Assembly (NCBI GenBank): GCA_013335095.1
Contig: JAAXWF010000002.1
Location: forward strand, 261-64,260
DNA length: 64,000 nt
Source: a candidate division WWE3 bacterium
GTDB lineage: Bacteria > Patescibacteriota > 4484-211 > GCA-002791395
Direction: 5' to 3'
The position numbers and the translations under genes are program-made. Below are positions 1-64,000 of the stretch, piece by piece. The number at the start of each line of letters is the position of its first letter. Position 1 is the stretch's first letter. The notes beneath the pieces are model-generated. The model saw nothing but the letters and a program-made list of their open reading frames with translations, made no database searches and was not told the DNA's origin.

Positions 1-26
1 TACAATTTACCAAAGAGGAAGACAAA

Positions 27-596
27 TTAGTTATTTTTTATAAGTCCAAAGCGTGAGAACGGCCAATATCTAAAGAAAACTTTACCGATAATATTATCTT
101 CAGGTACGGTACCCCACTCACGAGAGTCGCTACTTTCATTTCGGTTATCTCCCATCACAAAATATTCATTTTGCTGAACATTGTACGACGTTCCTTCCTG
201 TAAAAAAGAATGAGCACTGGTATAACCAGATCGTGTATACGTCTCGTTAAGAGGGCCACCATCAATATAGACGATACCGTCACGGATAGAGATTTCTTCA
301 CCGGGTAAACCAATAACTCGCTTTATATACTCTTTACTGGGATCTTTAGGATACCGAAAAACAATTACGTCCCCGCGTTGTAAATCTGACCAATACGAAC
401 TAACTTTTTCGGTAAGTACATAATCACCATGTAAATAGGTAGGAAGCATACTGCCTCCATCAACCTGGTGAGGTTGGGCAACAAAAAAATAGATTACTGC
501 AAAAATCAGCACTGCAGCAGATATATTTATTAGTGTATCAAGAAAAAAAGAAAAACCTCCATGCGGCTGTTCTTCGGTCATCGGGGTAAAATCCAT
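27..596 (-). CDS. lepB: Signal peptidase I
   Basis: 189 aa with an N-terminal TM anchor. It has the catalytic Ser box GGSMLPT, a Lys box around RVIGLPGE, and a C-terminal GDNRNESSDSREWG motif typical of the S26 family. Confidence 0.85.
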   Translation of the reverse strand: MDFTPMTEEQPHGGFSFFLDTLINISAAVLIFAVIYFFVAQPHQVDGGSMLPTYLHGDYVLTEKVSSYWSDLQRGDVIVFRYPKDPSKEYIKRVIGLPGEEISIRDGIVYIDGGPLNETYTRSGYTSAHSFLQEGTSYNVQQNEYFVMGDNRNESSDSREWGTVPEDNIIGKVFFRYWPFSRFGLIKNN

Positions 597-686
597 GTCT
601 CACCTATTGTACTCGGTGACACCATATTCGCCAAGCAGGAATAATAATGCCGGACAGATCATGGTGAGTGATCTATCCGGCTGTTT

Positions 687-1052
687 TCAACGGTACTGCT
701 TACCGTGCCACCGACTGGGGTTAGTCTGGGGGTCTACGATGTAGAAGTAGACCAGATTAACCCCGAGGATCAAGGCCAGGACCAGTGTGATGAAGCACCT
801 TAGTGGGCTTATTTCGTACACGCCGAACGCATACGCGAGCGACGCGACAAAGCCCGTCCACTGGACCTTGTGCACGGGCAGGTCTGACCAACGGAAGTTG
901 TGACACTGTTGAAGAGTGCCAAGGTTGCTGAGCAGGAGCCCCAGCAGAAGAAATCCGTTGTCGGATCTGGTGATAATTGCAGGCAAAACGCCCGCGGCCT
1001 GGATCATACCAGCGGCAACAAGATACCGCCGGTGGTTGCTGGAGATTCGCAT
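687..1052 (-). CDS. Hypothetical 4-TM membrane protein (GC-rich insert)
   Basis: 121-aa hydrophobic ORF. A strong RBS AAGGAGG lies 4 nt upstream of the ATG on the minus strand. Local GC is about 55%, against about 40% for the flanks. The overlapping Arg-rich ORF 757..1089 in another frame is rejected. Confidence 0.45.
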   Translation of the reverse strand: MRISSNHRRYLVAAGMIQAAGVLPAIITRSDNGFLLLGLLLSNLGTLQQCHNFRWSDLPVHKVQWTGFVASLAYAFGVYEISPLRCFITLVLALILGVNLVYFYIVDPQTNPSRWHGKQYR

Positions 1053-1178
1053 AGCGCCTCCTTCTTTCCGTGAGGTTCCATGCTCCCAAAGGGAGCTTAG
1101 CGTAAAAACGCGTACTGACTATTATACAAAATGAAAGCGAATATATTGACTAAGACAACAAAGTAAGTATAAAATGAT

Positions 1179-1388
1179 GTGATGAACTGGTTAACTCAAA
1201 AGAGATTTTTATATCTTTCAATTATTTTAGTAGTATTTTTAATTGCCATACTTTCGATTGGATATATCTTCGAGTTCATCCCAGCAGATGAGTTTCAGTC
1301 ATATGTTTACAAAACAGTTGCCGCAGCGGGTGTGTTTATTTTGACCGCTGGCATAATAACCTTTTTTGCGAGGCCTCAAAATAAATAA
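1179..1388 (+). CDS. Small 2-TM membrane protein (hypothetical)
   Basis: 69-aa ORF with two hydrophobic helices. A TTGACT-16-TATAAA promoter-like element lies just upstream. No homology recognised. Confidence 0.3.
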   Translation: MMNWLTQKRFLYLSIILVVFLIAILSIGYIFEFIPADEFQSYVYKTVAAAGVFILTAGIITFFARPQNK

Positions 1389-1397
1389 AAAACTTAA

Positions 1398-2579
1398 TTA
1401 GATTTCTTTATCATATTCAATGTCCGAAATTTTGTATGAACGTCTTGTTGATATCCAGTTAATCAGATGATTTGCACTGAACCCAATTAATCCCAGAATA
1501 ATAACGTACATTAGTCCAAACACGGTAAGTTCAGGCACCGAAGTTGTAGTGAAAAGACCAATTAATGTCGCACCAACACCTATTGTTGTGACCACCGTTA
1601 GATTCTCAACCGAGCTCTGTGTCACTTGTGACTGGAGGTCTGTAAATAGCTGCAGTGCTGAGTTTACATAATTTTTAGTCATGACCCAAATCTGTTGAAG
1701 ATATGACAGAGTATCGCCTAAAGTTTCGTATCCATATGCGATAACATTATTGAATGGTACTAGTCGTTTATCAGTACGCGCTATTCGTTCTCTTGTATGT
1801 AAATAAGTGCCCATTTGATTCATCCTTGCCTCAATAAGATTGATGGTTTTTGCATAGCCCTCAACTTTATCACGAAAACTTGCAATCTCTGCTCCGTTTA
1901 TTTTCCCACGTTCTTTTACATCGGCTATTCGCTCCCAAATGATGCGATGTAAGTTGAGATAGCGATGTAATTGTCCCTTAAATTCCCTCAAAAATATTTG
2001 TTCTTCAATAAACCGGGCGGCATCTTCATGAGCTATTTGTTTTAGATTAATAATGTAAAATTTATCGCCTCTTACAATATCAAAACCATCATTATTTATT
2101 TCGAAATCCTTCGATTGATTGAAATCAGTAAAAACTCGCTCAATATCATTATGGGTAGCGTTCATTACTACGACAAAATAGGGGTATACCGTTTTAATAT
2201 TTGCAAGTTCTTTCGGCATTGGTGCGCCGAGACTAAATAAATAACTTATTGCTGGAGATAACTTATTTTCATAATAATTAGTTAAATCTTTAATGTCATT
2301 TGGCAAATTATCACCATGACTAAACGTATTTTTTAGTACAATCAACCCATCCTCAAATATTTTAAATGATATTTGGTTTTTAGTAATTACTTCAATATAT
2401 TCAAAACCATCTAATGAAAGTTTTAGTGATTCAATGTCGAGGGATTTTTGCAACTTAACAAGTTTTTTATGATCGAGTGATAGTGTCGACTTACCTTCAT
2501 TTAGAAAATAATGAATTTCTGATAAATGAAGAACTGTACGTTGAAACCATCCACCAATATAAGTACCTTGAATATCCAT
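1398..2579 (-). CDS. CorA-like divalent-cation transporter family protein (divergent)
   Basis: 393 aa with a large soluble N-terminal domain plus two C-terminal TM helices. The spacing is ...GLFTTTSVPEL..., which resembles the CorA YGMNF-x-MPEL region. The GMN triplet is replaced by TTT. Confidence 0.4.
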   Translation of the reverse strand: MDIQGTYIGGWFQRTVLHLSEIHYFLNEGKSTLSLDHKKLVKLQKSLDIESLKLSLDGFEYIEVITKNQISFKIFEDGLIVLKNTFSHGDNLPNDIKDLTNYYENKLSPAISYLFSLGAPMPKELANIKTVYPYFVVVMNATHNDIERVFTDFNQSKDFEINNDGFDIVRGDKFYIINLKQIAHEDAARFIEEQIFLREFKGQLHRYLNLHRIIWERIADVKERGKINGAEIASFRDKVEGYAKTINLIEARMNQMGTYLHTRERIARTDKRLVPFNNVIAYGYETLGDTLSYLQQIWVMTKNYVNSALQLFTDLQSQVTQSSVENLTVVTTIGVGATLIGLFTTTSVPELTVFGLMYVIILGLIGFSANHLINWISTRRSYKISDIEYDKEI

Positions 2580-2709
2580 TTGTTTTTTTATCGTAGAATA
2601 TTCTTCCTGATGTTACAAGAAGTAGGTTCTTTTTCTAACTTTGCGATGGTAGTATTATCCTATAACTGTAAAACACTGGATGCCAGATAATCTGGCGAGT
2701 AGGAGGTCT

Positions 2710-2937
2710 ATGTCACCGACAATTAGGGTGAGCGAAGGCACTATGGCCAAGATTCGGCAACTAGCCGAAGAACTGGGGGGAGTGACGATGTCGCAACTGG
2801 TGGACGATGCAGTCGAAGCATATCGTCGCCAGAAAATCCTCGAAGAAGCGAACAGGCAATATGCCCTGATTCGTGATCAGGAACCCGGGCTTCACCCGGA
2901 GTGGCCTTGGCTTGGGCCAGACCAAGTCCTAATCTAA
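2710..2937 (+). CDS. Ribbon-helix-helix (CopG/antitoxin-like) DNA-binding protein
   Basis: An AGGAGG RBS lies 5 nt before the ATG at 2710 (protein begins MSPTIRVSEGTMAKIRQLAEELGGV...). The pattern of a beta-strand followed by two helices is typical of RHH. Local GC is elevated, about 55%. No toxin partner is adjacent. Confidence 0.5.
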   Translation: MSPTIRVSEGTMAKIRQLAEELGGVTMSQLVDDAVEAYRRQKILEEANRQYALIRDQEPGLHPEWPWLGPDQVLI

Positions 2938-3022
2938 AGTTGAAGAGAAACCAACATGCGCTGGGACCACAAATCCCGGCGCTTTTTTTCCCAAAAAATG
3001 AATAATTGAATTGGTCATGAAA

Positions 3023-3100
<78 letters not shown>

Positions 3101-3154
3101 AAAACAGGACATTATTATAACGCTAATCTCACATACAAAAACAGGTATAATATC

Positions 3155-4447
3155 TTGGTGCCAAAACTACCAATATCAAATTTAACCAAAACCATTGGAC
3201 TTAATACTATTTATCAAGTTTTTGGCCGTTTTATAACAGCAATCACTGGATTATGGATCACCAGGTTAGTAATTAGCCACATGGGCGTTGATGGGTACGG
3301 GACATATCAAATCGCGATAAACTACGTCACCATATTCTGGATGCTTACCGACTTTGGCCTCAATGCGGTTGTAGTACGAGAAATGTCGGCGAATCCCGAA
3401 AAAGAAAATCAATTATTCGGTGGACTCGTAACCATGCGCACCGTGCTTAGCCTCATCATCATGATTATATCCTCCGCCGTACTCGTATTCTTGCCATACG
3501 CAATCGAACTCAAAATGGCAATCTTAATCGGAACGATCTCAATCATGACCCAAGGGATCAAAGGAGCAACACACGGTCTTCTACAATCACGGTTACGGTA
3601 CGATCTACAATTCTACGCAAGCTTTTGGGGATCGTTGGCTTTCGTTATTGCTACGTACGTCGTCTTACTTAAATATCCCGGAACAATACCGCTTGTAATT
3701 GCTTTTATCATAGGACAAATCATAATGATGGTTATTTCAGTATGGCAAGCCCACAACCTTTCCAGATTCCATTTTGATTGGAATAAAAAACAACTCAAGG
3801 AACTCTCAATAGCCACACTCCCACTGGGTATCTCACTTTTATTTAACCTGGGAAACTTTAAAACAGACTCTTTCCTTCTTTCGGTATTACCGATGGCTCA
3901 ATTTAGCAACGCGCAGGCAGTCGGAATGTACAATATCGCGTATAAATTTTTTGAATTCGGACTAATTGTCCCAACATTTTTTATGAATGCGGTATACCCA
4001 GTTATGGTCAAAGCCCATCATGAATCGCATAAAAAATTCTATTCGGTAGCATTTAAAGCATGGGGAGTACTCTTTACTGTCGGAGTTGCCGGAGCTCTTT
4101 TAACATGGGTACTCGCGCCGTACGTTATTCGGATTGTTGCCGACACCCCAGATTTTGGCCCTGCCGTTACCGCACTACGAATTCTGATGTCGGCCGCCCC
4201 AATTTTCTTCTCATCATCGCTATTAATGTGGGTGCTCTTAACACTTAATGGACAAAAGAAATTGATGTGGATATACGCTATCGCATTTGTTTTTAACGTC
4301 AGTGCCAACTTATTCTTGATTCCACGGTATTCATTTTATGGATCAGCGGTTGTTACAGGCGCATCAGAATTTATAATACTACTGTTACTCATGATTACAG
4401 TTTATCCAACGTGGAAAAAAGACCATACCCATTCGGCCCATGAATAA
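3155..4447 (+). CDS. Polysaccharide biosynthesis protein / Wzx-type flippase (MOP superfamily)
   Basis: 430 aa with about 12-14 TM helices and the typical oligosaccharide-flippase architecture. It is first in an operon with glycosyltransferases. Confidence 0.7.
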   Translation: MVPKLPISNLTKTIGLNTIYQVFGRFITAITGLWITRLVISHMGVDGYGTYQIAINYVTIFWMLTDFGLNAVVVREMSANPEKENQLFGGLVTMRTVLSLIIMIISSAVLVFLPYAIELKMAILIGTISIMTQGIKGATHGLLQSRLRYDLQFYASFWGSLAFVIATYVVLLKYPGTIPLVIAFIIGQIIMMVISVWQAHNLSRFHFDWNKKQLKELSIATLPLGISLLFNLGNFKTDSFLLSVLPMAQFSNAQAVGMYNIAYKFFEFGLIVPTFFMNAVYPVMVKAHHESHKKFYSVAFKAWGVLFTVGVAGALLTWVLAPYVIRIVADTPDFGPAVTALRILMSAAPIFFSSSLLMWVLLTLNGQKKLMWIYAIAFVFNVSANLFLIPRYSFYGSAVVTGASEFIILLLLMITVYPTWKKDHTHSAHE

Positions 4448-5408
4448 ACGAATTACGATTGGCATACCTACATATAATGGGAAAAACCAATTAAAAGAGT
4501 TGCTCGATTCAATCCAAACAAGTTACGGTGACGATCTTAATTCTATTGAGACCATTGTTTCGGATGACGGGAGTATTGATGGAACTATCGAAATGGTTGA
4601 AACCCACTATCCATGGGTGATCCTTGAAAAAGTAGATCAGAATAAAGGAATTGCGCATGCTACTAAGCTAATCCTTGAATGCATGTCTGGAGACTATTTA
4701 CTGAGACTCGATGCAGATACGATTGTAAATCGAGAGGCAATCGAATACCTGATCAAATTCCTTGAAACACACCCTCAAGCGGGAGTGGTTGCCCCGCGAC
4801 TCATTGATAAAAATGACCGATTTCAACCATCCTATGAAACGCACCTTAAACATCCGTTAGAATGGTTTTGGGACTACGCATTATGGTTAAAAAAGATAGT
4901 TTCAAAGCAAAAGCGGTTGTTAGATGCAACGCATCAACCATTTATCGTAAGTTATTTAGCCTCAGCCGCAATTCTAATCCGAAAGGAAGCCATAGACCGT
5001 GTAGGCGGTCTTGATCCAGAGATGGAATTTTTTATGGAAGACGCTGATTGGATTATTAGAATTGGCAAGGCTGGATACGAAATTTGGTATGCCCCTCAGG
5101 TCAGTATAATTCATATTGGTGGTCAAAGCGGTTTGTTATACATTCACACACGAGATCGTTCATTAAAAAATCTGTACTACTTTTACGCGAAACATGTTCC
5201 CGGATGGTTAACACAATTCGAGCTGTTTCTAGCAATAATAAGCGGAAGTACAATAAGCCTAGTCATGGCTATATTGGCCTATCCAATTTTAATCTGGAAA
5301 CAAAATACCCGAGTAATTGATCTTCGTGCGATAAAAAGTTTTTTGAACGTATGGCAATGGCATATTAGCCGTATTGGCTCAAGAAAAATTCAAGGAGTGA
5401 TACAATAA
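4440..5408 (+). CDS. Glycosyltransferase family 2
   Basis: N-terminal GIPTYNGKNQL...VSDDGSIDGT...RLDADT (the DXD region of the GT-A fold). It overlaps the upstream stop by 8 nt. Confidence 0.8.
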   Translation: MNKRITIGIPTYNGKNQLKELLDSIQTSYGDDLNSIETIVSDDGSIDGTIEMVETHYPWVILEKVDQNKGIAHATKLILECMSGDYLLRLDADTIVNREAIEYLIKFLETHPQAGVVAPRLIDKNDRFQPSYETHLKHPLEWFWDYALWLKKIVSKQKRLLDATHQPFIVSYLASAAILIRKEAIDRVGGLDPEMEFFMEDADWIIRIGKAGYEIWYAPQVSIIHIGGQSGLLYIHTRDRSLKNLYYFYAKHVPGWLTQFELFLAIISGSTISLVMAILAYPILIWKQNTRVIDLRAIKSFLNVWQWHISRIGSRKIQGVIQ

Positions 5409-5412
5409 ACGG

Positions 5413-6540
5413 GTGAATATACTGTTTGTTTCGCCCTATTACAAGCCTTATTTTGGTGGAATTGAACGAGTGATTGAAAAACTCGGACAACAATTTATTA
5501 AGCTCGATCACGCTACGATATCGGTTTTAACCTCTCGATGGTCATTTCCCAGACACTATGAACCGACATGGCCCGAGACTGAACATATTGACTATGAAGA
5601 TATATACCGCCTGCATTCGTTTCCATCAATCGCACCACCGTTTTTCCAAGTACCGTTAGTATGGTTCTCACCACACGAAATTAATAAGATTTTGGATGCA
5701 ATAAAGCCGGATGCTATTCAATTGATGAGCGACCGGTGGTTCTGGGTTAACTATTGGGTACTTCGTTGGGCTAAAAAAAACCATGTGCCAACTGTGTTTT
5801 CACTTTCATTTCATTCTCTCAGTAAAAATCAAAAGTTTTTGCGTCCAATAAACCATCGCATATTACCGATGGCGAACTGGATACACGCAATTACTGAACA
5901 CGAAAAACACCAGGTCGCATCCACTTACTCAATACCTGATTCCCAAATAAAGGTCATACCATGGGGGATTCAAAAAAATAATGAAGATAAAAAAGAGATT
6001 AATCAGGTTTTTAAAATAATTAGCGTCGGGCGCATCTCAAAACATAAAGGCCAGCTTTGGTTAGCCCAGCAATATCTTGAAGCGGATTTAAAAAAGCCAA
6101 CTGAACTAATCTTAATTGGCGCGATTGAAGAACCTTTAATCTCTGAACAGATTAAAATCCTGCCTATCCCAGAACATAAATCGATTACCATAACCGGAGA
6201 AGTTTCTGAAAAAATGCTGGCACAGGCGTACCAAACCGCCGATTTATTTGTCTTATTTCCTGAATATGAAGCATTTGGGCTTGTATTTTTAGAGGCGATG
6301 ATACAAGGAATACCCGTATTAACCCACAATGTCGGGGCGATCCAAGAGGTTCTCAAAGAAAACGCAATGGTAGTCGAAAAATATGATTCATCGAGTGCAA
6401 AGATTAATCTTGAACAATTGGTAAATAATGACCAGTTACGAAATGAACTCGGTCAAAAGGGGAAAAAGTACGTTGAAAACACATACTCCTGGCAACAAAC
6501 AGCAGAACAGTTTTTATCACTTTACAAAAATCATGAATAA
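5413..6540 (+). CDS. Glycosyltransferase family 4 (GT-B)
   Basis: The C-terminal EX7E-like motif EAFGLVFLEAMIQGIPVLTHNVGAIQEV is typical of GT4 (glycos_transf_1). GTG start. Confidence 0.8.
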   Translation: MNILFVSPYYKPYFGGIERVIEKLGQQFIKLDHATISVLTSRWSFPRHYEPTWPETEHIDYEDIYRLHSFPSIAPPFFQVPLVWFSPHEINKILDAIKPDAIQLMSDRWFWVNYWVLRWAKKNHVPTVFSLSFHSLSKNQKFLRPINHRILPMANWIHAITEHEKHQVASTYSIPDSQIKVIPWGIQKNNEDKKEINQVFKIISVGRISKHKGQLWLAQQYLEADLKKPTELILIGAIEEPLISEQIKILPIPEHKSITITGEVSEKMLAQAYQTADLFVLFPEYEAFGLVFLEAMIQGIPVLTHNVGAIQEVLKENAMVVEKYDSSSAKINLEQLVNNDQLRNELGQKGKKYVENTYSWQQTAEQFLSLYKNHE

Positions 6541-7474
6541 TCAATGTTGTACGATAGTCATTACTGCATATAATAACGAACACACCATTCGCCAGAGCCT
6601 TGAATCATTTTTGAATCAAACGGCAATAAGCCAGATACAAGAAATAATCGTCGTGTCTGATGGATCAACAGATAATACCGAAATGATCGTTGAAGAGATA
6701 CGCAAAGGTTATCCAATAGTTAGATTAATTCGTCAGGGCAATTTGGGAGTTGCGGCGGCAAGAAATCAAGGCATGCGTGAAGCCAATAGCCCGATACTAC
6801 TTTACTCCCAAGCTGATATATTTGCCCAGCCAACGCTCATAGAACAACACATGCTTTTTCATGATGCCCATCAAGACATCCACGATGCTGCCGTTGGGTT
6901 TACGACGTGGTCAAAACAACTAACAATCACCCCATTCATGGAGTGGCTTGAAGACGGTGGTCCGCAGTTCAATTATCATCATCTAACGGACAACCAAATC
7001 ACAACGTTTGAGACGTTTTATACCACCAACATATCATTGAAAACTGAATTTTTACGTCAAAATAGCGGATTTGATGAATCATTTAAAATTGGCAATGGTA
7101 TAACGGCTTATGAAGATACGGAATTAGGATATCGATTATCCCAGCAGGGAATGAAGTTAACCTATTTAGCTAACGCAATTTGTTATCATCATCATCCTAA
7201 GAATGTATCCGCAGTCCTAAAGAGACGGTATTACGAAGGTTGGATGGCTCATAAATTACACAAAAAACACCCGTCGCTAACGTGGTCGCGTCGATTTTCG
7301 GACCTCCAACTATTCTTTATCACCATCCTAGTGATAAACCCAATTGTTTTTTTCCCCTTCATCCAACTCGTATATTACTACGAAACAAGACAAAGAGCCG
7401 ATAAACTATTTAAGTTAGTATGCCGCAGTACGTATAATTGGGGCTATCTAAAAGGTTTTTTTAACCCATTATGA
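6533..7474 (+). CDS. Glycosyltransferase family 2
   Basis: Begins MNNQCCTIVITAYNNEHTI...VVSDGSTDNT, the GT-A DXD region. The ATG at 6533 overlaps the upstream stop. The longer ORF from 6428 is an out-of-gene N-terminal extension. Confidence 0.75.
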   Translation: MNNQCCTIVITAYNNEHTIRQSLESFLNQTAISQIQEIIVVSDGSTDNTEMIVEEIRKGYPIVRLIRQGNLGVAAARNQGMREANSPILLYSQADIFAQPTLIEQHMLFHDAHQDIHDAAVGFTTWSKQLTITPFMEWLEDGGPQFNYHHLTDNQITTFETFYTTNISLKTEFLRQNSGFDESFKIGNGITAYEDTELGYRLSQQGMKLTYLANAICYHHHPKNVSAVLKRRYYEGWMAHKLHKKHPSLTWSRRFSDLQLFFITILVINPIVFFPFIQLVYYYETRQRADKLFKLVCRSTYNWGYLKGFFNPL

Positions 7475-8676
7475 AAAAAATTGTTGTATTACTATTTAAT
7501 GTGTTCATTGTTTCTGTCGTTTTAGGACAATTAACCAGACTTCCTTTGCCGGGGGGAAGTGATGGAGCATTATTACTTCAAGATCTGGTACTTGTTGCTC
7601 TCGTGGCTAGTTGGGTAGTGTGGCGAGTAATGGGGGCAAAATCATTTAAAATCAATGGTCTCGATATCGGACCATTGTTCTTTATTTTTGTGACGTTTAT
7701 TTCACTTGTATATGCATTATCGTGGACGAATTTATCCGAATGGACAACTGGTTTGTTTTACTGGATACGACTATCAATGTATTTATCTCTATTTAAGATT
7801 ACCTCAGATTTGGTTAAGGATGCCAACTATAATCCCCAAAAGAATTTAACTAACGGAGGAGTAACATTTGCAGTAATCGGCTTATTACAATTTTTGCTAT
7901 TTCCCGATTTTTCAAAATATGTCCGACATGGTTGGGATCCGCATTACTACCGGGTTTTATCAACATTTTTTGATCCCAACTATGCAGGTCTGTTGTTGAC
8001 GTTCGCATTATTACTCATCTTGGATCAACTGTATCGCCGCAAAACATCAATACGACAAATTATGCAATTTGGCATAGTCGGACTTGCTACCGTACTTACA
8101 TTTTCTCGCAGTACCTACCTTGCCCTAATTACTGGGTTTGGCCTGTTTGGACTAATAAAAGACCGAAGAATTATACTCGCCATGATAATTGCCGGATCCC
8201 TAGTTATTGCAGCCGTTCCACGTGTAAGAGATCGGGTAGTGGGTGCCGTCACCGTTGATGAAACCGCACAGCTTCGTTTAATCAGCTATGTAAAAACATG
8301 GCAAATAATTGAAGACCATCCATTACTGGGTGTCGGGTTTAATACCTTCAGGTACGCCCAAGAGGATTATGGATATTTTAAGGATCAGCGTGGAGTTCCT
8401 CAAGAAAGCGGCCATGCGGGTGCCGGAGCAGATAATTCGTTCTTGTTTCTATGGGCGACGGGGGGACTACTCTCGGTACTAACTCTTTTTGGATGGTTTG
8501 TTGGTCTTTTTGTCTCAATGTGGAAAAATAAATACCGTGCATTACTACTTAGTACACTATGCGCATTTATCATCCATGCCCAATTTGTTAATTCATTCTT
8601 TTTTACTGGACTTCTGGCATGGTTTTTGATTACGACAAGCTATTTATTGAATCAAAAAGAAGGGAAGCATGCGTAA
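7471..8676 (+). CDS. O-antigen ligase / Wzy-like polymerase family membrane protein
   Basis: 401 aa with about 10-12 TM helices and a large extracytoplasmic loop near the C-terminus. It lies within the glycan locus. ATGA start/stop overlap. Confidence 0.55.
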   Translation: MKKIVVLLFNVFIVSVVLGQLTRLPLPGGSDGALLLQDLVLVALVASWVVWRVMGAKSFKINGLDIGPLFFIFVTFISLVYALSWTNLSEWTTGLFYWIRLSMYLSLFKITSDLVKDANYNPQKNLTNGGVTFAVIGLLQFLLFPDFSKYVRHGWDPHYYRVLSTFFDPNYAGLLLTFALLLILDQLYRRKTSIRQIMQFGIVGLATVLTFSRSTYLALITGFGLFGLIKDRRIILAMIIAGSLVIAAVPRVRDRVVGAVTVDETAQLRLISYVKTWQIIEDHPLLGVGFNTFRYAQEDYGYFKDQRGVPQESGHAGAGADNSFLFLWATGGLLSVLTLFGWFVGLFVSMWKNKYRALLLSTLCAFIIHAQFVNSFFFTGLLAWFLITTSYLLNQKEGKHA

Positions 8677-9910
8677 CATACAACCAGAAAAAATTACCTT
8701 AGGATTACTCCTAATCTTAATTGCCTTATCACCACTATACATAATTCGTTGGAGTTATTTTGGGTTTGTACCGACCACACTACTCGAACTCTGTATCTGG
8801 ATAACAGCAGGATGGTGGAGCTATACCAAAATAAGCCAGCCATTCTGCTTGAAATTTGAATTAAATAAGCTCATGTTACTTGGCGTAACACTCATAATGG
8901 CTGGTGCAATCGTATCGGTTATGGTGGCCGACAATTTAATTGCAGCGGCAGGGATTTACCGGGCCTACTTTTTTGAACCATTCCTAATATTTGTCGTTTT
9001 AGCCGACACTCTGGCAAGTTTTTCAACAATTCCAGTGAGGATTGGTGGATTTTCCTATACGGCAATAGAATGGGTACAAAAGGCACTATTATTTACCGCT
9101 CTATGGTTATCAATAATTGGTATCAGTCAGTTCATCTTTACCTGGCCAATATTCACGAGTCATCAAGCGGATAGAGCGCATGGTGTCTACAATAACGGAA
9201 ATGCTCTTGCACTTTTTATTGGGCCGATATTATCTATCCAAATAATACAGTTCATTCGAACGCATCAGGTTAAATTTTGGCCATTTATTTTCGTGTGTAT
9301 ACAGATTGGTGCTCTTATCATGAGCAAATCATCGGGAGGTATGATCGCATTCATTTCTACGATTGGGATCATATACCTTGGAACTAAGATACATAAAAAA
9401 CTGCCTCAGGCACTCTATGTCATTGTTTGCGTAACATTTATTTCCTTTCTCATAAATATTTCTACATTTACATATAAGACAGACAATCCATGGGTTCGGC
9501 ATGGAGGCACAATGCAAATACGTTTCTGTGTATGGGAAGGAACGAAAAATTTACTCAAAGATCATTGGGTTACCGGTAGTAGTTTGTCAGGATTCCAACA
9601 GATGTACTCTCAAAACTATACAACATGTGATGCAGAACCTCTGGTCTATCCGCATAACTGGATTCTCAATAGTTGGACCGAAACGGGCATTCTTGGACTT
9701 GTCGGTATGATTTTAACGATTTTTGTTGGATTATCATCCTTAGGCAATCCGATAACGCCATACTTTGTGTATTTCTTTATTCACGGACTCGTTGATGTAC
9801 CGTATTTTAAAAATGATTTATCGTTACTCTTTTGGATAATGATTGCGTTATGGTGGTGGTACGATTTCCAAACTACTCAGAAGCAGGTGTTGGAGAAGGA
9901 GAAAAATTAA
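8669..9910 (+). CDS. Polytopic membrane protein, Wzy/O-antigen-polymerase-like
   Basis: 413 aa and multi-TM. It is translationally coupled to the upstream gene. Confidence 0.45.
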   Translation: MRNIQPEKITLGLLLILIALSPLYIIRWSYFGFVPTTLLELCIWITAGWWSYTKISQPFCLKFELNKLMLLGVTLIMAGAIVSVMVADNLIAAAGIYRAYFFEPFLIFVVLADTLASFSTIPVRIGGFSYTAIEWVQKALLFTALWLSIIGISQFIFTWPIFTSHQADRAHGVYNNGNALALFIGPILSIQIIQFIRTHQVKFWPFIFVCIQIGALIMSKSSGGMIAFISTIGIIYLGTKIHKKLPQALYVIVCVTFISFLINISTFTYKTDNPWVRHGGTMQIRFCVWEGTKNLLKDHWVTGSSLSGFQQMYSQNYTTCDAEPLVYPHNWILNSWTETGILGLVGMILTIFVGLSSLGNPITPYFVYFFIHGLVDVPYFKNDLSLLFWIMIALWWWYDFQTTQKQVLEKEKN

Positions 9911-10655
9911 CAGTCTTTTCGACCTCAGTTACATTCCCAGCTAAATCTTCAGCTTTAATTTTTAAGTGATTTTCACCAGGTTGTACCGAATAAAAATATG
10001 AAAAGCTACCATCGTTTTGTACTATTGCTCGTGAATCATTGATCGTAATAGTACTAGACGGATCAGTAGTACCCTTTACCTCAACCTTAGATTCTGAATT
10101 TGGGTCGCTGACAGATACATCTAACTTAGGTTTTTCATTATCAACTACGATAGTTTGTTTTTCGCTTGGTTGGCTTAGTTGACCACCGATATCAGCAGTA
10201 CCATAAATAACATTTTGTCCTGATACAAGTGTTATTCCGGTTGCCTCAAAACGTCCATTCTTATCACTTAATAAGGTTGCAACTACTTCATCGTTACGAT
10301 AGAGCTTAACCTCGACACCTTCCTGAGCCCATCCTCTAATATCAATAGATGTTTCCTTTAGATTCATCGGGATTGGATCAATACGGGGAGGAATTATAGG
10401 TTGACCCGAAGTTTGTGTCGTGTCATCTACGATTGTTTGATCATTGGTATTGGTGTAACTTAAAAATCCACCGAGAGCACCAACGATATCAACTCCCCAG
10501 AAATATAGGCCAACCGCCAATAATACAATCACAATCAACGTTCCATACACCCGACGGTACATAAGCTGTTCTTCTTCATGCAATGATGTATCGGGTCGAT
10601 AATTATAAGAAACTCGAGTGCCTTTAACCGGTGTTCTTTTAAATTGTTTACTCAT
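9873..10655 (-). CDS. Membrane-anchored protein with Ig-like/beta-sandwich domains
   Basis: 260 aa with an N-terminal cytoplasmic segment, one TM helix and an extracellular beta-rich region. The C-terminus is Pro/Ser-rich. Confidence 0.5.
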   Translation of the reverse strand: MSKQFKRTPVKGTRVSYNYRPDTSLHEEEQLMYRRVYGTLIVIVLLAVGLYFWGVDIVGALGGFLSYTNTNDQTIVDDTTQTSGQPIIPPRIDPIPMNLKETSIDIRGWAQEGVEVKLYRNDEVVATLLSDKNGRFEATGITLVSGQNVIYGTADIGGQLSQPSEKQTIVVDNEKPKLDVSVSDPNSESKVEVKGTTDPSSTITINDSRAIVQNDGSFSYFYSVQPGENHLKIKAEDLAGNVTEVEKTVNFSPSPTPASE

Positions 10656-10723
10656 ACATGTATCTTACTGGATATTTTCATATTGTACTCTATTGAAGAT
10701 AAATACCAAAATCAGCGCTATCC

Positions 10724-10799
10724 TGGAGCCCACTGTCGGGATTGAACCGACGACCTGCGGTTTACGATACCGCCGCTCTACCAGCTGAGCTAAGTGGGC
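10724..10799 (-). tRNA. tRNA-Thr (anticodon CGU)
   Basis: Minus-strand read GCCCACTTAGCTCAGCTGGTAGAGCGGCGGTATCGTAAACCGCAGGTCGTCGGTTCAATCCCGACAGTGGGCTCCA. Anticodon loop AUCGUAA. CCA encoded. Confidence 0.85.
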
Positions 10800-10898
10800 A
10801 ACAATAATACTCTAGAGGTAAATGGGGAGTACCCATCACAAACACCATTATTAACAGATTGAGGTTCTGTTGTTTCTTCATTTCATTGCCTTTCGTAA

Positions 10899-10974
10899 TG
10901 GAGCGGCGGACCGGACTCGAACCGGCGACCTTCTGCTTGGGAAGCAGATGTTCAACCAGCTAAACTACCACCGC
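10899..10974 (-). tRNA. tRNA-Gly (anticodon CCC)
   Basis: Minus-strand read GCGGTGGTAGTTTAGCTGGTTGAACATCTGCTTCCCAAGCAGAAGGTCGCCGGTTCGAGTCCGGTCCGCCGCTCCA. Anticodon loop UUCCCAA. CCA encoded. Confidence 0.85.
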
Positions 10975-11127
10975 ACGAAGGCAACGAAATTATAGCATTC
11001 GTAACGTGCTTTATCTCCCCACCTCTTTGCACCTCTATAAATACTCGCAAACTCTTAACTGTAATACTAATGCGCATACTGTAGGTTGTACAACGAAATC
11101 GATTCTACAAATACATCACATTACTAT

Positions 11128-11919
11128 TTATTTTGTCACGTTTGGTATCACCAATACATTTCCACTATGAATAAGTGGATATTGGGATCCATTTGGACCA
11201 GTACGGTATGACAAATGGTTCTCCGTAGCATTAAATATGTCATGCCATCGATTACCATCACCATAGAGCTTCTGAGCGATACTCCATAGAGTATCTCCAC
11301 GCTGAACCGTATATGTTTCAGTTGTTCCAACTGCAGTCGACGGCGTTTCTACGTTTGAACCATTAGTAATTGTGTTCTCTTGGTTACTTGTAGTTGGTGT
11401 CGGAGTCAATTCAGGCTGACTGACAACGGTAGTTGGGGTTGCTGTTGGCTCAGTTACCGCAACGTCATTGTTGGTACCAATATTTGGAATCGTTAATGTT
11501 TCGCCGACTTTTAATTGTGAACTGTCTGAAATATTGTTTGCTTTGGCAATCTCTTTCCATAAAAAGCCATCATTAAGCCTCTTTTCAGCAATACTCCACA
11601 GAGTATCACCCTGTTGAACAATATACTGATTTGCCTCAGTAGACTCTGTTGGTGTATTGGTAATACTGACCTCTGGAGTAGTCTGATTAGCTGAAGTAAT
11701 TGTTGGAGTCTTATTTGTAGCTTGTTGATTCTGATTATTTTGTGCACCATTATTTGAACCAGCGTCTGACTGGAAAAAATTGTATGCAAGAAAAGCCGCC
11801 AGAACGAGTAATATTCCAATAAATATACTCGTCATGCGAGATCGGTCTGATACGGCTGCATCAGTTTGACTTGGCTGATTTTGGGTAGTTACTTCTTCAT
11901 TCATTCCCTTGAAAATCAC
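11128..11919 (-). CDS. LysM-domain peptidoglycan-binding protein (two LysM repeats, N-terminal TM anchor)
   Basis: Two LysM cores: YIVQQGDTLWSIAEKRL...LKVGETLTIP and YTVQRGDTLWSIAQKLYGDGNRW...GNVLVIP. A hydrophobic anchor spans residues about 31-48. The linker is Thr/Asn/Gln-rich. Confidence 0.7.
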   Translation of the reverse strand: MIFKGMNEEVTTQNQPSQTDAAVSDRSRMTSIFIGILLVLAAFLAYNFFQSDAGSNNGAQNNQNQQATNKTPTITSANQTTPEVSITNTPTESTEANQYIVQQGDTLWSIAEKRLNDGFLWKEIAKANNISDSSQLKVGETLTIPNIGTNNDVAVTEPTATPTTVVSQPELTPTPTTSNQENTITNGSNVETPSTAVGTTETYTVQRGDTLWSIAQKLYGDGNRWHDIFNATENHLSYRTGPNGSQYPLIHSGNVLVIPNVTK

Positions 11920-11989
11920 CCCCTCTGGGCAGCAGGATGCAGATAAAAAGTATCTCCCTCGTAATGAATTGTCGGAATACCGAGTGGAG

Positions 11990-12066
11990 TGGCGGGGCCG
12001 ACGGGACTCGAACCCGCGACCTCTTCCGTGACAGAGAAGCGCTCTAACCGACTGAGCTACGGCCCC
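11990..12066 (-). tRNA. tRNA-Asp (anticodon GUC)
   Basis: Minus-strand read GGGGCCGTAGCTCAGTCGGTTAGAGCGCTTCTCTGTCACGGAAGAGGTCGCGGGTTCGAGTCCCGTCGGCCCCGCCA. Anticodon loop CUGUCAC. CCA encoded. Confidence 0.85.
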
Positions 12067-12357
12067 ACATACCTCTTTTTTGTCTTCAAATAAAGAAAAA
12101 ATTCTTTATAAGAGTAGTTGCGATACTATCAAAGACTTGCGTGTAAGTCAACGAAATGCTACGATTTTTACAATTAAACAGCGCATTATAAACAGCACTT
12201 AAAAGCGGTAAAAATTGCATTAATAATCGTGTTTTAATCATGAAATTTTTTTTCATACAGGTATCCTACCAAAAGTTAACTAGTCATCCTTTTTTTCATA
12301 AATTAGCACAAACTATACCGAATAAGATAAAATACTCATTAAAGGAGGTGATGTAAA

Positions 12358-12906
12358 TTGCCATATATTATAGGAATACTCGTACTTGCGCTCGTATTTG
12401 TGTGGTTTATCTATAACCAATTAGTAACAGCACGTGCACGTGTAGACGAAAGCTGGTCAGGAATAGACGTGCAACTAAAACGTCGTTCAAGCCTTATACC
12501 TAATTTGGTAGAGACAGTAAAAGGGTATGCGACTCACGAACAAGATGTATTCGAGAATGTCACAAAGGCAAGAGCCCAATTAATGAATGCTCAGTCACCT
12601 AAAGAAAAGGCTGAAGCGGATAATGTGTTGACAGGAGCTTTAAAAACAGTATTTGCCGTTGCTGAAAACTATCCTGAATTGAAAGCCTCACAAAACTTCC
12701 AGCAATTACAGACTGATTTAACCGATACAGAGGATAAAATCTCTTATGCACGTCAATTCTATAACCAAAATGTTATGGATTACAACGTAAAAACAGAGAT
12801 GTTTCCGCACGTCGTCATTGCGAATTTGTTTGGATTTAAAGCACGAGAATTCTTTAAAGCTGAAGAAGAAGCAAAACAGGATGTCAAAGTTGATTTTAGT
12901 AAGTAA
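12358..12906 (+). CDS. lemA: LemA family protein
   Basis: N-terminal TM helix, then [43 protein letters not shown], the LemA signature. An AGGAGG RBS is present. TTG start. Confidence 0.8.
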
Positions 12907-12996
12907 CCTGATACACGTCGAATAAAAGCGATCCTTATTGGTAACTGGGTCGCTTTTTTCGATTGTAGACATTCGTGATAAGATAGTTTTAATCGC

Positions 12997-13281
12997 ATGG
13001 CTGTAGATATCGAAAAGGTCGCAAAATTAGCGCATTTACCGTTAACGGACACAGAGAAGGAGATGTTCTCCGGCCAGTTATCTCAAATAATCACATTTAT
13101 TGAAAAATTAAATACGCTCAATCTTGAACAGGTAGAACCGACATTCCAAGTGACAGGAAAGATAAATGCATCAAGAATTGATATGGTTGGTCAACCGCTG
13201 TCAGCCGAAGAGGCTACACAAAACGCACCAAACCTTCAGGATTCGTATATTGTTACCAAAGGGGTATTCGAAAATGAATAA
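12997..13281 (+). CDS. gatC: Asp-tRNA(Asn)/Glu-tRNA(Gln) amidotransferase subunit C
   Basis: 94 aa with VAKLAHLPLTDTEKEMFSGQLSQIITFIEKLNTLNL, which is GatC-like. It lies immediately upstream of gatA and overlaps it by 8 nt. Confidence 0.8.
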   Translation: MAVDIEKVAKLAHLPLTDTEKEMFSGQLSQIITFIEKLNTLNLEQVEPTFQVTGKINASRIDMVGQPLSAEEATQNAPNLQDSYIVTKGVFENE

Positions 13282-14677
13282 ATTATTAACAATTCAGGAA
13301 ATAAAAAAGTTGTATGAACAAAACCAGATTTCTAGTAAAGAACTACGGCAAGAATATCTTAACCGGATTAACGCATACGACCAATCGATTAATGCTTTTG
13401 TAACCATAGTTGAATCAGATGACTCAGACGAACATCAGCTCATCCCAATAGCACACAAGGATATCTACTCGACAAAAGGTATCGAAACAACAGCTGCTTC
13501 AAGCATTCTAAAAGATTACATACCACCCTATGATGCAACCAGTGTCACACGTCTTGCTCAAAAAGGATTCTCGACGATCGGGAAGGTAAATTGTGATGCA
13601 TTTGCTCATGGCGCAACCGGAGAAAACTCTGATCTAATGATTACAAAAAATCCGTACCAGCTTACACGGACACCTGGCGGGTCTTCGAGCGGGTCTGCGG
13701 CAGCTGTTGCTGCAGGATTTGCGCCAGTAGCAACGGCAACAGATACGGGAGGAAGTATTCGCTTGCCAGCTTCATTTACTAATACAGTAGGACTAAAGCC
13801 GACTTACGGACGCGTATCGCGCTATGGCGTCATAGCAATGACATCTTCGACGGACTCAATCGGACACATCACCAGCACGGTCTGGGATAATGCCTATGTT
13901 TTGAACATCACTGCTGGACATGATCCCAACGATGCCACGAGCTCACAGCATCCTGTAGATGACTATCTTAAGCTGATTGACAAAGACATCACCGGCATTA
14001 AGATTGGGGTACCACAAGAATATGTTCAAGGATTAGATCCAATTATCAAAGAACGTTTTAATTCTGCATTAAAAGTATTAGAAAGCCTCGGCGCAATAAT
14101 CGATACAACCATCTCCCTCCCTCATACCGAATACGCAATTTATACCTATTACATCATTACACCGGCAGAAGTTAGTTCCAATCTGGCCAGACTTGATGGG
14201 ATTCGCTACGGACATGATCGCAGCCAATTTGGTGCAGAAGCAAAACGACGAATTATGATTGGTACATATTGCTTATCGAGTGGTTACTACGATGCGTATT
14301 ACCTTAAAGCACAAAAAGTACGTACGCTGATTATCGAGGATTTCAAAAACGCATTTGAAAAAGTCGATGTATTAGTCGCTCCCGTATCTCCAAGTTTTCC
14401 TCCGGAACTCGGATCGGTTATAAAAGACCCGGTCACTACATACATGATGGATGTTCTTACTGTACCGATTAACCTAGCGGGTGTACCTGCTCTTGCGGTA
14501 CCTGCAGGATTTTCCCAAAATCCAGTAAACGGAAAGCTTCCAGCCGATTCTCTCCCGTGCGGAATCCAATTTATTGGTAATTACTTTGATGAAAAGCAGC
14601 TGTATCAAGTGGGACATGCATTTGAACAATCAACAAACTATTATCTATATCGACCGACATTAACGGAGACAACATGA
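13274..14677 (+). CDS. gatA: Glu-tRNA(Gln) amidotransferase subunit A (amidase signature family)
   Basis: Amidase signature GGSSSGSAAAVAAG...TDTGGSIRLPA. Start taken as MNKLLTIQEIKKLYEQ at 13274. The ORF-track N-terminal extension from 13166 lies inside gatC. Confidence 0.9.
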   Translation: MNKLLTIQEIKKLYEQNQISSKELRQEYLNRINAYDQSINAFVTIVESDDSDEHQLIPIAHKDIYSTKGIETTAASSILKDYIPPYDATSVTRLAQKGFSTIGKVNCDAFAHGATGENSDLMITKNPYQLTRTPGGSSSGSAAAVAAGFAPVATATDTGGSIRLPASFTNTVGLKPTYGRVSRYGVIAMTSSTDSIGHITSTVWDNAYVLNITAGHDPNDATSSQHPVDDYLKLIDKDITGIKIGVPQEYVQGLDPIIKERFNSALKVLESLGAIIDTTISLPHTEYAIYTYYIITPAEVSSNLARLDGIRYGHDRSQFGAEAKRRIMIGTYCLSSGYYDAYYLKAQKVRTLIIEDFKNAFEKVDVLVAPVSPSFPPELGSVIKDPVTTYMMDVLTVPINLAGVPALAVPAGFSQNPVNGKLPADSLPCGIQFIGNYFDEKQLYQVGHAFEQSTNYYLYRPTLTETT

Positions 14678-15972
14678 ACGACTATACACCAGTAATTGGA
14701 CTCGAAATCCATCTACAACTTAAAACAAAAAGTAAAATGTTTAGTGCCGCCCCCAATCAGCAGTGGCAAGCTCAACCGAATTCAATGGTAAACCCAGTTG
14801 AGCTTGGTTTGCCGGGAGCGTTACCGGTGCCGAATGAGACTGCAATTACATGGACTCAGCGATTTGGTTTGGCGCTAGGATGCTCCCTTAATAAGATTAG
14901 TAAATTCGATCGCAAAAATTATTTTTATCCTGATCTACCAAAAGGCTACCAAATTTCTCAGTACGATCAGCCTTTTTGTTACGAAGGCAATCTAGAGATT
15001 ACCGAATCAGTTGATAAACCGAAGAACATACGGATACGACGTATTCATCTTGAAGAAGACACCGGAAAATCACATCACAAAAATGGTTCAACGTATCTAG
15101 ATTTTAACAAGGCCGGAACACCATTAGTCGAAATAGTCACAGAACCTGATTTTGCAAATGCCGAAGAAACCTCTGAATTTGCTAAGATTATCCAACATGT
15201 AGCACGAATTTTGGATATTAGTGATGCCGATATGGAAAAAGGACATTTGCGATTAGAAGCGAATATTTCGGTTAAAAAGCCTGGTGAAATAGAACTACCA
15301 AACTATCGGGTTGAAGTAAAAAATATAAACAGCTTTAAGTTCCTACGTGATGCGATAAACCATGAAATCCAACGCCAAAAACAAATGCACGAGGAAGGCA
15401 AAATAATCCCACAGCAAACACGTGGCTGGAACGAATTAAAAGGTATTACAGTAGTACAAAGAGATAAAGAGGATGCCCATGATTATCGATATTTTCCCGA
15501 ACCAGATATCCCGCCGTTTGTTTTTACCGATGACGAAATAAATCAGCTTAGAGGCGGTATCCCTCTAATGCCTTGGGATATTAAAAAGGATCTGCAAAGT
15601 GGTGGCATTCGCGAAGATTTTGCCCACATAATCGCATACGATCAGCAAAAGATGTCGTGGTGGGGTACACATAATGGTGATTTATCCGATAAAAATAAGA
15701 TCGCTTCTATTATTGTTAATGCCAAAGAAACCGAGGAAGTTATCCAAAAAATCAATGATCTGAAAGCTGCGTCAACCAGACAAATGCTGTCTGATACAGA
15801 ATTAGAACGACTTATTCAAAAGGTACTTACAGAAAATCCTAAAGCGGTGCAAGATATAAAGGATGGGAAAGAAAATGCAAAGAAATTCCTAGTTGGCCAA
15901 GTAATGAAGGCCTCTAAAGGTTCAGCAGACCCAAGTAGTGCCCAGCAAATTCTTGATACGCTTACCCAATAA
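14674..15972 (+). CDS. gatB: Glu-tRNA(Gln) amidotransferase subunit B
   Basis: MNDYTPVIGLEIHLQLKTKSKMF...GLPGALP...HLEEDTGKS, the classic GatB N-terminal region. ATGA overlap with gatA. Confidence 0.9.
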   Translation: MNDYTPVIGLEIHLQLKTKSKMFSAAPNQQWQAQPNSMVNPVELGLPGALPVPNETAITWTQRFGLALGCSLNKISKFDRKNYFYPDLPKGYQISQYDQPFCYEGNLEITESVDKPKNIRIRRIHLEEDTGKSHHKNGSTYLDFNKAGTPLVEIVTEPDFANAEETSEFAKIIQHVARILDISDADMEKGHLRLEANISVKKPGEIELPNYRVEVKNINSFKFLRDAINHEIQRQKQMHEEGKIIPQQTRGWNELKGITVVQRDKEDAHDYRYFPEPDIPPFVFTDDEINQLRGGIPLMPWDIKKDLQSGGIREDFAHIIAYDQQKMSWWGTHNGDLSDKNKIASIIVNAKETEEVIQKINDLKAASTRQMLSDTELERLIQKVLTENPKAVQDIKDGKENAKKFLVGQVMKASKGSADPSSAQQILDTLTQ

Positions 15973-16046
15973 TAACCCCACGAACACATGCTATAATCTC
16001 TTTACATCACACAGGTGGTGAGGATGTCAGTTAAAGGAGCCGCCGA

Positions 16047-17495
16047 ATGTCATCTCAACCCGTGGCCACGATGGACGACCTGATAGGTCCGACCTTATCG
16101 ATCTACCCCCAGCCAGTTCTTGAAAGTGCGAAACCCGTAATCTGGGTCTGGCAAATGATTACGAGAGGGGGTAATAAGGGAGTTCCTGGAGATTCTCTGA
16201 AAGATGAGATCAAGCTACTTTTTCCCGACCTTCATGAGGATGAAGGGGAAAATAGTGCGTTCGCCATTTTTGCCGAGTTACGGAATCTAACTGTCGTTCG
16301 GGCAGAACGTGCAATGGAGGGGGTCGGGGCATGGCAATATTACGCCATTGTTCCCTATGATGAAAACCATCCTGCTCTACGTGGGCATCTGAACAAACTC
16401 CTGGTCAGATACTTCGTCGAAACGATGATAAGATCAGGGACGCAACGAAGTGATCAACTTCGCATTGGGATCGAGAAACGCTTGGCCGAGATCCACATCA
16501 CCGTCGAGCGCAAATGGCTCGACAGCGTTTTTGGTGGTGCTCTCAGGTATCTCAAAAATCGCGGCGTAATCGCCCGATCGGCCGAATCAACGGCTAAAGT
16601 TTCGGCATGGGAAATGCGCCGAACGGAAGAGGCACCCGAGGATGAGTTGGGGACTGATGATGGTCCTGGAACCTCAAGCCCTACACCGATCGACACATTG
16701 ACCGCATTGCTGTTGTCCAAACCATCTCATAGTGGGGCAACAATCAATGAATGTCGCGCAAAGGTTATCAGCGTACACCGAGATCAGTTTACAACGGCTG
16801 ATGAGGTGACGGCATGGTTACTTCAGGTACTGCAGACCGACACGAACATCGTGTTGTATCCGCCTACAATCGACAGTTACTTCGAAGGCTGTCAGCTGGT
16901 ATATCATGCTACTCGACTGCCACAATCAATTGAAGGGTTTAATCAGACCCTCAATCGGGCAATCAGTGCGATTTCGGATCTTATCGAAATACGCGCGGTC
17001 TGTACTCTGGCTGAGGTAACTCAGTTCATTGAATCGCCAAGTGGGCGTATGCTGATACCTGGAATCCTCTACAATGAGGTCCGTGATCGGATGAGACCGA
17101 AGTTCATGCGGGCGTACATTTTGCTGATCCTGGATCGTATTGTCGCATCAGGGTTAGCCTGGATAGATAACGACGGCCCAGAGACAAAATACGTCACGCA
17201 ACTCAGATCGAGCACAGCGGCGAGCGAACCGGCTGAAGCACCACGGCCTCCGGTTTTAGATGATGCTCTGGTAAATTCGGATCACCAGAGCGCATTTACC
17301 TGGCCGGTTGCTCAACCCAGTAGTCCATCGGTATCAGCCGCAAAGACAGATACGATCGCTTCACAGATCTCGGAAATCCTGCTCAGCGGGGTTGAGCAGG
17401 TCAGTGCCGTGATACCGGGCCTACCGAGTCCAGTAGTGATTCCGGTTAATCCAAAGACTCAGCGAGTAATGATCATCGTGATCGCGACTGAGTAA
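16047..17495 (+). CDS. Hypothetical soluble protein (GC-elevated)
   Basis: 482-aa ORF with an AAAGGAG RBS. It has no TM segment and no recognisable motif. GC is about 50%, against about 40% in the flanking gat and dnaE genes. A hairpin follows at 17504-17530. Confidence 0.5.
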   Translation: MSSQPVATMDDLIGPTLSIYPQPVLESAKPVIWVWQMITRGGNKGVPGDSLKDEIKLLFPDLHEDEGENSAFAIFAELRNLTVVRAERAMEGVGAWQYYAIVPYDENHPALRGHLNKLLVRYFVETMIRSGTQRSDQLRIGIEKRLAEIHITVERKWLDSVFGGALRYLKNRGVIARSAESTAKVSAWEMRRTEEAPEDELGTDDGPGTSSPTPIDTLTALLLSKPSHSGATINECRAKVISVHRDQFTTADEVTAWLLQVLQTDTNIVLYPPTIDSYFEGCQLVYHATRLPQSIEGFNQTLNRAISAISDLIEIRAVCTLAEVTQFIESPSGRMLIPGILYNEVRDRMRPKFMRAYILLILDRIVASGLAWIDNDGPETKYVTQLRSSTAASEPAEAPRPPVLDDALVNSDHQSAFTWPVAQPSSPSVSAAKTDTIASQISEILLSGVEQVSAVIPGLPSPVVIPVNPKTQRVMIIVIATE

Positions 17496-17660
17496 AATAC
17501 GCCGGGGGAGTTAAAGCTCCTCCGGCATTATCTAAATTAGTGGTAAAAACGACACCTCCCATCGCAACAAGTCCGATCAGGCATAGTAAGGTTTAGGTTT
17601 ATGCAACAATAAATTTACCTTTACAATAAACAATTATCTTATGTTACATTGATCATTGAT

Positions 17661-20600
17661 ATGTCATTCGTCCATCTCCATAATCATAGTGAATATTCTC
17701 TTCTTGATGGATTAAGCAATGTCAAAGATTTAGTAGCCCGAGCCGTTGAACTAGGCCAACCGGCAATAGCGTTAACAGATCATGGCGCAATGCATGGAAT
17801 TATAAAGTTTTATGTTGCGGCTAAAAAAGCGGGTATAAAACCGATCCTTGGTATGGAGGGTTATCTTGCCCCACGCACACTCCATGATAAAGAAGGAGCA
17901 ATCGATACGAGCCCGGCACACATATTACTTTTAGCCCAGAACCTTCAGGGTTACCGAAACCTAATGCAGCTTTGTACTATCGCCAACGTTGAAGGGTTTT
18001 ATTACAAACCCCGTATAGATAAACAGGTACTCCGAAAATATGCCGAAGGGATAATAACCTCATCTGGATGTATTGACGGGGAAATACCTCGGGCACTCTT
18101 GCAAGGTAACTATACGCGAGCACAAGAGCTTGTTCGAGAATATCTCGATATTTTTGGACCAGAAAACTTCTTTTTTGAGCTCCAACGTCACCAAACTGAA
18201 AACCCTGGAAGATTATTTGAAATGTTGGAAAAAGTAAATCTTGGGATTGTAAAACTGGCCCATGAATTTAAGCTCCCGCTTGTGGCAACAAATGATGTCC
18301 ACTATGTTCGACGGGACGATGCAGAAGCTCAAGATGCACTTCTTGCCGTGCAAACGAAAGAGATGCTCGGCGACCCAAATCGTAAGTTATCTATGGCCGA
18401 TTCTCCTGACTTTTATCTAAAAAGTACCGATGAGATGCAGATGCTCTTTAAGGAACACCCCGAAGCACTCGAAAATACCCTCATGATTACTGATAGAATA
18501 ACCGACGATTATGAATTACCAATGGGTAAGATGATCTTCCCGTATTTTGAAGTACCCGAAGGGATGACCCCAGATAGCTACTTACGAAAACTTGCTTACG
18601 ATAACCTCCCAAACAAGTATCCCAATCCGGATGAGGTAGTTATAGAAAGAATTGAAAAAGAACTTAAAATTATCTCTGATAAAGGATACAGCTCATATAT
18701 TCTCATCATGGGTGATCTCGCCGACTTCTGTAAAGGCGCAGACATTCTTACAAATGCGCGAGGATCTGCAGCCGGCTCTGTCGTTCAATATCTTTTAGAT
18801 ATCGTACATGTTGATCCTCTCAAATATAAATTACCATTCGAACGATTCTTAAATCCACGCCGTCCGACTCCACCTGATGTCGATCTAGATATTGCAGATA
18901 TCGGTAGAGACAAAGTTATTCAGTACACCGCGCAAAAATATGGGCAAGATAAGGTTGCCCAGGTGTGCACATTCGGAACAATGGAAGCCCGAGCAGCGGT
19001 CCGCGATGTGGGAAGAGTGATGGGTATGCCGTATACCTTTTGTGACAAAATCGCTAAACTGATCCCCCCACCAAAGCAAGGCCATCACACAAAGCTTGAA
19101 GACGATATGAAGCTCGTCCCGGAGTTGCAGGAACTGTATAGCTCAAATCCCGAGGTGAAAAAGCTCCTTGATTTAGTTATGAAGCTGCAGGGCGTAACAC
19201 GTCATGCCAGTACTCACGCCGCCGCGGTGATCATAGCAGACAAACCACTCACAGACTACGTACCCCTAATGCAGGATCGCAAGGGCGGACGACTAATGAC
19301 CCAATATGACATGTATAGCCTTGATCTGAATGCGGTTGATGATGCGGTTGGGTTACTCAAGATGGATTATCTTGGTCTTCGCAACCTAAGTATCTTAAGC
19401 GAGGCAATTAAGCTTGTAGAAAAATATCATGGAATCAAGATCGACCCGTATACAATCCCGCTCGATGAGGAGATTGTGTATAAGATGCTGGGAGAAGGCG
19501 ATACAACAGGAGTATTTCAAATGGAAAGCTCTGGAATGAGGCAAGTTGCCCGTGACATGAAACCAAACCGAGTCGAAGATCTAATTGCTTTGGTAGCGCT
19601 TTATCGACCAGGCCCCATGGATATGATACCGACGTATATCGAAGGCAAAAAAAATCCGGCAACAATTGAATATCCTCACCCTGCACTTCAGCAAGTTTTA
19701 GCAGATACTTACGGCGTGTTGGTCTATCAGGAGCAATGTATGGAAATCGCCGTGGTAATGGCTGGATACGACCTTGGGCAAGGAGATTTATTGCGTCGCG
19801 CTATCGGTAAAAAGAAAAAGGAATTAATGGAACAAGAAAAAATTAAATTTGTTGAAGCGGCACAGCAGCAAGGATATCCGCCCCATGAATCCGAAGAAGT
19901 ATTCGGATATATTGAGAAATTTGCATCATATGGCTTTAACCGAGCCCACGCCGCAAGTTATGGATTGCTCGCATATCAGACGGCATACATGAAAGCGATC
20001 TATCCGGTTGAATACTTTACTGCTTTAATGAGCTGCGAAAGTCATAACACCGAAAAGATAGCTCTAATCGTTGCTGAATGTAAACGAAAAGGGATACCGA
20101 TACTTCCGCCCGATATAAATAAGTCAAGCACCGAATTTACCATTGAGGAACTTCCTGAGGGTACGCGCGGTATCAGGTATGCATTAAATGCGATAAAAAA
20201 TGTTGGTGATGGTGCAGTTGAAGAGATTGTGAAAGAAAGAGACCATAATGGACCATTTTCTGATTTATGGGATTTATGCAGAAGAGTCGATTCCCATGCG
20301 ATGAATCGTAAAACATTGGAAAGTTTTATATATGCAGGTGCTCTAAATAAGTTTGGTCCACGATCAGGCATACTTAAAGTCATGCCTGAATACTTAGAAG
20401 CGGCCAATGAACATCAACGAATGATACGGATTGGCCAAAATAACCTCTTTGGCTTAGATCCGAATGTTTCATCAGCTCCACCCGTTTCTCGAATACCTAA
20501 CTTTGAAGAAATTAATGAACAGCAAATTCTACAATGGGAAAAGGAAATACTGGGCTTTTATTTAACAAAACATCCCCATGAAGAAAAGCTTACAAAAATT

Positions 20601-20906
20601 GGTCAGTTTGTGAGTTTGCCCCTGAATGAATTGACTGATCAGGTTGCGGGCCGAGAATTAATCCTGGGCGGATTCGTAACGGCAAAAAGCGTTGTAACAA
20701 CGAAAAAGGATCAGCGAGAAATGGCGTTTCTGTCGGTAACTGATTCTACCGGAAATATTGAAATCATCGTATTTCCTGATGTATACCAAAATGGAGCTCG
20801 CCAAATCGAAGAAGACACCATTCTTCTGGCTAAAGGAAAGTTGGATGTTCAGGATGATGGTAGTTTTAAGATGATCGCAAAACAATTATTTGTCCCCAAC
20901 CTCTAG
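17661..20906 (+). CDS. dnaE: DNA polymerase III alpha subunit
   Basis: The PHP domain starts MSFVHLHNHSEYSLLDG (compare the E. coli [20 protein letters not shown]). A polymerase core and OB fold follow. The ORF track starts at a TTG at 17649; the ATG at 17661 is preferred. Confidence 0.95.
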   Translation: MSFVHLHNHSEYSLLDGLSNVKDLVARAVELGQPAIALTDHGAMHGIIKFYVAAKKAGIKPILGMEGYLAPRTLHDKEGAIDTSPAHILLLAQNLQGYRNLMQLCTIANVEGFYYKPRIDKQVLRKYAEGIITSSGCIDGEIPRALLQGNYTRAQELVREYLDIFGPENFFFELQRHQTENPGRLFEMLEKVNLGIVKLAHEFKLPLVATNDVHYVRRDDAEAQDALLAVQTKEMLGDPNRKLSMADSPDFYLKSTDEMQMLFKEHPEALENTLMITDRITDDYELPMGKMIFPYFEVPEGMTPDSYLRKLAYDNLPNKYPNPDEVVIERIEKELKIISDKGYSSYILIMGDLADFCKGADILTNARGSAAGSVVQYLLDIVHVDPLKYKLPFERFLNPRRPTPPDVDLDIADIGRDKVIQYTAQKYGQDKVAQVCTFGTMEARAAVRDVGRVMGMPYTFCDKIAKLIPPPKQGHHTKLEDDMKLVPELQELYSSNPEVKKLLDLVMKLQGVTRHASTHAAAVIIADKPLTDYVPLMQDRKGGRLMTQYDMYSLDLNAVDDAVGLLKMDYLGLRNLSILSEAIKLVEKYHGIKIDPYTIPLDEEIVYKMLGEGDTTGVFQMESSGMRQVARDMKPNRVEDLIALVALYRPGPMDMIPTYIEGKKNPATIEYPHPALQQVLADTYGVLVYQEQCMEIAVVMAGYDLGQGDLLRRAIGKKKKELMEQEKIKFVEAAQQQGYPPHESEEVFGYIEKFASYGFNRAHAASYGLLAYQTAYMKAIYPVEYFTALMSCESHNTEKIALIVAECKRKGIPILPPDINKSSTEFTIEELPEGTRGIRYALNAIKNVGDGAVEEIVKERDHNGPFSDLWDLCRRVDSHAMNRKTLESFIYAGALNKFGPRSGILKVMPEYLEAANEHQRMIRIGQNNLFGLDPNVSSAPPVSRIPNFEEINEQQILQWEKEILGFYLTKHPHEEKLTKIGQFVSLPLNELTDQVAGRELILGGFVTAKSVVTTKKDQREMAFLSVTDSTGNIEIIVFPDVYQNGARQIEEDTILLAKGKLDVQDDGSFKMIAKQLFVPNL

Positions 20907-21010
20907 CAGTCGACGATGTCGATTGCTATTTTATATCTCTATAAGGCTAAATAGTGCGCATAGCACATCTTTTAATGGCTCTATGAAGCCAACAGTATAC
21001 CGACTTTATT

Positions 21011-21039
21011 TTGCAATACATTGACAGTTGCACTAGAAT
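21011..21039 (+). promoter_or_regulatory. Promoter-like TTGCAA-17-TAGAAT placing the predicted TSS at the clpC ATG (leaderless candidate)
   Basis: -35 at 21011-21016 and -10 at 21034-21039. The ATG of clpC at 21046 is 7 nt downstream of the -10. No SD sequence is present. Confidence 0.35.
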
Positions 21040-21045
21040 AAAAAC

Positions 21046-23718
21046 ATGTTATGTGATCGCTGTGGCATAAATGAAGCCACTACTGTTATTACAAAAATAA
21101 GTCATCGAGGCAAAGAAATTTATAATTTATGTGAAACCTGTGCTGCTGAAGAAAATAGTGGCTTTTCGTTCAACTCAAACCGGTTTCCACCTTATAATTT
21201 CTTTGGCGAATCTCCTTTTTACGACATGGGCGATGCATCGTCATCTTATCAGCGTAATGAGCAAAATCGTCAACACGTAAATATCATGGATTATTTTACC
21301 GAGAGGGCAAAGGGCGTCATTCAACGAGCGACCCAAATCGCCCAGGAAATGAATCATCATGTACTCGATACCGAGCATTTATTACTAGCTTTACTCGAAG
21401 ACAAAGAGGGTTGTAGCCGCTTATTGTCATCTTTAGGGGTTAAAACAACTGAACTACAACGCTATCTTAGAACTATTATTCCAATCGGAACACAACCGAG
21501 CGATAAGATTGAACTATCACCACGAGCAAAACGTGCTTTAGAACTTGCTTTTGATGAGGCGAGGCAGCTTAAACATACCTACGTCGGAAGCGAACATGTG
21601 TTATTAGGTTTAATTAGAGAAGGCGAGGGACTCGCCGCCCAATCGCTGAAAAAATTTGCCATTGATTTAACAAAAACAAGAGCGGCTATAACCCAGGCAA
21701 ATAAACAGGGTTTCGGAAAAGATACGCAGTTTCCAGGGTCAGAAACTCCAACACTTGATGAGTACACTAAGGACCTAACCAAAGAAGCTGCAAACGGAAA
21801 CCTGGATCCAGTCGTAGGCCGAACAAATGAGATCGAACGAGTCATAAATATCCTTTCTCGTCGAAGAAAAAATAATCCGGTATTAATTGGTGAGCCGGGA
21901 GTAGGCAAAACCGCTATTGTTGAAGGATTAGCGACAAAGATTATAAATAAAGATGTACCAGAGACATTACAAAATAAAAGAGTATTATCGCTAGACTTGG
22001 CTGGTATGATTGCAGGAACCAAATATCGCGGAGAATTCGAAGATCGTCTAAAATCAATCATTCGAGAGATTCAAGAAAACAAAGATCACATTATCTTATT
22101 TATCGACGAGCTTCATACAATAGTTGGGGCTGGTGGGGCCGAAGGGGCAATTGACGCTTCTAATATGCTCAAACCACCACTCGCTCGCGGTGATCTGCGG
22201 ACAATTGGAGCCACAACCTTAAGCGAATATAAAAAATACATCGAGAAAGACGCAGCTTTAGAACGTCGATTTCAGCCTGTTATGATCCCCGAGAATACTG
22301 TCGTTCAGACTATCGAAATCTTGCGTGGGTTAAAAGACCGCTACGAAGCGCACCACCGAGTTTCGATCCAAGATGAAGCTCTCATTGCGGCAACAGAGCT
22401 GTCTGATCGGTATGTAAATGATCGATTTTTACCAGATAAAGCAATCGATCTAATTGACGAATCTTGTGCTGAAGTTCGTTTGCGTACCATTGCAGCGCCC
22501 GCAAACCTCGAAGAAATTCGTAAAAATATCCGTGAATTAGAACGTGAAGTAAGTGAAGCTAAGGCAAATAAGCTCGAAAAGAAACATACCGAGTTATCTC
22601 ATAAACTAAACGAATTACAAAAAACAGAGTCTGAGGTCGAAGAGCTGTGGTTAAAACAAAAGGCAACCGAACAGCCAGCCGTAACGGTCGAAGATGTGGC
22701 CCGGGTATTATCAAAGATGACTGGAATACCGGTTACTAAATTAACCGAAGAAGAACGTGACCGATTGATGAAATTGGAAAATCAGCTCCATCAGCGAGTC
22801 ATCGGACAAGATGAGGCAGTAAAAGTTGTAAGTGAAGCGATACGAAGAGCTCGTGCCGGGTTAAATCAACCGAATCGTCCGATAGGTAGCTTCATGTTTC
22901 TTGGCCCAACCGGTGTTGGAAAAACAGAATTAACCAGAGCACTCGCCGAAGTTTTATATGGAAGCGAAAAAAATCTCATACGACTTGATATGAGTGAGTA
23001 CCAAGAACGTCATAACGTCGCGCGACTTATCGGATCGCCTCCGGGTTATGTCGGATATGATGAAGGGGGGCAATTAACTGAGCGGGTTCGTCGGAATCCA
23101 CATTCAATAGTTTTATTTGATGAGATCGAAAAAGCTCACGACGATGTCTTTAATATCTTGCTACAAATACTGGATGAAGGCCGTTTAACCGATGGTAAGG
23201 GCCGTACTATCGACTTTAAGAATGCCATTATTATCATGACCTCCAATCTAGGTGGTAATTTAATTCAACAAGCTCAACAAGAAAAAACCCCACAAAATGA
23301 ACTAGAACGTCAAGTTGAGAGCATTTTAAAGGTAAAGTTCCGTCCTGAATTCCTCAACCGTATCGACGAATTTATTATTTTTCACTCACTATCAGAACAA
23401 CAGATTAGACAAATTGTTGATCTACAGCTTGAATCGACCACTCGATTAGTAAAAGCTCAGCAATTAAATCTTCGAGTCGATGACAGTGTCAAGGAAATGC
23501 TTACCAAGGAGGGCTATGATGCTGAATATGGGGCACGACCATTAAGACGGCTCATTCAAAAAGAAATTGAGAATGGATTATCAAATCTACTTTTGACGCA
23601 GCAGCTCGATTCAGGATCAACAATTAGCATACATCTGGACAACAATGGTATGATACAATTCAACCATGAGCGAAAAACAAATCGAACAAAGCAAACCAGC
23701 AAACGTTCAGGAGAATAA
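21046..23718 (+). CDS. clpC: ATP-dependent Clp ATPase ClpC-like, with N-terminal Cys4 zinc-ribbon
   Basis: Two Clp_N repeats, then D1 AAA+ (GEPGVGKT), a short coiled-coil middle domain, and D2 AAA+ ([16 protein letters not shown]). The N-terminus is MLCDRCG...(22 aa)...CETCAA, a C-x2-C...C-x2-C motif. Confidence 0.9.
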
Positions 23719-23725
23719 TCCGACT

Positions 23726-24040
23726 ATGAATAATGAAAGATTCCAATTTAATACTGGTGATACAGTTATTGTAAGTACCCGAATTACAGAAGATAATCGT
23801 ACCCGTATTCAAAAATTTGAAGGTATAGTTATCTCTAAACAGGGCGCTGGTATCAGCAAAACATTCACGGTACGCCGTATTGGTGTAAATGAAATCGGTA
23901 TTGAGCGAATATTCCCGCTCCATTCACCATTAGTCGAACAAGTTGAAGTAAAGAGACATGGTAAAGTTCGACGAGCAAAATTATATTATCTCCGAGATCG
24001 CCGTGGTAAACACGCAACGTACGTTCGATCAGCTGACTAA
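23726..24040 (+). CDS. rplS: 50S ribosomal protein L19
   Basis: [13 protein letters not shown]...[64 protein letters not shown] is the L19 signature. The ATG at 23726 lies just after the clpC stop. The ORF track extends it into clpC. Confidence 0.85.
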
Positions 24041-24046
24041 TCTTTA

Positions 24047-24412
24047 GTGCAAAATAACCCTACTCAACATTTAACAATTGGTAAAACGGGAGAAGATGAG
24101 GCTGCTGAGTATTTAATCAATGCAGGATTTAAAATAGTTAGTAGAAATTGGCGGTATAAGAATCACCACGAAATCGATATCATTTGTAAAAGTCCTGATG
24201 GAGATATCATTGCAGTAGAGGTTAAAACTCACGATCAACCAAACGAAACCGCACCATTTGAAATGGTCACCCCCGCAAAGATACATCGAATCAAACAATC
24301 CCTTGAAATGTTTATTAGAGAGGAATATGCAATAACCCCGGCACTTAGAGTAGATGTGATAAGCATCATTTTGCATCCGTTCAGAATTGAACATTTTGTC
24401 GGAGTTGAGTAA
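24047..24412 (+). CDS. yraN: YraN family (UPF0102) endonuclease-like protein
   Basis: GKTGEDEAAEYLINAGFKIVSRNWRYKNHHEIDIICKSPDGDIIAVEVKT matches the YraN/UPF0102 consensus. GTG start. Confidence 0.75.
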   Translation: MQNNPTQHLTIGKTGEDEAAEYLINAGFKIVSRNWRYKNHHEIDIICKSPDGDIIAVEVKTHDQPNETAPFEMVTPAKIHRIKQSLEMFIREEYAITPALRVDVISIILHPFRIEHFVGVE

Positions 24413-24422
24413 AGTATTACGT

Positions 24423-24749
24423 ATGGAAAAGATTGGAGCAACCCTAAAATTAAAAGCTCAAAAGTTTGAAGATCCCGACAAGAATGTTTCTCGTGAATTT
24501 CAAATTTATGGCGTTGAATTAGCCGAGAGACTTGGAGACTCGAAGCATAAAGCGTTGTATATTAAGTTAGCAAAGGAACTACCCCGTGATTGGCTCGAAA
24601 AAGCATACAGTTTTGCATCTGATTATCCAAATGCAAAATCAAAGGCGAAAATATTTATGTATAAGCTAAAAGATATTCGAAAAATTAATGAAACAGTCGA
24701 AGAATCTGAGACAAAACCCAAAAATCTTGCCCTTACCAGTAATGATTGA
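24423..24749 (+). CDS. Hypothetical Lys-rich protein
   Basis: ORF beginning MEKIGATLKLKAQKFED after the yraN stop. No motifs recognised. Start uncertain. Confidence 0.35.
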   Translation: MEKIGATLKLKAQKFEDPDKNVSREFQIYGVELAERLGDSKHKALYIKLAKELPRDWLEKAYSFASDYPNAKSKAKIFMYKLKDIRKINETVEESETKPKNLALTSND

Positions 24750-24788
24750 TACAATGCACAAAGCTATTTGACGGTTTGCATTTATTTT

Positions 24789-24864
24789 GGGTCTGTAGCT
24801 CAGTCGGTAGAGCATCGGCCTTTTAAGCCGGGTGTCGTGGGTTCGAATCCCACCGGACCCACCA
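24789..24864 (+). tRNA. tRNA-Lys (anticodon UUU)
   Basis: GGGTCTGTAGCTCAGTCGGTAGAGCATCGGCCTTTTAAGCCGGGTGTCGTGGGTTCGAATCCCACCGGACCCACCA. Anticodon loop CUUUUAA. CCA encoded. Confidence 0.9.
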
Positions 24865-24938
24865 AAATATTAGTCAGATATGGATATAATGGGTTATCAC
24901 TGTCGTATACATAATTACGGAAAAGGAGGTGATAAGAC

Positions 24939-25646
24939 ATGCAAAATACCAATTTTAACTCTTGGACAGACGCAGTTCTCGCTACACTTTCAAGCAATAT
25001 TAATGCTCTCATTTCGTATTTACCCAACTTATTTGGTGCAGTAATAATATTTACGGTTGGTTGGATCGTAGCTGGATTAGTAAAAAGACTCTTTCTAAAA
25101 GCCCTTGATATATTACAACTAGAACCTTTTGCCGAAAAAGTCGGAATTTCTAATGTAATGAAAAGAGCGGGTGCGAGTATCTCCCCAGCAGAATTACTCA
25201 GCGAAATCGTTAAGTGGGGGATCGTTATAGCATTCTTGAATCCGACCGTCGAAATTCTCGGCCTATCACAAGCTACAGAACTGATTAATGAAGTACTTCG
25301 ATACATACCAAATGTAATCGTTGCGGCATTAATTTTGATGTTTGGAGTAATATTTGCTGATTTAACAGGTCATTTCGTGAGAGGAGCTGCATCAGCATTA
25401 AATACCGGGGCAGCAAACACCATCGAAACAATTACACGATATTCGATAATTGTTTTCGTATTCCTAGCTGCATTATCACAACTCGGAATAGCTGAGGATC
25501 TTGTTCAAACATTGTTCACTGGATTTGTTGCAATGATAGCAATTGCTGGTGGATTATCTTTTGGCCTTGGTGGAAAAGATCTGGCTGCAGATCTATTAAA
25601 TTCACTTCGCCACAGTCTCCATAACGAGGAGAAACGAAAGGAATAA
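24939..25646 (+). CDS. Membrane protein with repeated TM-helix modules (mechanosensitive-channel-associated 'conserved TM helix'-like)
   Basis: 235 aa with about 5 TM helices and two internally similar helix-loop modules. An AGGAGG RBS is present. Confidence 0.45.
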   Translation: MQNTNFNSWTDAVLATLSSNINALISYLPNLFGAVIIFTVGWIVAGLVKRLFLKALDILQLEPFAEKVGISNVMKRAGASISPAELLSEIVKWGIVIAFLNPTVEILGLSQATELINEVLRYIPNVIVAALILMFGVIFADLTGHFVRGAASALNTGAANTIETITRYSIIVFVFLAALSQLGIAEDLVQTLFTGFVAMIAIAGGLSFGLGGKDLAADLLNSLRHSLHNEEKRKE

Positions 25647-25667
25647 CGCACATTACAATCAACGTTC

Positions 25668-26228
25668 CTATGCAGGACTAATTTCAGAAAGAAGGACACC
25701 TTCGACAATTAAGCCGATGGGATAGAAGAAAATGTTTAATTCACCTGTGGTGAGTTCTTCGATATCTTTTCGATTATTGATAGTAACTTCATCACGGGTG
25801 AATCGTGCGACGACCTGGCGCATACGACTGCGACTTACTGGTCGAACAATTTTACTCACGAAATTATCACCAATAGTTTCCCATAATGTAGGTAATTTGT
25901 CTTTATTAATACGAATGAGTATAGTTCCTTGAATCTTAACGAGTTTATTGTCTTTCGTGACTGCTTTAATCGGTTCATCTCCGAATATCTCGGCATTATT
26001 TAGATCCACATTTTCATGAATCCCATACTCTAATGTCTGAGCATTAAATAATTTAGCAACCTGCCAAAAAGGTATCTTTAGATGTAATCCTGGTTCCCAA
26101 ACCCGCTTTAAAACGCCGCGTCCACGATCATACACACACGCGACGTGTCCCGGCGGTACAGAGATAAAGAAGCCACCTACGACTTCGTCGACTAAAATTG
26201 ATACTACAAGTCTATCGAGCATATGCAA
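25668..26228 (-). CDS. SPFH/Band-7 domain protein (short)
   Basis: N-terminal TM helix, then a core typical of stomatin/prohibitin SPFH domains, including ...VVARFTRDEVTINNRKDIEE.... Only 186 aa, so it lacks the long C-terminal coiled coil. Confidence 0.5.
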   Translation of the reverse strand: MHMLDRLVVSILVDEVVGGFFISVPPGHVACVYDRGRGVLKRVWEPGLHLKIPFWQVAKLFNAQTLEYGIHENVDLNNAEIFGDEPIKAVTKDNKLVKIQGTILIRINKDKLPTLWETIGDNFVSKIVRPVSRSRMRQVVARFTRDEVTINNRKDIEELTTGELNIFFYPIGLIVEGVLLSEISPA

Positions 26229-26327
26229 GTATGAGTATACGGCTAACTGATAAATTACGCAAACGGTTACCTATAGTTATAATCCCATAACGTTGACTTT
26301 AACTCATAAGTACGATATACTCCCGAT

Positions 26328-26975
26328 ATGCAGAAAAGGCTACTCTTGATAACTATAATATTCACAGCAGCCGCTACCGGCACTCAATTCACCCCCAACG
26401 CATATGCTGAAGCACAAAAATGCTATGGTCAATACGGCCAGGAGATTACATGTCCATTAGTTAATAAATCATTTTCAGTCCAAAAAAGAGTACGCATAAG
26501 TGGAGCAACTGATTGGAGTGAAACCGTTAACGTGAAAAGCGGTACAACCGTAGAATTTCAAATTACTGTAAAAAATACCGGTGAAGCGAAAGTCAGCAAT
26601 GTTAATGTAATTGACGTATTACCTGATAATTTAAAAGAAGCCACTGGTGCAACCCAATGGGTAATCAATGATTTTGAATCCGGACAAGAGGAAACTCGAA
26701 CATTTTCGGTAAAAGCGAACGATACTAATATTACCGATAATCAAGAAAAATGTGTCGCTAACGTCGTTAATGTTCAATATAACGGTAATCAAGAAGCCTC
26801 AGATACAGCAGTTGTCTGTATTAGTAGAAATTCACATGTCTTACCAAATCAGCTTCCTGAAACAGCTGATTCATCAACCAATTCACTAAGAATGGTATTC
26901 GGAGTTATTTTGGCGGCATTTGCCCTACTGAGCTTCGGTAAAGCTATAGAACTTAGTACTAAAAGAGCAGACTAA
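26328..26975 (+). CDS. Secreted surface protein with DUF11/CARDB-like repeat domain and LPETA sortase sorting signal
   Basis: Signal peptide MQKRLLLITIIFTAAATGTQFTPNAYA. The beta-rich domain VEFQITVKNTGEAKVSNVNVIDVLPDNL resembles the 'conserved repeat domain'. The C-terminus is LPETA, a 9-aa spacer, the hydrophobic stretch VFGVILAAFALLSFG, and the charged tail KAIELSTKRAD. Confidence 0.6.
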   Translation: MQKRLLLITIIFTAAATGTQFTPNAYAEAQKCYGQYGQEITCPLVNKSFSVQKRVRISGATDWSETVNVKSGTTVEFQITVKNTGEAKVSNVNVIDVLPDNLKEATGATQWVINDFESGQEETRTFSVKANDTNITDNQEKCVANVVNVQYNGNQEASDTAVVCISRNSHVLPNQLPETADSSTNSLRMVFGVILAAFALLSFGKAIELSTKRAD

Positions 26976-27474
26976 ACTGACGAATAGCTTCATAAACAAC
27001 GATAGCCGCACTAATTGCGACATTTAAACTTTCCTTTTTACCATACATTGGTATTTCAATTACTTCATCGCACTGTAATAAAATCTCATCGCTAATGCCG
27101 TCGATTTCATGCCCCACAACTAGTGCAATTGGCCCAGTAAATTGATATTCGTAAAGGTTTTTTCCTGATTTACTCGTTTCAAGGCCAATTAAGGGTATAC
27201 GCTGTGTTCGGAAATATTTAATCAGATCCACAATGTCAGGGTAATAGTCCCAAGAGACACTTTTCTCTGCACCCAATGCGGTCTTATGAATACCCTTTGC
27301 TGCATTTCGAATATCCCAGGGCTTACGAGTATCATTTTGTTTTTCAGGATAGGGGGTAATACCAGATACATAGACCTTTTCAATCCCCGCACAATCAGCC
27401 AGACGAAACATAGACCCGACATTATGAAGACTACGTATATTATGAAGAACCAAATGAATAGGGTATACGCTCAT
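26959..27474 (-). CDS. SpoU/TrmH-family RNA 2'-O-methyltransferase
   Basis: 171 aa containing HNIRSLHNVGSMFRLADCAGIEKVYV...LVVGHEIDGISDEIL...ESLNVAISAAIVVYE, which are SPOUT motifs 1-3. Confidence 0.75.
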   Translation of the reverse strand: MSVYPIHLVLHNIRSLHNVGSMFRLADCAGIEKVYVSGITPYPEKQNDTRKPWDIRNAAKGIHKTALGAEKSVSWDYYPDIVDLIKYFRTQRIPLIGLETSKSGKNLYEYQFTGPIALVVGHEIDGISDEILLQCDEVIEIPMYGKKESLNVAISAAIVVYEAIRQFSLLF

Positions 27475-27540
27475 AATTTAGCTAAAGATAGGGCAGTTTA
27501 CATTCTGTTAATCGCATCTTATAATACGATTTGTCCTTAC

Positions 27541-27615
27541 GGCGGGTTCGTCTATCGGCTAGGACTCAGGATTTTCATTCCTGCAAGACGGGTTCAACTC
27601 CCGTACCCGCTGCCA
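27541..27615 (+). tRNA. tRNA-Glu (anticodon UUC)
   Basis: GGCGGGTTCGTCTATCGGCTAGGACTCAGGATTTTCATTCCTGCAAGACGGGTTCAACTCCCGTACCCGCTGCCA. The Glu-type D-arm GTCTAtcGGctAGGAC is present. Anticodon loop UUUUCAU. CCA encoded. Confidence 0.8.
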
Positions 27616-27656
27616 TATCAACGCTTCAATTACTGTAATACAATTATTATCAGAAT

Positions 27657-28793
27657 ATGTCAAATGAAACTCCTAAAGTAGCTATCGTTCATGATGTTCT
27701 ACATCGTTATGGTGGTGCTGAACGTGTGGTCGAACAAATCGCAAAGATTTGGCCCGATGCTGATATTTATACCAGCCGCTATATTTCACATCCAGAAACA
27801 AGTGAGATTGCTTCAAAAAAAATACACACAACGTTTATGCAACAATTACCGTGGTTTAATATGCTCGCTAAACTGTATACTCCCTTTTTCCCATTTGCGT
27901 TTGAATCACTGGATTTGCGTGCATACGACATAATAATAACGTCTACGGCACATTTCGCTAAAGGCGTATTAACGAATCCCGACCAATTACATATATGCTA
28001 CTGCCATACGCCACCTCGTTTCCTATATCAATATTCTTCGGAGAGTAAATCACGAAAAAGCGGTATACTTTCTCCAATTGTAACGGCACTGGATCATCGA
28101 CTTCGGATGTATGATTACGCGATTGCTCAAAGACCAGATATCGTTGTAACCAATTCACACACCACCGCTCAACGAATTAAAACATTTTACCAACGAGACC
28201 CCGAAGTTATCTACCCACCAATACCCATAGAACAATTAATTCCACAATCACCGATACCAAAAGATGACTATTATTTAGTCGTTTCACGTTTAGTTGCATA
28301 TAAAAATATTGATCTAATTATTAGATCATTTCGTTATCGCAAAGAGCGGTTGATAATTGTCGGTGATGGACCACAGCGCGAATATTTGCAAGGCATGGCA
28401 AGCAAAAACGTGGAATTTGTAGGATTTGTCGATAGAAGTAAACAAATTGATTATTATCAAAAAGCCAAAGCATTAATCTTAGCTACAGAGGATGAAGATT
28501 TTGGTATCACACCGGTTGAATCGATAGCAGCAGGAACCCCAGTAATCGCCTATCGTAGCGGTGGAATCACTGAAACCGTAAAAGACAAAGAAACTGGCAT
28601 TCTTTATGATTCATTGACCACGGAAGCGATTAATACAGCAATCGATGAATTCCAGTCAAGAAGCGTCATCCAAGATCCAACGACAATATCTATGAGCGTT
28701 AGTCAATATTCAGAGGCGACGTTTAGAGAAAAATTAAGAAATTTAGTTGTAGAGAATTGGGAGAAGTCTACCAACACTATCAACAACCGTTAG
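27657..28793 (+). CDS. Glycosyltransferase family 4
   Basis: The C-terminal motif EDFGITPVESIAAGTPVIAYRSGGITETV is the GT4 EX7E region. Confidence 0.8.
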   Translation: MSNETPKVAIVHDVLHRYGGAERVVEQIAKIWPDADIYTSRYISHPETSEIASKKIHTTFMQQLPWFNMLAKLYTPFFPFAFESLDLRAYDIIITSTAHFAKGVLTNPDQLHICYCHTPPRFLYQYSSESKSRKSGILSPIVTALDHRLRMYDYAIAQRPDIVVTNSHTTAQRIKTFYQRDPEVIYPPIPIEQLIPQSPIPKDDYYLVVSRLVAYKNIDLIIRSFRYRKERLIIVGDGPQREYLQGMASKNVEFVGFVDRSKQIDYYQKAKALILATEDEDFGITPVESIAAGTPVIAYRSGGITETVKDKETGILYDSLTTEAINTAIDEFQSRSVIQDPTTISMSVSQYSEATFREKLRNLVVENWEKSTNTINNR

Positions 28794-29006
28794 ATAAATG
28801 CAACTTGAAATAAGGTTAACACAGACAACGCTGTTAATGCACCCAATAAAATGTAATACAGATTGATGCTTGAGATTGCGGACTTTTTTCTCATCGGCCG
28901 TATTATAACTTCTAGAACTAAGACTTGTCAAAATTATAGGGTAATAACTAACAACAAGGATACACGTTTTTTGCTTTAGTAAAAGGAAAATATCTATCCT
29001 ATAAGA

Positions 29007-29035
29007 TTGACATCCTCACCTATGAATGTTATAGT
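29007..29035 (+). promoter_or_regulatory. Sigma70-type promoter (TTGACA-17-TATAGT)
   Basis: Perfect -35 hexamer at 29007-29012 and TATAGT at 29030-29035, separated by a 17-nt spacer. It sits in an AT-rich spacer about 185 nt upstream of the GC-rich ORF at 29220. Confidence 0.5.
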
Positions 29036-29219
29036 TACAATGCATTTTTTAGCACCTCTACAATTGAATTTATCTACCATTTTTGCTGTTCAAATAAAGA
29101 TCTGCCGGCGTACTGATGTCAGGTAAAAACGTGACCTCAATACGCATGCAGATCGACAGATCTAGCAGCGGACAAGTATATTGAGTAATCGGCACAAGGA
29201 ACTGTTCAAGGAGGGACGT

Positions 29220-31040
29220 ATGGGAAGAGTGCTATCTCTGGCACGTAGGTACGCAGTCGGAGCAGCTGCCTTTGCATTGATCGCAGTGATTGCGCTTGGT
29301 GCTTCGGCGCTACTAAGCAGTGGCAATAGTGGGCAGCAATTGGCATTGGCAGGGGCGGTAACCACAACGCCGACTGTGCCAGTGGCCAGTGTTAGTCCGT
29401 CATCAGCCGCAGTAACGCTAACACCATCTTTGTCCTCGGATACGCCAACAGCAGGGGGAACCACCGCCAGCATCGACATTCAGTTCGCTCAGTCGAGCCC
29501 AACCGTAGCCCGTACCGCCGGTACGGTTACCGCAGATACCGCTGCAGGTGCATATCCAGCACCGGCGACAGCGGTCACCGATACAGTAACGAGAACGCCT
29601 CAGCCAGCGGTAGCGTCTGTGACAGCAACGCTCACACCGCTCTCCACCACAACAACGGTGCATTCCACTCTGGTGATCAGCCAGACAAATCTCAATGAGA
29701 TGTCTGGAGGGGTTGCGTCGATCTGGGATTATGAAGGAGGGCTGAGAAAAGCGACCGATGGGGAACTTCAAGTTCTAACGGATACGCTGCTGCTTCCCCA
29801 TATGGCCACGAATCTGCAAACGATCGATAAGCCTCCGTTTGCACTCGGTCAGTTTCGGCTAATCCAGCCGACGACTGATGTTACGTGCGCTGAACCGCGG
29901 CTGCAAATGCCGCATATTGGGGAAACGCCAGACAAGCTGCACATTAACTTGTCGATCCAGACAAGTAACTGTGCGTTTGTGTTCACCTTGGCTGGTACGA
30001 CAAACATCAGTCCGACGCTTCGGCCCGCATTGATGATGAACGGAGGTAGTACCCACCCGGTCTCGGTGACGCTCACTGTCCTGACAGGGAGCATGAGCAG
30101 CAAGACGGTAAACGTACCGCTCAATACCGTTAAGCAAGCAATCCCGCTTGTGCCGGACATGGCGATCGAAGTAACAATTCCGGCTAACACCTTTGTGAGC
30201 CTCGACTACGCCGACACGGCTTTGTTCGGGGTCGAGGATGTAACTGGCGTTCCAGCTGATGCTGAAACGCGATTGTTCCTCAGCGATGCAGCCCCACGTG
30301 ACGAGCCCGCGCAAAAAGCATGGGAACTTGATCAGTGGACCTATGCCGCAACCGGCCTGGCAACATACCAGAAGCAGAATGGGCAAACGCTGGATGGTAT
30401 ACCAGACAACGGTGCCCACCTCGTCTTCTCTCAGCTGGCCATGGTCGGCCCGACAAACGAGAAGTATCCCTATGGTGGCGATTCGTGTGCGTGGCATACG
30501 ATGACACCTCGCGGGGGCGGGTTCTGGTTTGCCAATGCGGATAGTCGGATCACCAATGCGCTGTGCGGCAGTATTGCTGTACGAGGCCAGGGCCGATACG
30601 TCATCACCGGTGTCTCACAGGAAAATCTGCGGCACTGGGGTGCAGATGGGGACCCGCGCGTAGCGTTCGGCATCGCGGGCCATATGAGTGGTCGCTATCG
30701 GATCACCATCGCTCAAGTTGATCTGTCCACCTCTGATACCAAGGAGGAGTTGGTTGTCACTAAAGTGATCACCTCGACTCCCTGGCTTCAGTTGACGACT
30801 GGCCGCCCTCAATTCCAGGCGGACTGGAAGGGCGAGGCTTTCGTGGTGATCGAGTTCGATACCCCCTTTGGGCAGATCGATATCGGTCCCACAGCTGGAG
30901 CAACCAGCGTTGATGTCCGGTGGCCCACCAAGCCGCAGGACGCGCCGCAGGCGTCAAATCAACTCGATCTGGTTAGAACCAGCCTACCACCAGCCACCAC
31001 AAATAGGGGGCCAGTAGTGGCTACGCCGGGAGGTAGATAA
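29220..31040 (+). CDS. Secreted/anchored Thr-Ala-Ser-rich protein (GC-rich island gene)
   Basis: AAGGAGG RBS. The protein begins MGRVLSLARRYAVGAAAFALIAVIALGASALL, a signal anchor. About 150 aa of T/A/S/V/P low complexity follow, then about 400 aa of globular sequence. Local GC is about 60%. Confidence 0.55.
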   Translation: MGRVLSLARRYAVGAAAFALIAVIALGASALLSSGNSGQQLALAGAVTTTPTVPVASVSPSSAAVTLTPSLSSDTPTAGGTTASIDIQFAQSSPTVARTAGTVTADTAAGAYPAPATAVTDTVTRTPQPAVASVTATLTPLSTTTTVHSTLVISQTNLNEMSGGVASIWDYEGGLRKATDGELQVLTDTLLLPHMATNLQTIDKPPFALGQFRLIQPTTDVTCAEPRLQMPHIGETPDKLHINLSIQTSNCAFVFTLAGTTNISPTLRPALMMNGGSTHPVSVTLTVLTGSMSSKTVNVPLNTVKQAIPLVPDMAIEVTIPANTFVSLDYADTALFGVEDVTGVPADAETRLFLSDAAPRDEPAQKAWELDQWTYAATGLATYQKQNGQTLDGIPDNGAHLVFSQLAMVGPTNEKYPYGGDSCAWHTMTPRGGGFWFANADSRITNALCGSIAVRGQGRYVITGVSQENLRHWGADGDPRVAFGIAGHMSGRYRITIAQVDLSTSDTKEELVVTKVITSTPWLQLTTGRPQFQADWKGEAFVVIEFDTPFGQIDIGPTAGATSVDVRWPTKPQDAPQASNQLDLVRTSLPPATTNRGPVVATPGGR

Positions 31041-31174
31041 TTTTTAGAGGATTGTAAACAGCGGGCGGAGAGCACATCTTCGCCCTTTTTTATATACCTA
31101 ATAAGTTGATATTCACACTATAAGATATTATAATTTATGTGTTTCTAGATGAACGGCTAGCATAGGAGGACCCG

Positions 31175-32392
31175 ATGGGCAAACAGAGACGCTGGAGATT
31201 AGTGTACTCACTAATCATCTTGACGGGAGTCGTGTTACTGGGAGGCCACCAATACGCACGGGCATCAACGAAATACTTTTCGATGCTGCCAATGGTCCGA
31301 ACCTACCAGGCAGCCCAGCACACCCCGCAGACGGTAGAATACTGTGCGGAGGGGCTAGGGCAGCTCTATAACCAGAGCATCGGTGTATGCGGTAACAACG
31401 AAGCAGCACTGGCTCTGGAGATGCGCGCGAGCCTGGAGGGTGGCGAGGTCAAGCCGGGTGAGTTTGCCGGCCCAATCTATGGGGTTCAGCTCCAAATCAG
31501 TAGTCGACATGCACAAAATATCGGCTACCCCAATGGAGCGACACTCTACGAACTGGGCGGAAGCAAACGATTCCCAGAGCGGGATCCCATAGCCAGTACG
31601 CCGGTAACATTTGATCTGCCATCAGGCAGATATGGTTTGGGGCAATTCGTTGAGCCACCGCCCACCACGCCGACGACAGCGACACCGACTTCGACCACGG
31701 CACCGCCAACACCAAGTCCAACGACGACGGCAACAGCCACGCCTACACCGACGTATTGTCAGTCGGTGGGTATGCTCGATATCCCCGGATGGAATCACCA
31801 CATCTGTGGGGATCAGCAGATGGTGGATCTCGCCCAAGGATTGCTTCCGGGCCAGGTACGTGCCGGAACATTCCAGATTTGGCTCAAGGAACTACCTGCG
31901 GATCATGGTTATCCATCATATGGGGCCATGTTCTACGGGAATAGCCCTGGGGTAGAGGAGATGTCGGTACCGATTCCACTTGGTCAGCAGGTTACAATCC
32001 AGCTGTCGAGTGACTCGGGTGGAGTGAATCCGATCTGGGGGCTCGGACCCGGACCACTGCCAGTTGACGCCTGCCCTGGGGATTTGGTCAACCAGCTCAC
32101 GCGGATGTCCACCGGAGTCTGTGGCGACACCGCAGCTGAGACAGCAAACACACGGGAGTCGGCCCAGTTAGGTCAACTGGTGATTGCTGAGGTCAACGAG
32201 ACGGTACGCCTATGGATTAATCCAGACTTCGCCGGTAAAAATCCTGGCCATGGGTTTGTTAGCGGTGCATGTTTGTATAAGGCGGCATCAACCGATGCCG
32301 TCTATATCCCCTCTGGGGGATCACCAGGGCTGTTTATACTCAGCCAGGGTACGTGGGGAATAAGCACAGACACGAGCTGCCATCAGAGCTAG
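31175..32392 (+). CDS. Secreted protein with TPTT linker (GC-rich island gene)
   Basis: Signal peptide MGKQRRWRLVYSLIILTGVVLLGG. A central linker PPPTTPTTATPTSTTAPPTPSPTTTATATPTPT separates two Cys-containing domains. GC is about 60%. A terminator hairpin lies at 32418-32448. Confidence 0.55.
   Translation: MGKQRRWRLVYSLIILTGVVLLGGHQYARASTKYFSMLPMVRTYQAAQHTPQTVEYCAEGLGQLYNQSIGVCGNNEAALALEMRASLEGGEVKPGEFAGPIYGVQLQISSRHAQNIGYPNGATLYELGGSKRFPERDPIASTPVTFDLPSGRYGLGQFVEPPPTTPTTATPTSTTAPPTPSPTTTATATPTPTYCQSVGMLDIPGWNHHICGDQQMVDLAQGLLPGQVRAGTFQIWLKELPADHGYPSYGAMFYGNSPGVEEMSVPIPLGQQVTIQLSSDSGGVNPIWGLGPGPLPVDACPGDLVNQLTRMSTGVCGDTAAETANTRESAQLGQLVIAEVNETVRLWINPDFAGKNPGHGFVSGACLYKAASTDAVYIPSGGSPGLFILSQGTWGISTDTSCHQS
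31650..31760 (+). repeat. Low-complexity ACN/CCN codon repeat encoding a Thr/Pro/Ala linker
   Basis: ccaccacgccgacgacagcgacaccgacttcgaccacggcaccgccaacaccaagtccaacgacgacggcaacagccacgcctacaccgacg, inside ORF 31175..32392. Confidence 0.7.
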
Positions 32393-32446
32393 GCTAGCCG
32401 TGCACTTTGTATAACCGAAGCCCGGATCTTATGATTCGGGCTTTTT

Positions 32447-34330
32447 TTATTTAACGCGGAAGATCGCCATAGATTGATTTTCAAATAGCAGTTCAAAATC
32501 TGAAGATGATTTCAACGTGTTAATATAAACTAAATCACCTTGGGTTAAATCACGTGGTCTCCAGATATTAAAGTAATTCGCTTTACGTTGATCCATAGTT
32601 GCCTGCTGCCATTCAAAAAAACGTCCACTTACGACAAAGAGACGAGTTGTATCTGATTGTGGATTATTTATATCTTCAACTTTTTTAACCGCCTGAGCAA
32701 TTAATTTACTATCTGGGTTGGGAAAGGTGAAATCGACTAAATGACGGGTTTGATCATCGGCGTATGCTCCCCCTTGTGAATTAATTCCGGTATATGCCTC
32801 AAGGATATATTGAGTAGCTGGCTCACTAACCAAAAATACTTCACTCGGATCAGAAAACGTATTGGAGAGATACTTTGCCGCCTCGATCTCGCCTTCGGTT
32901 ACATGAGTATAAATTTTGTGATATCGAATATATTGCTTAAACTCAAACTGTTGATTGAATGTAAAAACTAACGACATAATGGCAATCCAGAATGAAAAAA
33001 GAATAATTTGAATCCGACGAGATCGAATAGCCATAACAAGCCACCCCAAACCAATCGACATTACAACATGGATATAAAATCGGGCAAAGGTATACAACTT
33101 TATATTGTAAGGGAACGGGAAGACGATACCAACTAACATCACCAAAGCAACTAAAACGGCGATTTTAGCCCATAGGTCTCTTTTTATAAGCCCAATAGCG
33201 CTGCCGAGTGGTACGAGGATATAAAGACTTAGTCCATACCAATTTTGGAAGATTCGGTTTTTCTCAGCAAGGGTTAAATCAAAGTACTTACTCTCGTCGC
33301 TATGAAAAGGATTAATACCAAGTCGAGCATTAAAAATAATTACGATCATTAAAAGCACAAGCGAAATTACGATCAACACTTGGATCCAACGCAAAACATT
33401 ATCTAAAGGAATTCCTTTTTGCTCACGATCAATAATGAACAGCAAAAATACCGCCAAGATAAACAAAGACACGGCGGCAACGGTCCCGACAAAAAAGTGA
33501 CTTAATATCAAAAAAACGCTCCAAACAATCAGTGGTATCCAGCCAATCCATTGTTTCCGTCGAACGCCCTCAATCAATGAAATAGTCATAATGACAGATA
33601 GGACGGCGATGACCGTTTGAGGTAAATGAAACAAAGAGGTATATGCTATATACGACTCAAATACAAATGCACCAAATAATACACCGATAACTGTAGGTCG
33701 CTGTCGATGAGTAAATGACCATACAATCCATCCAGATACGATAACCACAATAATATAATGTACAATCTCAAGCATCCAGTAATACCCAAATAAATCGACC
33801 GGTAAAAGTACGGTCGGAATATAGAGTAGCACATGATAAAACGGTAAGTACGTATTTACGAGAAAAGTGTCAGAGTATGATTTTAAATAAAGGGAAAACT
33901 CGCCCTGACGCATTTGCTGTATTAATGTTAAGTGTTCGTAAATATCCCAATTTAATGGAGAAGGATAAGGACTATTTCCCCTCCAAATAGTAAGCCCGAT
34001 ACCGATAATAATCACCGTAAAAATGGTAGGCATAAGCCAATGTTTTGTTAACCTTATTTTGGCCAACGTACGAATATCTTTATAAAAAGCACCAAGAGGT
34101 ACAAGGAGCGAGACGATCTCAAATCGTAGTAATATATGCTGAATGTTAACGCTCAGATCAAAAAGCTTTCCTACATAAGAAGTACCAGCAACCAACAGAG
34201 TTAACGTAAGTGTACCGGCAATCCAAATGGTTGGGATCTGAATTCGCCAACGACATACTTTACTAATCCAATATCCAATACTTATCGGTATCAAGTAAAA
34301 TAGAATGGCAGCACAAAGTGTAGTAATCAT
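32447..34330 (-). CDS. Polytopic membrane protein, GT-C-like (putative lipid-linked-sugar glycosyltransferase)
   Basis: 627 aa with about 13 TM helices and a C-terminal extracytoplasmic domain of about 190 aa. The first loop carries the motif NWDIYEH. It is a paralogue of 37190..38755. Confidence 0.45.
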   Translation of the reverse strand: MITTLCAAILFYLIPISIGYWISKVCRWRIQIPTIWIAGTLTLTLLVAGTSYVGKLFDLSVNIQHILLRFEIVSLLVPLGAFYKDIRTLAKIRLTKHWLMPTIFTVIIIGIGLTIWRGNSPYPSPLNWDIYEHLTLIQQMRQGEFSLYLKSYSDTFLVNTYLPFYHVLLYIPTVLLPVDLFGYYWMLEIVHYIIVVIVSGWIVWSFTHRQRPTVIGVLFGAFVFESYIAYTSLFHLPQTVIAVLSVIMTISLIEGVRRKQWIGWIPLIVWSVFLILSHFFVGTVAAVSLFILAVFLLFIIDREQKGIPLDNVLRWIQVLIVISLVLLMIVIIFNARLGINPFHSDESKYFDLTLAEKNRIFQNWYGLSLYILVPLGSAIGLIKRDLWAKIAVLVALVMLVGIVFPFPYNIKLYTFARFYIHVVMSIGLGWLVMAIRSRRIQIILFSFWIAIMSLVFTFNQQFEFKQYIRYHKIYTHVTEGEIEAAKYLSNTFSDPSEVFLVSEPATQYILEAYTGINSQGGAYADDQTRHLVDFTFPNPDSKLIAQAVKKVEDINNPQSDTTRLFVVSGRFFEWQQATMDQRKANYFNIWRPRDLTQGDLVYINTLKSSSDFELLFENQSMAIFRVK

Positions 34331-34333
34331 TTT

Positions 34334-35179
34334 TTAGTAGATAGCTAATTGTTCAAGGGTCAATATTTTTATATGTTGGTTCACGTTTAACTCCTTTTGA
34401 ATAGGGTACTCAAATGTTTCAAGTGATCCGATTAAATTATACTGACGATCAATCGTAACGACATTAGTATTTATTACATCCATCAGTAGTGCACGTTTGC
34501 TACTCTCATTGTAAATTGCAATATAACGAATACCACTTAGAGTACGAAGGTTTTCAGCTATTTGAGGATCTGACTTTAACCCAAGTTTCTTTAATAAATC
34601 AACGTTGGTTAATTGTGTATATACAATTCCATTTGAATCAAACACAATGTCTTCGCTCGTAAATCCCAATGTATTAACATAACCTGAGGCCTTATCTGAC
34701 ATGTTCTGTATTGTTTTGGTAATAATAATCTCATTATTTGTTGATTGAGCATCATATTCAACATAGTTGCGTTGATCTGATGCATATCTCACGATCGGAG
34801 TACCTGCTATGGACCGAATTCGATACCAGATAGTGTCTAAACGCCATTGTGAAGCCCTTTTGATATATATATTCGTAATATCTTCATTAGCGAAGGCAAG
34901 CTTCTCTATTCGAGTACTATTAGTTTCGTCGGCAAGCACTAATGCGTCATCATAAGGGGATACTTTGTAATAAATTGAAGGATTCCGATCATGGTTAAGG
35001 CTTATAGAATACTCGTATGCTTGAACATTAAATCCATCAACGCTTAAGCGAGAAGGGACATTAAGGCGTTGACCACTAATAATTACAATTATGCCGATCG
35101 TTATAATTAAAGAAATAAGTAATATTTGCACCCAGAGCTTATATCTCATAGTCTTTACTATTTTACTATACGTATACAA
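34334..35179 (-). CDS. Membrane-anchored extracytoplasmic protein (hypothetical)
   Basis: 281 aa with an N-terminal TM helix. It is co-directional with, and 4 nt upstream of, the GT-C-like gene. Confidence 0.4.
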   Translation of the reverse strand: MYTYSKIVKTMRYKLWVQILLISLIITIGIIVIISGQRLNVPSRLSVDGFNVQAYEYSISLNHDRNPSIYYKVSPYDDALVLADETNSTRIEKLAFANEDITNIYIKRASQWRLDTIWYRIRSIAGTPIVRYASDQRNYVEYDAQSTNNEIIITKTIQNMSDKASGYVNTLGFTSEDIVFDSNGIVYTQLTNVDLLKKLGLKSDPQIAENLRTLSGIRYIAIYNESSKRALLMDVINTNVVTIDRQYNLIGSLETFEYPIQKELNVNQHIKILTLEQLAIY

Positions 35180-35236
35180 ATCACGCTAATAGATCCACGG
35201 ATTGACAGGACCCATAGTATTTGCTAGACTCATAGC

Positions 35237-36013
35237 ATGTTTCGACAAAAAACAATTACTGTTGTACTACCTTGTAAAAATGAAGAAAAAGGCATCGTAC
35301 CTACGATAAAAGCAATTCCTACATACGTTGATGAAATCATAGTCGTGGATAATGGATCAAACGACAACACCGCGCGCTTAGCCAAACGACATGGTGCTCG
35401 GGTAATTAAAGAATCACGAAAACAGCATGGTATTGGATATGGTTATGCTCATATGACCGGTATTAATTCAGCCAAAGGCGATTACATTGTCGGCATGGAT
35501 GGGGATGGAACTTATCCAGCCGAAGCGATAAAAGAAGTCATAAAATACATGGAAAAAAATAAACTGAACATGGTTTCATGTAATCGATTTCCACTCCAGC
35601 ACCGAGCGATATCATGGATTAGACAGATCGGTGTTCACATTTTGAACTGGGAAGTACGAATCCTATATGCCTACCCAATGAAAGATATATTAACCGGCAT
35701 GTGGGTTATAAAGCGCAGTGCACTCAATCATTTAGATTTAAAAGAAGGAGATTGGAATTTATCACCCGAAATTAAACTTGCTGCAATAACAAGCCCACAT
35801 ATTCGATTCGGGCAGTTCCACATCAACCATCATGTCAGGACTGGAGAAAGTAAACAGAATATTTGGAAAACTGGGTATGATCATTTTATGTATATTTTTT
35901 TACGAAGAGTGACAACAGATAACAAAGTAACGCACGTCCTTCGAAATGCATATCAGTCAACGATTTTAGGACTGCGAAGTATGGTCGTAGGATTTTCTCA
36001 ACGGATCCGATAA
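35237..36013 (+). CDS. Glycosyltransferase family 2, polyprenol-phosphate sugar synthase (Dpm1/Ppm1-like)
   Basis: 258 aa. VVLPCKNEEKGI...VVDNGSNDNT...GMDGDGTYP has the size and motifs of dolichyl/polyprenyl-phosphate mannose or glucose synthases. Confidence 0.75.
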   Translation: MFRQKTITVVLPCKNEEKGIVPTIKAIPTYVDEIIVVDNGSNDNTARLAKRHGARVIKESRKQHGIGYGYAHMTGINSAKGDYIVGMDGDGTYPAEAIKEVIKYMEKNKLNMVSCNRFPLQHRAISWIRQIGVHILNWEVRILYAYPMKDILTGMWVIKRSALNHLDLKEGDWNLSPEIKLAAITSPHIRFGQFHINHHVRTGESKQNIWKTGYDHFMYIFLRRVTTDNKVTHVLRNAYQSTILGLRSMVVGFSQRIR

Positions 36014-36019
36014 CTTACT

Positions 36020-37207
36020 ATGAACCAACATCCCTTCCGAATACTCGCATTACTCACTTTTTTTTATCCCCATCGAGGTGGCAGTCAAAAATATGCCGAA
36101 GACTTGTACGTCGGACTGTTGGAGCATAATCCATCAACCGAAATAGATGTTCTTTGTTACAACACATGTAAACAACCACATGAGGAATATTATCGGGGTC
36201 TGCATATCTATCGAGTGGCATGTTTTACCATCATCCCAGATCGATTTGTTCTACCAAATCCGATCACGCTTATGAGAACATTATGGAAGCTTCGGACGAG
36301 GAAGTACAACATTGTTAACCCTCACGTTCAATTCTTTGATGTGAGCTGGTGGGGATGGATATATGCAAAACTGATCAACGCAAAATCGATTTGTACCGTG
36401 CATACTGACCATGCCAAACATCAATCAAAATTCATTCAATTAGTGGCCCGTTTCATCGATGAAACCATTGTTAGAGCTTCATTAAAACGATACGATCACA
36501 TAACGGTAGAAAATGAACATACTCAACGTTTTATTATCAATAAGTACCATGTAGTAAATACAACAGTTGTGCGTGGAACAATTGATACACGACAATTTAG
36601 CCATGAAAATAGAACAACACTCGTAAAAATACCAGGTACCGATATATTAGTCGGACCCAATACTCAGATAGTTAGTTATATTGGACGATTACTATGGACT
36701 AAAGGCGTTTTATATGCATATGAAGCATTTAGGGAATTGGCATATTCACGTGGAGATGTACTATTTGTTATAGCTGGTCCTGGAGAATTATATGAACAAC
36801 TAGCGTCAAAAATTATGAGGGATGGACTATCACAAAAAGTTCTCCTGACTGGAAATTTAAATTATGCCGAAGTGCAACAGTTACTTCGTATTACCGATAT
36901 TTTTACCTTACCCACCCATCATAATGAAGGGATACCAATCATCCTACTCGAAGCGGGGGCAAGTAAATGTACCGTCATAACAACAAGTGTCGGCGGAATT
37001 GCGGAGATTATTGATGATCAGTCGGGATACATTATAAAAACTCACGATCCTCGGATGTTAAAAGATACAATAGAATATGCTTTAAACCATCCTGAGGAAC
37101 GAAAAACACTCGCGAATAATTTACAACAGAAAATCAAAAATAAACACGATATAAGCATAGTTAGTGAAGAGTTTTCAAGAGTAGTAGAATCAATTGTCAG
37201 CAAATAA
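36020..37207 (+). CDS. Glycosyltransferase family 4
   Basis: GT-B fold with C-terminal EGIPIILLEAGASKCTVITTSVGGIAEII. Confidence 0.75.
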   Translation: MNQHPFRILALLTFFYPHRGGSQKYAEDLYVGLLEHNPSTEIDVLCYNTCKQPHEEYYRGLHIYRVACFTIIPDRFVLPNPITLMRTLWKLRTRKYNIVNPHVQFFDVSWWGWIYAKLINAKSICTVHTDHAKHQSKFIQLVARFIDETIVRASLKRYDHITVENEHTQRFIINKYHVVNTTVVRGTIDTRQFSHENRTTLVKIPGTDILVGPNTQIVSYIGRLLWTKGVLYAYEAFRELAYSRGDVLFVIAGPGELYEQLASKIMRDGLSQKVLLTGNLNYAEVQQLLRITDIFTLPTHHNEGIPIILLEAGASKCTVITTSVGGIAEIIDDQSGYIIKTHDPRMLKDTIEYALNHPEERKTLANNLQQKIKNKHDISIVSEEFSRVVESIVSK

Positions 37208-38755
37208 TTCGAGTACAATAATATTTGGATCACGAATCACCTCATGAAATGCCCCGTCAGTTAGCAGCATGTCTGCATACTTAATCCCCTCAATTGATAG
37301 TTCCCGAGGAGCCCAAATGGATACGGTGTTATCCGACCTGAGTTGGTTGGGCAACCGCTGCCAGGCCATAAATCGGCCATCGATTACAAACAAGATGCGG
37401 GTAGCTGGTGCTTGGATAAGATCCCGTATGGAACGGAGTTGCGTCTTAACATCATCAATTGATTTGCTTGGGAATAGATTATCAATAGAAGTTCGATTTG
37501 CATCACGAACAAAAACGCCACCAGGAGTATTAATACCCGATATGCCTTCAAAAACCTGCATAGTTGCCGGATCACTTATAAGTATAGTGCTCGAATCAGA
37601 GCCATATTTTTCTTTTAACCTCAATGCGGTCGAGATCTCATCTTCTGATGATGTTGCAGGTCCAAGATACGAAGCATAGGCCATTTTATACGTAATCTGA
37701 TTGATATAAAAGTTAATACACAAAAGGGCTAAAAGACTTCCACCGATAACTGTTCGCCATCTAATCTGCGAGAACTGATCGAGTAGGCAGAGTCCGCCAA
37801 TGCTCATGATCGTAAATATAAAGTAGCGCGTGAGGGTGTAAAGCTTAAGTACGTACGGAAATGGACTTAAAATAATGCATAGTTGAACGAGGGTAATGAT
37901 TGATATAACGTGCAAATTATTACTATCTTTCCGCCCGATAGCAAATAGACCGATAAAGAATAAAACCCACCACCCACCATACCATTGCAATAGAGTTTGA
38001 ACTTTATCGATAAGCGATACGGTAAAAAGACGACTCTCGATCGTATTAAACGGATCCCATCTAAAAAGTCCACTGTTTAATAACAAAATCATCACCAGGA
38101 AAAAAATATGCAGGAAAATCAGTTTTCTTTTGTCTTGAAATATTCTTTCGAGATACGATCGATACCGTAAACATAAAAGTAAAATAACGGCTAAGCTTAG
38201 TGCATAAAATCCAAGCACCGCATGAAACAACCATGCAACGCTAATTAAAATCACAGAAAAATAATATTTCCTTTTAATTATCAGCGTCAAACTAATCAAT
38301 CCAATAACCGAAGCCGCTGTTTGAGGCACAAAAGAAAAGCCCGATTGCGAAAGTAATGATTCAAAGCTCAATGCACCAATTAATCCAGATATTAACCACA
38401 CCCGTCTATCGTTAGTCCAGATTGATGAGAACACAAAAGCTAATGTAGCACACAGAATATAAAACAAGCCTTCAATCAACCACCAACTCGTTTGTAGGGT
38501 TAGAAATCGTTGCAAGAATGATGATAATAAACCAAAACATACCGCAAACAGTGGAGTATACATCGCATACTGAAACGTATCAGAAAGATGTGTCGGTAAA
38601 AGACTTAAGTTCCCAGATACAATAATCGACCATAACCCAGCGTGCTGATATAAATCCCATGTTAAGCTACCCAGAGGCCTCCCCAAACTAAAGATAATCC
38701 AGACAAGGATTCCGGTACATAATACAGTTACATAATATAGCCACGTTTTTTTCAT
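37190..38755 (-). CDS. Polytopic membrane protein, GT-C-like (paralogue of 32447..34330)
   Basis: 521 aa and multi-TM. Loop-1 motif SLTWDLYQHAGL (compare PLNWDIYEHLTL in the paralogue). A C-terminal soluble domain is present. Confidence 0.45.
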   Translation of the reverse strand: MKKTWLYYVTVLCTGILVWIIFSLGRPLGSLTWDLYQHAGLWSIIVSGNLSLLPTHLSDTFQYAMYTPLFAVCFGLLSSFLQRFLTLQTSWWLIEGLFYILCATLAFVFSSIWTNDRRVWLISGLIGALSFESLLSQSGFSFVPQTAASVIGLISLTLIIKRKYYFSVILISVAWLFHAVLGFYALSLAVILLLCLRYRSYLERIFQDKRKLIFLHIFFLVMILLLNSGLFRWDPFNTIESRLFTVSLIDKVQTLLQWYGGWWVLFFIGLFAIGRKDSNNLHVISIITLVQLCIILSPFPYVLKLYTLTRYFIFTIMSIGGLCLLDQFSQIRWRTVIGGSLLALLCINFYINQITYKMAYASYLGPATSSEDEISTALRLKEKYGSDSSTILISDPATMQVFEGISGINTPGGVFVRDANRTSIDNLFPSKSIDDVKTQLRSIRDLIQAPATRILFVIDGRFMAWQRLPNQLRSDNTVSIWAPRELSIEGIKYADMLLTDGAFHEVIRDPNIIVLELFADN

Positions 38756-39417
38756 ATCGGTATTGCTGGAATTCGCTTAAAAGATTGTTGGATATGGTAC
38801 ATAGGTATCTGCATAGAGTCTGATAACGAAATAATCACCTCATGCTGCGCCCAGTTGATATGAGCTTGAGTCCGGTCAGGCAAAGAGAACTCAATACCCT
38901 CAGATAATTGATCATTTATTAACTTAAATGTTGTACCAGCACTGAATGAACTCTCAAGATGAAAGGATCCAACACTGATATCGTCTCCATTCACATATAC
39001 ATGATCTTCGGGAGAGAATTCAATTACATATTTATAATCGGATGATCCAATGTTCCTTGGTGATATAGTTTGATCCCACATAAGGATATTATCCTTCGTA
39101 TTTATCGTGCTGGACCCAATATTTGTTTGATTTAATGTGAGTGGAAAAGATAGTGTATTCGTAAATATAACACTCAATAAGGAGCTGAAATTTATAGTCT
39201 GTATGGCGGATTGTTGTGCATTTTCATAGTAAGAATGGAGACTATACGTGTGAGCTCTTAATAAATCATCTTGAAGTACGAATGATGAATTCATTGGCGT
39301 TATCGTAAAACTACCCCATCGCAGCATTTGTATTTTTCCTAATGATAAATAAATACTGTAACAACTAATCATGATGATGGTAAGAACACCGATCCACGGA
39401 GTATATTTTTTATCCAT
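38752..39417 (-). CDS. Membrane-anchored extracytoplasmic protein (hypothetical)
   Basis: 221 aa with an N-terminal TM helix. ATGA overlap with the downstream GT-C-like gene. Confidence 0.4.
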   Translation of the reverse strand: MDKKYTPWIGVLTIIMISCYSIYLSLGKIQMLRWGSFTITPMNSSFVLQDDLLRAHTYSLHSYYENAQQSAIQTINFSSLLSVIFTNTLSFPLTLNQTNIGSSTINTKDNILMWDQTISPRNIGSSDYKYVIEFSPEDHVYVNGDDISVGSFHLESSFSAGTTFKLINDQLSEGIEFSLPDRTQAHINWAQHEVIISLSDSMQIPMYHIQQSFKRIPAIPI

Positions 39418-39507
39418 AATGATAGTGTTAATTGAACAGCGAATAGCCGAAAAACAAAAGACCTATAACTTGTTTTATTTGGTACAAATTGATAAAATTA
39501 ACAAGCT

Positions 39508-40224
39508 ATGAAAAACTCAAAAAATCATTATTCATTTCAATTGATGCATGTAGCGATTCTACTGCGAGGTATTGCAGTTGGATTATTATTTCTTGGCGGT
39601 ACAATGGCGTTCGTGGGCGCATATCCAATTCTTTTTTCCGAGATACATTATGAAATAAACCAACAAGCCGAAGCAAAAGTCATAGAAAATACAACAAATA
39701 TGGATCCCAATCGTTCGAATTTTGGCGAAATACTACGCATCGCCCCAATACTTAGACAAACACCGGTCAATACGACAAACGCAATCGTAATCGATCAAAT
39801 CGAAGTTAACGTACCTGTTGTATGGGATGTTTCGGTTGTAAATAAAAACGATTACAACAGTGCATTGAAAATTGGAGTTGCTCATGCTGCCGGAACAAGT
39901 TATCCTTCCCAAAACGATGGAAACACCTATCTATTTTCACATTCAACCCTAAACCCGCTTGAAATTGAAAAATATTCGGCTGCATTCACGTTACTGCACC
40001 GACTAGAGATCGGAGATAAGATCGTGGTTTTCCGAGACAACCATAGGTATGACTACGTAGTGGAACAGAAAGAGGTGGTCAAGGGCTTTAATACCGATCC
40101 ATTAACTCGTCAGCCAGATTATCCTCAATTAACGCTACAAACGTGCGACCCACCTGGAATTCCATTAAATCGTCTGATTATTACGTCACGAATGGTCGCC
40201 GATTACGAGGTCTCTGGAAAGTAA
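39508..40224 (+). CDS. Sortase (cysteine transpeptidase)
   Basis: N-terminal TM anchor. The His box is LFSHSTLNP, the catalytic Cys motif is LTLQTCDPPG, and the conserved Arg is in LIITSRMV. Confidence 0.8.
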   Translation: MKNSKNHYSFQLMHVAILLRGIAVGLLFLGGTMAFVGAYPILFSEIHYEINQQAEAKVIENTTNMDPNRSNFGEILRIAPILRQTPVNTTNAIVIDQIEVNVPVVWDVSVVNKNDYNSALKIGVAHAAGTSYPSQNDGNTYLFSHSTLNPLEIEKYSAAFTLLHRLEIGDKIVVFRDNHRYDYVVEQKEVVKGFNTDPLTRQPDYPQLTLQTCDPPGIPLNRLIITSRMVADYEVSGK

Positions 40225-40240
40225 ATAAAAGGGGTTATTA

Positions 40241-40978
40241 TTAACGCACTAAATCCGGCCGGTACTCTTTAGTAAGCTTCTCAGCTGATTCTTTGCGCCA
40301 CCGTTCGATTTCTCGATGATTTCCACTTAAAAGGACTTCAGGAACATGCATCCCTTCATATTCAGCCGGACGAGTATACACCGGATACTTTAACAAATTT
40401 TTATCCGAAAACTGAAATGATTCCTGTTGTTTTGATTCGGCCTTACCAAGTACGCCATCAATATGCCGACTCACACTGTCAACGATTACCATGGCTGGAA
40501 TTTCGCCACCAGTTAAGATGTAATCACCAATAGAGAGCCGTTCATCAGCGAGAAATTCAAAAACACGATGGTCAACGCCTTCGTAATGTCCGCAAATTAT
40601 AATAATGTGATTTAACGCGGCAAGTTTTTCGGTAATCCGGTAATTATATCGAACCCCTTGAGGAGTCATTAAGAGGACATGGGTTATTTCTTTTTTATCA
40701 TGATTATCCGAATAGATTCCTTTTAGTTCTTTTACGGCTTTAAAGATTGGCTCAGGCTTCATTACCATACCCACGCCACCACCATATGGCTCATCATCAG
40801 TGATACTATTTTTACCTTCAGCCCAATTTCGAATATTGTGAACATTAACTTCAATGAGTTCATCCTGCTGTGCACGCTTCAAGATAGACTCCTGAAAAAC
40901 ACCTTTAAACATTGTGGGGAATAATGTCAAAATGTCAAAAACAACATGATTTTTTGTTTCTTTTGAGGACATTTGCAT
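40241..40978 (-). CDS. trmD: tRNA (guanine37-N1)-methyltransferase
   Basis: FDILTLFP...GGGVGMVMKPEPIFKAV...GHYEGVDHRV...LSIGDYILTGGEIPAMVIVDSVSR are TrmD SPOUT motifs. Confidence 0.9.
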   Translation of the reverse strand: MQMSSKETKNHVVFDILTLFPTMFKGVFQESILKRAQQDELIEVNVHNIRNWAEGKNSITDDEPYGGGVGMVMKPEPIFKAVKELKGIYSDNHDKKEITHVLLMTPQGVRYNYRITEKLAALNHIIIICGHYEGVDHRVFEFLADERLSIGDYILTGGEIPAMVIVDSVSRHIDGVLGKAESKQQESFQFSDKNLLKYPVYTRPAEYEGMHVPEVLLSGNHREIERWRKESAEKLTKEYRPDLVR

Positions 40979-41087
40979 ACAATATTATATCAGAATAATA
41001 GAGACACGGCTACTGATCAATAATAGTGGAGAGAGAGCCGCTGGATAGCTTCCGTGCGTCTAGATACAGCATGTATATAATGAAGAC

Positions 41088-42065
41088 ATGCCTAAAAATA
41101 TCACCGACCCCGAACTAATTGGTCCTGAAGAATTAACACTTGAGTCATCAATAAGACCGACCTCACTATCTCATTATTTTGGACAAGATGAATTAAAAAG
41201 AAACATTAATATTTTAATTGAAGCGGCTAAAAAAAGACGCGAGGCAATGGATCACTTATTGCTTTACGGTCCGCCTGGTTTGGGAAAAACAACTCTTGCC
41301 CGTATTGTTGGGTATGAACTTGGAGTCGATGTAAAGATAACTTCAGGTCCAGCAATTGAACGAGCCGGGGATCTAGCATCAATATTAACGAATTTAACCG
41401 AAGGAGATATATTATTTATCGATGAGATTCATCGTCTAAACAGGGTCGTAGAAGAAACACTATATCCTGCAATGGAGGATTTTGCGCTTGACCTTGTAAT
41501 CGGTAAAGGGCCGTCTGCGCGAACCCTACGACTGGACTTACCTAAATTCACCGTAGTGGGAGCGACAACACGTATAGGGCTAATGAGCGGGCCAATTCGC
41601 GATAGATTTGGCGCTTTATTCCGACTTGATTTCTATGATGAAAAAGCATTAACCCAAATAATTGAACGAGCTGCATCAGTATTAAATATCCCAATAGACA
41701 AAGAAAGCCTTAATGAGGTGGCAAGAAGATCACGCGGAACGCCTCGCATAGCAAACAGATTACTAAAAAGGATCCGAGACTATGCCGAGGTCGAAGGAAA
41801 AGGAATTATTGAACTACCAATTATTAAAAATGCCTGTGAGTTATTAGGGGTAGACCATGATGGACTAGATTATTTAGACCGAAAATATCTGGACTGCCTA
41901 AAAAATACTTTTGATGGAGGACCAGTCGGAGTTGATACGATCGCGGCAGCGATGGCCGAAGACGTTGGAACCGTAGAAGATGTAGTCGAACCATTCCTAA
42001 TTCAAAAAGGTTTAATTAAAAGGACCCCGAGAGGACGGATACTTAGTAACAAACGATTAGACTAA
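41088..42065 (+). CDS. ruvB: Holliday junction branch migration ATPase RuvB
   Basis: [16 protein letters not shown] (Walker A), [10 protein letters not shown] (Walker B), and the sensor and arginine-finger regions. Confidence 0.95.
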
Positions 42066-42083
42066 CAGAAAAGCTATATCCCA

Positions 42084-42117
42084 TAAAAAAAGGACCGTCT
42101 TAACGGTCCTTTTTTTT
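42084..42117. terminator. Bidirectional intrinsic terminator
   Basis: AAAAAAAGGACCG-tcttaa-CGGTCCTTTTTTTT. A 7-bp stem is flanked by an A-run and a T-run. It lies between ruvB (+) and the convergent acidic ORF (-). Confidence 0.7.
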
Positions 42118-42145
42118 ATCAACGTACGATACTACCGATCTTAGA

Positions 42146-42367
42146 TTACTCATCATCATCGGCATCGCCCCAATCCTCTTCATCTAAATCATCACCAAAC
42201 AGATCATCGTCTTCCTCATCATCTTCTTCTAAATCTTCGTCTTCGAGGTCTTCATCATCCCATTCATCATCAAGGTCACCTTCGTCGTCAGTGTCCTCTT
42301 CAAAATCGGCATCTCCTTCAACCTCTTCATCATCGGCGAGCAACATTGTTTTTGTTATTTCAGTCAT
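42146..42367 (-). CDS. Small highly acidic protein (about 60% Asp/Glu)
   Basis: 73 aa: MTEITKTMLLADDEEVEGDADFEEDTDDEGDLDDEWDDEDLEDEDLEEDDEEDDDLFGDDLDEEDWGDADDDE. The minus-strand upstream sequence contains an AAAGGTGGTG RBS-like element. The gene is bounded by the bidirectional terminator. Confidence 0.4.
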   Translation of the reverse strand: MTEITKTMLLADDEEVEGDADFEEDTDDEGDLDDEWDDEDLEDEDLEEDDEEDDDLFGDDLDEEDWGDADDDE

Positions 42368-42448
42368 CGATAATCACCACCTTTTAGAAAGCATTGTACA
42401 GCAAATAGCCTAGCCTTCCTTGGCTTTTTATATTATCATGGATAAACT

Positions 42449-43015
42449 GTGTCAAGACGAAAAAAGATCCTTGGTATAGACCCAGGATTGGCAGATCTAG
42501 GGTGGGGGATTATCGAGGTTGAAAAAAACAGAGTATTTCCAGTAGATTACGGAGTTATTAAAACAAAAGCGAACACCCCTCTCGCAGAACGTCTATCCAT
42601 CATTTATACCGAATTAAAGCAGTTAATCTCACAACACCAACCCGATCATGTCGGTATAGAAAAGCTTTTTTTCGGAAAAAACGCCAAAACAGCAATGTCG
42701 GTAGGTGAAGCCAGAGGGGTTGTTGTATTAACATTATTTCAACATGCACTGATTTATACTGAATTCACGCCTGCGGCTGTTAAAATAGCTCTTACAGGTT
42801 ACGGAAATGCCGATAAACATCAGGTTCAAGAGATGGTCAAACATACACTTAAATTACGGCAGATACCAAAACCCGATGATGCCGCCGATGCCTTGGCAAT
42901 AGCGATTACGATGGCATACAATCTTAAACTAAACCAGATCGTAGAGGATAAACGTAAAGATAAAGAAGCGGCGCAAAGGTTCTACCAAAAGATACAGCTC
43001 GCACAACAATCATGA
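42449..43015 (+). CDS. ruvC: Crossover junction endodeoxyribonuclease RuvC
   Basis: ILGIDPGLADLGWGII...DHVGIEKLFF...DDAADALAIAI, which includes the catalytic acidic residues of the RNase H-like fold. Confidence 0.9.
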   Translation: MSRRKKILGIDPGLADLGWGIIEVEKNRVFPVDYGVIKTKANTPLAERLSIIYTELKQLISQHQPDHVGIEKLFFGKNAKTAMSVGEARGVVVLTLFQHALIYTEFTPAAVKIALTGYGNADKHQVQEMVKHTLKLRQIPKPDDAADALAIAITMAYNLKLNQIVEDKRKDKEAAQRFYQKIQLAQQS

Positions 43016-43587
43016 TTGCCTTTATTTCGGGAGACATTCAAAAAAAAACATCTTCAAACGTCATAATCGTAAGTGGCGGTATTGGGTATGAAATTAATGT
43101 CCACGAGCGTGATTTGGAAATCCTTGAAGAAAAATCACCGGCGCAATTATGGGTTGTAACGGTAATGAATGAATCATCGATCAGACTGTTTGGTTTTTTA
43201 GATGACAGCGAACGAGAATTATTTCTTCTTTTAACATCGGTATCGGGCATTGGCCCCAAGACCGCCTTGAGTATTCTAGGAAGTGCTACATCAGACATTA
43301 TCCAAAACGCAATCATTGAAGGCGACGAGTCTGCGTTTAAAAAAATATCTGGCATTGGCCCTAAAAGTGCCCAACGTCTTGTTATTGAACTCTCTGATAA
43401 AGTCGGATCGCTTACGAAGCCCAAGTTACTTCATCGAAAAAGTCATGAGGCAGATCTGGTGATCTCGGCATTAAGCGGATTAGGATACACCAAGCCAGAA
43501 ATGGATCGAATATTACCACTAATTGATAAAAATCTTTCGACCGAAGAAAAGATTGCATTATTTATCAAACTTAATGGTCAGCAGTAA
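43012..43587 (+). CDS. ruvA: Holliday junction DNA helicase RuvA
   Basis: MIAFISGDI...GIGYEINV. There are two HhH motifs, LLTSVSGIGPKTALSIL and KISGIGPKSAQRLVIEL. ATGA overlap with ruvC. Confidence 0.9.
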   Translation: MIAFISGDIQKKTSSNVIIVSGGIGYEINVHERDLEILEEKSPAQLWVVTVMNESSIRLFGFLDDSERELFLLLTSVSGIGPKTALSILGSATSDIIQNAIIEGDESAFKKISGIGPKSAQRLVIELSDKVGSLTKPKLLHRKSHEADLVISALSGLGYTKPEMDRILPLIDKNLSTEEKIALFIKLNGQQ

Positions 43588-43646
43588 ATCAACAAAATAT
43601 TCGTAGTTGATTAAGCGTAATTCTTTTGGTACAACTTAAGTAAGTT

Positions 43647-46007
43647 ATGCCCCAAAAGAAATCAGAGTTCATTCGATGGTTTGAAGAAGTTGGTAAAAAT
43701 GACGTTGCGCTGGTCGGTGGTAAAGGTGCCAATCTTGGTGAAATGGCCCAAGCCAAATTCCCTGTACCAAATGGCTTTGTCGTAACTTCGACTACATATT
43801 TCCACTTTATTGAAGAAACAGGTCTCAAACAAAAAATCGCCAAGGTGCTTGAAAATCTTGATGTTAATGATAGTAAAGCGCTCACAACAGCTGCAGGTAA
43901 TTGTCGCAAACTCATAATGAGTGCATCCCCATCTCCTGAAATTAAAGAAGCGATTATCGCTGCATATCAAAAGTTGTCCGAAGGAAAGCCTGCTTTAGTT
44001 GCGGTTAGATCCTCAGCGACAGCAGAAGATCTTCCTGAAGCAAGCTTTGCGGGTCAACAAGAAAGTTACATGAACATAAAAGGAAAAGAAAGTGTTCTAA
44101 AAACAATTCAAATCGCATGGTCGTCATTATTTGAAGATCGCGCCGTATTTTATCGTGCACAAAAAGGGTTTGATCATCTCAAAGTTGGTATAGCTATTCC
44201 AGTACAATTAATGGTCCACAGTGAAGCATCTGGTGTAATGTTTACCGCAGATCCGATCTCGAATGATACCGGTGTTATATCAATTGAAGGTGGGTATGGA
44301 TTTGGTGATGCAATTGTCAGTGGTTCAATAACTCCAGACCAGTACATGGTTAAAAAATCTCCATTAGAGATAACTTCTAAACATATTGTCGATCAACCAA
44401 AGATGCTCGCAAAAGGTACAACAATTCCAAAAAATGCAGAAAAATTCCGTCCTGAAAGCGAACTGTTTTGGGTAGATGTGCCTAAAGATTATCGTGAAAA
44501 ACAAAAAATTAGTGACGGTCTCATATTAAAGTTAGCTGAAGTTGGTTCAAATATAGAAAAACACTACAACCATCCTCAAGATATTGAATGGGCTATCGAA
44601 AAAAATCGCGTGTATGTCGTTCAAACACGACCGATTACAACATTAACTGTACAAGATGATGTAAAGCCTACAACAACAGTCGCATCTGTTCCACAATCCT
44701 CAGCTGCGCCAACATTAAATCAACCCGTATTATTACAAGGTTTAGGAGCAAGTCCAGGAATTGCAACAGGACCTGTATGTATTATTAAGGATTCAACCGA
44801 AATCGATAAAGTTAAGAAAGGTGACATTCTCGTTACCGGAATGACTACTCCAGACTTTGTACCAGCAATGAGGAAGGCGGTTGCTGTTGTAACTAATTTA
44901 GGCGGTAGAACATCACATGCAGCAATCGTAAGTCGAGAATTAGGTATTCCGGCAGTGGTCGGTACAGATCTGGCAACAAAGACGCTAAAGAAGGGCGAAA
45001 TTATTACGGTAGATGGTAAACAAGGAAAAATTTATAGTGGAAAAGTAGACCTATCTACTGGACAAGCTGCTGGTGCTATCGTTGCACCAAATCTACAAGA
45101 GATGCTCAAAAAGACCGCAACTAAGATTTATTGTAATTTAGGTGAACCACAATTAGCTGAAGACATTGCGAAGCGAAATGTTGATGGAGTCGGTTTACTC
45201 CGTGCGGAATTTATGATTGCGAATATTGGACAACATCCACGCTATATGCTTGAAAAAGGTCGCCGAGATGAATTTGTCGATGAACTATTTGACGGTATCA
45301 TGAAATTCGCTAAAGCATTTGATCCACGTCCGGTCATTTATCGAGCCACCGATTTTCGCACAAATGAATACCGAGGACTAAAAGGTGGAGAAAAATATGA
45401 ATCTGAGGAAGAAAATCCTATGATTGGCTTCCGCGGAGTCTCACGCTATTTAGCTGATCCAGAAGTATTTAAGATGGAGTTAGAGGCGATAAAAAGAGTT
45501 CGACGCTATCACCAGAATATTTGGGTTATGTTACCGTTTGTTCGCACACCAGAAGAATTACGAGAGGCCAAGAAGATTATGGCGACAATGGGATTGTACC
45601 GTACCGGAACATTTAAATTATTGATTATGGTTGAGGTTCCGTCTACGGTATTAATGCTAGAACGATTTATTGGTGTCGGTATTGATGGGGTATCAATTGG
45701 TAGTAATGACCTAACTCAGTTAATTTTAGGTGTTGATCGAGACAATGCCAAAATCGCCAATATTTTTAATGAGCAGAATCCAGCAGTAATGTGGGCCTTA
45801 GAACACATAATCAAAGTATGCCAAGCTCATGGAATAACATCAGGCATCTGTGGGCAAGCACCAAGCGAATATCCAGAGTTAGTTACAAAACTCGTAGAGT
45901 GGGGAGCATCGTCAATTAGTGTATCACCGGATGTTATTGAACAAACAAGAGATTTAGTTGCTCAAGCAGAATTTGAGAAGGTACGGATGCGTAAATTTTC
46001 TGCTTAA
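43647..46007 (+). CDS. ppsA: Phosphoenolpyruvate synthase / pyruvate, water dikinase family (PEP-utilizing enzyme)
   Basis: 786 aa. An N-terminal ATP-grasp PPDK_N-like domain is followed by the phosphohistidine mobile domain GGRTSHAAIVSRELGIPAVVG and a C-terminal PEP-utilizers TIM barrel. The size fits PpsA rather than the roughly 880-aa PPDK. Confidence 0.7.
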   Translation: MPQKKSEFIRWFEEVGKNDVALVGGKGANLGEMAQAKFPVPNGFVVTSTTYFHFIEETGLKQKIAKVLENLDVNDSKALTTAAGNCRKLIMSASPSPEIKEAIIAAYQKLSEGKPALVAVRSSATAEDLPEASFAGQQESYMNIKGKESVLKTIQIAWSSLFEDRAVFYRAQKGFDHLKVGIAIPVQLMVHSEASGVMFTADPISNDTGVISIEGGYGFGDAIVSGSITPDQYMVKKSPLEITSKHIVDQPKMLAKGTTIPKNAEKFRPESELFWVDVPKDYREKQKISDGLILKLAEVGSNIEKHYNHPQDIEWAIEKNRVYVVQTRPITTLTVQDDVKPTTTVASVPQSSAAPTLNQPVLLQGLGASPGIATGPVCIIKDSTEIDKVKKGDILVTGMTTPDFVPAMRKAVAVVTNLGGRTSHAAIVSRELGIPAVVGTDLATKTLKKGEIITVDGKQGKIYSGKVDLSTGQAAGAIVAPNLQEMLKKTATKIYCNLGEPQLAEDIAKRNVDGVGLLRAEFMIANIGQHPRYMLEKGRRDEFVDELFDGIMKFAKAFDPRPVIYRATDFRTNEYRGLKGGEKYESEEENPMIGFRGVSRYLADPEVFKMELEAIKRVRRYHQNIWVMLPFVRTPEELREAKKIMATMGLYRTGTFKLLIMVEVPSTVLMLERFIGVGIDGVSIGSNDLTQLILGVDRDNAKIANIFNEQNPAVMWALEHIIKVCQAHGITSGICGQAPSEYPELVTKLVEWGASSISVSPDVIEQTRDLVAQAEFEKVRMRKFSA

Positions 46008-46076
46008 TTAATTTTTTGCAGGTAAATATCTGCTTGGTTTTTTAGAATAAATAGTTTAGAATAATTTTGTTGCATT

Positions 46077-46478
46077 ATGGCAAATCAAGGAAAAAAAATA
46101 TTGATAATTGAAGACGATTTTTTCATTCGCGAATTGTACGAACGACAATTTAATAAAGAAGGATATTCTGTGAGTAGCGCTGAGGATGGCCCAACAGGTT
46201 TGGTCTTAGCCAGTCAAGAAAAGCCTGATCTTATTTTACTCGATATCATGTTGCCAAAACTTAATGGCTTAGATCTTTTGAGAACGTTAAAGAGTAAATC
46301 TGAAACACAAAATATTCCGGTCATACTGCTGACAAATCTAGGTCAAGAGAGTGTTATTAAAGAGGGATTTGACTTAGGCGCAGCAAGTTACTTAATTAAA
46401 GCAGCATATACACCGTCACAGATCATTGATGAAGTTAAAAACTTTCTTAATGATTCTCAACAAACGCCGGCAAGCTAA
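46077..46478 (+). CDS. Response regulator receiver domain protein (CheY-like, single domain)
   Basis: KILIIEDDFFIRELY...LILLDIMLPKLNGLDLLRTLK...IPVILLTNLGQE has the Asp pocket and the Lys. There is no output domain. Confidence 0.85.
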   Translation: MANQGKKILIIEDDFFIRELYERQFNKEGYSVSSAEDGPTGLVLASQEKPDLILLDIMLPKLNGLDLLRTLKSKSETQNIPVILLTNLGQESVIKEGFDLGAASYLIKAAYTPSQIIDEVKNFLNDSQQTPAS

Positions 46479-47589
46479 ATCTAAATTCTGATCCTTTTCC
46501 AACCTCTGAAATAAGTGACATCTGTCCACCCATTAATTGAATAAACTGTTTTGATAGATACAGTCCTAAACCAGCACCTTGTGTTGTTTCAGTCAAACTT
46601 CTCTCACCACGTAAAAATTTAGCAAACAATTGAGACTGGAGTTCCTGCGAAATTCCGGGACCGGTATCTTTTACTGAAATGGTAACGTATCCTTCGTCAA
46701 ACCACATCTGAACAGTAATAGAACCTCTTTCGGTGTACTTAATCGCGTTCTCAATTAAGTTATCGAATACACTACGCACAAGATCTTCATCGCCACGAAT
46801 AGGTGGTATAGGGAATCGAGGCATCACAAATAAAAGTTGAAGTCCCTTTTTAGCAGCTCGTTCTTCCCATGTTCGTTGGACCTCGCGAACAATATAATCC
46901 AAGTTCAACTTTTGAACATTGACGGTTACATTTCCGGTTTCAATTTGGCTCATATCAAGAAGCTTCTCGACGGTCTGTTCTTGTCGTTGATTACTGATAT
47001 ATGCCCGTTGAATAAATTCCAAATGTTCAGGTTGCATATACGTAGCTTCTTTAATCACTACGTCTAAATATCCTTTTATAATCGAAATCGGAGTTCTCAA
47101 CTCATGACTTACAAACGATACGAAGTCGACCTGCTTTTGCTGAAGCTTTTTCTCCTGGGTTAGATCATTCATTTCCACCAGCCCACCTAAAAATCGTTGA
47201 GTTTCAGGTTCAAGAATTGGATTTAAAACTAGCTGTACGGGTTTATCCTTCAATGTTACTTCGAGCTTATAAATTTCACGTCTCTCGATAAATTGAAGAA
47301 ATGTATTTTTAATTTGGTCTTTAGGTTCAAGTGGTAAAACGATAGAGAATAAACGGCCTAAGACTTGTTCTGCAGGCAATCCTAAAAAAGTAGATGCACC
47401 TTCACTGTAAAAAAAGATCGATCCGTTTGGTTCGACCGCAAATACAGGAGTCGAAAGATGCGTTAAAAGTAAACGAAATCTGTTGAGTGATTCTTCAAGT
47501 TCGTTAATTCTTCCAATTACTGATGAATTTTTTTTATTTTTTGATGAGTTACTGCTAAATAATGAATTGATAATTCCCATCTTTTTCAT
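46447..47589 (-). CDS. Sensor histidine kinase (PAS-HisKA-HATPase_c), cytoplasmic
   Basis: H-box FVSHELRTPISIIKGY, N-box DNLIENAIKYT, and G-boxes DTGPGIS / GAGLGLYLSKQ. No TM helix is present. Its 3' end overlaps the response-regulator 3' end by 32 bp on the opposite strand. Confidence 0.85.
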   Translation of the reverse strand: MKKMGIINSLFSSNSSKNKKNSSVIGRINELEESLNRFRLLLTHLSTPVFAVEPNGSIFFYSEGASTFLGLPAEQVLGRLFSIVLPLEPKDQIKNTFLQFIERREIYKLEVTLKDKPVQLVLNPILEPETQRFLGGLVEMNDLTQEKKLQQKQVDFVSFVSHELRTPISIIKGYLDVVIKEATYMQPEHLEFIQRAYISNQRQEQTVEKLLDMSQIETGNVTVNVQKLNLDYIVREVQRTWEERAAKKGLQLLFVMPRFPIPPIRGDEDLVRSVFDNLIENAIKYTERGSITVQMWFDEGYVTISVKDTGPGISQELQSQLFAKFLRGERSLTETTQGAGLGLYLSKQFIQLMGGQMSLISEVGKGSEFRFSLPAFVENH

Positions 47590-47663
47590 ATTAACATGGT
47601 GATTTGAAATAGTCTTGTCATCTTGGGCTTTTCATTTTTGATCCATGCTTATACAATGACTAC

Positions 47664-48911
47664 ATGGTACTGATTGATTCAATTGTAGCTCGTCAAATAC
47701 TAAACGGCCAAGGAGAGCCGACCGTCGAAACTATTCTGAAATTATCCAGCGGAGAAGAACTGCGCGCTTCAGTTCCCAGTGGTAGGACAAAATCATCTTA
47801 TGAAGCGATAGAGTTATACGACAAAGATTTTGCTAAATATTTTGGCAGAAGTGTCGAGCATGCGGTTGAATCAATTAATAATATTATTGCACCGCGAATA
47901 AAACGACTTGATCCCACCGAACAATCTAAAGTTGATCAAATATTATTAGAACTCGATGGCACACCTAATAAAGCACATTTAGGCAGTAATGTTACATTGG
48001 CAGTCTCGGTTGTTGTCGCTCGGGCAGCAGCGAAAGTAAAAGATAAGCCCTTCTATTCATATATAAACGAATTATTTATTAAGACCAAGGCAAAAAACCA
48101 ATACGATGAAGATATTAATTTAACGGGAGATGCAATTAAGCCTCAGCTACCGATTCCGGGATTTTCTCTTATCAATGGGGGAAGTCATGCCAGCAGTACT
48201 GATTTAACCATACAAGAATTCTTAGTATTTCCGGTAGGAGTCGATAAAATGGCGGATAAAATTCGAGCAGGTGTAGAGATACTTAATACACTAAAGAAGC
48301 TATGCCGCGACACTTTTAATAGTGGAGAATTAGGCGATGAAGGCGCCCTCGCTCCTCCAAGAATAGCTGACCCAATGCAGGCTATGGAGATAATTTCACA
48401 AGCGGTTAAAAAATCAGGCTACGATCGAAACAATCGAGTAGTATATGGATTCGATATTGCGGGAGCCGAAATTCCGGCTGAATTTTATTCGCGGGTTTTC
48501 TCAATGTACCCTGTATTGACCGTTGAAGATCCTTATAAAGAAGATGACTGGGATAAATTCACCAAAATGCATAAGACCTATCCGGATTTATTCGTCACAG
48601 GCGATGATTTAACTGCAACCCAGTTAAAAAGACTTTATACAGCAATAAAATCTGAAGCCATCGATTCAGTAATGGTTAAACCCAATCAAGCTGGTACATT
48701 AACCGAAACATTACAATTTGCCAAAGTGGCCAAAGATGCTGGCATGGCACTGTATGCAGCACATCGATCGGGTGAAACGTCGGATACATTTATTGTCGAT
48801 CTCGCAGTGGGAATCGGAGCAAAGTTTCTTAAGGCTGGTGCACCGTTTGGCGGGGAACGAGTGGCTAAATATAACCATTTGATGGATGTCGCTGTTTATT
48901 TTGAATCTTAG
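47664..48911 (+). CDS. eno: Enolase (phosphopyruvate hydratase)
   Basis: IDSIVARQILNGQGEPTVE N-terminus. The enolase signature is present: ...MVKPNQAGTLTET... and HRSGETSDTFIVDLAVG. Confidence 0.9.
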   Translation: MVLIDSIVARQILNGQGEPTVETILKLSSGEELRASVPSGRTKSSYEAIELYDKDFAKYFGRSVEHAVESINNIIAPRIKRLDPTEQSKVDQILLELDGTPNKAHLGSNVTLAVSVVVARAAAKVKDKPFYSYINELFIKTKAKNQYDEDINLTGDAIKPQLPIPGFSLINGGSHASSTDLTIQEFLVFPVGVDKMADKIRAGVEILNTLKKLCRDTFNSGELGDEGALAPPRIADPMQAMEIISQAVKKSGYDRNNRVVYGFDIAGAEIPAEFYSRVFSMYPVLTVEDPYKEDDWDKFTKMHKTYPDLFVTGDDLTATQLKRLYTAIKSEAIDSVMVKPNQAGTLTETLQFAKVAKDAGMALYAAHRSGETSDTFIVDLAVGIGAKFLKAGAPFGGERVAKYNHLMDVAVYFES

Positions 48912-48922
48912 GATATCTCTTC

Positions 48923-49561
48923 ATGCTGTCTTCTATTCTTGAATCTATTACGACATGGGGATTACACATAATTTCACTTGGGGGATATTGGGGAATTTTT
49001 AGTATTTCATTACTTGAAAATGTTTTTACGCCAATTCCGAGTGAAGCAATCATACCTTTTGCTGGAATATTAGTTAGTCAAGGAAAGTTTTCATTTACGC
49101 TTGTAGTTGTTGCTGCAACCTTGGGCAGTCTTATCGGTGCTTATGTTTTCTACTATGTCGGCTATATACTTGGAGCTGATCATATCAAACAGTTTATTAT
49201 CAAGTGGGGAAAGTATTTTTTTCTATCCGAAGATGACGTAAAAAGAGCCGAAGAATGGTTTAGCAAATATGGAATGTGGGCTGTACTTATTTGCCGCGTT
49301 ATACCGCTTGTAAGAAGCTTTATCTCTATTCCGGCCGGATACGTTAAGTTGCCATTTTGGAAATTTAGCGTTCTGACCGCAATTGGATCTGGCTTATGGT
49401 CTACTTTTCTGGTTTATATAGGTTTTGCATTAGGAGAAAATTATCATATAATTGAACCGTACATAAGTACGATCGAAAAGGTCGTTGCGATAATTCTAGC
49501 GATTGGTTTTGGGTATTACTTGTTCCTAAAAATGTCTGCGGCTCGCAAATCTGTAATGTAA
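48923..49561 (+). CDS. dedA: DedA/SNARE-associated family membrane protein
   Basis: 212 aa and 4-5 TM helices. The DedA motif region is ...ENVFTPIPSEAIIPFAGILV...YGMWAVLICRVIPLVRSFISIPAG. Confidence 0.8.
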   Translation: MLSSILESITTWGLHIISLGGYWGIFSISLLENVFTPIPSEAIIPFAGILVSQGKFSFTLVVVAATLGSLIGAYVFYYVGYILGADHIKQFIIKWGKYFFLSEDDVKRAEEWFSKYGMWAVLICRVIPLVRSFISIPAGYVKLPFWKFSVLTAIGSGLWSTFLVYIGFALGENYHIIEPYISTIEKVVAIILAIGFGYYLFLKMSAARKSVM

Positions 49562-49604
49562 GCGATTTATCCTTAAAAACAAAGGAGTTTAAGTTATATA
49601 GCAT

Positions 49605-49633
49605 TGACACATACGTAATGTTTATGTAGAATA
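49605..49633 (+). promoter_or_regulatory. Sigma70-type promoter (TTGACA-17-TAGAAT) at left edge of GC-rich island
   Basis: Perfect -35 TTGACA at 49605-49610, a 17-nt spacer, and TAGAAT at 49628-49633. An approximately 200-nt leader follows, containing the hairpin GAGCT-GGGCA-ttt-TGCCC-atgga-AGCTC, before the ORF at 49833. Confidence 0.5.
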
Positions 49634-49832
49634 ATGTTTGTCTTATAGTATAAAACAACATACTATATTTGCACCTAATACAAATCATCAGGGGGCAGAA
49701 TGGATATGGATTTATTCGATATTCACTTTGCCCTCTAATGAGAGCTGGGCATTTTGCCCATGGAAGCTCGATTTGGAGTGGTTTGTAAAGCCACACTGAT
49801 AGGAGGGGTTGAATACCCCAGGAGGTGTCCAG

Positions 49833-50846
49833 ATGGTTGACATTCTGCATCGCGAAGATACTCGCGAAGAGACTGTTCGTACACGTCGCGCACGCCCTGA
49901 GCAGTTGGGGGCGGTGATTCCGCCCAGTGTCGAGGGCCTAACGCCATGGAGGGAGGATCCCCGGTACGAATACCGGACCCCGGAGAACCTTCCGTGGCCG
50001 GCGGCATTCATCTGGGTAGTCAACACAGCGCCTCGCAGGCCTGGCGACAAGAACACCCAAATGAGCCGGCGTCAGGGGGAGATCCTCTGGGCCGCGCCGA
50101 TGTGGTCCGTCTCGATGCGTAAGACCATTCCGCCGACGGCGGAGAGGGCTCTGAGCATCGCCCGGCGCAAGAAGGGGCCGGAGATTCGGCCCGACCAGGT
50201 GAGTTTCGCCCTGGCGATCTACAAGAAGGGGCGTATTCGCCCCCATTCAGATCTCCTGGGGGAACCAGCGGGGAACTACTTCGAGCTGGTATTCACTCTG
50301 AATCCCCTCGAGATCGAGGCGATTCTGATGAATCCCGATAACGATGCTACGATGCTTCTGGAGAAGCTCGACGCTCAGGGATACCTGGGTGTTCCGGCTG
50401 ATCCGAGCCGAGCCGAGGAGATCAAGGACCGCGTGCTACAGCAGATGGTCACGTTGATCAAGGCAGCAGGTCGTACCGACCTGCTCGAAGTGAGCAACAC
50501 GGCAGACAGCAGCACTCCCAGCATCGGCGAGGGGGATCTGTTGATCACCGCCGCTGATATCGAGGCCGCACGTGGTTACGTGAAGGCAGCGCAGTTCGCA
50601 ATGCCGACACAGTCACAGGTTGCGACGACTCTGGCCCTGCTGGAGAAGAAGGGGCGTACCCTCGTCCCGACTGCCCTGCTGGCCGATCTGCCGGAGGAGC
50701 TGCTGACGAAGTACGGCCTCAAGCGGCCCGACTCAGTCAGTCCGGCTCCCGCCGCGGTCAAGCCTGCGGTTGCGCCCGCAGAGCCGCCGGCTCCCGCAAA
50801 GCAGCCGGCTTCGTCCGCCCTGGCCGCCCTGCTGGGCGGTAATTAA
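49833..50846 (+). CDS. Hypothetical protein with Pro/Ala-rich C-terminal tail (island gene A)
   Basis: GGAGG lies 7 nt upstream of the ATG at 49833 (MVDILHREDTREETVRTRRARPEQ...). The ORF-track TTG at 49809 is rejected. The C-terminus is PAPAAVKPAVAPAEPPAPAKQPASS. GC is about 60%. Confidence 0.5.
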   Translation: MVDILHREDTREETVRTRRARPEQLGAVIPPSVEGLTPWREDPRYEYRTPENLPWPAAFIWVVNTAPRRPGDKNTQMSRRQGEILWAAPMWSVSMRKTIPPTAERALSIARRKKGPEIRPDQVSFALAIYKKGRIRPHSDLLGEPAGNYFELVFTLNPLEIEAILMNPDNDATMLLEKLDAQGYLGVPADPSRAEEIKDRVLQQMVTLIKAAGRTDLLEVSNTADSSTPSIGEGDLLITAADIEAARGYVKAAQFAMPTQSQVATTLALLEKKGRTLVPTALLADLPEELLTKYGLKRPDSVSPAPAAVKPAVAPAEPPAPAKQPASSALAALLGGN

Positions 50847-50884
50847 GCAGGGGATTAGGTTCGTGTTCGTCCGTTAGCAACAGT

Positions 50885-50914
50885 CCAAAGGCCACCTTGA
50901 GTGGTGGCCTTTGG
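50885..50914. terminator. Stem-loop (12-bp perfect stem) after island gene A
   Basis: CCAAAGGCCACC-ttgagt-GGTGGCCTTTGG. No clear U-tract. A 290-bp AT-rich spacer follows. Confidence 0.45.
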
Positions 50915-51225
50915 ACCACTCAATTAAATTATTGACCTTGTCAGTCTTTATGATCCAGAATCGTAAAGAGTGATAAGGTCGACAGACCAAACAATCTATG
51001 TAGGGTCGGTGCGGCCATATACACAAAACCAAATTTAAGACAGTTTGGTTTTTTTCATAATTGGTGTATAAGAATTATGTAATAAAACGCACATTTACAA
51101 AGATAAATACCACACTCAGAGGGACTATTAATGACAAGTAATATGCTCATTCATTAATTGTTTTTAATAGCCCCTTTGGGTGAAGCCGTTTTACGGCTTG
51201 TGGAAGTCTTTATCGGGAGGTGTCT

Positions 51226-51597
51226 ATGACACGGGTTAACAGGTTGCGACTGGCCTCAACAGTCGCAGCAGCATTCATGGCCGCAACGCTGGCCTTGGTG
51301 CTGCTCGTTGGGAGCGGGTCGGAATACACCGCCCGCGTCGGATTCGTGGTTACCATTCTAACCATCGCGTTAGTGCCAACGGCGCTGACCGCGGTGGTCG
51401 CATGGGTGGTGCCGCCAGTGCGCGCGTCATGGCGCACCTGGTACGGCACAAGCTTCGGAGGAGCGATCCTTTCGTCGGTAGCCATGTCGTTTAAGGGGGA
51501 GCTCTATGCCCCGCAACGGCAGGTTATCGTCGAGCAGGTCGAGACTCCAGCTGAGCCCGCTGGTCCGGACCCAGGCTATACCGTCATCAGCTACTAA
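51226..51597 (+). CDS. Small 3-TM membrane protein (island gene B), directly upstream of the rho-like gene
   Basis: GGGAGG RBS, then ATG at 51226 (MTRVNRLRLASTVAAAFMAATLALVLLV...). Three hydrophobic helices and a Pro/Glu C-terminal tail. The stop is 12 nt before the rho-like start. Confidence 0.45.
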   Translation: MTRVNRLRLASTVAAAFMAATLALVLLVGSGSEYTARVGFVVTILTIALVPTALTAVVAWVVPPVRASWRTWYGTSFGGAILSSVAMSFKGELYAPQRQVIVEQVETPAEPAGPDPGYTVISY

Positions 51598-51609
51598 AGG
51601 GGGCTGACA

Positions 51610-53193
51610 ATGAGCCCCAATGACGGCCTCGGCCTTAAAACAGGACCAAAGATCCCCAAGGGACTCGAGATGGCGTACGTGGCCTGGAGCGAAGCATCGC
51701 CCCAGGTCATCACACGCAAACCCCTCGGCGAATGGCCTGCTCGGCCAGAAAGTGCTATTTGGTACGCGGTACAGCTGGTCGAGCACCCGCAGACCAAAGA
51801 TATGGTTAGAGTCGCAAACATACCAGCGGAGGTAATCCAACGGTATGGACTGCGACCAGGGGATGAGGTTTTCGTCAAGGTCTGTCGGGACCCGAGGCTG
51901 GCGGAGCAGGATCCAATCCTATCCATCGATCCAGCCAAAGGTAAAGTCATGGGTATTCCCAACACCCCAGTGATGGGTCACGCTCGGGCACGAGTTGACC
52001 GAGAGGTGCAGGAGTTCCCCTCAGGGTGGATTCCGACCTATCGGTCAGGCTTAATCGGGCGGGTACTCGATCTCATTGCGGCGATCTTCTACGGAAGCCG
52101 CATGAGCCTGTTCGCGCCTCCGAAGGTCGGTAAGACGACCTTTCTGACAGCGCTGGCCCAGGGCATCCTGCTCTGGATCATGTCGCTGCCGTGGGGCGAA
52201 CGTTCGAAGTACCGTATGGCCTTTTTAGGTGTCGATGAACGGCCCGAGGAAACTCGGTTCCCTTTCGTTGACACAGTCTTCCCGGCTCCGTACGATCGCT
52301 CGCCGCAGTTCAAGCTGAGGCTGGTGGAATTGTACGTAGAATGGGTGAAGCGGCAAATCGAGTCCGGAATTCACGTGATTTGCTTCGTGGATTCGTTGAC
52401 TCGGTTGGGCATGTTCTTTAACATGGTCGTCCAATCAACGGGTGGATCACTTTCGGGTGGTCTTTCCAAAGAGGCCTTCGACCAGGTTCGACGAGTGTAT
52501 GGCATGCACGGTCTCTATCCTCCTGAAAAAGGGATGGGATCGGCGACGTGCATCGCCACAGTACTCATCGAGACGGGGAATAAAGCCGATGACATCATTG
52601 CCGAACAGCTCAAAGGGGCAGGCAATACGGATGTCATGATGAGTCGCGGCCTTGCGACTCAGGAGCTCTACCCCGCCGTTGTTATGTACCAGGCTGGGGA
52701 TAACCGCGGGAAAAAAGAAGCGGAAAGCTCCACGCGCAGGATGCACGAAGAACTCGCGCCGTTCTTCGGCTATACGGCGGACGTGATGCGTCGAAAAATT
52801 GCGTACCTCCGCCGCTGGCTTGATCCGGAGGCAAAGATGGAGGAGCAGAACCGACGCATCGTCGCACTCGCCCGAGGGATCGAGGATCCCGGGCAGGTGT
52901 GGTCGGCAATTGACCCGGAAGACTTTGACGCATCAGCAGCCGAACTGGCTGGCATGTGCGTCGACGAAGACGGTCAATGGGACCGATCAGCACGGAACAC
53001 GGTCAAAATCGCGTTTAACGCGACGATCGCAGTTCTATTTGATCGGGATCCGACTTTACTCTTGGCGACATGCAAACAAACGCTGGCTAAATTGGCACAA
53101 GCTGAAAAGATCAGCCTAAATGATCTTAAGCAGATAGGCCGCCAGCTGATACAAGCAGCAGACGAATTGGCTGACGTCAAGGGCAAACGGTAA
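51610..53193 (+). CDS. rho: Transcription termination factor Rho homologue (divergent, with about 110-aa C-terminal extension)
   Basis: By-eye alignment with E. coli Rho shows the following matches. [34 protein letters not shown] against [34 protein letters not shown] (P-loop). GVDERPEE against LIDERPEE (catalytic Glu). [19 protein letters not shown] against VIILLDSITRLARAYNTVV (Walker B). GGSLSGGLS against SGKVLTGGV (Q-loop). [38 protein letters not shown] against [46 protein letters not shown] against SGTRKEEL (Arg finger). OB-fold segment [16 protein letters not shown] against IRRFNLRTGDTISGKI. GGGGG RBS. Confidence 0.8.
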   Translation: [527 protein letters not shown]

Positions 53194-53199
53194 GAAACA

Positions 53200-53240
53200 C
53201 CTGTCGCAGCAGCAAACGCTGCGACAGGTTACTATTTTAA
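53200..53240 (+). terminator. Intrinsic terminator after rho-like gene
   Basis: CCTGTCGCAGC-agcaaac-GCTGCGACAGG is an 11-bp perfect stem, followed by TTACTATTTT. Confidence 0.7.
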
Positions 53241-53314
53241 TATTGTGGATTTAAAAAATCTGTTTTCTAACGGATTCTTTTAGTTCATAATGTCGCACAT
53301 TAAGAATATTGACT

Positions 53315-53388
53315 CACATGGGTCGGTTGTCATCATCATCGTTGGTGGTTACAACTGACCCATGTGGGTTGCCCTGGTTTAACCAGGG
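53315..53388 (+). promoter_or_regulatory. Two stem-loops/palindrome immediately upstream of island gene D
   Basis: A long imperfect hairpin at 53315-53366 has 10-bp perfect outer arms, CACATGGGTC...GACCCATGTG. The perfect palindrome CCCTGGTTTAACCAGGG at 53372-53388 abuts the ORF-track start. A TTGACT -35-like hexamer lies at 53309. Confidence 0.4.
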
Positions 53389-53412
53389 ATGGAGTTCACA
53401 CCGGAGGGTCAT

Positions 53413-54693
53413 ATGACTCAGCGTTTCGGACTGTTCCGAGAGAGGGTGGGACCCGGCCTACGGATTGCTGGCTACGCAAGCCTGGCGATCCTGTGGATTG
53501 TCGGTCTGTTGGCCTGGATCAACGGCGCAGGAGGGGAGGGGCCGCTATTTGGCCTCATCGTCCTGCTCTGGCCCACCATCCTGATCGCCCAGCACGTATT
53601 TCTCCGGCCGAGTGTCGGGTCGTATGTGCGGGTTGCGATCTGGATAGGGATGATCATCGCGATGTACACCTACTGGCAGGACGGGGAGGAGATCCCCGGA
53701 TTGCTCATGGGCATCGTGATGGGGTGGCTACCGGCATTAGTCGGCCTTAAAACGATCTTCACGATCGTCGAAGACCGCTGGCCAGACACAACCGAGGCAG
53801 TCAGCGAAAAGATGACGAAGACCCGGACTTACTTCCAGACCACGTCTGGATGGGTCATGCCCGTCATCTTGCTCGTGATTCTCATCATCATCGGCCTAAT
53901 GGCGATCGGCGAGTGGTGGTACGGCCCCGCCGTACTAATCACTGTCTTCATGATGATGTGGTCGGCGAACTGGATCATCTCGCTGACCTGGGTACCCAAA
54001 CGGGGACGCGACGTCCGGCCGGGAGAGGTCTACTACTACGAACGGCCGTACTGGCCGGGGTGGTGGGACCTGTACAAACAGCGCTGCTTTCCGGCGATCT
54101 GGGGCTCAAGGGAAAAAGAGGGAATGCCGCTGCAAGGCGGAATCCTCGGAATCTCTAGGGCACTGGGCTGGATCGCGCTAAACACCGGATGGGGTATCAT
54201 CCCCTTCGGGGTGCTGTGGCTGATCTCAATGGTCATCCTGGTACCGCTGTCGGCAGTGATCCTGCTGTTGCTCCTTGTGGTCTATACCCGGATTCACCTC
54301 CGGGAAGTGCGGATGATCACGACGGACGACAATGTCACCGTCTATATCTGCCGCGCATCGATCCATTGGTTCTGGGGGGTGTCGACTGAAGTTGTCTCGG
54401 CGCCAGGCAAGGACCTGAACGCCAGCCACTTCATGTCTCACCAGGACGGTCTAGGGCGTTACTGCCACTACGATCCGTCCGCCCTCAGAATTGGCTCCAC
54501 GGCTGAGGATCCCATCGGTCACACGATGTGGATGCTCGATGTGGCTAGGGTTGGGGACACCCATGTGAATGGCCCTCTGTTCAAGTACAACTTGGACAGG
54601 CGGGCGGCGTGGGTTAAGACCCCGCCGAACAACAGAGTCGAGCAGACCGCGGTGTTCGCCGTCAGGGACCGAGACGACGTCTCGGCCAACTGA
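53413..54693 (+). CDS. Polytopic membrane protein (about 8 TM) with C-terminal soluble domain (island gene D)
   Basis: GGAGGG RBS, then ATG at 53413 (MTQRFGLFRERVGPGLRIAGYASLAILWIVGLLAWI...). Multiple Trp-rich TM helices. A C-terminal domain of about 130 aa contains CRASIHWFWG...HYDPSALRIGSTAEDPIGH. GC is about 60%. Confidence 0.55.
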   Translation: MTQRFGLFRERVGPGLRIAGYASLAILWIVGLLAWINGAGGEGPLFGLIVLLWPTILIAQHVFLRPSVGSYVRVAIWIGMIIAMYTYWQDGEEIPGLLMGIVMGWLPALVGLKTIFTIVEDRWPDTTEAVSEKMTKTRTYFQTTSGWVMPVILLVILIIIGLMAIGEWWYGPAVLITVFMMMWSANWIISLTWVPKRGRDVRPGEVYYYERPYWPGWWDLYKQRCFPAIWGSREKEGMPLQGGILGISRALGWIALNTGWGIIPFGVLWLISMVILVPLSAVILLLLLVVYTRIHLREVRMITTDDNVTVYICRASIHWFWGVSTEVVSAPGKDLNASHFMSHQDGLGRYCHYDPSALRIGSTAEDPIGHTMWMLDVARVGDTHVNGPLFKYNLDRRAAWVKTPPNNRVEQTAVFAVRDRDDVSAN

Positions 54694-54705
54694 CATATAT
54701 TGGAT

Positions 54706-54737
54706 GGGAGAGAGGCGACTCTCTCCCTTTTTTTTTA
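54706..54737 (+). terminator. Intrinsic terminator after island gene D
   Basis: GGGAGAGAG-gcga-CTCTCTCCC, followed by T10. Confidence 0.8.
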
Positions 54738-54752
54738 TCTAAGGAGGAGCCA

Positions 54753-56636
54753 GTGGACATTCGCCTGGCATATCTAGGAATCGCCCTGCTCGCCATGTTG
54801 TGTGCTTGTGGCGAAGACCCGAGGGTCCGCGATCAGCGGCTATTCGACGAGTGGTGCCAACAGCAAAAGGCGCCAGTCGTTAAGATCGAAGTTCGTGACA
54901 TGATGGAGCAGTCTGCTCAGCTGGTCACGACCGTTCCGGATGGATTAACAGGCACCGTGTCATTCGGACCTGTTAATACCGAGATTTGGGCGACCCCGCC
55001 GTTTTCTGTCACCGGGAGCTTTAGTCAGGTGATGAATCTGACAAACATTCCCGATGGACATTACTGGGCGTTCCTCGAGGTAACGAAGGAATACTTCGCC
55101 CCCGAAGGGAAGTTCCAGTACGATTGGGGCGCTTGCCGACAAACCGGAAGGGCGACCGCCGACCTAATCGTCGACCGGGCGCCGCCGAAGGCCGAAATAA
55201 CTGCCAAGCTGCTGGATCAAAGCAGCTTCGAGCTCGTTATTACGGCGTTTGATCTGTCGGGGATCAAGTCGATTGCCTTAACTGGCGTCGATTATCAGAT
55301 CGCACCGAATCAGTTGTTGGTGCTTGGACCGGTGACGTTCCCGATCTCATACACCAAGGTGTACGATCGAAACATCGTCATCACCATGACCGACAACAGA
55401 GGGCATAATTGGTCAGGCTTCGCCTTAGTGCCTCTCCAGCCTAATCGCTGGGAGTTACGGAGCGTAAGTCCCTGGCACCTGTGGGGATTCTCACGGGAGG
55501 AGGGTAACCTGATCGGTGTCGCGCCATACAGTAAGGAAGCTCCGACAATGCCCCTCTGGGGGTATGGCTGGGGACGTGAATGGCGACAGATCGATCAGAA
55601 CCGGGAAACTGGTAAGAGAGCTTCAACCAATCCAATCTACTATGTGGTAATTGGAGCTCTACTCGCGGTGCTGGTCTCGCTCGTGATCGTCCGAAGGTAT
55701 GCCCTTCATGTTCATAATCGGCTGGTCCGGATTAATGAGCAAAGGGAACCCTGGAGACAAAAAATGGGCGAAATGCGCGAGGCTATCGCTCAGCGCCAGT
55801 GGTCGAGTGCTCGGCAGCTCTACCATGAGCTGTTAGCTGATTGGCAGGTTATGGCGACCGAAGAGGACAATTCCTGGTTTGACCAGGTGCGTACTCAGAT
55901 GAGCCAGGGCCTGATCAACGACGACAAGCATGGCCAACGCGCGGCCAGGGCAATAATCCAGGGAGACTGGACCAATGCCTTTAGGGCAATTCAGGCAATG
56001 CCTGCAGATTGGGCTGGAAGGTTCAATCGCAACGACTTGCTTGAAGAGATCGCGTTAACCGCCTTACGAGATTCGTTATGGGCGGTTGCCTACCGAGCAA
56101 TGAACGCTTTGCCAGCAGAATGGACTCATGGAGAGTTCACCAGGCAGGCAGCGTTGGAGCGGATTGCCGGTCAATGGGCAGAGCAGAGAATCGTCGAGTG
56201 GCATTCGCGCTGCTACGACTTCGCCTCATTGGCGAAAGATGAGTCACCCGATGCGGTGCTCACCTTATTCTCGGCCTTGAGAGATAAACTGTCGTACTAC
56301 CACGTCCTGGGCTTCACCTCGGAAGAGGAAGCGAAGCCAGATGAGATCTCAATCACCGAGATCGGTAGACGATGGTCGCTGCTGATGGCCTTCTTCGCCC
56401 CCGAGCAAACACAGGACGGGGTGAACGAAGACCAGATAGCACGAGCGCGACTGTATTTTAACCTCGACCGAGAGGTGCCTGATTCAGTCGTGGCGGCAAT
56501 GATCCTAAGGGAGCCGTGGCCAACGATCGAGTTGGCTTATGCCCTCCTGAAAGATCAGGAACGAAAGTTGGAGTATGATGAGGTATTGATGCACGCCCGG
56601 ACACCACGGGCGGCAACCACGCAGGCGACTGCGTAA
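54753..56636 (+). CDS. Bitopic lipoprotein-like protein: extracytoplasmic beta-rich domain, one TM, cytoplasmic Trp-rich tandem helical repeats (island gene E)
   Basis: TAAGGAGG RBS, then a GTG start. The signal/lipobox-like N-terminus is MDIRLAYLGIALLAMLCACGED. A TM helix YYVVIGALLAVLVSLVIVRRY lies at about residue 290. The cytoplasmic region has an internal repeat, ...RAIQAMPADWAGRF... and ...RAMNALPAEWTHGEF.... Confidence 0.55.
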   Translation: MDIRLAYLGIALLAMLCACGEDPRVRDQRLFDEWCQQQKAPVVKIEVRDMMEQSAQLVTTVPDGLTGTVSFGPVNTEIWATPPFSVTGSFSQVMNLTNIPDGHYWAFLEVTKEYFAPEGKFQYDWGACRQTGRATADLIVDRAPPKAEITAKLLDQSSFELVITAFDLSGIKSIALTGVDYQIAPNQLLVLGPVTFPISYTKVYDRNIVITMTDNRGHNWSGFALVPLQPNRWELRSVSPWHLWGFSREEGNLIGVAPYSKEAPTMPLWGYGWGREWRQIDQNRETGKRASTNPIYYVVIGALLAVLVSLVIVRRYALHVHNRLVRINEQREPWRQKMGEMREAIAQRQWSSARQLYHELLADWQVMATEEDNSWFDQVRTQMSQGLINDDKHGQRAARAIIQGDWTNAFRAIQAMPADWAGRFNRNDLLEEIALTALRDSLWAVAYRAMNALPAEWTHGEFTRQAALERIAGQWAEQRIVEWHSRCYDFASLAKDESPDAVLTLFSALRDKLSYYHVLGFTSEEEAKPDEISITEIGRRWSLLMAFFAPEQTQDGVNEDQIARARLYFNLDREVPDSVVAAMILREPWPTIELAYALLKDQERKLEYDEVLMHARTPRAATTQATA

Positions 56637-56658
56637 AATACTAAGGTCATACATCAAA

Positions 56659-56688
56659 CCGGCCACTGGGAAACCAGTGGCCTTTTTT
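56659..56688 (+). terminator. Intrinsic terminator after island gene E
   Basis: GGCCACTGG-gaaa-CCAGTGGCC, followed by TTTTTT. Confidence 0.8.
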
Positions 56689-56814
56689 ATATAATTAACG
56701 TTTAAACGATGTCGTAAGATTGTAAGAATTTTTCGAGATCGCTTAAGACGCCGATCAACCACGCCCCTTAAATTTAGCCCTCGGGCCGGGCAGTCTAGCG
56801 CAAGGAGGTTGACC

Positions 56815-57453
56815 ATGATTGGTCAATCATTAACGCAGGCAAACGCAGTTCCACCTACGCCGCCGCGATGGAGGTGCCACCATGAATGGATGGCAACACT
56901 TGGACTCAAAACACCACCGGGATTATTTCAGCCGCATCCTGAAATTGCTGGACTGGTGTTTTTGCAGGTAATCAGACCTTATCGAGGGAGTTCAATTATC
57001 GAGTACATCGATATTGAAGAGTTCGCCGAATTAGGCGGACATATTCCATCAATGAGGCCAATCCATCAGTTGGGAGTATATCTCTCCCGGCTCTATCGAA
57101 TGGAGCGCCTCTTGGCACTCGAGCTAAGATCCATGGGAGTGGACGTGTACGTTCGCCCCGAAGGAGAAAGTTGGGCACAGTCTGATTTGGAGCAGATCGC
57201 ACATCAGGCGGCCGTGAACAACGGTATCATCGCCGTGTACCGCGACCAGCTCACCGCGACCTCAGCCGCGATCAATCATTTAACCCGGCTCCATGAAGTC
57301 GGTCAGTTGGCCCTGCTAAACAGCTGTCCCGGACAAAACGGCACAACCGATGCCTGTGGACAGGACATAATGGAACGCCGAATGGTTCATCCACCGGCGA
57401 TATTATGCACCGCCTGCCAGAGTCGACTGGATAGACCCCAGGTTCGCAGTTAA
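56815..57453 (+). CDS. Hypothetical soluble protein (island gene F)
   Basis: AGGAGG RBS, then ATG at 56815 (MIGQSLTQANAVPPTPPRWRCHHEW...). It has four Cys in a C...C and CTAC arrangement near its ends. GC is about 58%. Confidence 0.45.
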   Translation: MIGQSLTQANAVPPTPPRWRCHHEWMATLGLKTPPGLFQPHPEIAGLVFLQVIRPYRGSSIIEYIDIEEFAELGGHIPSMRPIHQLGVYLSRLYRMERLLALELRSMGVDVYVRPEGESWAQSDLEQIAHQAAVNNGIIAVYRDQLTATSAAINHLTRLHEVGQLALLNSCPGQNGTTDACGQDIMERRMVHPPAILCTACQSRLDRPQVRS

Positions 57454-57459
57454 CAAATC

Positions 57460-57503
57460 CGGGAAGGAGAGGATTATTTCCTCACCTTCCCGATATCTTT
57501 TCT
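57460..57503 (+). terminator. Intrinsic terminator at right edge of GC-rich island
   Basis: CGGGAAGGAGAGGA-tta-TTTCCTCACCTTCCCG has one mismatch in a 13-bp stem, and is followed by ATATCTTTTCTT. A TATAAT box at 57548 then precedes uvrB. Confidence 0.7.
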
Positions 57504-57559
57504 TCAAGTAGACAAATGTCAGCTTTAACTTGTCCTTTTTTTCGCGATATAATGCATAA

Positions 57560-59695
57560 ATGAATACATTCAAATTAAAATCTAATTATCGACCAACCGG
57601 CGATCAACCGAAGGCAATAGAACAACTCACCGCCGGTGGTGCAGATGGTATGAAACATCAATTATTACTTGGGGTAACGGGCTCAGGAAAAACGTTCTCA
57701 GTAGCAAATGTGATCGCAAATTTAAATCGCCCAACATTAATCATCTCCCACAATAAGACCTTGGCAGCCCAACTGTATCAGGAGTACAAAGAGTTCTTTC
57801 CTGATAATGCAGTTGAATATTTTGTCTCTTATTACGATTATTATCAGCCTGAGGCATACCTTCCCCAGACCGATACGTATATCGAAAAGGATGCCGCAAT
57901 TAACGAAGATATCGATAAGCTTCGGCTTGCAGCAACAACATCACTGCTTACCCGAAATGACGTAATAGTTGTGGCGAGTGTGAGTTGTATCTATAACCTA
58001 GGATCACCGGTTGAATACAAAGAATCTAATCTACGATTAATGATCGGCATGCCTATTCGCTATAACGATTTATTAATTCGATTGACACAACTGTTCTACG
58101 TTCGATCAGATTTTGAATTTAAGCGTGGAACGTTTCGCGTAAGCGGTGACATTGTCGATATATACCCAGCTTATATGGATTTTGCCGTAAGAATCGAGAT
58201 TTTAGATAATATTCTCAGTTCGATTCGATTTTTTGATCCAATTACCGGTAAAACGCTAACCGAAGAGACAGTACTCAGAGCCGAAAAAGGAACCTTCTCC
58301 CGAGAATACACACCAGAAGAAATTCAAAAAATGAGCGAAATGAAGCTCCATGGCTCATTCACTTTGTATCCAGCCAAACACTATGTAACAAATAAAGATC
58401 AACGGCCACAGGCGATCAAGCAAATACGTGAGGATTTGGCCCAACAAATAGAAGAACTGAATCAACAAGGCAAGGTCATGGAATCATATCGATTAAGCCA
58501 AAAAACAAATTATGATTTAGAACTTCTAGAAGAATTAGGCTACTGTAAAGGAATTGAAAACTACTCACGGTATTTTGATGGGCGAAAGCCCGGTGATCCG
58601 CCTTATTCTCTTTTGGATTTTTTCCCTGAAGATTATTTAACCGTTATTGATGAGTCGCATATCACGATCCCGCAAATTAATGGAATGTTTAACGGCGATC
58701 GAGCAAGAAAAGAAACCTTGATTGATTTTGGATTTCGTTTACCCAGTGCGCTTGATAACCGACCACTGCGATTTGAAGAATTCCTGGGTAAAAGTAATCA
58801 AATACTCTATACGAGTGCGACTCCTAATCCATGGGAAACGAATCAGTCCGTGCAAGAATTCCAACGAATTAAGTCTCGACCGGCAATGAGTGTATATCCA
58901 AAGACCGGTATTGTGGAGCAGTTAATTCGTCCAACTGGTATAACCGATCCTGAAATACAAGTCCGGGGAAGCCGCGACCAAATCCAGAATCTTTTAAGTG
59001 AAATCCGCGTACGTATAAAACGTAAAGAGCGTGTATTGATCACCACACTAACAAAAAGAATGGCCGAAGATTTATCAAATTATCTAAAAGAACAGGAAAT
59101 AAGCGTGCAATATCTTCATGCCGATATCGACACATTAGAAAGGACCGATATCCTCGATGACCTTCGTAAAGGGACCTATGATGTTGTTGTTGGAATCAAT
59201 TTACTGCGTGAAGGTTTAGATCTACCCGAAGTTTCATTAGTTGCGATTCTTGATGCTGATAAAGAAGGATTTCTACGCTCAGAAAGTTCACTCATTCAAA
59301 CTATGGGACGAGCCGCCCGCCATATTGAAGGAAAAGTAATTCTCTATGCCGATACCATAACGAAGAGCATGCAAAAGGCGATGGATGAAGTAAATCGCCG
59401 TCGAAAGCTTCAACAAGAATACAACGAATTACATAACATAACACCGACGTCGATCGATAAGCCAATTAGAGAAAAACTAATTGAGCGGACAAACAAAAAC
59501 GAAGTTAAAAATTACCGCAAAGAGCCAATATTAAACGACAAAGATACCTTCAGAGGAGATAAAGACGCGTTAATCGAGGCCCTTCAACAAGAAATGAAAA
59601 AGGCAGCCCAAAATTTAGAGTTTGAACGCGCCGCAATGCTCCGTGATCGTATCGACAAGCTGAATAAAGGATCAAGACCAGACTATTTACGTTGA
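57560..59695 (+). CDS. uvrB: Excinuclease ABC subunit B
   Basis: N-terminus FKLKSNYRPTGDQPKAIEQL. Walker A GVTGSGKT, helicase motifs, and a C-terminal UVR domain ...FERAAMLRDRIDKL. Confidence 0.95.
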   Translation: MNTFKLKSNYRPTGDQPKAIEQLTAGGADGMKHQLLLGVTGSGKTFSVANVIANLNRPTLIISHNKTLAAQLYQEYKEFFPDNAVEYFVSYYDYYQPEAYLPQTDTYIEKDAAINEDIDKLRLAATTSLLTRNDVIVVASVSCIYNLGSPVEYKESNLRLMIGMPIRYNDLLIRLTQLFYVRSDFEFKRGTFRVSGDIVDIYPAYMDFAVRIEILDNILSSIRFFDPITGKTLTEETVLRAEKGTFSREYTPEEIQKMSEMKLHGSFTLYPAKHYVTNKDQRPQAIKQIREDLAQQIEELNQQGKVMESYRLSQKTNYDLELLEELGYCKGIENYSRYFDGRKPGDPPYSLLDFFPEDYLTVIDESHITIPQINGMFNGDRARKETLIDFGFRLPSALDNRPLRFEEFLGKSNQILYTSATPNPWETNQSVQEFQRIKSRPAMSVYPKTGIVEQLIRPTGITDPEIQVRGSRDQIQNLLSEIRVRIKRKERVLITTLTKRMAEDLSNYLKEQEISVQYLHADIDTLERTDILDDLRKGTYDVVVGINLLREGLDLPEVSLVAILDADKEGFLRSESSLIQTMGRAARHIEGKVILYADTITKSMQKAMDEVNRRRKLQQEYNELHNITPTSIDKPIREKLIERTNKNEVKNYRKEPILNDKDTFRGDKDALIEALQQEMKKAAQNLEFERAAMLRDRIDKLNKGSRPDYLR

Positions 59696-59788
59696 CTCTA
59701 TTCATTTCGTGATCTATAATTATAAGCCCATAATACGGCCTTCTTATCTCAAGGAGGGGTAAAAACAGGTACTGGAAGGAGGCGTTCC

Positions 59789-60388
59789 ATGGTGAACGTC
59801 ATGACTGGCCCGGATCCAAGCCAATCGCTGCGAGGCGATCGATTCTGGGCCGTGGGTGTCCAACTATGGCTGGATCAATTTGATCCGAAAAACGCTTCGG
59901 CAGATGGCCCAAAGTTAACTTTCGAGCAGATCACCAAAGCGTATGGAGAACTGATAACCGGCCGTTTTCAGGCTTGGTTAGCAGGCAAACTAGGAATAGC
60001 AGCGCCGACATACAATGACTACGAAGCTCGGCGCTACCTTTCGCAGGCAATGGAGATGCACTGTGGAAGGATGGTACCTCGGACGCGAGCCGGTTGGGAG
60101 AGATCTCTTCCGATTGTCGCTGGCTGGATTGTTGATACCCTAAATAAATATGTTAGGGTAACGGATCTTGTTATGTTAATCGAAGATCCGACTGGCTCAC
60201 GGATTCCCGGGGTATGGCGTTATGAAAAAACGATCACCCAAGGAATATTAGATGTTTGGGAATTACATAAAGCCCAAAAAATTGGGTCCGATAACGAAAT
60301 CGTTGTCGAGGCTATCGGTGGGACTCAGCGCGAGGCCCGAAGTGTTGCGGTACTACTGTACTATATCGATAGCGAATGGATCGACTAA
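59789..60388 (+). CDS. Hypothetical protein inserted between uvrB and uvrA (GC-elevated)
   Basis: GGAAGGAGG RBS and a TATAAT box upstream. 199 aa with no recognised motif. A 10-bp perfect terminator hairpin, GGGCAAACAC-gacatact-GTGTTTGCCC, lies at 60395-60422. GC is about 52%. Confidence 0.5.
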   Translation: MVNVMTGPDPSQSLRGDRFWAVGVQLWLDQFDPKNASADGPKLTFEQITKAYGELITGRFQAWLAGKLGIAAPTYNDYEARRYLSQAMEMHCGRMVPRTRAGWERSLPIVAGWIVDTLNKYVRVTDLVMLIEDPTGSRIPGVWRYEKTITQGILDVWELHKAQKIGSDNEIVVEAIGGTQREARSVAVLLYYIDSEWID

Positions 60389-60477
60389 TAAATAGGGCAA
60401 ACACGACATACTGTGTTTGCCCTTAACATACACACGTCTACCTACAATCAGGTATGTATTTACCATATAATACGCAT

Positions 60478-63306
60478 ATGAATGAAATAAAAGTGCGCGG
60501 CGCACGAGAACACAACTTAAAAAACGTTAATTTAGATATACCTAAGAATAAATTAGTCGTATTTACCGGACTTTCTGGTAGTGGAAAAAGTTCGCTGGCA
60601 TTCGACACCATCTATGCCGAAGGACAACGCCGATATGTTGAATCACTTTCCGCATACGCTCGCCAATTCCTAGGAATGCTCGAAAAACCCGATGTCGACC
60701 AAATTGATGGTCTAAGTCCAGCCATCTCGATCGATCAAAAAACGGTATCGCAAAACCCACGTTCGACAGTAGGCACAATTACCGAAATTTATGATTATCT
60801 ACGGTTATTATTTGCCCGGGTTGGTCATCCGCATTGCCCCAACTGTGGCCGAGAAATCCAGGCGCAAACCATTAATCAAATGATTGACGCCATCATTCAA
60901 AAACATAGTCCACAATCAAAACAAGGTAAAGGCGGTCGCATTTTAATTTTGGCTCCACTTATTAAGGATCGAAAGGGTGAATACTCGGCATTATTCGAAG
61001 ATTTGATTAAACGAGGATACACAAGAGCCCGAATCGATAATCATATCTTTAACTTAGACGAAGACGATATAACGCTCATAAAAACGAATCGCCATACTAT
61101 CGAAGTCATTGTTGATCGGACCGTAATCTCTCCCGAGACCGAACGATCTCGTTTGAGTGATTCACTCGAAAAAGCGCTCAAATTGAGTAATGGTTCAGTC
61201 ATAATTAGTGAGGTTCTGGATGAATCGTTTAATTTTCCTGAAAAACCGACTAAATTAGTTGATCATTTATATTCCGAAAATTTTGCTTGTCCTGAATGTA
61301 ATATTAGCTTACCCGAAATCGAACCTCGCAACTTTTCTTTCAATAATCCTCACGGCGCATGTCCAGTATGCGACGGAATTGGCGCCAAATTAGAGGTTGC
61401 TCCTGAGCGGGTATTTAATGAAAACCTCACGATCAATGAGGGCGGAATTTTTCCATGGTCTCGCCAGGTAGAGTTTGATTCATATCCGCGTCGATTTTTG
61501 GATAGATTATCAAAACAGTATGGTTTTACTTTTGATGAAAAAATAAAGGATATTCCAGAAAAAGCACGTGAAGATATTTTAGCTAATGGTATTTTTCCTT
61601 ATTTAGAGCGTCGCTATGAAGAAACCGAGAGTGATTCAGTACGATCTGATATTGAAAAATATATGTCTTATAAAGAATGTCCTGAATGTAAAGGCAACCG
61701 ACTTAAACCGGAAGCATTATCCGTGACCGTAGCCGATGAAAATATCGCCGAAGTTTCGCGAAAAAGTATGATCGAATTGACCGGTTGGTTTGAGAACATC
61801 ACCAAATCTCAAACCCTATTGTCTAATCGAGATAAACAGATAGCCCAACCAATCATGAAAGAGTTAGTTGCACGGGTGAAGTTTCTGAATGACGTTGGAT
61901 TAAATTATTTAACCATTCACCGTAGCTCCGCAACCCTTTCGGGTGGAGAGTCACAACGCATTCGGTTAGCTTCTCAAATTGGTTCGGGGCTATCGGGAGT
62001 ACTGTACGTGCTTGATGAACCATCTATCGGCTTGCATCCTCGTGATCATCATCGCCTATTAGAAACGCTGCATAACTTACGCGATCTTGGAAATACCGTC
62101 TTAATTGTTGAACATGATCTTGATACGATGATCTCTTCGGATTGGTTGGTAGATTTTGGTCCAGGAGCTGGTGTTCACGGTGGAGCAATAATTGCAGAAG
62201 GTACACCGCAGCAAGTTATGGAACAACCTAAGTCGGTGACAGGGGATTACATGTCGCGGAGAAAAAACGTCCATCCATTTGTACATCACCGCACAAACGA
62301 TCCGGAAAAACAGTTCCACGTAATTGGAGCAACAGCACATAACTTAAAAGATGTTTCGGTTCAAATTCCATTAGGTAACTTTGTCTGCGTAACTGGTGTA
62401 TCGGGTTCAGGTAAATCAACATTAATCATTGATACTCTGTATAAACGACTTGCGGCTGACATAAATCATGCTCAAGAGATACCAGGTGAGCATCGCGGTA
62501 TCAAGGGACTTGAGCACGTTGATAAAGTAATCCAAATTGACCAAACTCCAATTGGTCGTACCCCCCGCTCAAATGCGGCTACATATACCGGTGTGTTTAC
62601 ACCGATTCGAGAATTATTTGCGACCATGCCCGATGCCAAAGCACGAGGCTATGAACTTGGGCGTTTTAGCTTCAATGTGAAAGGTGGACGATGCGAGAAT
62701 TGCCAAGGAGAAGGACAAAATAGGATCGAAATGCAATTTTTGCCTGATATATACGTCACCTGTGAAACCTGTGGCGGCGCTCGGTACAATCGTGAAACGC
62801 TCGACATTAAATACAAAGACAAAAACATTTCCGAAGTACTCGATATGACCGTCGAGGATGCCTGCGCCTTCTTTAACAACATACCTTCAATTAGACAAAA
62901 ACTTGAAACATTATTAAAAGTAGGACTAGGATACATTAAGCTTGGTCAGCCAGCGCCAACGTTAAGCGGTGGAGAGGCCCAGCGTGTTAAATTATCCAGT
63001 GAACTATCACGTCGAGCAAGTGGCAAAACAATGTATATTCTGGACGAGCCAACCACGGGACTGCATTTTGCTGATATCGATAAATTACTCGAAGTACTGC
63101 ACACCCTTGTCGATCAGGGAAACACCGTAATTGTCATCGAGCATAATCTAGATGTCATAAAAACGGCCGACTGGATTATTGATTTAGGACCTGAAGGCGG
63201 AGATCGTGGTGGTAGAATCCTTGCAACAGGTACAGTAAAGGACATAATTAATCATCCAACTTCCTATACCGGAAAATATCTCAAGGAATACATATCCCCC
63301 TCATGA
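60478..63306 (+). CDS. uvrA: Excinuclease ABC subunit A
   Basis: [53 protein letters not shown] (compare E. coli MDKIEVRGARTHNLKNINL). Two ABC modules and zinc-finger Cys clusters. The ORF-track start at 60454 adds 8 non-conserved residues. Confidence 0.95.
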
Positions 63307-63352
63307 TAAAGGGCGCCCTTTCGGACGCCCAGATGTTTCTCTAACGTTAACG

Positions 63353-63982
63353 TTAATTCTCCGACGTGGAGGCCGCAATCCGTTGCCGATGCCTGATTAA
63401 CTCCTCGATCATCTCCGAGGGCCGCTGATAACGCGGAGACGGATAGAGGCTACGATCCGGCTGTTCTGCCAGAGTCGTAAGGCCCAGGGCAATAAGATCG
63501 ACGGGCTCAAGCAAGCAGCGCCCGGCGAACCAGACGCTATCAAGCTGATGATCGTTCACGCCAAAATATTGGACATGAACTCCGTACTCCGTCACCTCGA
63601 TAGTGACGCGTCCGTAAAATTCGTGCTTAAGCCGAATCTCGATATTTACTCCGCCCACGGAGACCTCGATCGGATCGAGGAACAGGATATGGGCGACTTC
63701 GAGGTAAAGATCCCCAATAAACGCGTACAGCGTTTCGGACGGAGCAATCAAGAATGGGCGATGCCCACACAGGACCTCCATCCGTTCGGCAAGATCGCCA
63801 CTTCCGGCTCGAAACCAGTCCAACAGGTCCCAATCCGCACGGAAGTAATCCATCATGGCATGAAACACCAGATGGAGCGGAACACGCTGGTCAAGGACCT
63901 GAACGAGCACCTCATGCGGATCGTCCAGGACAATGTAGTCCCACTCCGCTAGCACCATATATGGTGCCCCTTCACGCATCAA
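63353..63982 (-). CDS. Hypothetical protein (GC-elevated), convergent with uvrA near window edge
   Basis: ORF of 209 aa or more with no motif recognised. GC is about 55%. The true start may lie beyond the annotated Met or beyond the window end. Confidence 0.35.
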   Translation of the reverse strand: MMREGAPYMVLAEWDYIVLDDPHEVLVQVLDQRVPLHLVFHAMMDYFRADWDLLDWFRAGSGDLAERMEVLCGHRPFLIAPSETLYAFIGDLYLEVAHILFLDPIEVSVGGVNIEIRLKHEFYGRVTIEVTEYGVHVQYFGVNDHQLDSVWFAGRCLLEPVDLIALGLTTLAEQPDRSLYPSPRYQRPSEMIEELIRHRQRIAASTSEN

Positions 63983-64000
63983 TCGTGCGACTCGCTCCGA

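Follow-up and report, generated by a model that had tools for sequence, protein, structure and literature searches.

Rho is among the most conserved of bacterial proteins. The FliI/SctN secretion ATPases and F1 beta (ATP-synt_ab) share its superfamily and nucleotide-binding domain, but are without the Rho-type Q and R loops; FliI and other type III secretion system (T3SS) ATPases dock on membrane machines. Besides canonical Rho (the E. coli type, Type 1 of Moreira et al. 2024, PMC11347177), the family includes short forms (Type 4, Group B) that lack the N-terminal bundle, and Type 3 proteins with extra C-terminal length, 107 aa in Paenibacillus psychroresistens (PMC11347177). In genomes of high GC the short forms frequently occur as a second copy, and the Type 3 extension sits on a complete Rho and is usually compositionally biased or disordered.

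The Rho-like protein described here has in common with canonical Rho the RecA-type fold, the ATP motifs, the R-loop lysine, the LSGG sequence and the bicyclomycin pocket, and also retains the cores of the Q and R loops that FliI/SctN and F1 beta lack. It differs from canonical Rho in having no Rho_N bundle, a truncated OB domain, an asparagine in the arginine finger column and a novel C-terminus of 161 residues. Like the Type 4 and Group B proteins it has no N-terminal bundle, a high-GC coding sequence and the character of an accessory copy. Unlike them, it has a long C-terminal region; and whereas those proteins conserve the RNA-binding domain along with the catalytic residues and the pocket for bicyclomycin (PMC11347177), the Rho-like protein has only a remnant of that domain and a shifted finger. 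Its excess length (about 108 aa) resembles that of a Type 3 extension, but the region is predicted to be helical, has no homolog and replaces a subdomain of Rho, and with an incomplete three-domain core the protein falls outside the Type 3 definition.

The gene lies in a 64-kb window (the whole stretch of DNA analysed) of a candidate division WWE3 bacterium with a tiny genome, and is known from a single sequencing run (SRR11449211) and a single metagenome-assembled genome; GenBank annotates its product, NTV30934.1, as a hypothetical protein. The reading frame and the features discussed below are collected in Table 1. An earlier note on this DNA had called the frame a divergent member of the Rho family, and both its ends and its family assignment were borne out. 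The NCBIfam models for Rho matched with a significant E-value (PRK09376, E 4.3e-44, 150.9 bits against a curated cut-off of 315 bits; TIGR00767, 140.6 bits against 509 bits), and NF041509 (paralog_Rho2) gave 138.3 bits against 628 bits, all three scores being less than half the cut-off; significant E-values with scores below the cut-offs denote homology to Rho, not equivalog membership. The PDB sequence match was Rho (8hsj, E 4e-39), and the top 50 Foldseek matches were all Rho, with TM-scores of 0.65-0.80 normalised on the target. ATP-synt_ab was the sole Pfam family over its cut-off (E 1.2e-11, residues 151-358), and the ATPase core of the AF2 monomer model had a pLDDT of 85-95. The FliI/SctN secretion ATPases scored 55.8 bits at best (E 3e-15), against family cut-offs of 380-750 bits. 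The Rho-like protein thus belongs to the Rho family and has the Rho fold.

Table 1. Features of the Rho-like gene and its surroundings, in window coordinates
Feature	Coordinates	Strand	Basis or remark
High-GC insertion block	49700..57455	+	GC 0.53-0.63, GC3 0.54-0.78; genes A, B, Rho-like, D, E, F
Sigma-70-like promoter candidate, weak	50932..50961	+	TTGACC-18-CAGAAT, 9/12 matches; consensus match only
Gene B, 123 aa, two predicted TM helices	51226..51597	+	GGGAGG RBS; 123-aa Logan gene call
Rho-like ORF, 527 aa	51610..53193	+	Exact match to GenBank NTV30934.1, HGA91_03085; Rho homology
N-terminal region, residues 1-69	51610..51816	+	Without detectable homology; takes the place of the Rho_N bundle and OB beta1-beta3
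Rho OB-domain remnant (helix and beta4/beta5), residues 70-110	51817..51939	+	Partial PF07497 match
RecA-type ATPase core, Rho family, residues 125-366	51982..52707	+	ATP-synt_ab, pLDDT, Foldseek
Walker A/P-loop APPKVGKT, residues 169-176	52114..52137	+	Alignment
DERPEE, residues 209-214	52234..52251	+	Catalytic Glu E210 and Arg valve R211 (Ec E211, R212)
Walker B VDSLTR, residues 260-265	52387..52404	+	D261 (Ec D265); arginine switch R265 (Ec R269)
Q-loop equivalent, residues 274-286	52429..52467	+	LSGG kept; Ec K283 replaced by G279
R-loop equivalent ETGNK, residues 321-325	52570..52584	+	T322 and K325 kept (Ec T323, K326)
Arg-finger position, residues 364-366 (D-N-R)	52699..52707	+	Rho T-R replaced by D-N; Arg366 in the +1 column
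C-terminal helical region, residues 367-527, 161 aa	52708..53190	+	Replaces the 53-aa C-terminal subdomain of Rho
Hairpin, stem 12-13 bp	53199..53229	+	6 nt past the Rho-like stop codon
Gene F, 214 aa, C-terminal TraR/DksA-type zinc-finger motif	56809..57453	+	First Cys replaced by Thr

Residues were compared with an alignment set of 103 Rho proteins, with E. coli (Ec) numbering as the reference and the register taken from phmmer, MAFFT, a profile HMM and hmmalign. The Rho-like protein kept 51% of the Rho-conserved columns, against 81-100% in the 103 Rho proteins, and its core was 35-40% identical to that of any Rho, against at least 51% among the Rho proteins themselves.

P-loop residues K172, G174, K175 and T176 correspond to Ec K181, G183, K184 and T185, and the DERPEE columns of E210 and R211, invariant in the 103 Rho proteins, are unchanged. 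All 11 residues of the bicyclomycin/ATP pocket were identical to those of Rho, as were Walker A, DERPEE, DSxTR, LSGG and KGxGN (residue list from PMC11347177, residue roles from PMC11718236 and, for the arginine switch Ec R269, bioRxiv 10.1101/069559). The adenine-stacking aromatic residue is also present. In alignment, then, nothing is missing from the cis half of the ATP site. That the ATP and pore motifs are identical at a core identity of only 35-40% suggests that nucleotide binding and the pore loops have been under purifying selection; conservation over this long divergence is selective and non-random. The earlier note had gone further, stating that every functional element of Rho could be aligned. 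The P-loop, DERPEE, Walker B, T322 and K325 of the R-loop and LSGG of the Q-loop do stand in register, but the arginine finger is out of register, RNP1 is missing and Ec K283 is replaced; at the last of these positions, which is K or R in at least 95% of Rho proteins, the Rho-like protein has G279.

The arginine finger of Rho acts on the adjacent subunit (PMC11718236). The earlier note had read it in DNRGKKE, a reading that fails in register: the finger column (Ec R366) holds Arg in 103/103 Rho proteins and Asn365 in the Rho-like protein, and the preceding Ec T365 is replaced by D364. All four alignment methods agreed on Asn365. Loss of the finger, which the same note had singled out beforehand as decisive against its call, is what the register shows, although Arg366, one residue later, could still stand in as the finger. 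An alternative register at residues 372-381, which by eye resembles SxTRREELL, was rejected; the Rho profile gave -1.9 bits there but 41.5 bits on the control from E. coli. Five further residues that are invariant in Rho are replaced (R272M, R305G, E334Q, R353E and T338A), the equivalent of Ec R272 being M268, three residues downstream of Walker B. With K283G and D359V, seven near-invariant residues are changed. As only 51% of the conserved columns are kept (minimum 81% in Rho), it is a real possibility that ATPase coupling or ring assembly has been lost. To speak of all catalytic motifs and of a likely active hexameric RNA translocase, as had been done, was an overstatement; the primary RNA site is gone as well.

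Pfam PF07498 (Rho_N) gave no match to the Rho-like protein even at E ≤ 10, in line with the earlier observation that there is no similarity to the N-terminal helical bundle; this absence alone does not exclude membership of Rho, because accepted Type 4 proteins also have no Rho_N. Alignment to the Rho profile begins at model position 101, which is residue 70, and residues 1-69 were modelled with a pLDDT below 50. An OB-fold segment had been reported as well. The part with the helix and beta4 can be recognised (pLDDT about 81 for residues 70-90), but a 16-column gap lies opposite DGxGFLRxxxYLP, so that the RNP1 strand GFGFLR is deleted, and PF07497 (Rho_RNA_bind) scored 13.7 bits (E 0.055, cut-off 27) over model positions 29-53 of 73 only. 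The residues that contact RNA in the primary site are replaced (Y80 by N70, E108 by A98, Y110 by Q100). No RNP1 or OB remnant was found in the other reading frames. At the sequence level, the primary RNA-binding site is lost in the Rho-like protein.

At the other end, the C-terminus had been described as continuing for about 110 aa beyond the end of E. coli Rho. It has 161 residues past the finger column, against 53, which makes it 108 aa longer, but this is no appendix to a complete Rho: on residues 369-445 the Rho profile scored -1.9 bits, whereas the control, Ec residues 362-419, reached 41.5 bits (E 4e-15). The Rho C-terminal subdomain (Ec 367-419) is unrecognisable to the profile in the Rho-like protein. 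The description of the tail as helical and rich in Arg and Ala holds in part. It was predicted to be helical in both the full-length and the tail-only models (pLDDT 50-70, too low for a meaningful fold search), but residues 367-431 are Arg-rich (14%) and residues 432-527 are Ala-rich (17%) and acidic. A tail-only homolog search returned nothing at E ≤ 0.01, and neither residues 1-65 nor residues 400-527 were matched by any protein in exhaustive phmmer. The tail is therefore not a common lineage-specific extension, an alternative that the earlier note had raised against itself.

The Rho-like protein is the only one of its kind among 15 billion proteins. A word-indexed search of 5.8 billion proteins, exhaustive phmmer of 1.84 billion representatives and tblastn against phage and plasmid collections all failed to turn up a close relative; the searches for relatives returned only ordinary Rho at 29-39% identity. 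Because the Rho scores form a flat plateau of 116-136 bits over many phyla, assignment of a donor would be unreliable. An actinobacterial donor, which had been suggested, is not indicated; the nominal best matches include short Rho proteins of 372-374 aa, one cluster of which is from Gemmatimonadales.

By its sequence signals the gene appears functional. A Shine-Dalgarno sequence, AGGGGG, lies 6 nt 5' of the ATG, the frame is uninterrupted across 527 codons, and all of its segments, including both termini, carry the codon-position GC signature of coding sequence. A frameshift artefact as the source of the novel termini was rejected on this signature and on the lack of Rho signal in other frames. 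Only 12 nt separate the stop codon of gene B from the ATG of the Rho-like gene, so that the two probably form one operon. The promoter candidate lies upstream of this pair in an AT-rich spacer of 379 nt, and the hairpin downstream of the pair is its probable terminator. The TM-like segments of B fall at residues 12-30 and 42-60, and B had no family matches. Further downstream, one gene encodes a protein with at least six TM segments and another a lipobox/1-TM protein; D and E each have a terminator of their own and so are separate transcription units. Gene E is, like the Rho-like gene, a strict singleton. Gene F gave signals that were all below the curated cut-offs (Pfam zf-dskA_traR, E 0.0077; NCBIfam DksA_like, E 0.0046; PHROG 54, E 0.0084) and aligned weakly to TraR (6n57_M); PDB sequence searches with E and F found nothing significant beyond this alignment.

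These genes make up a 7.9-kb block of orphans between the host's VTT/DedA gene and uvrB. The GC content of the Rho-like gene is 0.56 and its GC3 0.63, whereas GC3 in the host is about 0.3, and in a relative (L004) the VTT, UvrB and UvrA genes are adjacent, VTT and UvrB being 94 bp apart, with the site empty. The Rho-like gene is accessory and lies on foreign DNA, the latter as the earlier note had proposed; the foreign origin follows from the composition, which differs from that of the host, and from the empty site in the relative. An assembly chimera appears unlikely, as the GC steps fall at ORF ends, syntenic host genes lie on both sides, and an independent Logan assembly, made from the same run, reads across the left junction. 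A phage or defence origin was likewise set aside, PHROGs and PADLOC having given nothing meaningful for any island protein. No integrase was found, no tRNA at the island's borders, no flanking direct or inverted repeats, and no paralogy among the high-GC orphan ORFs of the window. No canonical rho was found in the window or in 80 UvrB loci, and we found no literature on Rho in CPR/Patescibacteria.

The best explanation, for which we see about even chances, is an accessory, element-encoded ring ATPase derived from Rho that acts on transcription or RNA with non-canonical RNA loading, and that is no housekeeping terminator. The protein is probably not an ordinary terminator because both the RNA-loading site and the in-register finger are lost. 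It would still bind ATP, and its subunits would probably still assemble into a ring, with RNA being threaded through pore loops of the Rho type; ATP turnover would hinge on Arg366 acting as a trans finger shifted by one residue. Canonical loading on C-rich rut sites would not be possible. Loading, targeting or regulation might be provided by the novel 69 N-terminal residues, by the 161-residue helical C-terminal region or by partners encoded in the island, candidates being the probably co-transcribed two-TM protein B and the TraR/DksA-like protein F. The presence in the same block of a second gene of transcription-factor type, F, speaks for an accessory ring ATPase; the singleton status, the low confidence with which the termini were modelled and the sub-cut-off signal of F speak against it.

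The losses could also mean decay. Supporting a drifting Rho that arrived on foreign DNA and is now a pseudo-enzyme or a gene nearing loss are the conserved columns (51% against 81-100% in real Rho), the loss of the in-register finger, the RNP1 strand, K283 and several invariant Arg and Glu residues, the undetectable C-terminal subdomain and the position of this singleton amid orphan genes. On the other hand, the 527 codons are uninterrupted and accompanied by an RBS and a probable terminator, the termini bear the coding GC signature, and cis ATP-site, pocket and pore-loop cores that are identical at 35% identity would be unexpected under neutral drift; we regard a relic as unlikely. Quite unlikely, in our judgement, is the opposite extreme, a fully active hexameric Rho terminator with unusual termini that might even be the cell's working Rho. 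The intact cis ATP site and R-loop, the Rho fold, the Arg next to the finger column and the lack of another rho in the window would agree with this, and known variants of both kinds, Type 4 lacking the N-terminal domain and Type 3 extended by about 107 aa at the C-terminus, are considered functional; but the known variant types conserve the RNA-binding domain and the catalytic residues (PMC11347177), whereas the Rho-like protein is missing RNP1 and the primary contacts, has its finger out of register and differs at seven other near-invariant residues. Its scores (151 against 315, 141 against 509 and 138 against 628 bits) and its place on inserted foreign DNA, which a relative lacks at the syntenic site, argue in the same direction, and a housekeeping Rho would have relatives among 15 billion proteins.

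An element-encoded mimic might, alternatively, co-assemble or compete with host Rho and poison mixed hexamers, giving anti-termination that favours the island. An intact cis site combined with a changed trans finger, changed invariants on the interface side and a deleted primary RNA site is what such a subunit might look like, given that the finger acts on the adjacent subunit and that mobile elements target Rho, for example through Psu (PMC11718236); Rho paralogs have been proposed to form hetero-hexamers (PMC11347177), and the block also carries a TraR/DksA-like gene. We nevertheless think this very improbable: there is no rho in the 64-kb window, and no literature on CPR Rho was found, co-assembly with host Rho is doubtful at 35% core identity, the phage and plasmid collections searched with tblastn held no precedent mimic, and the reading is entirely inferential. 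Most improbable of all would be a translocation ATPase at the membrane, a Rho-derived ring repurposed to work with B, D and E along the lines of FliI/T3SS. The probable co-transcription with two-TM B, the proteins with at least six TM segments and with a lipobox/1-TM that follow, and the superfamily shared with FliI/SctN (E 3e-15) are consistent with this, but the protein is far nearer to Rho than to FliI/SctN (151 against 56 bits) and retains the cores of the RNA pore loops of Rho; D and E are separate transcription units, and the neighbours are orphans without known machinery.

With its ATP pocket and pore-loop cores kept, its rut-loading head discarded, its trans finger shifted and its C-terminal subdomain replaced, the Rho-like protein illustrates the extent to which the scaffold of Rho can be remodelled. 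A more specific proposal, which we hold to be decidedly unlikely, is that it is the functional Rho-derived motor of an undescribed CPR/Patescibacteria element, equipped with new targeting modules in place of the rut-binding head and the C-terminal subdomain of Rho and working either as a poison or decoy subunit or as an RNA translocase tethered to B or F; if this were true, either mode would make it the first element-encoded Rho mimic. The practical weight of the finding is limited, as it concerns one sequence from one metagenome-assembled genome, without relatives. If active, the protein would be a natural separation-of-function variant, in which the parts of the ring motor are set apart from those of terminator recognition, and the presence of its island in a minimal CPR genome hints that mobile DNA may bring along its own transcription-modulating factors.

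The reading frame for the Rho-like protein lies at exactly the position that the earlier note had given (51610-53193), on the + strand and with a length of 527 aa. It starts 12 nt after the end of gene B, with an AGGGGG Shine-Dalgarno sequence 6 nt upstream of its ATG. The assignment as a Rho homolog is genuine: profile, solved-structure sequence and Foldseek matches concur. The NCBIfam Rho models (PRK09376, E = 4.3e-44; TIGR00767, 6e-41) and the short-form paralog model (4e-40) all matched, FliI/SctN models reaching only ~1e-15, and the top solved-structure sequence match was Thermus Rho (8hsj, E = 4e-39). An AlphaFold2 model whose input alignment consisted of 103 Rho proteins had a mean pLDDT of 70.6 (85-95 in the ATPase core), and its top Foldseek matches were Rho chains only (target-normalised TM 0.65-0.80). 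The protein is a Rho superfamily member by homology and fold; functional membership of the Rho family is not demonstrable.

Rho columns that are at least 85% conserved are kept at 64 of 126 positions (51%), compared with 81-100% (median 96%) in the 103 Rho proteins, which are the best matches to the query rather than a random sample and span many phyla. ATPase-core identity to Rho averages 35% and peaks at 40%; any two of the 103 share at least 51%. Among 5.8 billion clustered proteins, the sole match above 40% identity was the protein itself (NTV30934.1, annotated 'hypothetical protein', candidate division WWE3 bacterium, 358,632-bp contig). Exhaustive phmmer searching of 1.84 billion representatives likewise gave this self-match, then a flat plateau of ordinary Rho (116-136 bits) aligning to query residues 70-368 only, and phage and plasmid collections yielded only ordinary Rho of ~30% identity. 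The nominal best matches include 372-374-aa Rho proteins without Rho_N, one such cluster being from Gemmatimonadales; these matches stand too close together in score for a donor lineage to be assigned.

Comparison with E. coli Rho was made via phmmer alignments to 1pv4 and 8pex, a MAFFT alignment with the 103 Rho from many phyla, a profile HMM made from them, and hmmalign of query and E. coli Rho together; all four were concordant on the residues kept and lost. In the E. coli reference sequence, residues 85-367 agreed with the PDB alignment and residues 362-419 scored 41.5 bits (E = 4e-15) on the Rho profile. Kept in register are Walker A (P171, K172, G174, K175, T176), the catalytic Glu and Arg valve (D209, E210, R211, P212, E213, E214), Walker B and the arginine switch (D261, S262, T264, R265), the Q-loop core (L281, S282, G283, G284), the R-loop (L319, T322, K325), and K335, G336, G338 and N339; at the adenine-stacking position, Y354 stands where Rho has F355. 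This set covers all residues listed in the literature for the cis ATP site and the bicyclomycin pocket (PMC11718236; PMC11347177; bioRxiv 10.1101/069559).

The claim that all catalytic motifs are present stands for Walker A, the catalytic Glu, Walker B, the R-loop and the Q-loop core, but not for the Arg finger or for other invariant residues. Ten ATPase-domain columns invariant in 103/103 Rho are changed (E. coli residue first): P167A, G169F, Q172S, R272M, R305G, E334Q, T338A, R353E, T365D and R366N. Two near-invariant positions are also altered: V replaces D359, present in 96% of Rho, and G replaces Q-loop K283, a position held by K or R in 95%. Because invariant R366 has become N, the Arg-finger column is filled by Asn365, with Arg at +1 (AGDNRGKKE versus SGTRKEE); by all four methods the proposed finger DNRGKKE is thus one residue out of place. 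A second finger register at residues 372-381 was rejected, since the Rho profile leaves residues 369-445 unaligned (-1.9 bits, against 41.5 for E. coli), and the Rho C-terminal subdomain is unrecognisable there. The primary RNA-binding site fares similarly. The proposed OB segment has a partial Pfam Rho_RNA_bind match (model positions 29-53 of 73), but it reaches only 13.7 bits where the cut-off is 27, the 16-residue RNP1 segment (DGxGFLRxxxYLP) is deleted, and other contacts are replaced (Y80 by N70, E108 by A98, Y110 by Q100). Residues 71-91 score higher with MazE/AbrB (SpoVT-AbrB; Pfam 20.2 bits, E = 6e-4), also below cut-off, which is probably a generic helix-turn-strand likeness.

No Rho_N domain was detected with Pfam, in line with the reported lack of the N-terminal bundle, and residues 1-69 had no homolog found and were modelled below 50 pLDDT. 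All sequence after residue 366 is new, at 161 aa versus 53 in E. coli; the excess of 108 agrees with the extra 110 aa or so first estimated. The tail was described as Arg/Ala-rich and helical: residues 367-527 are predicted to form helices throughout, whether modelled within the full-length protein or separately (pLDDT 50-70; 55.7 separately), with Arg enriched (14%) in residues 367-431 and Ala (17%) in residues 432-527, which carry a net charge of -4. Searched alone, residues 367-527 had no match at E <= 0.01. A frameshift artefact as the source of the novel termini was rejected, Rho-like sequence being in no other reading frame; the codon-position GC pattern of both termini is that of the conserved core.

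Moreira et al. (2024) sorted Rho into typical proteins (Type 1), those with N-terminal or insertion regions (Type 2), those with a C-terminal extension (Type 3; 33 sequences, e.g., +107 aa in Paenibacillus) and those without the N-terminal domain, often second copies in high-GC genomes (Type 4), with RNA-binding domain and catalytic residues conserved across all four (PMC11347177). The protein superficially combines Types 3 and 4 but lacks their defining features: domain detection, RNP motifs, an in-register finger and scores above curated cut-offs.

Features of the window and of related loci
Feature	Position	Strand	Length	Description
Island	~49.7-57.5 kb			high-GC block
Gene A		+	345 aa	no family match
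A-B spacer	50847-51225		379 nt	AT-rich
Spacer hairpin 1	50883-50916			perfect, 14 bp
Spacer hairpin 2	51018-51059			
Gene B		+	123 aa	2 TM segments
Rho-like gene	51610-53193	+	527 aa	Rho homolog
MazE/AbrB-like segment	51820-51882	+		residues 71-91
Gene D		+	434 aa	at least 6 TM segments
Gene E	54753-56636	+	627 aa	lipobox-like N-terminus (LLAMLCACG), one central TM
Gene F	56809-57453	+	214 aa	TraR/DksA-type zinc finger
High-GC ORFs	49809-57453			
High-GC ORF	16047-17495			
Second high-GC block	29181-31040; 31175-32392	+		two orphan proteins
uvrB-uvrA ORF	59789-60388	+	199 aa	orphan, GC 0.50
High-GC ORF	63353-63982	-		
L003 ORF block (JALWZS010000018.1)	167-4243			GC 0.49-0.59
L010 high-GC patch	2418-4022			overlapping ORFs on both strands

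The island has a GC of 0.53-0.63 and a GC3 of 0.54-0.78, against a GC3 of ~0.3 in host housekeeping genes. In the related MAG L004, the genes for a histidine kinase, VTT/DedA, UvrB and UvrA lie in the same order with VTT and UvrB 94 bp apart; the block is therefore an insertion, and the claim of foreign DNA is borne out. The left junction is also bridged in a Logan assembly built independently from the same sequencing run. Searches of the island revealed no integrase, no tRNA at its borders and no repeats flanking it. A, the Rho-like gene, D and E are each followed by a hairpin terminator, so B and the Rho-like gene probably form a two-gene unit; Rfam returned no family for the A-B spacer at gathering threshold. 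The neighbouring genes had no above-threshold match in Pfam, NCBIfam, PHROGs or PADLOC. Gene E is a strict singleton; its helical cytoplasmic half has a J-domain-like SYYHVLGF stretch without the HPD motif, and its sole matches, to CbpA and RNAP delta, are very weak. Gene F provides the only lead among the neighbours: its C-terminus (residues 180-210) bears the zinc-finger motif TDACGQDIMERRMVHPPAILCTACQ, with the first Cys replaced by Thr. This motif matches in three libraries (Pfam, NCBIfam, PHROGs) at E ~0.005-0.008, short of the curated cut-off in each, and aligns to F-plasmid TraR (6n57_M). Gene F may be a second RNA-polymerase-directed factor within the island.

Separate orphan high-GC genes are scattered over this 39% GC CPR genome. 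Window ORFs with GC3 of at least 0.48 all lack a Pfam family, and those with GC3 of ~0.3 are all recognisable housekeeping genes (PpsA, enolase, DnaE, UvrA, UvrB, a glycosyltransferase). GC steps fall at ORF ends, intra-island spacers are AT-rich (~0.36) with host-style hairpin and T-run terminators, and no paralogy was found among the window's high-GC proteins. Both proteins of the second block have an N-terminal hydrophobic segment, one also having long Thr/Ala/Pro-rich linkers such as PPPTTPTTATPTSTTAPPTPSPTTTATATPTPT, and look secreted or surface-exposed. An orphan ORF separates uvrB from uvrA, which are only 86 bp apart in L004; because three other relatives (L002, L005, L006) carry differing 1.7-3.1-kb inserts there, this looks like a recurrent insertion point. 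The block in the related CPR MAG L003 (genome GC 0.36-0.40) had no homology to the island, and the patch in L010 may be an rRNA gene.

Conservation in the Rho-like protein is selective: with overall identity at 35%, the cis ATP pocket is identical throughout, as are the cores of the pore loops. This favors long-standing selection on both nucleotide binding and a Rho-type pore, and counts against a simple decaying relic; an inactive relic or pseudo-enzyme is considered unlikely. The primary RNA site, the hallmark of a rut-dependent terminator, is absent, and the trans-acting inter-subunit side is altered as well. An ordinary, fully active Rho carrying unusual termini, which the intact cis pocket might suggest, seems distinctly improbable. 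Given selective conservation, loss of the primary RNA site and the altered trans side, we favor, at about even confidence, an accessory, element-borne Rho derivative. Such a protein would bind ATP and probably still assemble an RNA-threading ring, which would be loaded or regulated through the new termini or island partners.

A Rho antagonist or poison subunit would also combine kept and altered subunit faces, and we consider it very unlikely; the 64-kb window and the literature on Rho in CPR bacteria gave no evidence for or against a canonical host Rho. A membrane-docked translocation ATPase, a reading prompted by the TM segments encoded by genes B, D and E, has the slimmest chance; the retained Rho-type pore-loop cores count against it. 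The earlier note's observation is partly confirmed, and its interpretation has partial support. As a novel and extreme Rho variant, represented by a single sequence from one MAG, the protein is of interest as a natural dissection of the Rho scaffold; its island hints that foreign DNA carries transcription-modulating factors into CPR bacteria.
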